The notes under the pieces: model-generated
Told to the model about the DNA's origin: nothing
Databases searched by the model: none
What the model saw: the letters and a program-made list of their open reading frames with translations, nothing else
Origin: Psammoneis japonica
Taxonomy: Eukaryota
Assembly: GCA_008632985.1 (NCBI GenBank)
Contig: QPGO01000077.1
Location: forward strand, 357,694-377,693
DNA: 20,000 bases
Direction: 5' to 3'
Shown: piece after piece, positions 1 to 20,000 of the stretch
How positions within the stretch are numbered: position 1 is the first letter of the stretch
Layout of the letters: each line of letters starts with the position of its first letter
Made by a program: the position numbers and the translations under genes

Positions 1-208
1 AAAGATCAGTTTTGGTTTTGATGCCATTTTGGATTTTGCCATTTATATTAGTCTAGTTTTTAGGACGTTCTGAGTTGCAAGTGTTGCGTCGTTGTGTAAG
101 TTGCATTCACATTATCGAAAAAGAGACCGCCGGAGGAATTGATCGTATTAACATAGGCACGGTTGCTTCGTTGTAGAGTCAAGAGAAGAATCGAAACGAT
201 ACAGAAAA

Positions 209-756
209 ATGGACAATCTCGCACCAGCGCAACTCGACCCGAGCGAAATCCCGGAAGGATTTACCGCGGCTTCAGCGGGAGGCGATAATGAAAAGCAGGC
301 CGAGACACAGAGCCGTGAAGCACAAAAGCAAGCCATCTTGGAACAAGCTCTTACACCGGAGGCTCTTGAAAGGCTAAGACGAATCAAGGTGAGTCTGGTG
401 GCTATTGCAAAACAAGTATCTGTGTCGCATCGCGTGTTGTGTATGTAATGTGATGCTTGTCAGCATATTCAATATTTTTGTAAGTCACCTCACGAAGCGA
501 CGTATTGTTTGTGATTTCCCTCTTGTCTTTTGCTAAGCTCGTGAAAGTCGACAAAGCAAACAAAATCGAATCCATGATTGTAGCAATGGCCATGCAGGGA
601 AAGCTACCAGGGAGAATCAACGAGGGAAAATTAATTGAAATGTTGGAGGGATTGGGAGCCCAGCAGGGTGCAACTGGTGAAAACAAAATATCGATTCAAC
701 GAAAGAAATACGCATTCGATTCCGACGACGATGATGATGACGACGATTTGCTGTAA
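209..756 (+). CDS. PDCD5: Programmed cell death protein 5 (PDCD5/TFAR19 family), 2 exons
   Basis: Exons 209-388 and 538-756; intron 389-537 (GTGAGT...TAAG, phase 0). The spliced protein reads ...ILEQALTPEALERLRRIK|LVKVDKANKIESMIVAMAMQGKLPGRINEGKLIEMLE...KISIQRKK...DDDDD, matching the PDCD5 consensus with its acidic tail. Confidence 0.92.
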
Positions 757-976
757 GCTGCCGGAAACAACTCGCTTTCTGCAACCGCGCAGCGGAAGAA
801 TGAGGCTTTTGTCTAGCACGAGTGTGTTATCAAATATGCATTGGAAAAAGTATTCAAATTTTCGTTTGTTCCTTCATCTCTTTTTCTGCAATGATGGCAT
901 TAATATCTTAGCTTCTTTAGGTTGTTTTCGGGACGCACTCCGGCTTGCACTTTGTATGCCTGCTTGGTCATTACAG

Positions 977-1657
977 TTACACCGCTGCATTGGCGCTCAC
1001 CGGTTCGACGCGAAGTTGACCTACGGGAATTTCCTCGTAGATATCAACAGTTGCTCCGCCAAATGGATCTGCTTTGACAGTCTCCATTTCCCGTACATTC
1101 AGAGTTGCTCCCTTCAATGACACTTCTCCGCTGTCCTTGTCACGAACATGAGTTATTTGAGCGAACAGTTTAAGCGGCTTTACGGAATCGTTATCTTCCC
1201 CAGGAAGTGCAACACTGCCGGTTTCCAGCTGGAGTAGCATATATGGGTAGAGAGGTTCCTGGAATAGCCCCCAAATCCACAGCCCGTCCTTGCGGTCTTC
1301 TGGATCTTCTGACAGTTTCCAAAACCCGTTTGTGATTGTCAGCGTTTTTGAAGCGCCACTTTCGCCAGTTTGATCAGCAGCCACCTGACGCACATTGCCT
1401 TGTGGTGGTTCGTAACCTTCGTCTTCCAAAAACTGGGCTTCCACAACAAAGAGCTGGTCGACCTTTTTACCGAGTTCTGTTGGGATACCATTCAACGAAA
1501 AGGAGAGTTTCCAGGTAGTCTCGTCCGTCAGCGTAGCCTTGGCCGATAAAGGTGTTGTCGAGAAGGCTCTAGACTGCGTGGGAACTTGCGGAGTGGTAAA
1601 CCCATATACTGAGCTTGCTGTCGACAGCACCAACAGAATGACGAGAAACGATAGCAT
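977..1657 (-). CDS. Protein of unknown function, probably plastid-targeted (226 aa, bipartite presequence)
   Basis: ATG at 1657 opens a hydrophobic signal peptide (MLSFLVILLVLSTASSVYG), followed by F at +1 and a Ser/Thr-rich, acid-free transit-like stretch (FTTPQVPTQSRAFSTTPLSA), an ASAFAP-type arrangement. The body looks globular (FWKLSEDPEDRKDGLWIWGLFQEPLYP). The ORF extension to 1831 starts at a non-ATG codon and was not accepted. Confidence 0.75.
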   Translation of the reverse strand: MLSFLVILLVLSTASSVYGFTTPQVPTQSRAFSTTPLSAKATLTDETTWKLSFSLNGIPTELGKKVDQLFVVEAQFLEDEGYEPPQGNVRQVAADQTGESGASKTLTITNGFWKLSEDPEDRKDGLWIWGLFQEPLYPYMLLQLETGSVALPGEDNDSVKPLKLFAQITHVRDKDSGEVSLKGATLNVREMETVKADPFGGATVDIYEEIPVGQLRVEPVSANAAV

Positions 1658-2149
1658 TTGTCTAAAAAGTTCGAGATGCTTTTTCAGACCAGTTGAACAC
1701 CAAACAAAACACCGCGTTTCCAAAGCAACCGCTAACGTTTCTGCCAACAGCTGTCGCCGGTTTCCAGTGCTCGCCAATGAGATGTAGGAAATGAAAGTCC
1801 TTATTCTGTAGTTGAACGAATGCGGCAACATAAGAGGTGAGCTGACGAGCGAGCGCGAGTTCAGAGTGATGAAAAGTTGTGAGTCAGTCGCGGGAGAGAT
1901 GGATGAAGATAACCCGGAAGGTACGTTACTTTGTCCCCAAGTTGCGTAGAACTTGGTACGTTTCTACCTGGGTCGTGGGTTTTGGTCGCGTGAGTTCGAT
2001 GATGGCGGGGCGGGAGTGATGAGTGATGTTGATGTCAAAAAGCAAAACGCGAAGAGGCAGAACAACACACATGTCAAAACGTGAACATGACAAGGCAGAA
2101 TACTCAACTGCTGTCAGCGCTCACGAGTATGTAGGACTGTCAACTTTCT

Positions 2150-4522
2150 ATGATGAGCACGAATAATATTGAAAAACCAGGTGATCCTCGATTGGGCAGC
2201 TTGCTGCATGAGGGGCTGAACGGTGACATTGTTTTTGTACTCTGGCCGTGTGATGAGGTATGCTAGAACGTTGCTCCGTTTGATGCGACTTGGTCTACCG
2301 TGCATAGATCCTAATCATTCATTGTGAATTGCGATGTATTTTATTTACAGGGTGTCAAGCGAAACGGGGGACGACTTGGTGCGGCAGGAGCGCCTGCGAG
2401 GTTTCTACAGTTTCTTAAAAGCATGGGAACTATCCATAATCCGGAGTATGACATCGATTTGTCATCCATTGAATTGTCGTATTATTTTGTCAACCTAAAA
2501 GATCTGGATTTTGACAAGGACAAAGGTGCATTGGACAAAGCGCACGATCGTCTAACGGAGATAGTATCCAAAGTGCTCGATTCGGGAGGAGTTCCCTTTT
2601 GTATCGGTGGAGGCAACGACCAATCATTTGCAAACTGGAGAGCTTGAGGCAGTCAGTGGCAAAAGGCTCCCGAATAGGAGTTGTGAACGTCGACGCTCAC
2701 TTGGATGTTCGGCCACTTGCCAATGGACAGCCTCATTCGGGTACGCCGTTTCGGCAAATTCTGGACTACGACGCCGCAGCCAGAGACGGGACAACAGTCT
2801 TGTGTGAATTCGCAGCTCAAGGCAGTCAGTGTAGCAAGGCCATGCGAACTATGTAACTTGCAGGGGAGGCTCGATAATGTGGTTGAGTCAAGTACGAACC
2901 GTCGCCATGTCCCACTTTAAAGATGTTTTGGCACGCCATCATGCCTCTGGCATAGACCATGAGTTCGTGTCATTCGACTTGGACGCGATCAAAGCTTCTG
3001 ACTGCCCCGGTGTCTCGTGCCCATCCAACACCGGTCTCACGGCAGAGGACGCAATAGGAATCATGAGAATGGCGGGGGAGGCAAGGCATGTAAAACTTGT
3101 GGACATGTCGGAAATGAATCCAAAGATTGAGGACTACATTACCCCTCGCCTTGCCGTGCAAATGGCGTATTCTTTTATTCTTGGCTACACGAAGCGCGAC
3201 CGCGAATCAGTTCCTTTGAAAGACCGACACTTGAGCATTCCGCATCGTCGGGCTTTTCGCCTTCGTATTTCCCACCTGAGTCAGTTAGTTTGCGTCGAAG
3301 ATGTTCAGAAACAGGGTTTCCGAACGGGCGAGCATATGAGGATACTCAACATTGTCGAGGATGGCACGATTCTTGTGGATCGGAATGGCCGCATTGCTTA
3401 TGCTGGTCCAGCCGAGGATGCTCCTGATGTTGACAAGGACGAAGTCGAACAGGAAATTGATGGAGAAGGCAAATCAGCCATACCTGGACTCTGTGATGGA
3501 CATACACATTCCTGTTGGGCTGGTGATAGAGTGAATGAATTTTCGATGAAGCTAGCGGGCGCCACTTACATGGATATTCACAAGAAAGGCGGGGGCATAG
3601 GCTTCACTGTCAAACACACCCAACAAACTGACGAAGCGAGCTTGTACACAAGTCTGATAGAGCGACTAGATGACATGAATAAGACTGGTACGACACTTGT
3701 GGAATGCAAAGCGGTTACGGGCTCGATGTTACGACTGAGCTAAAAATGCTGCGAGTAATTGATAAGGCTCATCACAATCTGGGGCACGTAGACGTTGTTG
3801 GGAATTTCTGTGGTGCGCACTCGATTCTACAAGGAATGACGGAGGAAGAAGCCTTGGATTGCGTAATAAACAAAATGATCCCGGCTTTGACTGAGGAGAA
3901 GAAACATGGTAGAATGGCCTCGACAAGGCTAATTGACGTGTTTGCAGAAGATGGGGTATTTAGCAACTCGTCGACAAAAGCTATTCTCGAAGCTGGAGCA
4001 CGAATTGGATTGCTCGGCAATTTTCACGGTGATGAACTCACGTATCAAGCATGCGGCGAACTGGCTGGAAAATTGAGGTGCCGCGCAGTGAGCCACCTAG
4101 AGCATGTCAGCGATGAAGGAATTTCAGCAATGGCAGAAAGCCATACGGCAGCTATACTTCTACCCACTACGGCCTATGTGCTAAGGATGAAGCCACCCCC
4201 TGCCCGTAAACTTATCGACAACGGGGTTCCCGTTGCTCTCGGCTCAGACTTCAATCCAAACGCCCACTGCTCATCCATGGCTCACGTGATGAATCTTGCA
4301 TGCGTCACGATGCATTTGTGTGTTGAAGAAGCCCTTGTTGCCAGCACGCTTAACGCAGCATACTCAATGGGCATGCAAGAGAGTCACGGCAGTTTGGAAG
4401 TCGGCAAGCACGGCGACATTGTACTTGTAAATGCTCGACGATGGGAGCACATCATTTATCAATTCGGTGGCATCCCGCCTTTGTTCGCCGTGATCAAAGA
4501 CGGAATCGTAAGACGTTTGTAA
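2150..4522 (+). CDS. hutG-hutI: Bifunctional formimidoylglutamase (HutG, arginase family) - imidazolonepropionase (HutI, amidohydrolase) fusion, ~760 aa after correcting three 1-bp frameshifts
   Basis: Exon 1 2150(or 2153)-2257 (GDPRLG...WPCDE), intron 2258-2350 (GTATGC...TTACAG), exon 2 2351-4522. HutG motifs: [52 protein letters not shown]. The same open frame (2877-3743) continues into HutI motifs PGLCDGHTH and [18 protein letters not shown]; after the third frameshift come ECKSGYGL, CGAH, FHGDEL, SHLE and ALGSDFNP. Frameshifts at ~2644, ~2840 and ~3710 could be assembly errors or pseudogenisation. Confidence 0.9.
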
Positions 4523-4561
4523 ATCCGTGTTATGCTGAGAGTTCTAGTTTACTTTGTGAGA

Positions 4562-7500
4562 TTAAAGGTGCTTCATTGGCATGTTAATGCTGTGCTTTCT
4601 CGCCGTTTCTTCTGCTTCTTCGTACCCAGCATCGACGTGGCGCATGACACCGGTAGCAGGGTCGCCTTGCAAGACTCGTCTCAAGCGCAACTCTGCTTCT
4701 TGTGTCCCATCAGCGACAATAACTTGTCCAGCATGAATAGATTTGCCAATGCCGACCCCACCTCCATGATGTATTGAAACCCAAGTTGCACCATTCACCG
4801 AATTTATCATGGCATTGAGCAGCGGCCAGTCAGCAATAGCGTCGGAACCGTCCTTCATACTTTCAGTTTCTCTGTTTGGCGAAGCGACAGAGCCGCAATC
4901 AAGGTGATCTCTCCCTATCACGATCGGTGCTGAGATTTTACCTTGGGCTACAAGTTGGTTGATGCGTACTCCAAACGCTTCTCGTTCGCCCATACCAAGC
5001 CAACAGATTCGACAAGGAAGCCCTTGGAATTGAACTTTTTCTTGAGCTTGATCAATCCAACGTCGAAGAGGTTCGTCATTAGGAAATAGCTCCTTCACAG
5101 CCTCGTCAGTCACCGCAATATCCCTTGGATCTCCTGATAAAGCAACCCACCGAAAGGGCCCACGACCACGACAGAACTGAGGACGAATGAAGAGGGGTAC
5201 AAATCCTTGAAACGAGAAAGCTTTTTCATAGCCACCTGCTTTCGCCTGACCACGAATATTGTTTCCATAGTCAAATACTACGGATCCCTTTTCTTTGAAG
5301 CCGACCATTGATCTAACTTGCTCCACCATTGACATGATCGACCGCTTTTTGTAGTCCTCGGGGTCGGACTTTCGAAGTCGAAGTGCCTCTGGGTAGCGCA
5401 TTCCATTTGGCACGTATCCGTTTAGTTCGTCGTGGGCAGAGGTTTGATCAGTCTAAACAGTTGCCACACGAGGACAGAGTTGAGGGCAATCGTTCCGCAG
5501 TAATGCATGAGAATCCTCAAAGGATGGGACTTACCACCACGTCGGGGATGATACCTCTTGCAAGTAGCGCGGGGAACACGTCTGCGGCGTTGGCGACAAC
5601 CCCGACAGACAAAGGAGTGTTGTTTGCCACTGCCTCTTGACACCACGAAATTGCTTCGTCTAGAGTCTCAGTGAGGCGATCCAAATACCGCGTCCTGATT
5701 CTGCGCTGGGCTCGATCCTTGTCTACTTCGACGCAGAGAGCCACGCCGCCGTTCATAGTGATAGCAAGTGGCTGAGCACCTATGGAATGAATGAATACGA
5801 AAATGTTGAGATCTGCCCGTGAAGAAAAAATGACGACACACAAAACAATTTGTAAGTTAGTCTACGAACCTCCCATTCCCCCGAGCCCTCCTGTGAGTAC
5901 CAGCCTACCAGCGAGAGTTCCATCGTAATGCTGCCTGGCTAATTCTGCAAGAGTCTCAAAGGTCCCCTGAAGAATTCCTTGGCTTCCGATATAAATCCAT
6001 GAACCAGCAGTCATTTGGCCATACATGATTAACCCTTTCGCTTCGAGTTCGCGGAAGTAATCCCAGGTCGCCCACGATGGGACAAGGTTGGAGTTTGCTA
6101 TTAGGACTCGTGGAGCATCACGGTGGCTTCGAACGACACCCACCGGCTTTCCAGACTGTACCAATAAAGTTTCATCATCCTCGAGCTCCGTTAGCACCTT
6201 TAGGATCGCGGTCAACGCTTCGTGGTTCCGTGCAGCCTTGCCGGTGCCTCCATACACAACAAGGTGGTCAGGGTCCTCTGCCACATCTGGGTCCAGGTTG
6301 TTCAAAAGCATGCGATACGCAGCCTCTTGTTGCCATCCTTTGCAGTGCATTGTCTTTTTGGGAGCCACCGTCCCGCCATTTATCTCGCTCTGACTTGCGG
6401 CATTAAGAGCGCATTGTACCGTCTTGGAGAGAATCCCGCTTCGCACTAGACGAGCCGCGGCCGCCATGTGCGGTGCCATCTCCACATCTTCTGGAAGAAA
6501 CGGAATGTTTGAGCGAACGAGATCATGTGCTGCGGATGTACCTCTCCCCATTTTGGCGTTACTACCAAGCTCTCGACGCCGATACTCGACACCTTGTGCT
6601 GCAGCCAACAATTCGATTCCCAGAATATTCTCAAGGTTTCGGAGGATACGTCTAGCTTGTCGAACCGAGATGGGACCATTGGACACGTGATCTTCCACGT
6701 TTGCTGAAGTGGGGAGGCTGTCGGCACTAGCAGGGAAACAAAGTGCCTTGTTTTCACTGGCCAGCGCTGCCGAAGTGTACTGTGTAAGCATAAACCCCGA
6801 ATTCAAGCCACCCTTTTCTGTCAGAAATGGAGGTAGAATACCATTATTGCTCGCCGGATCGGTAAGGCGATTCAGTCTCCGTTCCGAGATGTTTCCTATT
6901 TCAGTCATTGCGAGCGAGAGATCATCAAAGGTGAGTGCTAGGGGTTCCCCATGAAAGTTCCCACCGCTCTTGGCAACAGCGGATCCATCGTCTTGGAAAA
7001 AGATGAGCGGGTTGTCCGTAACACTGTTCAATTCAATGCTCAAAATCCGTCTCGCATTTTGAAAGGCGTCAGCACAAGCTCCGTGCACCTGCGGCATGCA
7101 TCGAAGCGAGTACGCGTCCTGAGGATCTTCTCCGAGATCGGAACGAACAAACGTGGATCCTTCCAATAGCGCTCGCAGCTCCCTTGCCGTTTCAATCTGA
7201 CTCGGGTGCGGACGAACCTTTTGAATGTCGGGATCAAGGGCTGCCGCGGTTCCGTATAACGCCTCCAACGACAACGCACCGGTAATGTTGGCCACGTGCG
7301 CACAATTCTCGGCTTCCACAATCGCTAAGCACCCCAACGCTGCCATCATGGCTGTACCGTTTGTCAATGCCAAACCTTCTTTTGCTTCCAACTCAACTGG
7401 TTTTAATTCTACTTTTGCCAATGCCTCGGCGCCAGCAAGGACTTTTCCGTCAACCACAGCTTTTCCTTCACCAATCATGACCAGCGACATGTGAGCCAAC

Positions 7501-7955
7501 GGAGCAAGGTCGCCACTCGCACCCAATGATCCTTGTCGGGGCACAATGGGATGAACCCTCCGTTCAATCATGTTTAGCAATAGTTCAAGAGTTGTCAGTC
7601 GTATACCAGAATACCCCGAAGCCAACGTGTTTGCCCGAATGAGCATCATGGCACGAACGGCGTCGGCTTCGAGAGGCTTGCCAACTCCGGCAGCATGAGA
7701 TCGAACAATGTTGCGTTGCAATTCTTTCAAATCAGCCTTTTCGATCAAGGTCTTTCGGAATGCTCCAAATCCTGTAGTGACACCATAGACCGTCTTGTTT
7801 TCGTTTACCATTTCTTGTACGGCCTCTGCACTCTTGTTGACCGCCTCAATCGCATCTCTTGACAGTCGCAACTTTACCGTCTCTTGTTCTGCTTTTGCAA
7901 TCGCCACCACATTTTCAATTGTCAGTTGATGTCCATCAATTGTTAGTTCCAACAT
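4562..7955 (-). CDS. hutH-hutU: Bifunctional histidine ammonia-lyase (HutH) - urocanate hydratase (HutU) fusion, 1073 aa, 3 exons
   Basis: Exons 7955-5870, 5779-5535 and 5452-4562; introns 5869-5780 (GTTCGT...CATAG) and 5534-5453 (GTAAGT...TTTAG). Splicing restores GGMG|GAQPLA and [12 protein letters not shown]. HutH motifs: VYGVTTGFG, the HAL-type RSHAAGVG, the MIO-forming [11 protein letters not shown] (7512-7520), [19 protein letters not shown]. After a short linker (~6351-6410) HutU begins: [77 protein letters not shown]. Confidence 0.96.
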
Positions 7956-8360
7956 TTTCTATTGTTTGATTGGAAGAAATGGGACTTGATGTGATGATGG
8001 CGGTGTCAGAATTTTTTGTCATTTTGGATTTTGCGACCCCAAAAAAAAATGAGAAGCGAATGCTCACGGATGACGGGCAGAACAGAGAGTTTCGGTGGTG
8101 TTCCCAAATTGTTTCCACGTTTGAGATTCCGGATTCCGATGAAAAGCTGAGGCAATGACGTGTTGAGTACTACAAAAAACGTATGATCTACATACGAGTT
8201 TCGCTGGTACTGATACCACGTAGCATCCGCCCACTTTTGGCCTCTTTCCAGCGCCTTCGACAAAGACAGAGCGTTTCACGGCCGTGCCGTTCTTGTGTTT
8301 TGTTTGGGCAATTGTTTTGATTTGTGAGCGAGCCAACGACGCCCGAGATTGACATCCATC

Positions 8361-11300
8361 ATGTCGAACGAAGTGGTAGAGAATGGTAAACAAAACGGAG
8401 AAGCAGCGGCGGCGGTTCAGCCAATACTAGGCATGGAGGGAACTCCCGCTGAAGCTCCTGCTCAGTCAAAACCCAAACCTACTTTTGCTCGTTCCGACAC
8501 AGCAGACACGTTGGAATCTTCGGAAGATGTGGACGAAGAAGAAGCGCTGCTTGTTTCCATCGAAAAGCAACAGGAAAAAGAAGACGCAGAGGAAGCGGCA
8601 CACCCACACCCTCAACCCAAAGACATTGCATCTGCACCGAAATTGCTGCAGGACATGCTGAAAAAGGGAGAAGTAAAGGCGGACGAGTCAGAAGAAGAGT
8701 CAGAAAAGGAAGAGAAAGCGTCGAAAGAGGCCGCAGTAGCGAAAAAAGGAACTGAAGAAGAGAAAAAGGGCGAGGAAGGGGAGGCACCTCCGTCTCCCGT
8801 GCGACACTACCATACGAGGGTAGGTGGTATCTTTTGTCATTGTTTTGGATCCATATGTCGTGCTCGAAAGGTTGCAGTGCTTTGTTTGGTGCTGTATTGT
8901 GCTCAGACAGGTCTTAATGAGACAAGTTGAGGGTATACAGTGAGAATGTCGAAGAAGCGGTTCTCCTGCGCTGTTTTTCGATTTTCCCGCTTTTTTTTGT
9001 TCCCTCACGTCTCGCCCACGCGTCTTTCTTACGATTTTTAAATTTCCCTCTTGTACACAGAGAAGTCAACTGGACGAGCTACTCAAAAAGGCTTCTCAGT
9101 ACTCTGGTTTCATCTCCAGAGACTTGGAAGAGCTTCAAGAGTCCTTGACGCAAACCGCAAAGAAAAAAGTAAAGTCAGCCGAAAAGAGCAGAAAGCGCAA
9201 GGCAAAGGCCGGGGGCTCTTCCAAGAAGAAATCGAAAAAGAATGACGGTGAGGCTGCTCTCAAGTCTGCGCAAGAGAAGCACGCCTCCGAAATGCTTCAT
9301 GCAGGTTCGAAACCGATCTTTGTCCAGCCACCCAACTTGGCTGCCGGCTGTGTCCTCAAGGACTATCAGCTGGAGGGTGTGCGCTGGCTCACCTCCTTGT
9401 TTGAGAACGGCGTATCTGGTATCCTTGCGGATGAAATGGGACTCGGTAAGAGAAGTTGGCCCAATTTCACCTACAGCGGATATTATTGTTTTGCGCAAGA
9501 GTGAATGAGTTGCTAACAAACGTCTCTTTTCTGTTCCACTACTGCTGCTATTTTTCATTAGGAAAAACTATCCAGGTTATTGCATTGATTGCGCATCTCT
9601 TGACCAAGAACGTTGCGGGGCCGTTTCTCATTGTTGCTCCTCTTGCTACCCTTCCTAATTGGGTGCGCGAGTTCCAGAAATGGCTTCCGCAGAGACCCGT
9701 TCTACGCTATCACGGCAGTGCTACCGACCGCGATGCTATGCTCAAGGGCATGATGCATCCAAAGCAACGAAAGCTCCCGACCTTTCCCTTTATTGTGACC
9801 TCGTACGAAGTAGCCATTCGAGATCAGTCCAAGCTGGAAAAGTTGAACGAATACACCTATCTCATTGTCGACGAAGGGCAGCGCCTCAAGAATCACCGTT
9901 GTACGCTGCTTGCGTCGCTAAAGCGGCTCAAGGCGAATAACCGTTTGTTGCTCAGCGGAACCCCCATCCAGAACAACTTGGACGAATTGTGGAGTCTTCT
10001 CAACTTTGTAAATCCCGATATCTTTGACGACCTTAAGGTTTTCCAGAGTTGGTTTGGTTTCAAGGATATTGGACAGATTGACAAGGGAGGTACTAAAGAA
10101 GAGGCAATCATGATGGAACAGCGCAAGAACGACACTGTCTCCAAGCTTCACGAGATTCTTCGTCCGTTCCTTCTACGACGCATCAAGAGCAATGTGCTCT
10201 CCGAGTTGCCTCCAAAGAAGGAGGTTGTGGTTTACTCGGGCATGTCCAAGTTGCAGTCCGGGTATGCGGATCTTATTGAGAAGGGTGTTCTGAGGGATAC
10301 CCTCATTAGCCAAGGTATCGAACAGGGTCGTACATTGAGCCAGACAAACAAGCAGATGAATCACCGCAAGAATGTCAACCACCCCTTTTTGTTCGGAGAA
10401 CCCATTGACCCGGCCACTGGAGCGCACCTTGGAACCGCCCACCCGCAGCTTCTCGTCCGTGCCAGCGGCAAGTTTGCTCTGCTTGATCGAATGCTTGATC
10501 GGTTGCACCGTGACAAGCACCAAGTTCTTATCTTCAGCCAAATGACATCGCTGCTGAATGTAATTGAAGACTACTTGCTCTATAGGAAGTGGAGGTACTG
10601 CCGCATTGACGGTTCAACCAACATTGATGACCGTCAGAGTCAGATGGACAGGTTTAACGCGGAGCAGACGGCAGGCAAGGACGGAACTAGGAATGATAGC
10701 GATGACCGCTGTTTTGTGTTTTTGCTCAGCACCAGGGCTGGTGGTCTCGGAATCAACTTGGTAAGTCATCATGGTTGGGAGCTTTATGCATTCAGCTGCT
10801 CTAGAATGGAGAGTCTCTCACCTCGTTACCATATGTCTGTTGACTGAAGGCAACGGCCGATACGTGCATCATTTTTGATAGGTACGTCGAGATTGTACAG
10901 TACTCCATTGACAGTTGACCAGACGTTTTCTTGTTCTCTCAACTCTTTCTATTGTTGTCCTTTCTTCTTCCTGCGACAGCGACTGGAATCCGCACCAGGA
11001 TTCGCAGGCAATGGACAGGTGCCATCGAATTGGCCAGACTCGCCCAGTTGCAGTGTATCGCCTACTCACAGCGGGTTCTGTCGACATTGAAATGATGGAG
11101 AAGCAGATCTCGAAAAAGAAGCTCGAGCGCATGACCATCACGGGAGGCGACTTTAGAAAGGCAGGCAGCCGCTCGGTTGGAGAAAAGATCTCGTCCAACG
11201 AGCTGAACAAGCTCTTGGAAGACGATATTAAGGATATTCACGCCAAGGGGGCGGATATTGAAAGTATCAAGATCAACGAAGACGAGTTCGATATGATTAT

Positions 11301-11412
11301 GGATCGTGAGAAGTTGTTCGCGACGGGTGCGGATGCCATCAAGACCGAGGGCAAAATGTACGATGTTCTAGACGCTGCCAGCGGGGACCTTCTCGGAGGT
11401 GTGAATGCTTGA
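8361..11412 (+). CDS. HELLS: SNF2-family chromatin remodelling ATPase, LSH/HELLS/DDM1-like (~835 aa, 5 exons)
   Basis: Exons 8361-8819, 9061-9445, 9562-10760, 10850-10881 and 10980-11412; all introns are GT-AG with consistent phases. Motifs: [16 protein letters not shown] (DDM1-like N-terminal helix), [122 protein letters not shown]. No bromo, chromo or SANT domain is visible. Confidence 0.88.
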
Positions 11413-11503
11413 GTGATGATGCGATGAGCGCCTTGAGTTGGGTGCATCGGTTTTGTTATGAAGTTCGTGGAAAAGAGTTATTAGAGATGACACCGTCTTC
11501 TTG

Positions 11504-12185
11504 AAGAGACAGTGGACGACTCTCACCGACCACGATACAAGTAAAGTAGACTTATGGTATTTTGATCCTTTTGCTTGCACGAATTGTGATCAGTATAGAA
11601 TATCTAGCTGTGCAACACTAAAATTGACTATCAAAGTTCTTCATTCGAATACACAGCACCTCCCCCGTTCGTTCCCTCTGGAGGATGGCTTATGAGCAGT
11701 TCATCATACGTCCCTTGTCGTGCATCTTCCGTCTCTTCAATCGTTACATGATCTGGCTCGTGCCCGTTCAAGTACCTGCTCCAAACAAGCTCGAGTCCAG
11801 TCTGAAAGTTCTTGACATATCGCGGAACGTCCCAATAGGGGTGCAAGAGACAGTGGACGACTCTCACCGACCACGATACAAGTAAAGTAGACTTATGGTA
11901 TTTTGATCCTTTTGCTTGCACGAATTGTGATCAGTATAGAATATCTAGCTGTGCAACACTAAAATTGACTATCAAAGTTCTTCATTCGAATACACAGCAC
12001 CTCCCCCGTTCGTTCCCTCTGGAGGATGGCTTATGAGCAGTTCATCATACGTCCCTTGTCGTGCATCTTCCGTCTCTTCAATCGTTACATGATCTGGCTC
12101 GTGCCCGTTCAAGTACCTGCTCCAAACAAGCTCGAGTCCAGTCTGAAAGTTCTTGACATATCGCGGAACGTCCCAATAGGGGTGC
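11504..12185. repeat. Direct tandem duplication, 2 x 341 bp (11504-11844 and 11845-12185)
   Basis: The sequence starting AAGAGACAGTGGACGAC and ending CCAATAGGGGTGC occurs twice head-to-tail and looks identical by eye. The ORF track shows the same ...YSNEEL terminus at 11631 and 11972 (offset 341). Confidence 0.97.
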
Positions 12186-14458
12186 ATGGGGTTTCGCTGT
12201 AGACACGAGTCGATGAGTTTCTTTCGGATTGACTCGAGCATGGTTGCATTCTTCCCGAGAGCAATGGCAATGTCTTCGTATTGTTGTGGTCCATTGTACG
12301 CATTCAATTCTTCAAGTCCCAAAACCATGTTGGACGACGTTGTGACACGAGAGCACATGTCATCACCGTCACTACGAGTCACAATGGGCACACCGGCATA
12401 CAAGGAATCTTGAGCGACAGTGTGGCCATTGTATGGGTACGAGTCGAGCATGACATTGCAAAAGTCGTGATTCCTCATTTGATGGTCAAATGGGTTTCGT
12501 TGCCACGGGAGAAAATGTATGCGAGAATTCAATTCGTTTCCGTCTCCTTCCACAAAGCTGTCTTCATCGTTATTGTTTTCGGACGTACCCGCAGCCTCGT
12601 GAATAAATTTGCGGAGATATGGTACGCCCTCTTTGGGATTTTCCAAGAGACAAATCATGCTGTCGGGAACTTCTCTCAGGATTCGAATCCAACTCCGGAC
12701 AGTTTCAGGATTATTCTTGAGGAACTTGTTGAAATTGCAGTAGACAATGGATGGCTTCTCGGGACCCACCCCTGGCTTTGCCATGCATCGATTCGCTTGT
12801 GGACTGCCAGTCCCCAACTTGTACGGAGTCTCTGCTGGGGTATAGTCAAAAGTCGGTGCTTTCACCTCGTCCTGAATAGCGTGGCCTTTTGAAAAAAAGT
12901 GATTCGGCATGTAGATAAACTTCTCCGTGTACAAGTTCTCTAGTTCTGGAGGAGACGCAATCTTGTCTGTAAAAATGTAATCCAGATACTGAGCACCATA
13001 AGTGCCGAGAAACTCTTGGTGCAAGATTTGTATAGGCGCCGGTCGCAGAGCAAACAGTCCCTGCGCTCGCTCACCCTGACGAGCATAGCCATCCCATTCA
13101 ATCAAAATGTGGATCCCAGTATCGTGGATCCTTCGTGCCAAGGCCACATGATCAAGCTTGAGTTTTTGCACATCGTGAAAGTAGTCCACGTTGGACTTGA
13201 CTCGCTCTCTCCAATCCACTCCCCGCATTCCGTGTTGAATAAACACGGGCGAATCGGCTGGACCCATGGAGAAAATATGAACCTCATACTTGTTCTTGTC
13301 AAAAAATCGAAACATGTCGTGCGACAAGTACAAGACCGCCTTGGAATTAAAGCCGGATGCGACAAAACCAATCTTGAGCTTAAAGTCGGGCTTTTGCGCC
13401 TCACGAAAGAATCGTTTGAAATCCGCGTCATTGTCATTGCCGTAGGGAAGTCCAGGTGGCAGGGGCTTTAATTTCATGGTTTCCTGATCGATTCTGGCCA
13501 GCTTTTCATCCAGATACGCCGTACCCTCGGTTACGTAACGTTTCAGAATGGATTCAATCGGATAGCCCAGCATCATGTGTGGGTGAGTCGAGGTGCCCCG
13601 TTCCCAATGAAAGGTGCCTAATTTTTTGTTCACTGTTCGATACTCGGCTACTTCCTCTTTGGCAATTCGTACAATACGCTCCATGTCTTGATCAAACTGT
13701 GTCCCGTTGAAACCCCAATCAATAATCATGGTTCGGCAATAGACAGCATTCGAACACGAGGGATAGAGTTTTTGGCCCGATTTGAGACAACTCAATTCAA
13801 ACACATCAGCACAATCTTCGTATTTGCGGTCACTGAAAAATTTGCTTCCCAAGGCGTACAATTCTTCCGGCGTCATGTTTTCAATTTCGCGACTGGCGGA
13901 CGGCTTGTTTTTTGATGAGGTTGTTGTGGTTGTTTGACTCGGAGACGCATCTTTCTTTGTAAGTTCGTCAAGACCAAGTGTCTGTTGGAGCAGCAGTGCG
14001 TCTGGATGATTCGGATCGACAGCCAGAGCTTGTTTCAGATACATTTTACCCATATCCATTTGACCTCTCCCGACACTCTCGGTTGCAACATAGACAAAGG
14101 CATCCGCCATTTTATCCTGAACAGCAAAACACTGAACAAAGGGTTGAAAGGCTTGCTCCACACTGTATGCATTTCCAGATGACGCATGCATCAGAACGGC
14201 ACGCCAATAGTGCATGGCAGCTCTGTCATACTCTTTTAATCCAAAGAGTCGCTGACCCTCTGCGAGATTGGCCTTGCCATCGGTGTTTGGCACGGTCGTT
14301 TCAAAATTCAATTCCACGACGGAATTGACAGAAGCAAAGATCGAGACACATAGCATAAGAAATATTATTAGTTTTGAATGCAGCCGCCTCTGTGGTTGTC
14401 GGCTCAAGCAAAGCGACGCCATGTCGGAAAGCGGCAAAGGAGACATCCGTCTCATCAT
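11972..14458 (-). CDS. TPR-containing glycosyltransferase family 41 (OGT/SEC/SPY-like) protein with N-terminal signal peptide/anchor
   Basis: Single 828-aa ORF. TPR-like helices (ANLAEGQRLFGLKEYDRAAMHYWRA; YLKQALAVDPNHPDA). GT41 motifs: HPHM, LKIGFVASGF, IHDTGIHILIEWDGY, LFALRPAPIQI, LDYIFTD, YTEKFIYMP, YCNFNKFLK, DSYPYNGHT...DSLYAGVPIVT, SRVTTS. The exact start Met (1, 2, 5 or 13) is uncertain. Confidence 0.88.
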   Translation of the reverse strand: MMRRMSPLPLSDMASLCLSRQPQRRLHSKLIIFLMLCVSIFASVNSVVELNFETTVPNTDGKANLAEGQRLFGLKEYDRAAMHYWRAVLMHASSGNAYSVEQAFQPFVQCFAVQDKMADAFVYVATESVGRGQMDMGKMYLKQALAVDPNHPDALLLQQTLGLDELTKKDASPSQTTTTTSSKNKPSASREIENMTPEELYALGSKFFSDRKYEDCADVFELSCLKSGQKLYPSCSNAVYCRTMIIDWGFNGTQFDQDMERIVRIAKEEVAEYRTVNKKLGTFHWERGTSTHPHMMLGYPIESILKRYVTEGTAYLDEKLARIDQETMKLKPLPPGLPYGNDNDADFKRFFREAQKPDFKLKIGFVASGFNSKAVLYLSHDMFRFFDKNKYEVHIFSMGPADSPVFIQHGMRGVDWRERVKSNVDYFHDVQKLKLDHVALARRIHDTGIHILIEWDGYARQGERAQGLFALRPAPIQILHQEFLGTYGAQYLDYIFTDKIASPPELENLYTEKFIYMPNHFFSKGHAIQDEVKAPTFDYTPAETPYKLGTGSPQANRCMAKPGVGPEKPSIVYCNFNKFLKNNPETVRSWIRILREVPDSMICLLENPKEGVPYLRKFIHEAAGTSENNNDEDSFVEGDGNELNSRIHFLPWQRNPFDHQMRNHDFCNVMLDSYPYNGHTVAQDSLYAGVPIVTRSDGDDMCSRVTTSSNMVLGLEELNAYNGPQQYEDIAIALGKNATMLESIRKKLIDSCLQRNPMHPYWDVPRYVKNFQTGLELVWSRYLNGHEPDHVTIEETEDARQGTYDELLISHPPEGTNGGGAVYSNEEL

Positions 14459-14708
14459 TGTTTGCGAAATTTTTGATGGATGTCTACTCGTCTCAAAATG
14501 TCTCGCGCGATCATTTGCATTGCGCGCTCATCGAAGCAGTCTGTCTGCTTGCCAGCCGTCTATCTCTCACCGCAACCATCGATGCGTCAACCAATGGCTG
14601 TTTGGCGGTTGTGCTTTTTGCTCACTTTCTCCGGCTCGCTCCTCGTTTTGCAGCAATCGTTGCATCGACAAGCAGCTTAGACCTTAAACGTCGTAAATCA
14701 ACATCACG

Positions 14709-16097
14709 ATGAAGGTTAAGGCTCTCTCTCGTTCGATTGCGTCCACAGAACGAGAATGTTCCGGTGATTTACGCCGTCAATTTCGAAATCTAGATCCAAC
14801 GTCCCATCCCATGCAACGCGCTCGAGAGTACACTCGCGCCGTCACGGGTGCCAAATTGGAACGCATGTTTGCCAAGCCATTCGTGGGGACGCTGGGAGAG
14901 GGACACATGGATGCTGTCACAGCGTCGGCCACGTCACGTCGTGCCTTGGTGCCGCTTGTGAGTGGATCGGCCGATGGGGAGATTCGATTGTGGGATTTGG
15001 CGAGCCGCAAACGAGTGGCGACACTGACGGGAGAACATTCGCGTGTCGTGACGGGGCTTGTGTTTGGATTGGACGGGCAAGAATTTTATAGTTGTAGTGA
15101 TGATGGGCTTGTCAAGTTGTGGACAACGAATGCTAGAGCAACTAGCGGCAATAGTATCGCTGACGCTGCTGCTTCCTCTCAACATGGTCCGTTGGAAACG
15201 TGGAGAACACCGGGATCGTTTAAATCGATTGATCATCACTGGCACGAGGAGCAGTTTGCGACTGCTTCTGATGAAAGCGTCAATATTTGGAGTCCTGAAC
15301 GGAGCTCGCCTATTCAACGACACGTTGATTTGTGGGGAAGCCACGACACTGTAAATGTTGTGCGATACAATCCAGCCGAGCGAAACTTGTTGGCCCACTG
15401 TTCTGCCGATCGTGGCATTGGATTGCATGATGTCCGAGCAGGAGCCGCACTCAAAAAGACTGTGCTTCAAATGAGATCCAACTGTTTGGAATGGAATCCC
15501 ATGGAACCAATGAACTTTGTGGTGGGAAACGAAGACTACAATGCTTATACCTTTGATATGCGAAAGCTCGATCAACCAACACGAATCTACAAGGGCCACA
15601 TGAGTGCCGTCATGAGCGTGGGATGGTCTCCAACAGGACGTGAGTTTGTGACTGGCAGTTATGACAGGACGATTCGCATATTTTCCACAAAGGGCGGAGG
15701 TACGGCTCGGGATATTTACCACACGAAACGTATGCAACGTGTCTTTACGGTTCATTACACGGCAGATCACAAGTACATTGTTTCAGGAAGTGACGACACA
15801 AACTTGCGACTCTGGAAGGCAACCGCATCAGACCAGATTGGACAATTAACATCTCGAGAGGAGGCTGCACTGCGATACCGCCAGACCTTGGTGAAAAAGT
15901 ATCAACACTTGCCCGAAGTCAAGCGTATTAGCAAATCCCGCAAAATTCCCAAAATTATCAAGAAACAGACCGCCATTGTTCAAATACAAAAGGCAAGCTC
16001 GGATCGAAAACAATCCAATCGTATCAAGCATTCCAAGCCGGGGACGGTTGAGTTTCAAAGCGAGCGAAAGAAAACTGTTGTCAAGCAAGTGGATTGA
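14709..16097 (+). CDS. DCAF13: DDB1- and CUL4-associated factor 13 / Sof1 (WD40 SSU-processome protein)
   Basis: 462-aa ORF: MKVKALSRS, RNLDPTSHPMQRAREYTRAVTGAKLERMFAKPF, WD40 repeats, WNPMEPMNFVVGNED, SPTGREFVTGSYDRTIRIF, YHTKRMQRVF, SGSDDTNLRLWKA and a basic Sof1 tail. Confidence 0.96.
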   Translation: MKVKALSRSIASTERECSGDLRRQFRNLDPTSHPMQRAREYTRAVTGAKLERMFAKPFVGTLGEGHMDAVTASATSRRALVPLVSGSADGEIRLWDLASRKRVATLTGEHSRVVTGLVFGLDGQEFYSCSDDGLVKLWTTNARATSGNSIADAAASSQHGPLETWRTPGSFKSIDHHWHEEQFATASDESVNIWSPERSSPIQRHVDLWGSHDTVNVVRYNPAERNLLAHCSADRGIGLHDVRAGAALKKTVLQMRSNCLEWNPMEPMNFVVGNEDYNAYTFDMRKLDQPTRIYKGHMSAVMSVGWSPTGREFVTGSYDRTIRIFSTKGGGTARDIYHTKRMQRVFTVHYTADHKYIVSGSDDTNLRLWKATASDQIGQLTSREEAALRYRQTLVKKYQHLPEVKRISKSRKIPKIIKKQTAIVQIQKASSDRKQSNRIKHSKPGTVEFQSERKKTVVKQVD

Positions 16098-16101
16098 AAC
16101 A

Positions 16102-16119
16102 TGTGTGTGTGTGTGTGTG
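16102..16119. repeat. (TG)9 microsatellite
   Basis: TGTGTGTGTGTGTGTGTG starting just after the DCAF13 stop codon. Confidence 0.9.
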
Positions 16120-16798
16120 CGTGTTTCGCATTTTCGAGTATGTATTTCAAAGAGTAAATCATAATGCACTCTCGGTATTCTAAGAGTATTGTTAGGAAAT
16201 TGGTTTGTAAACGAAGGAATCGCAGGCAAGCACAAAGCAAGCACGCAATCGCATGCATGCCTGTACCTATGCATCGTGCGTACTGTACAAAACAATATAC
16301 AGCACAAATTCCTGATACAGCCATGGTGTGAGAAGCAAGAGTACACCTAAAGGCTTGGAATTTGCCTCCGTAGGGTTCAAAGGGTGTCCCACACGTCGTT
16401 GGGAATGACTGCTGTGGCCATATTATTTGGTGCAGTGCTGCTGTTCTTCAAAAAGGTTTTGTACCGTTAACAAATATTGATACCGGTAAGTCTAGTGAAG
16501 ATCAACGTCGGAAAAGACGGCTTTGGCCGAGGGCCGCCGCTAGTAGATATCTATATATTACACCAAATGCCTATCTCCTAAGGTTCCATGTAAATGAATG
16601 CCAACAATGTCTTCTTCTGTTCCTTGTCGCAAAATATGGATGCGTGAAACATGTACCGATACTGTGTTCTTCTCTCTTCTTCTTTGGGATCCTTGCTAAT
16701 TTGTGCATGTATGTACTTGCCGTCTTTTACGCTTCTTGCTCCTCACGAACATAGTCCTTCGTCTGCGACTATTGCCAGTCCCTGGATCATTCTATCTC

Positions 16799-17299
16799 TT
16801 ATTCCCTGCTCCAGTTGTCTTTGCTTGGATTGCCGTGGCCACACGTCTCTGCAACAATCAGATCGCCAACTGATGCAGTTTGGCCCTGCCACACAAGGCA
16901 CATGTCGGTGTCAATCACCCTAATGACGATACCATCGTACTCGAGCTTCTGGAGAGGATTGGATGAGTCGCACTCCTGGAGACGGACCGTCTTTCCCTCT
17001 TCTAGAGGCCATGAAAGACCGGCCTGGATGCAGTAATCGTCGTCGAGTTCACTCTCAAACAGGCCATTACTACGCATCCGGAACCCGGTACATCCTGTTC
17101 CCAGGGCGAGCTTGGGTCTGCAGTTGCACACCGATGCCTGAACGCCGAGGCAGAGACCATCGGCATCATCGTTTCCGAAGTGTGTGTAGGAAGAACCTAA
17201 TTTCCGTAAACCACCATGCGTGTCGTCGAGCACTTTCCATCCACCTTGGACAAGAGGAATGGCGACAAGCGAGAATAACGCATGCACGGAGAGCTTCAT
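16799..17299 (-). CDS. Small secreted Cys-containing protein, ricin-B (beta-trefoil) lectin-like, 166 aa
   Basis: ATG at 17299; signal peptide MKLSVHALFSLVAIPLVQG; LRKL motif; three subdomains with the ricin-B-like pattern C-hydrophobic...C (GLCLGV..GTGC; DYCIQA..VRLQECDSSNPLQKL; DMCLVW..IVAETC..DNW). Confidence 0.7.
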   Translation of the reverse strand: MKLSVHALFSLVAIPLVQGGWKVLDDTHGGLRKLGSSYTHFGNDDADGLCLGVQASVCNCRPKLALGTGCTGFRMRSNGLFESELDDDYCIQAGLSWPLEEGKTVRLQECDSSNPLQKLEYDGIVIRVIDTDMCLVWQGQTASVGDLIVAETCGHGNPSKDNWSRE

Positions 17300-17608
17300 C
17301 GTTGTTACAGTGAAAAGATGTTGTTTGTCGATTGATTGAGATGCTTCAATATATGAGTTGGAAAAATGACATTCATTTTTTTGGAAGCCCATCACTGCAA
17401 GTCTCCGCTCTGCTCGCAGAAAGAGACATTCTTACATATGACACGATTGATTTGTTATGCGAGCCTTTCCAAGGCAATATAATCGGGGGCCCTTGCGATT
17501 CGGGGTCGCGCTTTCGGTCGGATGCGTCTATTGAGAACATCAATCGTGTCGCTTGAAAGGTCCTTCTCCGCGATGCTGAATCGTGAAAGAAAGTTCTTAC
17601 GATTGGAT

Positions 17609-20000
17609 TGTTATGGGGCCTTACATAAAGGGCAAGTCCTTCATGATTCACTTCGCGCTTTCACAATTAACAGAGTCGCGGTTTCATGGAGGCGGTTCAA
17701 GATGATTCTCTTCACAGTTTGAGTTCGCAGTGCAGTGTTCACAGTCGAGACCGAAGATGAGAGAACCTTCTGCATTTGTCGCGGAACATGACTCAAGCGG
17801 GACTCAAGTGATTGGGTCCCGGTCACGATTGAAGGATCACGCGGCAGACGACCACAGAAATCGGAGCCGACCATGAATGCCGCAATCGATCTTGAGGAAC
17901 AAGATCAATGAATCGAGTGGATGAGGAGCGACGATTTGACAAGATCGGTTTGGTGAGATTGATTTGGTAGGATTGATTTGGTAGGATTGATTTGACAAGA
18001 TTGAAGTCCAGCAGAAGAAGTGGAAAGGTGGATCGCAAATCATTGACGAGAGTGAGAAAAAGTGAAGGCTGTTTGCTTTGGTTTTGTGCACTCTTCAGCA
18101 GCATCAGCATCTGGTTGTCCAACATGATGTGTGTTGACATTTTGTGGCAACAGCGCATCCAAGAGCAGTGAGTGTGAGAAGCGATGAGAGCAAGGAAAAA
18201 GAGACCTGCGAGACTTCTCCTTTGTCGTGGAGCGAAGAGAGCACACTTCGAGAATGTTTTTGGTGAAAATCGAGCTGTGCAAGAGTGACTGCGGTTGTGA
18301 CAAAGCAGCCAATGTGGACCTGGGAGACAAGCTTCTTGCAAAGGTGGAATGCACAAGCAGAAAGAAGAAAGCAATGCAAGTTGATGGTGCAGAGACCCTG
18401 GAGGATCTTGGCAAGGAGGGCAAGAGAGATTGCACAAGCTGAGAGCACAAAATCTTTTGCCAAGATGATCCGAGCATTGCCTGAAAACTTGATCCAGGAC
18501 AGCAAGAACCAAGGTGGACCAAAGAAGTCTGTGTGTTGGATCAAGGAGTGCCTCAAGGAGCACTGCTTGGAGCAACATGCAGTGGATGATTGCCAGAACC
18601 TCTGTCAGAGGAGGTGTTGGTGCTAGAACCAGGTGAGTTCGAGGACGAAGCGCTGCTCCATTTCAACAAGTTGGAAGACGTTGACTCCAAGTTGGGAGCA
18701 ATTGATGACAAGTGTTGCTTGAATGAACTTCAGTTGAAGACTGACATCTGCACAAAAGTCCTGGATGACAACAAGCAGAGTTCTTTCAAGTTTGAGTGTT
18801 GCAAGGACGGCACGATGGAGAAAAGCGGGAGTGGGGCACTCATGGTCCACCAGGAGGATCTGCTGAGTCCACAAATTGATCTTCTGGAGTGGACAAGACC
18901 CTGGCTGTGAAGGTGCAGGGCAGCAAATTTTGCCCTGGCAACTGTGGGAAGTGCAGCCAGAAAGGTCACAAAGCCAACTTTTGTCCAAACAAGAACAACA
19001 AGAAGTCAAAGAAGTTTGATGGTGACTGCTGCAATTGTGGCAAGCACAGACACAGGGCAAGTGACTGCTGCAAGAAGAAGATGGATGAGAAAGAGGAAGA
19101 CAAGGAGATGGACAAAGTCACACTCACAGTGTTTGACTCAGTTCACTTGGTTGAGGAGGGCAAGAACCCTGTTCCTGATTCTTTCTTTGACACCTTCAAC
19201 ACCAAGCCTGCAGCAGTTCAAGAGGGAACTTAAGAGATTGGACAAATGGAATGAATCACCTTGTTGACCTGGTGTGAATGGAACAAAATGACAGACAATG
19301 AGGACAAAGAAGACAACAATGGCATGAGTGTGCCAGAGCCAGAAGTTCCTTTTGTGTTTCCGACAAGGACAAGGATGAAAGTGTCCCACCCTTGGTTTGC
19401 CAATGTGATTCCAACAGCAACACAGACAGCATCAAATTGATTGACATGAGCTCTGTGGTCCTTTCCAAGAGTTTGAGAACAAGGATTTGGACAGAGAGGA
19501 TGGTGAGTGGACAGCATCCCACCTCTGATCTGCCATTGTGACTTAGATTCTTCATCAGACGATTCTGAGTTTAAGCACGATGCGGACAATGAAGACAAGA
19601 TGACATTGATGTCTGGTGTGCAACATGAGCCAGAATGCAGTGGGCTGGTGTTTAGCTCCTGCTGGACTCTGGGTCAACAGCACTTGCCAAGAGGTCTCCT
19701 CAAGGGATGAGGAACCTCAATGAGGTCAACAAGGTTGTGAAGGACATGCATGATGGCAGTTGGCAGCAAAGCTTCAGGGAGATTTGCCACTCACATGCTG
19801 GAAAGGGAATGGTGCAGTGGCTGTTGCTGAGATGCACGTCCAGCCAAATGTCCCCACAACATTGTGAGCCTGATGAATCTGTTTGAGACTAATTGCATCC
19901 TCAGCCCCAAGACAGACCCCAAACAAGCCATTGTTCTTGAGTGCCCTGATGGCATGGAACAAATTTTTGAAAAATCTGCAAAAAGATGGGCTGTTTTGTG
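17609..20000 (+). mobile_element. Degenerate Ty1/Copia LTR retrotransposon (gag with two zinc knuckles and protease remnant), truncated by the window end; left boundary approximate
   Basis: Two CX2CX4HX4C knuckles (CGKCSQKGHKANFC 18943-18984; CCNCGKHRHRASDC 19027-19068). Copia-type protease LLLDSGST...GMRNL...HDGS (DSG at 19665-19673), followed by VQPNV.../NIVSLMNL. There are many stops and frameshifts, and dinucleotide composition shifts sharply near 17650. Confidence 0.82.
17929..18004. repeat. Imperfect 14-bp tandem repeat, ~5.5 units (consensus GATTGATTTGRYRR)
   Basis: Units: CGACGATTTGACAA, GATCGGTTTGGTGA, GATTGATTTGGTAG, GATTGATTTGGTAG, GATTGATTTGACAA, GATTGA. Confidence 0.85.

Follow-up and report, generated by a model that had tools for sequence, protein, structure and literature searches.

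The degradation of histidine is textbook chemistry, and in bacteria the genes responsible for it lie together in hut operons, ordered hutPHUIGM in Bacillus and hutUHIG in Pseudomonas and Klebsiella. The metabolism of histidine also provides examples of bifunctional enzymes: the mammalian formiminotransferase-cyclodeaminase (FTCD), which takes the place of HutG in the folate-dependent route, and the fused enzymes of histidine biosynthesis. Eukaryotes too have clusters of metabolic genes, for example the DAL and GAL clusters of yeast, the nitrate-assimilation cluster of algae, and the dab cluster of Pseudo-nitzschia. In the eukaryote Trypanosoma cruzi, histidine is broken down by a four-step route that has formamide as an end product, a route served, according to the published account, by four separate enzymes, TcHAL, TcUH, TcIP and TcFG (PMC12203737).

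The DNA considered in this study (the window, a stretch of 20,000 nt from the diatom-like alga Psammoneis japonica) encodes all four Hut enzymes, as recognized by Pfam and NCBIfam profiles, within 5.8 kb and in the form of two convergent fusion genes, which I will call HutG-HutI and HutH-HutU. Their features are collected in Table 1. A first-pass annotation, made from the letters of the sequence, had described the four enzymes as encoded by two convergent, intron-bearing fusion genes with stop codons 39 bp apart, and the domains and coordinates given here confirm that description. It had also placed the two genes amongst unrelated eukaryotic genes, and indeed the flanks contain genes for an SNF2 helicase, a GT41 glycosyltransferase and a Sof1/WD40 protein, together with an open reading frame containing a Ricin_B domain. 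The GC content is even throughout the window. These observations support two neighboring genes, converging on each other amid eukaryotic sequence, each of them a bifunctional fusion.

Table 1. Features of the histidine-utilization locus. Positions are those of the window; minus-strand genes and exons are given in the direction of transcription.
Feature	Position	Strand	Remarks
HutG-HutI fusion gene	2150..4522	+	760 codons/aa, counting three missing bases; start ATG 2150, stop TAA 4520-4522
HutG-HutI exons	2150-2257, 2351-4522	+	stop TAA inside exon 2
HutG, arginase-fold formiminoglutamase-like domain	2204..3180	+	Pfam Arginase in three frame pieces
HutG-HutI intron 1	2258..2350	+	93 nt, GT..AG; X2 contig skips exactly 93 nt
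Assembly gap 1	2642..2643	+	read contigs insert C behind 2642; no residues skipped relative to homologue
Assembly gap 2	2839..2840	+	read contigs insert C behind 2839
HutG/HutI linker	3181..3290 (borders approximate)	+	within one open frame
HutI, imidazolonepropionase domain	3291..4519	+	Amidohydro_1/3 E 1.4e-12; TIGR01224
Assembly gap 3	3707..3708	+	read contigs insert A behind 3707
Spacer between the two stop codons	4523..4561		39 bp; crossed by one X2 contig
HutH-HutU fusion gene	7955..4562	-	1073 codons/aa; start ATG 7955-7953, stop TAA 4564-4562
HutH-HutU exons	7955-5870, 5779-5535, 5452-4562	-	stop TAA in last exon
HutH, histidine ammonia-lyase domain	6408..7943	-	TIGR01225; Pfam Lyase_aromatic PF00221 E 4.5e-189
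HutH/HutU linker, short	6363..6407	-	within one open frame; alignable among diatom-type fusions
HutU, urocanase N + Rossmann + C	4574..6362	-	split by two introns; Pfam E 1.2e-57 to 4.6e-94
HutH-HutU intron 1	5780..5869	-	90 nt, GT..AG; X2 contig skips exactly 90 nt
HutH-HutU intron 2	5453..5534	-	82 nt, GT..AG; inferred from sequence and homology

The arrangement shares some traits with each of the systems mentioned above. As in T. cruzi, the setting is eukaryotic and the predicted reactions are the same four, the last of them the conversion by an arginase-fold formiminoglutamase to glutamate and formamide, but the proteins there are separate and four in number, and here they are two predicted fusion proteins (PMC12203737). 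Bacterial hut operons have the same four enzyme families, also clustered; their genes, however, are separate and co-transcribed, whereas those of this locus are convergent, spliced fusions. As in FTCD and the fusions of histidine biosynthesis, consecutive steps reside in one polypeptide, although the enzyme families and the steps differ, and searches of the PDB found no solved structure of a HutH-HutU or HutG-HutI fusion. The DAL, GAL, nitrate and dab clusters are similar in that non-homologous genes of one pathway are linked and the linkage is kept among relatives, but fusion has reduced the present locus to just two genes, which within 5.8 kb cover all four steps of their pathway. It constitutes a eukaryotic metabolic gene cluster, the genes being adjacent and their linkage conserved in seven further pairs. 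It is not an operon: the genes are convergent, each has its own start, and both contain spliceosomal introns. The locus had been called operon-like in the first-pass annotation, a term that suits the clustering but not the expression, since convergent and spliced genes cannot form a single transcription unit.

The interpretation I favor, and consider probable, is that two intact, expressed nuclear genes encode the entire type I pathway from histidine to glutamate as two bifunctional proteins, whose activities are predicted from their sequences. The spliced model of HutH-HutU has no internal stops, and one open reading frame of 698 aa (5862-7958, minus strand) runs uninterrupted from HutH across the junction and through Urocanase_N. 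Against the hutH model TIGR01225, this frame scores 639.8 bits (cut-off 539.15), with its residues 6-517 covering profile positions 2-501 of 506. The Ala-Ser-Gly triad from which histidine ammonia-lyases form the MIO cofactor is found (within a 12-residue context) at residues 146-148. The Pfam urocanase domains are colinear over the three exons (Urocanase_N 5-127; Rossmann 1-40, 40-121 and 122-207; C 1-195), and the characteristic sequences GGMGG and TDQTSAHD appear at residues 692 and 778 of the window model. The C-terminal piece alone scores 471.7 bits against the hutU model TIGR01228 (cut-off 375) and the homologue P0005 scores 904.5, while the models for thiourocanate hydratase (669.8, cut-off 930) and S-methyl-thiourocanate (703, cut-off 880) both fall below their thresholds. 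The domain is predicted to be a urocanate hydratase, and the models for thiourocanate hydratase offer no better account of it. It resembles the short bacterial type (814 bits with PDB entry 1x87) far more than it does 6uek, a protein of 681 residues (286 bits) that I take to be the urocanase of T. cruzi, and its Urocanase_N part is 73-87% identical to bacterial urocanases. By these similarities the urocanase domain is classed with the short bacterial type.

In HutG-HutI, an open reading frame of 302 aa (2835-3743, plus strand) contains the C-terminal end of the arginase domain and the N-terminal end of HutI with no stop at the junction. A fusion homologue, P0121, is colinear with the window protein over residues 1-746. 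It scores 409.7 bits against the hutI model TIGR01224 (cut-off 298.15), and its HutI part matches PDB entry 2bb0 with an E-value of 1.4e-71. The corresponding pieces of the window score 120.5 and 276.2 bits, neither sufficient alone, the domain being split by an assembly gap. Proteins of the HutI family bind metal as amidohydrolases do, through His-x-His plus a later His or Asp, and the window model has HTH at residue 421, GNFHGDE at 593, and SDFNP at 669. The HutG part is recognized as three pieces of Pfam Arginase (E 1.7e-4, 4.2e-6 and 4.7e-13) and has GGGND at residue 122, DAHLD at 151, and SFDLD at 244. The columns of the HutG metal motifs and those of the three HutI motifs are invariant in 12 of 12 aligned fusions, and the window has the same motifs.

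The double fusion is present beyond this genome. HutH-HutU is found in 13 further protein clusters (P0001-P0013, 66-79% identity) and HutG-HutI in 12 (51-67% identity). The first-pass annotation had proposed a check of synteny in other diatoms and stramenopiles. In other records at least seven pairs are linked, where linkage means a shared contig or scaffold (matched by same-size contig or by scaffold name), irrespective of gene orientation. The contigs are of 6155, 6372, 7350, 7381, 8348 and 153558 bp, and the pair from Amphora coffeaeformis consists of genes.2 and.3 of scaffold112. None of the 13 close matches to HutH-HutU is an NCBI or UniRef entry, nor is any of the 13 matches from the HutG-HutI search, and the pipelines of JGI automatically name the proteins of the relatives 'urocanate hydratase' or 'imidazolonepropionase'. 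As to novelty, on which the first-pass annotation was tentative, a search of the literature found no description of HutH-HutU or HutG-HutI fusions. The fusions themselves occur in relatives, under the names of single enzymes.

Reads are available from two sequencing runs of one sample, X1 and X2, X2 being judged RNA-derived solely from its spliced contigs. Both domain junctions are covered unbroken by read contigs. Removal of the HutH-HutU intron at 5780..5869 restores the motif GGMGGAQPLA. At the second intron of that gene, the X2 contigs have no cover inside 5453-5534 and no splice joint is listed there, but residues 818 and 819 of the homologue P0008 meet at 5535/5452. The genes had been called intron-containing at the outset, and this is true with respect to three GT..AG introns; the other changes of frame in HutG-HutI come instead from bases missing in the assembly. 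Three single-base breaks of frame inside 1.07 kb, in a region (1900-8200) where the read contigs reveal no further inserted or missing letters relative to the assembly, might be taken as the marks of a decaying pseudogene, leaving HutH-HutU alone functional. I consider decay very improbable, since both runs carry the extra base at three of three sites and at the full listed depth (X1 62/62, X2 102.1/102.1, values that cannot rank genes), and since, with the three bases restored, the gene reads through 760 codons without interruption and retains its catalytic motifs. The frameshifts are attributed to assembly gaps, not to introns or decay, because the contigs of both runs supply the missing bases, although contigs may mask a minor allele and a broken copy could accompany the intact one. 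The closeness of the urocanase domain to bacterial urocanases, in Urocanase_N identity and in its score against 1x87, could also be thought to betray bacterial contamination or a misjoined assembly, an explanation that is scarcely credible given that the genes contain three GT..AG introns, of which the X2 contigs have lost two by splicing, that an unspliced X1 contig of 8384 nt is continuous over 1900-7940, and that the neighbors on the same sequence are eukaryotic, with no shift in GC content. The first-pass annotation had named a misjoin or contaminant as what might overturn it, and the same evidence speaks against this.

Two further alternatives grant that the genes are intact but question what they produce. 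The best NCBIfam family for the arginase-fold domain is hutG (TIGR01227), ahead of the models for agmatinase and arginase, yet the scores of the homologues P0121 (153.4 bits) and P0129 (135.1 bits) lie below the cut-off of 229.15, and the label of bacterial formimidoylglutamase equivalog was dropped for that reason. The low score, the still weaker matches to the other two models, and an Asn at the first metal-ligand position, where arginases usually have His, are compatible with a domain that acts on some other guanidino or amidino compound, in which case the pathway to glutamate and formamide would be incomplete. This is improbable for several reasons. The best solved relatives, 4mxr and 2a0m, are deposited as 'Formiminoglutamase' and are about half identical to residues 17-307 of P0121 (E 1e-71), with which they share the motifs GGGNDQS, D-x-H-L-D and SFD-x-D, and 4mxr has the same Asn. 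The HutG of the window is closest to these solved formiminoglutamases, which are presumably T. cruzi entries, consistent with a reference in the T. cruzi pathway paper. The activity of the T. cruzi enzyme is stated to be confirmed (PMC12203737). The fusion partner, HutI, would make the presumed substrate, and bacterial homologues are located in hut operons: among 80 bacterial-looking metagenome loci, this type of hutG has hutU and hutI as its neighbors, a setting that links it to the catabolism of histidine. A quick tree unites the HutG of the window with the 12 fusion proteins in one clade, amongst clades containing eukaryotes and apart from the clade that holds all eight named Nitrospinota. 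The domain is best described as a predicted formiminoglutamase of the eukaryote type, with the arginase fold, like 4mxr and 2a0m. The other alternative, to which I give an equally small chance, is that the fusion exists only at the level of DNA and that internal starts or proteolysis of the linkers yield four separate enzymes. Contigs cannot reveal where transcripts start and end, and the HutG-HutI linker, of about 35 residues, is little conserved in the consensus of the fusion alignment and of low confidence in a structure predicted for P0129 (13-row alignment; mean pLDDT 66.2, pTM 0.47), a weak model that is silent on the packing of the domains. Against this, there is no stop or intron between the domains, and the short linker of HutH-HutU can be aligned throughout the fusion clade. 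Furthermore, both fusions are kept in 12-13 clusters, which would be unexpected were the join irrelevant.

If, as I favor, the two proteins are made as fusions, then HutH-HutU (1073 aa) would convert histidine to urocanate and ammonia, and then urocanate to 4-imidazolone-5-propionate. The ring of the latter would be opened by the C-terminal HutI domain of HutG-HutI (760 aa), giving N-formimino-L-glutamate, which the N-terminal arginase-fold domain of the same protein would convert to glutamate and formamide. My guess is that both proteins are cytosolic, because neither has an obvious extension ahead of its first domain. The fusions join steps 1 and 2 and steps 4 and 3, so that the unstable imidazolonepropionate passes between two polypeptides. 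Since that transfer does not take place within either polypeptide, the fusions alone would not channel the intermediate. The arrangement would probably be of benefit in that it keeps the four activities together through inheritance, gain and loss, and fixes the ratios of their production at 1:1. From the families to which the enzymes belong, a role for the locus in the use of histidine as a source of nitrogen or carbon would be reasonable. One may go further and imagine a 'supergene' of one diatom lineage, of single origin but mixed ancestry (a histidase fused with a bacterial-type urocanase, and an imidazolonepropionase fused with a eukaryote-type formiminoglutamase), which by fusion and tail-to-tail linkage could be passed on, lost or transferred as a unit of 5.8 kb, with the four activities in a complex in which HutU hands imidazolonepropionate to HutI, though as a whole this larger scheme strikes me as speculative and rather unlikely.

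Should the activities be confirmed, the locus would be a compact two-gene cassette for the complete four-step degradation of an amino acid and would plainly exemplify how a eukaryote can compact, through fusion and linkage, a pathway for which bacteria use an operon. The pairing raises the question of whether fixed stoichiometry and joint inheritance suffice to explain it or whether the proteins form a larger complex. The mixed affinities of the domains, some bacterial-type and some eukaryote-type, make the locus useful for research into the combination of transferred genes with native ones, and the fusion pair could mark those benthic diatoms that are able to take nitrogen from dissolved histidine or peptides.

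Several other proteins resemble the fusions. Eight (P0014, P0017, P0020, P0021, P0022, P0025, P0046 and P0023) have HutH followed by HutU, at 46-59% identity, and were rejected as homologous fusions. They are without the linker of the fusion clade and its 4-residue insertion in HutH, and several have joins that are rich in Arg and Ala and look out of frame. The relatives of P0023 are Actinomycetota in which hutH and hutU adjoin, with one open reading frame spanning both in just 1 of 78 loci (L122). Four more (P0015, P0018, P0019 and P0092) were rejected as equivalents, their domains being in the opposite order, U then H. The bacterial look-alikes are evidently neighboring genes read through. 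When P0005 was compared with 1.84 billion cluster representatives, the best 150 matches were all single-domain proteins of less than 680 aa, a result that is silent on the spread of the fusions because they are not cluster representatives in that set. The ESM Atlas gave no usable match to P0005, and P0121 matched only bacterial imidazolonepropionase clusters there (0.83). No HutG-to-HutI fusion was found in the 80 metagenome loci, which show at most 50% identity and include none from close relatives. Among those loci, this type of hutG is found on one strand with its neighbors, in the orders hutG-hutU-hutI and hutH-hutG-hutU-hutI.

The four enzymes of histidine breakdown (HutH, histidase; HutU, urocanase; HutI, imidazolonepropionase; HutG, an arginase-fold, formiminoglutamase-like enzyme) are encoded by two convergent fusion genes, as the first-pass annotation had proposed, with stop codons 39 bp apart, precisely the spacing it gave. 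Both fusions can be read straight from the DNA, each junction lying inside one open reading frame: an ORF of 698 aa (5862-7958, minus strand) is free of stops from the HutH start into the urocanase Rossmann domain, and one of 302 aa (2835-3743, plus strand) is continuous from the arginase C-terminus into HutI. Pfam and NCBIfam scans of stop-to-stop ORFs bear out the assignments. In the minus-strand gene, Lyase_aromatic is found with an e-value of 4.5e-189 and the three urocanase domains with values from 1.2e-57 to 4.6e-94, while hutH scores 639.8 bits (cut-off 539.15) and hutU, from the last exon alone, 471.7 bits (cut-off 375). In the plus-strand gene, hutI scores 120.5 and 276.2 bits on the window's two pieces, against a cut-off of 298.15, and 409.7 bits on P0121, an intact homologue; the arginase-fold domain matches hutG best, yet scores below that family's cut-off (153.4 bits for P0121 versus 229.15). 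The checkable catalytic motifs are present in both genes; those of HutG-HutI are invariant in all 12 aligned fusions, and the HutH triad is nearly so across the HutH-HutU alignment.

Features of the hut locus and its neighbors (positions within the window)
Feature	Position	Strand	Remarks
HutG-HutI gene	2150-4522	+	Arginase-family domain in three frame pieces, then Amidohydro_1/3
HutG-HutI exons	2150-2257, 2351-4522	+	Separated by 93-nt GT..AG intron
HutG-HutI stop codon	4520-4522	+	TAA
HutH-HutU gene	7955-4562	-	Lyase_aromatic, then Urocanase_N, urocanase Rossmann, Urocanase_C
HutH-HutU exons	7955-5870, 5779-5535, 5452-4562	-	Model of 1073 codons, zero internal stops
HutH-HutU stop codon	4564-4562	-	TAA
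SNF2-family helicase	8328-11412	+	Own GT..AG intron starting at 9447
GT41 glycosyltransferase (O-GlcNAc-transferase-like)	11972-14527	-	
Sof1/WD40 protein	14697-16097	+	
Ricin_B lectin-domain ORF	16799-17431	-	

The claims that the genes contain introns and that the region is genuine were examined with contigs derived from two sequencing runs of one sample, X1 and X2, which contain 0.98 and 0.93, respectively, of the window's sampled words. The two HutH-HutU introns (90 and 82 nt) are both GT..AG; splicing the first restores the motif GGMGGAQPLA, and splicing the second joins onto TDQTSAHD. Contigs of X2 omit exactly the 93-nt intron of the plus-strand gene and the 90-nt intron of the minus-strand gene at their GT..AG borders, so that X2, whose library type is unrecorded, behaves as RNA-derived, and they run unbroken across both domain junctions. 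For the 82-nt intron no read joint is listed; the evidence for it is its borders, the reading frame and residues 818/819 of the HutH-HutU relative P0008, which abut at 5535/5452.

An unspliced X1 contig of 8384 nt spans 1900-7940, and the region is therefore contiguous DNA. Moreover, the flanking genes are all eukaryotic and unrelated to histidine metabolism, as had been claimed, and GC content is even over the whole window, making contamination or misjoining very unlikely. (A further ORF, 977-1963 on the minus strand, 328 aa, matches no Pfam family.) The three frame changes within exon 2 of HutG-HutI might be taken for introns. This was ruled out: the homologous fusion P0121 aligns across each change with zero residues skipped (1-125, 125-186, 186-483, 479-746), so the changes are single-base differences. 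Contigs of both runs, compared over 1900-8200, have one extra base behind each of 2642, 2839 and 3707, the listed depth behind the inserted bases being complete (62/62 and 102.1/102.1), and with three bases added (as N in the model), the frame is open over 760 codons. Most simply, these bases are missing from the window's assembly; since contigs may conceal a minor variant, a broken allele alongside is unlikely but conceivable. No other inserted or missing letters were seen in the X1 and X2 contigs over 1900-8200. All three sites fall within 1.07 kb of a single gene, and similar false frameshifts may occur in further genes of the assembly. There are also substitutions: at 4580, in the final HutH-HutU codons, both runs have G where the window has C, and X2 only has AA in place of CG at 6533-6534, close to the HutH domain's C-terminus. 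These could be assembly errors, alleles or RNA differences.

The first-pass annotation had allowed that the same fusions might already be widespread. They do occur in other diatom-like sequences and, as far as these searches reach, are confined to that one group. With the HutH-HutU junction region as query, both domain sets were found in 13 clusters (P0001-P0013), which are 66-79% identical to it; the full-length relatives are 1000-1114 aa. The HutG-HutI junction ORF, when longer relatives were sought, matched 12 clusters that all combine Arginase with Amidohydro domains (51-67% identity, 753-832 aa); its one remaining match is an unrelated Amidohydro-PDZ protein. Judged by a common contig or scaffold, without regard to gene orientation, both fusions occur together in seven pairs, six matched by the same source and identical contig sizes (6155, 6372, 7350, 7381, 8348 and 153558 bp) and the seventh on Amphora coffeaeformis scaffold112 (genes.2 and.3). 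Amphora is the sole relative with a species name, and the label diatom-like for the window's organism is based on it. Linkage is conserved, since contigs of 6-8 kb with about 5.3 kb of coding sequence have no room for other genes. No close fusion match in either list has an NCBI or UniRef source, which suggests that annotated model diatoms may lack the pair.

Several look-alikes were rejected. Four proteins (P0015, P0018, P0019, P0092) have the reverse order, urocanase then HutH. Eight others with HutH first (P0014, P0017, P0020, P0021, P0022, P0023, P0025, P0046; 46-59% identity) are not the same fusion; they lack the clade's linker and, close to the C-terminus of HutH, its insertion of 4 residues, and in several the join is rich in Arg/Ala and resembles out-of-frame read-through. 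The relatives of P0023 are Actinomycetota with adjacent hutH and hutU genes. One of 78 fetched actinobacterial loci (L122, a Micropruina genome) carries a single 1074-codon open frame over both genes (5968-9189), perhaps a true fusion in a bacterium, perhaps the result of a sequencing error. None of 80 metagenome loci carrying this type of hutG has a HutG-to-HutI fusion; their gene orders (hutG-hutU-hutI, hutH-hutG-hutU-hutI, hutU-hutI-hutG-hutU, hutI-hutG) are typical of bacterial operons. In four (L013, L014, L015, L025), deemed bacterial from their operon-like layout, hutI-hutG is flanked by two urocanase genes, all on the same strand. These urocanase copies share 53% and 57% identity with the query, and such a duplication is unusual for a hut operon.

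The closest solved relatives of the HutG domain are 4mxr and 2a0m (e-value 1e-71, about half of residues identical), deposited as formiminoglutamase and as an arginase-superfamily protein, respectively, and sharing GGGNDQS, D-x-H-L-D and SFD-x-D with it, whereas the classical bacterial HutG structures 1xfk and 3m1r score far lower. I take 4mxr and 2a0m to be the Trypanosoma cruzi enzyme. According to PMC12203737, T. cruzi degrades histidine to glutamate and formamide by the type I pathway, with four enzymes, and its formiminoglutamase has been characterized in both activity and structure (reference 30 of that paper). Stand-alone homologues (42-51% identity) come from Capsaspora, Hydra, Balamuthia, Planoprotostelium, chytrids, a dinoflagellate and other eukaryotes, and from Nitrospinota. 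In a quick FastTree phylogeny (midpoint root, most of its 133 rows unnamed), the window and all 12 fusions form a single clade (support 93, core 98) adjoining clades that contain eukaryotes, and the 8 Nitrospinota with names all group elsewhere, in a 65-row clade without any named eukaryote. The eukaryote-like, 4mxr-type hutG also lies directly upstream of hutU in metagenome hut operons (L001, L006, L009, L017, L018, L022, L044, L062; L053, L054), and nearly every named bacterial homologue that stands alone is from Nitrospinota, an odd occurrence given that the family is otherwise distributed among eukaryotes.

The urocanase domain, by contrast, resembles short bacterial-type structures (1x87, 814 bits; 2fkn, 787; 1uwk, 719) and is much more distant from the 681-residue 6uek, presumably the T. 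cruzi urocanase (286 bits). Among the 120 matches listed for the HutH-HutU junction, 94 are urocanases of 462-578 aa without a HutH domain, every organism-named one bacterial; the others are P0001-P0013 and 13 proteins also with a HutH domain (P0014-P0023, P0025, P0046, P0092). With a bacterial-type urocanase and a HutG adjoining eukaryotic clades, the pair may have been assembled from parts with separate origins. For the HutH domain, the structures 1gkm and 6v6h give scores of 415 and 367 bits.

HutH-HutU would carry out steps 1 and 2 of the pathway and HutG-HutI steps 3 and 4, its domain order the reverse of the reaction order. Urocanate and formiminoglutamate would thereby be kept within one polypeptide, but imidazolonepropionate, the chemically unstable intermediate, would have to cross from one protein to the other, so the fusions alone would not protect it. 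The benefit I favor is that stoichiometry is fixed and the activities are inherited jointly; more boldly, the two proteins may form a complex. The single-chain structure model of HutG-HutI (pLDDT 66.2, pTM 0.47) is too weak to judge domain packing. Neither protein model has an N-terminal extension ahead of its first domain, from which I would guess a cytosolic location. Full-text literature searches, mostly outside subscription journals, turned up no papers on these fusions or on diatom histidine catabolism genes. The chemistry and all four enzyme families are long established, and eukaryotes are known to have fused enzymes and small gene clusters; what is new is a complete four-step pathway in a linked pair of bifunctional genes that a whole lineage retains. 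The observation itself holds up and recurs in relatives. Because I infer the enzyme function and physiological role of both genes, and nothing mechanistically unexpected is demonstrated for the pair, its interest is moderate, not high.

Upstream of both genes lies the 11-mer GATGATGGCGG, at 1998-2008 (152 nt before the plus-strand ATG) and 7993-8003 (38 nt before the minus-strand ATG), the copies being oppositely oriented with respect to their own genes. I roughly estimate that about 0.05 such matches are expected by chance in these two stretches, and as a candidate shared control element it is only a weak lead. At the other end of the genes, a spliced X2 contig of 3314 nt (window 2050-5453) runs from the 5' region of the plus-strand gene through the 39-bp spacer into the last HutH-HutU exon. 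The two convergent transcripts probably overlap at their 3' ends, which this contig fits without implying a single transcript; such an overlap, if true, would permit antisense pairing.

Follow-up and report, generated by a model that had tools for sequence, protein, structure and literature searches.

The DNA analysed here, a stretch of 20,000 nucleotides from Psammoneis japonica (contig QPGO01000077.1, positions 357,694 to 377,693; hereafter the window), contains a minus-strand gene at 7955..4562 whose three exons encode a 1073-aa fusion of histidine ammonia-lyase (HutH) with urocanate hydratase (HutU). The explanation that best accounts for the whole is that the gene truly belongs to the nuclear genome of a diatom-type eukaryote, is transcribed and spliced, and encodes one 1073-aa polypeptide (about 117 kDa by estimate), the two halves of which are of bacterial derivation, and we give this reading a probability of about 0.8. 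The parts of the gene are as follows.

4562..7955, minus strand: the whole HutH-HutU gene, from the gene model, Pfam domains and X2 contigs on each exon, with a TAA stop codon at 4564..4562
5870..7955, minus strand: exon 1, from the ATG at 7955 to the last exon base at 5870, covering HutH, the linker and ~160 aa at the start of HutU
6408..7955, minus strand: HutH (histidine ammonia-lyase) domain, aa 1-516, from TIGR01225 and the GASGD motif
7520..7512, minus strand: Ala-Ser-Gly precursor of the MIO group, from the GASGD motif
6357..6407, minus strand: junction or linker, aa 517-533, from the alignment of 12 fused rows
4565..6356, minus strand: HutU (urocanate hydratase) domain, aa 534-1073, split by two introns, from TIGR01228 and Pfam
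5780..5869, minus strand: intron 1, a 90-nt phase 1 intron with ends GT..AG that interrupts the GGMGG motif, from an X2 joint
5535..5779, minus strand: exon 2, of 245 nt, encoding the central part of the urocanase Rossmann domain (PF01175 positions 41-121), with an X2 contig at 5535-5781
5453..5534, minus strand: intron 2, an 82-nt phase 0 intron with ends GTAAGT..AG that separates PDVV from TDQTSAHD, from homology and contig ends
4562..5452, minus strand: exon 3, encoding the rest of the Rossmann domain and Urocanase_C and ending in the stop codon, from Pfam and NCBIfam

The original prediction placed an in-frame HutH-HutU fusion at exactly the interval 5870-7955, which is exon 1. Missed there were the strand, which is minus, and the fact that the gene is half of a cluster of two genes and four enzymes.

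The two halves share one reading frame and no stop codon intervenes. The frame at 5862..7958 (minus strand, stop to stop) is open over 698 aa, in which Pfam assigns aa 11-481 to Lyase_aromatic (E 4.5e-189), aa 532-654 to Urocanase_N (E 1.2e-57) and aa 657-695 to the beginning of the urocanase Rossmann domain, and the predicted fusion is thereby upheld. Excision of both GT..AG introns restores conserved HutU motifs (e.g. GGMGG|AQPLA) and leaves a coding sequence of 3222 nt, corresponding to 1073 aa and a single terminal stop. Both introns are in the HutU half, as had been proposed, and the CKGWQQEA sequence said to begin HutU is present in the translation. The linker quoted in the prediction is also there, although the NCBIfam model ends (hutH aa 5-516, hutU from aa 534) give the spacer a length of ~17 aa rather than the ~20 aa claimed.

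The N-terminal half is predicted to be a MIO-type histidine ammonia-lyase, converting L-histidine to urocanate and ammonia. It scores 639.8 bits with TIGR01225 hutH (cut-off 539.15) over aa 5-516 and matches PF00221 over positions 1-465 of 466, and the Tyr and Phe lyase/mutase models all fall under their own cut-offs. In an alignment of 32 HutH rows GASGD (aa 145-149) is invariant, as are Y57, H87, N199, Q279, Y282, R285, F334 and E421, the catalytic roles of which we assume from the Pseudomonas putida enzyme.

The C-terminal half has the signature of a short bacterial-type NAD-dependent urocanate hydratase, which would convert urocanate to 4-imidazolone-5-propionate. TIGR01228 hutU (cut-off 375) scores 471.7 bits on exon 3 alone, and the part in exon 1, which matches model positions 9-170, scores 287.7 bits. 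On exon 3 the thiourocanate hydratase models, whose cut-offs are 880-930, reach 345-375 bits. Over the three exons Urocanase_N, Urocanase and Urocanase_C (PF17391, PF01175 and PF17392) together cover their profiles. The assignment to the short bacterial class, made in the prediction from length and N-terminal sequence, agrees with comparisons of exon 3 with PDB chains, in which chains of 551-563 aa score 385-425 bits and a 681-aa chain scores 130 bits.

Separate trees were built for the two domains, as the original prediction had suggested, and the halves show different affinities. The diatom HutH proteins form a clade (support 100/99) embedded in a nested series of starred clades whose proteins carry Chloroflexi, Caldilineales and Anaerolineae labels, and the sister HutH proteins, in genomes of the class of G001, have 73-100% identity to P0024. 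An AU test rejects a clade of diatom HutH with animal HAL (dlnL 163.9, p 0.00012), which supports a bacterial rather than a vertical origin of HutH; a caecilian HAL (P0346) has 47% identity to diatom HutH. By its place in the tree, HutH derives from within the Anaerolineae (Chloroflexota).

The diatom HutU proteins also form a clade (100/100), in a tree of short-type rows in which the diatoms are the only eukaryotes. They are separated from all 36 Chloroflexota-type HutU rows by a 42|36 split (support 99/96), and an AU test that had been set beforehand rejects a clade uniting them with HutU from the nine genomes with the nearest HutH (dlnL 117, p 0.0029). Nesting in an inner Chloroflexota-type clade is rejected as well (p 2e-9, for a group picked after the tree had been seen), and a position as sister to a 14-row Chloroflexota-type clade is compatible with the 56-row set (p 0.77). 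On the diatom side the tree is weakly resolved (supports 90/47, 82/59 and 60/60). Searches with exon 3 find Bdellovibrionota (31 of 301 sampled genomes at E<=1e-134) and Anaerolineae (77 of 401 at E<=1e-129) equally close to the diatom protein, with a best identity of 69% in each. As judged from these placements, HutU is of bacterial ancestry, from outside the sampled Chloroflexota HutU.

The two halves thus do not have a shared closest bacterial lineage, HutH falling in the Anaerolineae and HutU outside the 36 Chloroflexota-type rows. The proposition that adjacent operon genes were acquired horizontally accordingly holds in one part and not in the other: a bacterial origin is borne out by the nesting of HutH in Chloroflexota (AU p 0.00012), and the HutU split (99/96) and the AU test (p 0.0029) speak against a pair from a single ordinary donor. 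Because the halves differ in their tree affinities, transfer of an operon from one donor is not supported, and a simple operon origin of this kind is not shown by the sequences.

The anatomy of the junction bears on the route. In two Chloroflexota genomes (G448 and G445) hutH ends in TGA and is followed after 18 or 21 nt by the ATG of hutU in one frame, and the whole diatom protein aligns to a frame of this type with 61% identity. The order hutH then hutU, directly adjacent on the same strand, is found at 10 of 94 other loci as well as in G324, G445 and G448, and in-frame pairs separated by a single stop are present at L008, L127 and L128; none of the 94 bacterial or other loci has HutH and HutU in one open frame. 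At the end of the diatom linkers the old HutU N-terminus is kept, with the pattern APRGT.L..CKGW in relatives, for which a bacterial HutU N-terminus provides a comparison: MSRTIRAPRGTQLTCKNW.

Since the diatom junction resembles a bacterial hutH-stop-short spacer-hutU boundary from which the stop has been lost, we favour, at a little under even odds, the view that hutH and hutU were already neighbours in the mosaic operon of an unsampled donor and were transferred as a pair. Such a donor would have passed an Anaerolineae-type hutH together with a non-Chloroflexota-type hutU to the diatom lineage, where loss of the stop between them and read-through of the short spacer would have produced the fusion. 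We infer this route from the junction and the trees together. Spliceosomal introns were gained afterwards within the diatom lineage, and base composition drifted toward that of the host.

A real possibility, to which we give perhaps a third of the weight, is that there were two independent transfers, of hutH from an Anaerolineae-like bacterium and of hutU from another, and that the genes were juxtaposed and fused in a diatom ancestor. The differing affinities of the halves fit this well, as does the apparently separate origin of the partner gene described below (by its identities and PDB matches), but more steps are needed to reach an exact tail-to-head arrangement, and read-through of a bacterial intergenic spacer would be expected to leave just such a junction, with its bacterial length and its retained HutU N-terminus.

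It is unlikely that the pair moved together from a single ordinary donor and then fused, the differing tree positions reflecting a rate or composition artefact in diatom HutU. Same-strand hutH-hutU adjacency is common enough, one-stop in-frame pairs exist, the diatom linkers retain the HutU N-terminus, and the sister placement to the Chloroflexota-type clade is compatible with the 56-row set. All of these would suit such a donor; set against them are the 99/96 split from every one of the 36 Chloroflexota-type rows and both AU rejections, that of the HutU of the sister-HutH genomes and that of the inner nesting (the post hoc group). In addition, hutH and hutU lie on separate contigs in all ten genomes with the nearest HutH, although these are incomplete metagenome-assembled genomes, for which 'on another contig' is a weaker statement than 'not adjacent'.

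The fusion is shared with relatives. Both HutH and HutU domains are carried by 12 of 120 listed homologues, at 69-79% identity, which rules out a chance origin; the labelled orthologues among them are a 1077-aa record from Gedaniella sp. (MMETSP label) and one from Amphora coffeaeformis. Two further proteins joining pieces of both domains, P0368 (334 aa) and P0445 (497 aa), were set aside as irregular, these fragments having ~85 aa missing or ~120 unmatched aa. No full-length HutH-HutU fusion is present among the best 150 representatives of a 50% library, and no diatom contigs are among the matches listed in a metagenome scan. In the alignment the linker is in frame in 12 of 12 fused rows and its sequence is variable. 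That variability, and with it a probable flexibility, would suit a fusion that is merely genetic, with linker cleavage or internal initiation yielding separate HutH and HutU, and in the window there is an in-frame Met ahead of the HutU domain (..KKTMHCKGW). We consider this quite improbable, however, as none of the remaining 11 fused rows conserves this Met and the frame is open over the junction in all twelve, with one contig spanning it.

That the gene is transcribed and spliced is indicated by contigs of run X2, which comes from the assembly's own sample and is labelled 'DNA?', so that its reading as cDNA rests on how the contigs behave. Each HutH-HutU exon is covered by X2 contigs. One joint (5777>5868, with ends CT..AC on the plus strand) skips 90 bases that are exactly intron 1, and joints of this exactness are seen for intron 1 and for the intron of the partner gene. 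X2 contigs end exactly at 5453 and 5535, the borders of intron 2; none of the X2 contigs listed spans that junction, and its borders are placed by the contig breaks and homology. Bacterial homologues are collinear across both HutU intron sites, and at the site of intron 1 the relative P0009 has a 33-aa read-through insert and P0005 terminates, intron positions in relatives coming from protein models. The proposed gain of introns is supported by all of this, intron 1 being skipped in the cDNA-like contigs and its position being marked in these two relatives. A 2073-base X2 contig runs from 5868 to 7940 with no joint, so the linker, the splicing out of which would have told against the original prediction, is retained. 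The three introns in the two genes match nothing else within the window as introner-like repeats would.

The gene has eukaryotic neighbours in the window (SNF2, Sof1 and GT41), and its GC3 of 0.48 compares with 0.49-0.59 for neighbouring genes. Although the assembly does carry errors within 6 kb (three 1-nt deletions and one substitution), an artefact of bacterial contamination, chimeric assembly or vertically inherited eukaryotic genes is scarcely credible given spliced introns, eukaryotic neighbours, agreement of an 8384-base X1 contig with the X2 contigs over the HutH-HutU junction, the same architecture in labelled diatoms, the AU rejection of a clade with animal HAL, and a score of only 130 bits for the long urocanase type.

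The neighbour on the plus strand is a second fusion, convergent with the first.

2150..4522, plus strand: fusion of a HutG-like protein (arginase-family formiminoglutamase) with HutI (imidazolonepropionase), 760 aa after correction of three assembly deletions
2150..2257, plus strand: exon 1 of HutG-HutI, from the gene model
2258..2350, plus strand: intron of HutG-HutI, 93 nt, GT..AG, with an X2 joint (2255>2349) that skips 93 bases
2351..4522, plus strand: exon 2 of HutG-HutI, from the gene model
2642..3707, plus strand: span of three 1-nt homopolymer deletions, at 2642, 2839 and 3707, where X1 and X2 both add C, C and A
4523..4561, no strand: gap of 39 nt between the convergent stop codons, from the sequence

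With the three frameshifts corrected in both X1 and X2 the frame is intact, and HutG-HutI is not a pseudogene; homopolymer deletions in this assembly make false pseudogenes. Twelve fused orthologues of 753-832 aa were found. A 3314-base X2 contig that starts in HutG-HutI reaches exon 3 of the HutH-HutU gene, and the 3' ends of the two convergent transcripts must overlap.

TIGR01224 hutI scores 409.7 bits on the orthologue P0121 (cut-off 298.15) and 272.9 and 120.5 bits on the window pieces, and PDB chain 2bb0 matches HutI at 245 bits; with P0121 above the cut-off, the imidazolonepropionase needed for a complete hydrolytic Hut pathway is accounted for. For the HutG-like domain of P0121 the best NCBIfam model is hutG at 153.4 bits, below its cut-off of 229.15. 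The best PDB matches of the diatom HutG-like domain are the 'Formiminoglutamase' chains 4mxr and 2a0m (245 bits), both of which we take to be from Trypanosoma cruzi; two other formimidoylglutamase chains score 56-64 bits. Compared with the genes in those Chloroflexota genomes that have a close HutH, HutI is 37-41% identical and the HutG-like domain at most 28% identical, and the ESM Atlas returned only generic lyase and amidohydrolase clusters. The HutG-HutI fusion would supply steps 4 and 3, as a putative formiminoglutamase-like enzyme and an imidazolonepropionase, and the two genes together are predicted to cover every step of a bacterial-style conversion of histidine to glutamate, ammonia and formamide. 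The pathway is probably cytosolic, as no N-terminal extension is seen.

No published report of a HutH-HutU fusion was found in the literature searched. HutH and HutU themselves are textbook enzymes; the fusion, the two-gene, four-step pairing and the mixed bacterial ancestry of the halves appear to be undescribed. As a speculation that we think unlikely to hold as a whole, the two convergent fusions may form a 'super-operon' of some pennate diatoms, in which HutH tetramers and HutU dimers assemble as a particle, either closed or filament-like, urocanate is passed along without being released and histidine serves as a nitrogen source. The same doubtful joint reading includes at least three sources, with HutH from Anaerolineae, HutU from outside the Chloroflexota and a 4mxr-like formiminoglutamase joined to HutI. 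The HutH-HutU fusion itself may bring a kinetic benefit, and a natural fusion of a tetramer with a dimer offers a test bed for channelling of an intermediate. The locus also provides a clean case of bacterial genes becoming eukaryotic, through stop-codon loss, intron gain, composition drift and clustering, and predicts that histidine is usable as a nitrogen source for some benthic or pennate diatoms.

Fusions of enzymes for successive metabolic steps, some of bacterial ancestry, are described as numerous in stramenopile genomes in the main text of Morris et al. 2009 (PMC2705460), in which the terms urocanase, histidine ammonia-lyase, imidazolonepropionase and formimino do not occur. Another eukaryote, T. 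cruzi, is described in excerpts of a published account as having a four-enzyme pathway from histidine to glutamate (HAL, urocanate hydratase, imidazolonepropionase and formiminoglutamase), each enzyme with its own EC number, and the route is hydrolytic and ends in formamide and glutamate (PMC12203737). From those excerpts, T. cruzi and the diatom are both eukaryotes with a hydrolytic route, the diatom case being read from genes, and we read the four T. cruzi enzymes as separate proteins. Unlike the short type of the diatom, the 681-aa chain that scores 130 bits on exon 3 (PDB 6uek) is of the long type; it is a urocanate hydratase that is presumably from T. cruzi.

Animal HAL and UROC1 catalyze the same two reactions from separate genes. 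Animal HAL is homologous to diatom HutH but far from it in the tree, animal urocanase is of the longer type, and the last step of histidine breakdown in animals uses a folate-dependent transferase. Close parallels are the adjacent bacterial hutH and hutU genes (e.g. of G445 and G448), which encode the same enzymes in the same H-then-U order, with a short HutU of 545 positions and a similar tail-to-head spacing. The diatom HutU is not of the Chloroflexota type, unlike that of G445 and G448, and whereas in the bacterial pairs a stop and a start codon divide the product into two proteins, the diatom gene has no stop at this point and contains two spliceosomal introns.

The minus-strand gene for the fused histidine ammonia-lyase (HutH) and urocanate hydratase (HutU) was reconstructed from a 698-aa open stop-to-stop frame, 5862..7958, in which Pfam places Lyase_aromatic at aa 11-481 (E 4.5e-189), Urocanase_N at aa 532-654 (E 1.2e-57), and then the start of the urocanase Rossmann domain (positions 1-39). 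Rossmann positions 41-121 lie in the minus-strand frame 5517..5861, and positions 122-207 together with Urocanase_C in 4562..5452, also on the minus strand. Every observed detail of the in-frame fusion in the original prediction holds, and both introns lie, as claimed, in the HutU half:

7955..5870, minus strand, exon 1 (DNA reading; exactly the interval originally predicted)
5869..5780, minus strand, intron 1 (90 nt, GT..AG, phase 1)
5779..5535, minus strand, exon 2 (DNA reading)
5534..5453, minus strand, intron 2 (82 nt, GTAAGT..AG, phase 0)
5452..4562, minus strand, exon 3 (DNA reading)

The spliced coding sequence (3222 nt, 1073 aa) has one stop, which is terminal, and splicing rebuilds the conserved string GGMGG/AQPLA plus a second conserved HutU string. 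The NCBIfam hutH model matches aa 5-516 with 639.8 bits against a cut-off of 539.15, the hutU alignment begins at aa 534 (exon 3 by itself reaches 471.7 bits, the cut-off being 375), and thiourocanate hydratase models score far under their own cut-offs. The codons of the Ala-Ser-Gly triad are at 7520..7512, and both the triad and the residues that are catalytic in the Pseudomonas putida enzyme are invariant across a 32-row HutH alignment. Exon 3 scores 385-425 bits against PDB chains of 551-563 aa and 130 bits against the 681-aa chain 6uek, so that HutU is of the short bacterial type, as had been proposed. The gene is a novel form of known enzymes.

Three public sequencing runs, from one sample and study, are all labelled 'DNA?' and none is recorded as RNA; two of these (X1 and X2) were compared over 2100-8100. 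X1 gives a single 8384-base contig across 2100-7940 with the introns retained, and behaves as genomic DNA. X2 behaves as cDNA, since contigs built from DNA would keep their introns: in one contig 5777 is followed directly by 5868, so that precisely the 90 bases of intron 1 are missing (CT..AC ends on the plus strand), and contigs end right at the boundaries of intron 2, 5453 and 5535. Intron 1 is retained in another X2 contig. A 2073-base X2 contig (5868-7940) covers all of exon 1 and crosses the linker without a joint, and the linker is thus not spliced out. X2 may share its sample with the assembly and is then not independent of the DNA. At 6533-6534, where the C-terminal part of HutH is variable, X2 alone reads AA instead of CG (one synonymous and one Ala-to-Ser change), which is probably an allele.

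The flanking genes are eukaryotic (an SNF2 helicase interrupted by an intron, a Sof1 WD40 protein and a GT41 glycosyltransferase), and GC3 is 0.48 for HutH-HutU versus 0.49-0.59 for its neighbours. The GT41 (O-GlcNAc transferase-like) frame has 851 aa (11972-14527, minus strand); also on the minus strand are an open frame of 328 aa that matches no Pfam family (977-1963) and a frame with a ricin-B lectin (16799-17431).

Fused relatives lend the gene independent support. Both domains are present on 12 of 120 homologues among the matches listed (69-79% identity), none of the 12 having NCBI among its sources; among them are a 1114-aa protein of Amphora coffeaeformis and a 1077-aa record of Gedaniella sp., identified by cluster look-up and labelled MMETSP, a transcriptome project. 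The best 150 rows of a 50% representative library contain no full-length fusion, and two irregular fragments from that library were put aside. All 12 aligned fused rows keep the junction in frame; its sequence varies and its length is about 20-25 aa, plus 13 residues more in Amphora. Intron 1 appears to be common to relatives, as the homologue P0009 carries a 33-aa read-through insert at its site and P0005 terminates there. Every fused row with an N-terminus opens with Met at the bacterial HutH start, giving no sign of a targeting extension.

The closest unfused HutH proteins are 60-71% identical, and the named ones come from Chloroflexi, Caldilineales or Anaerolineae metagenome-assembled genomes. 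By FastTree (274 rows), nine diatom rows (support 100) lie within a 49-row clade (support 100), and a quick IQ-TREE of 74 rows gives the same nesting. In a careful IQ-TREE of 65 rows the diatom clade (100/99) is sister to the P0020/P0024 group (96/84), both inside clades of 20 (99/97), 26 (100/100) and 38 rows (100/99). P0024 itself and relatives 73-85% identical to it occur in Anaerolineae, with matches at E<=1e-225 in 19 of 401 sampled genomes of the class. Elsewhere in the analysis, three unpublished genomes (G150, G349 and G178) count only in a tally of 226 of 401 genomes, and no other claim draws on them. A caecilian HAL (P0346) is 47% identical and distant in the tree. A forced grouping of diatom HutH and animal HAL is rejected, being worse by 163.9 log-likelihood units (AU p 0.00012).

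For HutU the closest unfused proteins are 67-73% identical, with one row at 58%, and the named ones belong to KSB1, GN15, Bacteroidota or Acidobacteriota. The diatom clade, of seven rows, has support 100/100, and its nearest neighbours are weakly supported. Ten genomes were chosen for having the best matches to P0024, which belongs to the sister group of diatom HutH; in every one hutU is on a different contig from hutH (58-66% identical on exon 3), and these HutU proteins form a separate clade. Forcing diatom HutU with nine of them, a group defined from the HutH tree and excluding a G724 fragment, is rejected (dlnL 117, AU p 0.0029), as is a position inside the inner Chloroflexota-type clade (p 2e-9, a group picked after the tree was seen). 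A careful, unrooted tree of 78 rows has a 42|36 split (99/96): the larger side holds the diatoms, all 30 other database matches and five loci (three titled Bacteroidota, Gemmatimonadota or Bdellovibrionota), and the smaller all 23 HutU from Chloroflexota genomes plus 13 unlabelled metagenome contigs grouping with them. What can safely be said is that the two halves differ in their closest sampled bacterial lineage.

Among 94 loci from prokaryotes or metagenomes, 10 have hutU directly after hutH on the same strand, and none of the 94 has both in a single open frame. A metagenome contig (L041) has an odd structure, an 875-aa stop-to-stop frame (655-3279, plus strand) with HutH at residues 367-870 that overlaps a HutI-like frame. 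In a Bacillota locus both genes share a frame, with one stop and then ATG immediately. In two Chloroflexota genomes, G448 and G445 (2 of 37 in their order; loci L127 and L128), hutH is followed by TGA, 21 or 18 nt, and the ATG of hutU, in one frame throughout, with which the entire 1073-aa diatom protein aligns at 61% identity; this pair has the diatom order and frame but is split by TGA, whereas the diatom gene has no stop. The bacterial HutU N-terminus reads MSRTIRAPRGTQLTCKNW, and the diatom linkers still end in APRGT.L..CKGW-like strings, so the linker is the HutH tail plus the former HutU N-terminus, the expected remnant once a stop codon is lost.

On these grounds we prefer a scenario in which hutH and hutU were already neighbours in the mosaic operon of an unsampled donor and were transferred together, the intervening stop codon then being lost to give the in-frame fusion; we put the probability of such a transfer at about 45%. 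The original interpretation is partly supported: adjacency in bacteria and the junction fit it, and the differing closest lineages of the halves speak against acquisition of adjacent operon genes from one ordinary donor lineage, which is not supported as proposed. Separate transfer of hutH and hutU with later juxtaposition would accommodate those lineages and is a real, if lesser, possibility, set against the same junction. That the differing positions are a tree artefact is improbable given the rejected joint placement, although diatom HutU as sister of a 14-row Chloroflexota-type clade is not rejected in a smaller set (p 0.77).

Convergent with HutH-HutU, on the plus strand at 2150..4522, is a gene for a HutG-like (formiminoglutamase-like) and HutI (imidazolonepropionase) fusion, the reverse of pathway order. 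Its frames include arginase-family and amidohydrolase matches, both inside the single frame 2835..3743, and 12 longer relatives (753-832 aa, 51-67% identity) carry both Pfam domains. The Amphora relative is numbered directly beside the Amphora HutH-HutU gene, and several relatives have a longest contig equal in size to that of HutH-HutU rows (6155, 153558, 7350, 6372, 8348), which we read as adjacency of the two genes. A eukaryotic protein (P0133, EukProt, 1564 aa) has an imidazolonepropionase-like amidohydrolase region (60% identity over 30% of the query) plus PDZ domains.

Three frame breaks interrupt the window's copy. X1 and X2 both add C, C and A after 2642, 2839 and 3707, all homopolymer under-calls, which yields an intact 760-aa frame 69% identical over its full length to the orthologue P0121; the breaks are therefore assembly errors and a pseudogene is ruled out. 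The same kind of error may make other genes of the genome look disrupted. Besides these 1-nt deletions, the assembly differs from both runs by one substitution, 4580 C>G, which replaces Met with Ile close to the HutU C-terminus; Ile is present in fused orthologues reaching that column. One X2 contig lacks the 93-nt intron of the gene (2258..2350). P0121 scores 409.7 with hutI (cut-off 298.15), and the best model for its other domain is hutG with 153.4 bits, below the cut-off of 229.15; the HutG-like domain scores 245 bits against PDB 'Formiminoglutamase' chains 4mxr and 2a0m and 56-64 bits against two other formimidoylglutamase chains. Compared with five hutH-bearing Chloroflexota genomes, among them the two whose HutH is closest in the phylum sample (G001 and G343), the partner gene shares 37-41% identity in HutI and no more than 28% in the arginase-like match, and on this comparison the partner does not look co-transferred with HutH-HutU.

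HAL forms tetramers and urocanase dimers; a HutH tetramer bearing two HutU dimers could form a closed particle, so that the supposed mismatch of symmetries need not exist. We infer the enzyme activities, cell location, intact polypeptide and oligomeric state of HutH-HutU. Full-text literature searches found no report of the fusion, or of this pathway in diatoms. Excerpts from PMC9002059 put eukaryotic HAL among bacteria, in a placement that lacks support, and mention neither diatoms nor Chloroflexi, and those from the main text of PMC2705460 do not mention these enzymes.

The stop codons of the two genes are 39 nt apart (4523-4561), a single X2 contig bridges both, and the convergent transcripts overlap at their 3' ends. 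Together the genes would encode the four steps from histidine to glutamate. A hydrolytic, formamide-yielding histidine route is described for Trypanosoma cruzi in excerpts from PMC12203737, and the diatom gene pair is likewise predicted to specify a hydrolytic route with formamide as a product.

Follow-up and report, generated by a model that had tools for sequence, protein, structure and literature searches.

The retrotransposon copy at the end of the window, by which we mean the whole 20,000-nt stretch of DNA analysed here, has been purged of nearly all TpA dinucleotides and of most CpG. We consider it fairly probable that two context-specific mutation processes acted on this copy: a TpA-specific A:T to G:C hypermutation of the same kind as that described in the chlorarachniophyte Bigelowiella natans, and CpG decay. 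The evidence base is one 2.3-kb locus. Judged by homology, the DNA from about 17.7 kb to the end of the window belongs to a dead LTR retrotransposon of the Ty1/copia type and constitutes its 5′ part, with leader, gag and the start of the protease (Table 1).

The TpA depletion was examined by recounting dinucleotides along the window. Between 18001 and 20000 only six TpA are found, whereas the rate of the flanking DNA predicts 68.6 (Poisson P(≤6) = 2.5e-22), and their positions are exactly those given in the original prediction (18624, 19231, 19544, 19572, 19653 and 19890). The observed-to-expected (o/e) ratio of TA is 0.04 in this region and 0.52 in positions 1–17600, while TG rises from 1.17 to 1.77 and CA from 1.18 to 1.63; the ratios of AA (1.06), AT (0.73) and TT (1.33) are close to the flank values. 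Mononucleotide shuffles of the same 2 kb (n = 2000) contain 134 TpA on average and at minimum 106, and the lowest TpA count in 157 flank windows of 2 kb is 43. TAC and TAT triplets are indeed absent, all six remaining sites being TAR. The TpA-poor zone begins at 17669, and the four longest TpA-free runs in the window (642, 607, 313 and 300 nt) are found from 17668 onward, the longest run elsewhere being 258 nt. The purge seems restricted to the element, with normal DNA next to it; the four TpA cited earlier for 17581–17640 are present at 17598, 17612, 17622 and 17626.

In the measures used for B. natans, the region 18001–20000 has a Rho_TpA of 0.04, a Rho_CpA+TpG of 1.70 and a Rho_CpG of 0.21. 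There, TpA-poor DNA is defined by Rho_TpA ≤ 0.43 together with Rho_CpA+TpG ≥ 1.52 per 1-kb window, and a cluster by three or more consecutive windows of this kind. Both full 1-kb windows of the element pass these thresholds (0.02/1.66 and 0.07/1.75) and none of the 17 flank windows does; because the analysed stretch ends inside the element, its two windows fall short of the three-window cluster rule.

The identification of this DNA as a retrotransposon, already proposed from the sequence, was corroborated by its match to a copia polyprotein encoded on a metagenome contig (L001), which aligns to the window in four collinear pieces (tblastn, joint E 2.6e-26). This 1586-residue ORF is the closest full relative and contains zf-CCHC, Pol_BBD, SH3_retrovirus and RVT_2 domains (Pfam), with RVT_2 at residues 1068–1319 following SH3_retrovirus at 842–907; the window stops in the protease. 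The LLLDSGST motif at 19656 falls within the Pol_BBD match of L001 (residues 463–542), and two gag-protease proteins, P0004 and P0017, can be aligned along gag and at LLLDSGS. An exhaustive phmmer search returned 18 proteins at E ≤ 1e-3, every one of which matched in the knuckle region, and the window knuckles align to those of P0002, P0004, P0017, L001 and L002. The element is strongly decayed, with six in-frame stops and at least three frame changes. Pfam searches with nine plus-strand and one minus-strand ORFs of the element detected no element family, the only match at E up to 1 being a chance-level CBAH hit (E 0.21), and with three read-through frames (X at stops) they again detected none and did not score zf-CCHC. 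When the 114-aa ORF and a 676-aa read-through frame (region 300–676) were used in a word-indexed protein search, no match was obtained within the length band searched; a scan of viral contigs with the gag alignment gave no relative, and a genome-contig search with a 37-nt piece of the repeated region gave no match. Upstream of gag, 17669–17967 may represent the LTR or the 5′ leader; an inspection by eye of the TGGTAGG repeats did not support a primer-binding site of the tRNA type. The neighbouring genes look diatom-like, a call that is based on one protein. The sequencing runs listed with this DNA comprise one DNA run in one study and none of RNA.

Table 1. Positions of the element parts, compositional zones and individual sites in the window
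Feature	Position	Strand	Observation
TpA-free, CpG-normal stretch upstream of gag	17669..17967	.	0 TpA vs 10.3 expected (P = 3.5e-5); 22 CpG vs 17.7 expected
Repeated part of the upstream stretch	17707-18009 (bins)	.	summed contig depth 315-622 vs ~60 per haplotype in flank
Tandem repeat, five 14-nt units	17933..18002	+	cores GACAAG, GGTGAG, GGTAGG, GGTAGG, GACAAG
Purge core	18001..20000	.	6 TpA, 23 CpG, 222 TG, 191 CA; extends past window end
Gag N-terminal part, decayed, three in-frame TGA stops	18236..18850	+	tblastn, L001 residues 22-225; joint E 2.6e-26
Six surviving TpA	18624..19891	.	all YTAR: CTAG, TTAA, TTAG, TTAA, TTAG, CTAA
Codons TGT TGC	18797..18802	+	ECCK in window vs EYRK in P0004, P0003 and L001; KYRE in P0017
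Gag C-terminal part, frame differs from N-terminal part	18826..19311	+	tblastn with L001 residues 228-405, P0004, P0002, L002; E 1e-18 to 1e-26
Two CCHC zinc knuckles, C-x2-C-x4-H-x4-C	18943-18984, 19027-19068	+	spacing read from ORF
Aspartic protease / Pol beta-barrel start, two frames, including LLLDSGST	19656..19849	+	tblastn, L001 residues 462-490 (62% identity) and 503-526; P0004 residues 555-618
Putative protease continuation, further frame (DARPAKCPHNIVSL...), cut by window end	19831..19998	+	by-eye reading against P0004 (...THVIPEFMNDIVSLPRL...); no separate HSP

The TpA-free state is derived and of mutational origin, as the original prediction had it, and does not reflect the composition of the family; relatives, Tyr losses and sister copies agree on this point. 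Among 23 related metagenome loci, none has any 1-kb window with a TA o/e below 0.35. Eleven Tyr residues of L001 align to the window and none of them is kept, four being replaced by Cys, one by His and six by other residues, whereas three intact relatives used as a control keep 14 of 33 L001 Tyr residues and show no Cys and one His. A Phe to Cys replacement is seen at 4 of 19 positions in the window and at none of 68 in the controls, which instead have Tyr in place of Phe at 14 of 68 positions. Overall, the 420 in-frame residues of the window comprise no Tyr and 24 Cys, compared with 435 residues of L001 that include 11 Tyr and 13 Cys. The earlier claim that expected Tyr positions now read Cys or His is borne out at other conserved Tyr positions, but the zinc-knuckle example chosen for it is ambiguous, as Phe, and not Tyr, occupies this knuckle position in each of the five close relatives examined. 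At the ECCK site, a TA to TG and a CG to TG change are adjacent; the latter, an Arg to Cys replacement at 18800 (codon now TGC), is of the CpG-decay type.

Where CA or TG stands in the window, the contig ends of sister copies found in the same sample show TA or CG (CATAAC in place of CACAAC and GACGAA in place of GATGAA, for instance). Polarity was deduced from protein relatives at 25–62% identity and from a few sister-contig ends of 24–37 nt, the polarity of any single pair being ambiguous. The view of differences from sister copies covered 40 of approximately 238 differing places, and nearly all of these 40 lie in the flank. The sister copies are 82–84% alike, and the gag of the window copy is as near to its relatives as these are to one another.

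Both TA to TG and TA to CA products are present, in line with the both-strand activity suggested originally. They are recognized as codons for Cys or His at aromatic positions, as variants of the tandem units and as differences between sister copies. At aromatic positions, TGY (Cys) codons outnumber CAY (His) codons 8 to 2, or 5 to 1 if counted at RTAY sites, which allow either outcome, while TA in the sister copies corresponds to CA in the window at two places and to TG at one place. A bias toward TG is possible, and a sense-strand bias of the kind indicated by the excess of Cys over His would also fit RNA editing. The sole TpA between 17669 and 18623 are those in the two GGTAGG units of the tandem repeat, the other units showing TG or CA there.

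The element has also lost CpG, which the original prediction did not mention. Between 18001 and 20000, 23 CpG are found vs 118.5 expected (o/e 0.21), the flank having an o/e of 1.00, and the CpG loss and the TpG/CpA gain are limited to the element. The CpG depletion grows inward (o/e 0.32, then 0.09); the TpA depletion is even throughout. Because the stretch 17669–17967 has lost its TpA but not its CpG, the two losses are attributed to separable processes. A single enzyme behind both losses was considered and rejected as the simplest reading, since this stretch is without TpA and yet has kept its CpG. CpG decay contributes part of the CpA+TpG gain in the element. A diatom copia element with CpG methylation has been described in an earlier study (PMC2806351).

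All six TpA that survive in the purge core are in a YTAR context, an observation that seems to be new. YTAR accounts for a share of 0.17 of the TpA sites in the flank and 0.23 in the 23 related loci, so that finding six of six has a probability of 2e-5 to 1.4e-4. This suggests that YTAR sites were spared and that the real target is T-A-Y, which equals R-T-A on the other strand. The idea is based on six sites, and a strict TAY rule is broken by the TpA surviving as GTAG at 17968 and 17982 and by two of three TA sites in the sister copies. When the product contexts were compared with the L001 ORF, no significant difference was observed in the share of TGY (0.42 vs 0.37, P = 0.25) or of RCA (0.66 vs 0.62, P = 0.39); significance was reached with the flank alone, a poor control in which the non-coding strand is mixed in. 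A comparison by hand of two conversion models with the 4-mer frequencies of L001 favoured the TAY model; it was rough and is not counted as evidence.

Our reading is that a process like the TpA-only hypermutation of B. natans has run to saturation at this locus, here in a diatom. In the first of the two proposed processes, a TpA-specific A:T to G:C change would have converted more than 90% of the TpA to TpG or CpA. As TpA is self-complementary, one activity that changes the A (or equally the T) of 5′-TA-3′ on either strand yields both products. Every Tyr codon would be erased by such an activity (TAY to TGY for Cys or to CAY for His), and wiping out the Tyr codons would kill the proteins of the element. 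The process probably acted on the integrated, silenced copy, and its chemistry is probably enzymatic, involving either an ADAT2/TadA-like adenine deaminase, as the B. natans preprint proposes, or thymine oxidation at TpA. The second process would be the conversion of CpG to TpG/CpA as it results from 5-methylcytosine deamination in a methylated transposon; it would have taken approximately 80% of the CpG in the element body, which was presumably methylated, and spared 17669–17967. More speculatively, TpA-directed hypermutation could be a genome defence common to SAR lineages including diatoms, which runs retrotransposons to full loss of TpA and Tyr codons and operates alongside but independently of CpG methylation. 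Its motif would be T-A-Y on either strand with YTAR being immune, as might be expected of a DNA adenine deaminase resembling TadA/ADAT2. We put this broader view forward tentatively.

The original prediction regarded the process as undescribed, which is outdated. In our literature search, an unreviewed preprint on B. natans (Mettrop et al., 2026, bioRxiv, 10.64898/2026.01.13.699255) was the sole report of TpA-specific A:T to G:C hypermutation, and nothing was found on diatoms. Its accessible text describes a TpA-only A/T to G/C hypermutation of integrated viral DNA, for which an ADAT2-like deaminase is proposed. In mutation-accumulation lines, 230 of the 231 mutations in two viral regions were A to G or T to C, all of them on TpA according to the authors; the genome contains 124 clusters that are poor in TpA and rich in CpA+TpG, and reverse-transcriptase and DDE domains are enriched among the coding sequences with low TpA (10.64898/2026.01.13.699255). 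The two cases resemble each other in the change of TpA to TpG/CpA, in the loss of TpA with a gain of CpA+TpG and in the restriction to foreign or mobile DNA with normal host DNA. They differ in the host, which is diatom-like (a stramenopile) here and a chlorarachniophyte (Rhizaria) there, in the target, which is a copia retrotransposon here and integrated giant-virus/virophage DNA there, and in the extent, as a Rho_TpA of 0.04 is near saturation, compared with 0.45 in their NCLDV region. The heavy CpG loss and the sparing of YTAR are further differences, the accessible text of the preprint reporting no CpG effect and making no mention of the flanking-base context. The kind of process is known; the host lineage is new.

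Mutating invaders to death is a classic host strategy, exemplified by RIP and by APOBEC/ADAR editing. RIP, as it occurs in Neurospora and other fungi, likewise consists of both-strand transitions in mobile or repeated DNA, depends on a dinucleotide context and destroys reading frames. The element shows the opposite of RIP, which changes CpA to TpA, as had been stated: its TpA/ApT ratio is 0.06, RIP being called at 0.89 or above, and its (CpA+TpG)/(ApC+GpT) ratio is 1.81, RIP being called at 1.03 or below (thresholds as given in PMC7884421). The CpG decay of methylated transposons resembles the element in the CpG loss with TG/CA gain, but it cannot remove TpA and is absent from the TpA-free stretch 17669–17967. 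ADAR (A-to-I in dsRNA) and APOBEC3 (C-to-U in minus-strand cDNA) act before integration and mark one strand. Their editing of animal retroelements is similar in that clustered transitions inactivate the element, but APOBEC alters C and not A, and ADAR is not strictly limited to UA, whereas AA is not depleted here. To our knowledge, the ADAR family is confined to animals. A one-strand A to G pattern with a loose 5′ neighbour preference, as left by ADAR-type RNA hyperediting, was not observed in the element, in which T to C products are present and AA is not depleted, and whose host looks diatom-like. ADAR prefers a U before the edited A, as noted in the accessible text of the preprint, which also cites DNA activity for the ADAT2 of amphioxus and trypanosomes (10.64898/2026.01.13.699255). 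TadA and ADAT2-ADAT3 likewise convert A to I where U or T precedes the A; in nature, by contrast, they work on the anticodon loop of tRNAs. For a TadA variant obtained by engineering, editing of A within 'YAC' has been described (PMC13109818), a context that resembles the T-A-Y target proposed here. In the dinoflagellate Crypthecodinium cohnii, the thymine modification 5-hydroxymethyluracil (5hmU) favours TA and TC, and 5hmU is linked to transposon silencing in this other SAR lineage, but no mutational consequence is reported in the accessible text (PMC11572971).

The origin of the purge could also be sought before integration, if a host adenine deaminase acted on the genomic RNA (sense A to G) and/or on the minus-strand cDNA (sense T to C) during retrotransposition and the copy arrived already hypermutated. 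The predominance of Cys over His noted above, the excess of TG over CA (222 vs 191), the seeming restriction of the purge to the element and the presence of the copy at single-haplotype depth (70 vs approximately 60 in the flank) agree with such an event. We nevertheless regard it as unlikely, as both product types are present, as the loss of more than 90% of the sites in one passage would be extreme and as so damaged a copy would be unable to cycle alone; we know of no ADAR in diatoms. Moreover, integrated single-copy DNA of B. natans acquires the same signature de novo while the cells grow clonally (10.64898/2026.01.13.699255, accessible text). No dedicated defence would be needed at all if a slow chromatin-linked bias, as a by-product of base modification at TpA (5hmU or 5-formyluracil produced by a TET/JBP enzyme, or a modified adenine), had brought an old copy to equilibrium, an explanation to which we give a similarly low probability. 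5hmU may cause T to C changes, and the CpG decay in the same copy shows modification-driven mutation at work. The flank exists in a second haplotype with 26 differing positions plus indels over 345 nt (17321–17665), and since the contig of this other haplotype still runs into 17669–17780, the insertion may be old. With a preference for TA and TC, 5hmU takes the place of thymine in the dinoflagellate Crypthecodinium cohnii, and it is a mark of silenced transposons (PMC11572971, accessible text). This source makes no mention of diatoms in that text, however, and our search of the 5hmU literature found no report of thymine modification for diatoms. Furthermore, the decay of TpA would have to far outpace the formation of new TpA from 413 CA/TG steps, and outside TA and CG the copy seems to have diverged only modestly.

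Many RNA viruses and retroviruses avoid CpG and UpA and show an excess of UpG and CpA. If the RNA of this family were under the same selection, its composition would be intrinsic and no abnormal mutation would be required; the DNA of the host itself already has a TA o/e of 0.52. This is very improbable, because a working polyprotein needs Tyr and the copy has none in addition to its stops and frame changes, because all 23 related loci have a TA o/e of 0.35 or more in each 1-kb window, and because the sister copies have TA and CG at the same places. Still less credible is an artefact of assembly, contamination or sequencing. The window ends inside the element and 17666–17876 is unbridged among the contigs listed, but 17877–19983 was recovered with one other letter and two gaps when a public run was assembled independently from k-mers, at a depth of 70 vs approximately 60 per haplotype in the flank. 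As the public run may be the source of the assembly itself, this result rules out an assembly error, though not a library artefact.

That a retrotransposon in a diatom-like genome has reached the saturated end state suggests that the TpA-directed process extends beyond a single lineage and predates it. The locus makes visible what this process does to a coding element, namely the loss of every Tyr codon, and it offers two leads to the enzyme: the TpA sites that survived as YTAR, and a TpA loss that can be told apart from CpG decay. How far such a defence has spread in marine protists becomes a question for a simple genome-wide dinucleotide scan. Purged elements skew composition-based analyses and evade domain-based annotation, as illustrated by the element in the window, on which Pfam stayed blank.

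TpA is almost absent from the end of the window. In 18001-20000 it occurs six times, at exactly the positions named in the original prediction (18624, 19231, 19544, 19572, 19653 and 19890), against 68.6 expected at the rate of the flank (1-17600; Poisson P(<=6) = 2.5e-22). The observed/expected ratio (o/e) is 0.04 versus 0.52 in the flank, and TG and CA are abundant, as claimed, at 1.77 and 1.63 versus 1.17 and 1.18. No TAC or TAT triplet is present, and the four TpA earlier counted in 17581-17640 were found again. The minimum among 2000 mononucleotide shuffles of 18001-20000 was 106 TpA, the TpA-poorest of 157 flank windows of 2 kb contains 43, and the whole window's four longest runs without TpA all lie at or past 17668. 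This shortage is far past chance. CpG depletion, which the original prediction had missed, accompanies it: 23 CpG are present versus 118.5 expected (o/e 0.21), dropping inward from 0.32 (18001-19000) to 0.09 (19001-20000). The TpA-free zone starts at 17669, about 300 nt ahead of the CpG drop; 17669-17967 contains no TpA versus 10.3 expected (P = 3.5e-5), and 22 CpG versus 17.7 expected. Because this segment lost TpA and retained CpG, the two losses are separable.

As TAA and TAG are almost absent, stops in the six frames of 18001-20000 are nearly all TGA (71 in plus-strand and 29 in minus-strand frames). The purged stretch contains long spurious minus-strand ORFs, e.g., 17823-18578 (251 aa), which a gene caller could take for genes.

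Neither Pfam, run on the window's own element frames including stop read-through with X, nor word-indexed protein searches with these frames, confined to a length band, gave a match. One read-through frame, searched exhaustively with phmmer against 1.84 billion representatives, returned 18 matches at E <= 1e-3, every one over the knuckle region. Eight were scanned with Pfam and seven contain zf-CCHC; Pol_BBD was found besides in P0009 (above the cut-off) and P0004 (below it, 21 vs 27 bits). P0004 and P0017, another related protein, match the window over gag and once more at LLLDSGS. Four phmmer-found proteins were aligned, and a metagenome scan with this alignment yielded 23 related loci, among them L001. 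Its copia polyprotein ORF of 1586 aa (RVT_2, zf-CCHC, Pol_BBD, SH3_retrovirus) aligns to the window as four collinear pieces (E 2.6e-26) spread over three frames, with five TGA and one TAA in-frame stops over 420 aligned codons. These homology pieces, frame changes and stops bear out the retrotransposon call and identify the stretch from about 17.7 kb onwards, by sequence comparison, as the putative leader, the gag and the protease start of a decayed plus-strand Ty1/copia element, cut by the window end. Summed contig depth is 315-622 in 17707-18009 and 270 in 18111-18211 versus 70-160 over gag; thus, the leader occurs in the genome in far more copies than the coding sequence, a pattern expected of solo LTRs or another repeat family.

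Features of the flank and of the element
Feature	Position	Strand	Remark
Arginase-family ORF	2877-3743	+	
Amidohydrolase ORF	3704-4522	+	overlaps arginase-family ORF
Histidine ammonia-lyase-urocanase fusion	5862-7955, continued 4562-5413	-	continued past gap (probably intron)
Ricin-type beta-trefoil lectin gene	16799-17395	-	secreted-looking; Pfam Ricin_B_lectin, E 8e-8
SNF2 helicase, GT41 transferase, Sof1/DCAF13	flank		
L001-matching piece 1	18236-18850	+	homology to L001 ORF
L001-matching piece 2	18826-19311	+	homology to L001 ORF
L001-matching piece 3	19656-19742	+	homology to L001 ORF
L001-matching piece 4	19778-19849	+	homology to L001 ORF

Comparison with relatives indicates that the TpA-free state is mutational and derived, as originally proposed. 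An intrinsic composition of the element is very improbable: no 1-kb window in any of the 23 related loci has a TA o/e below 0.35, and the whole-locus values are 0.47-0.97. Relative to L001, the window has kept 0 of 11 Tyr (four are Cys, one is His) and has Cys at 4 of 19 Phe positions, whereas three intact relatives kept 14 of 33 Tyr, with none changed to Cys and one to His, and 0 of 68 Phe changed to Cys. Since Phe->Tyr is common in these relatives (14/68), the window's Phe->Cys cases probably went by way of Tyr. Among 420 in-frame residues of the window none is Tyr and 24 are Cys, versus 11 Tyr and 13 Cys among 435 residues in L001. Conserved K-Y now reads K-C, and E-Y-R-K reads E-C-C-K (TGT TGC, 18797-18802), where TA->TG adjoins CG->TG. 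The predicted reading of Tyr as Cys or His thus holds for 5 of 11 L001 Tyr; the knuckle example given for it is weak, because all five close relatives have Phe there. Sister copies of the element in the same run are 82-84% alike, and at the few alignable contig ends they carry TA or CG in place of the window's CA or TG. Among five 14-nt tandem units (17933-18002), two TA units match TG or CA in other units. An artefact is hardly credible; contigs from a public run reproduce 17877-19983 at depth 70 with one other letter and two gaps, which argues against an assembly error. In one sister copy, places at which the window retains CpG (17813-17841) read TG/CA.

Both product types, TpG and CpA, are present: aromatic positions contain eight TGY and two CAY codons, and sister copies have TA versus window CA at two places and TG at one, consistent with the predicted both-strand action. 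A sense-strand bias towards A->G is possible, yet not significant: at sites open to both outcomes A->G leads by 5 to 1, and TG outnumbers CA (222 vs 191). Pre-integration editing of RNA or cDNA is unlikely. RIP acts in the opposite direction, and the element's TpA/ApT of 0.06 and (CpA+TpG)/(ApC+GpT) of 1.81 both miss the RIP criteria of >= 0.89 and <= 1.03 quoted in PMC7884421, which agrees with the proposed reverse of RIP. Deamination of 5-methylcytosine would explain the CpG loss, a diatom copia element with CpG methylation being described (PMC2806351), and cannot explain the TpA loss. A related element, L006 (metagenome contig, 8028 nt), has a CpG o/e of 0.10-0.28 over its second half yet normal TpA (0.5-0.7); thus, CpG decay without TpA loss exists in relatives. 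A slow bias tied to chromatin, with no dedicated targeting behind it, also seems improbable. For this one locus we rather favor a TpA-specific A:T->G:C mutator of the Bigelowiella natans type, which would have acted on both strands of a silenced copy to near saturation, with methylation-type CpG decay adding to the loss in the element body. An ADAT2/TadA-like enzyme that deaminates adenine could account for its chemistry ('YAC' being the preferred context of one engineered TadA variant; PMC13109818), and so could oxidation of thymine at TpA; the dinoflagellate Crypthecodinium cohnii has 5hmU preferentially at TA and TC, and 5hmU marks silenced transposons (PMC11572971). As TpA is self-complementary, the products are the same for both.

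The original prediction regarded the process as not yet characterised, but an unreviewed preprint on B. natans describes TpA-only hypermutation (bioRxiv 10.64898/2026.01.13.699255). The 15 mutation-accumulation lines together gained 302 nuclear point mutations, and 231 of these fell in one NCLDV and one virophage integrated region, at about 1000 times the background rate and confined to some lines; 230 of the 231 were A->G or T->C, according to the authors all on TpA. The genome contains 124 clusters of TpA-poor, CpA+TpG-rich windows, reverse-transcriptase and DDE domains are enriched in low-TpA CDS, and an ADAT2-like deaminase is put forward as a candidate. The preprint's thresholds are passed by both full 1-kb element windows and by 0 of 17 flank windows. 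Its main text does not cover diatoms, CpG loss or flanking-base context, and a full-text literature search returned no further report of TpA-directed hypermutation and none on diatoms. The element would thus be a new instance of a type of hypermutation about which little is known, in a lineage new to it and with a retrotransposon as target, and possibly adds a wider target motif.

All six surviving TpA in the element body are in the context YTAR, which makes up 0.17 of TpA sites in the flank and 0.23 in related loci (P(6/6) = 2e-5 to 1.4e-4); by hand calculation from a 4-mer table, new TpA arising from present CA/TG steps would be YTAR about one quarter of the time. The survivors therefore suggest T-A-Y (R-T-A on the other strand) as the mutator's target, which we regard as a lead. 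If true, Cys would outnumber His among former Tyr codons. Product contexts compared with the L001 ORF showed no significant difference (P = 0.25, P = 0.39), GTAG survivors at 17968 and 17982 break the rule, and so do two of three sister-copy comparisons.

The flank contains intron-poor eukaryotic genes. Among 120 listed matches of the Sof1 ORF, the nine with an organism name are all diatoms (Nitzschia, Mayamaea, Trieres, Chaetoceros, Fistulifera, Cylindrotheca; 64-68% identity), with unnamed environmental matches up to 84%; on this one protein, the host is taken to be a diatom. An apparent full set of four histidine-degradation steps is encoded within about 5 kb (2877-7955), and such a clustered, partly fused catabolic pathway is unusual in a eukaryote. 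The ricin-type lectin gene immediately adjoins the transposon. The sample contains a second haplotype of the flank (17000-17718), with 26 differing positions plus indels over 345 nt of 17321-17665, and flank depth in run X1 is about 57-62 per haplotype. In run X2 of the same sample, the ricin-lectin gene and its upstream region are covered solely by the other haplotype (depth 208); if X2 is RNA, this would mean allele-specific expression beside the transposon.
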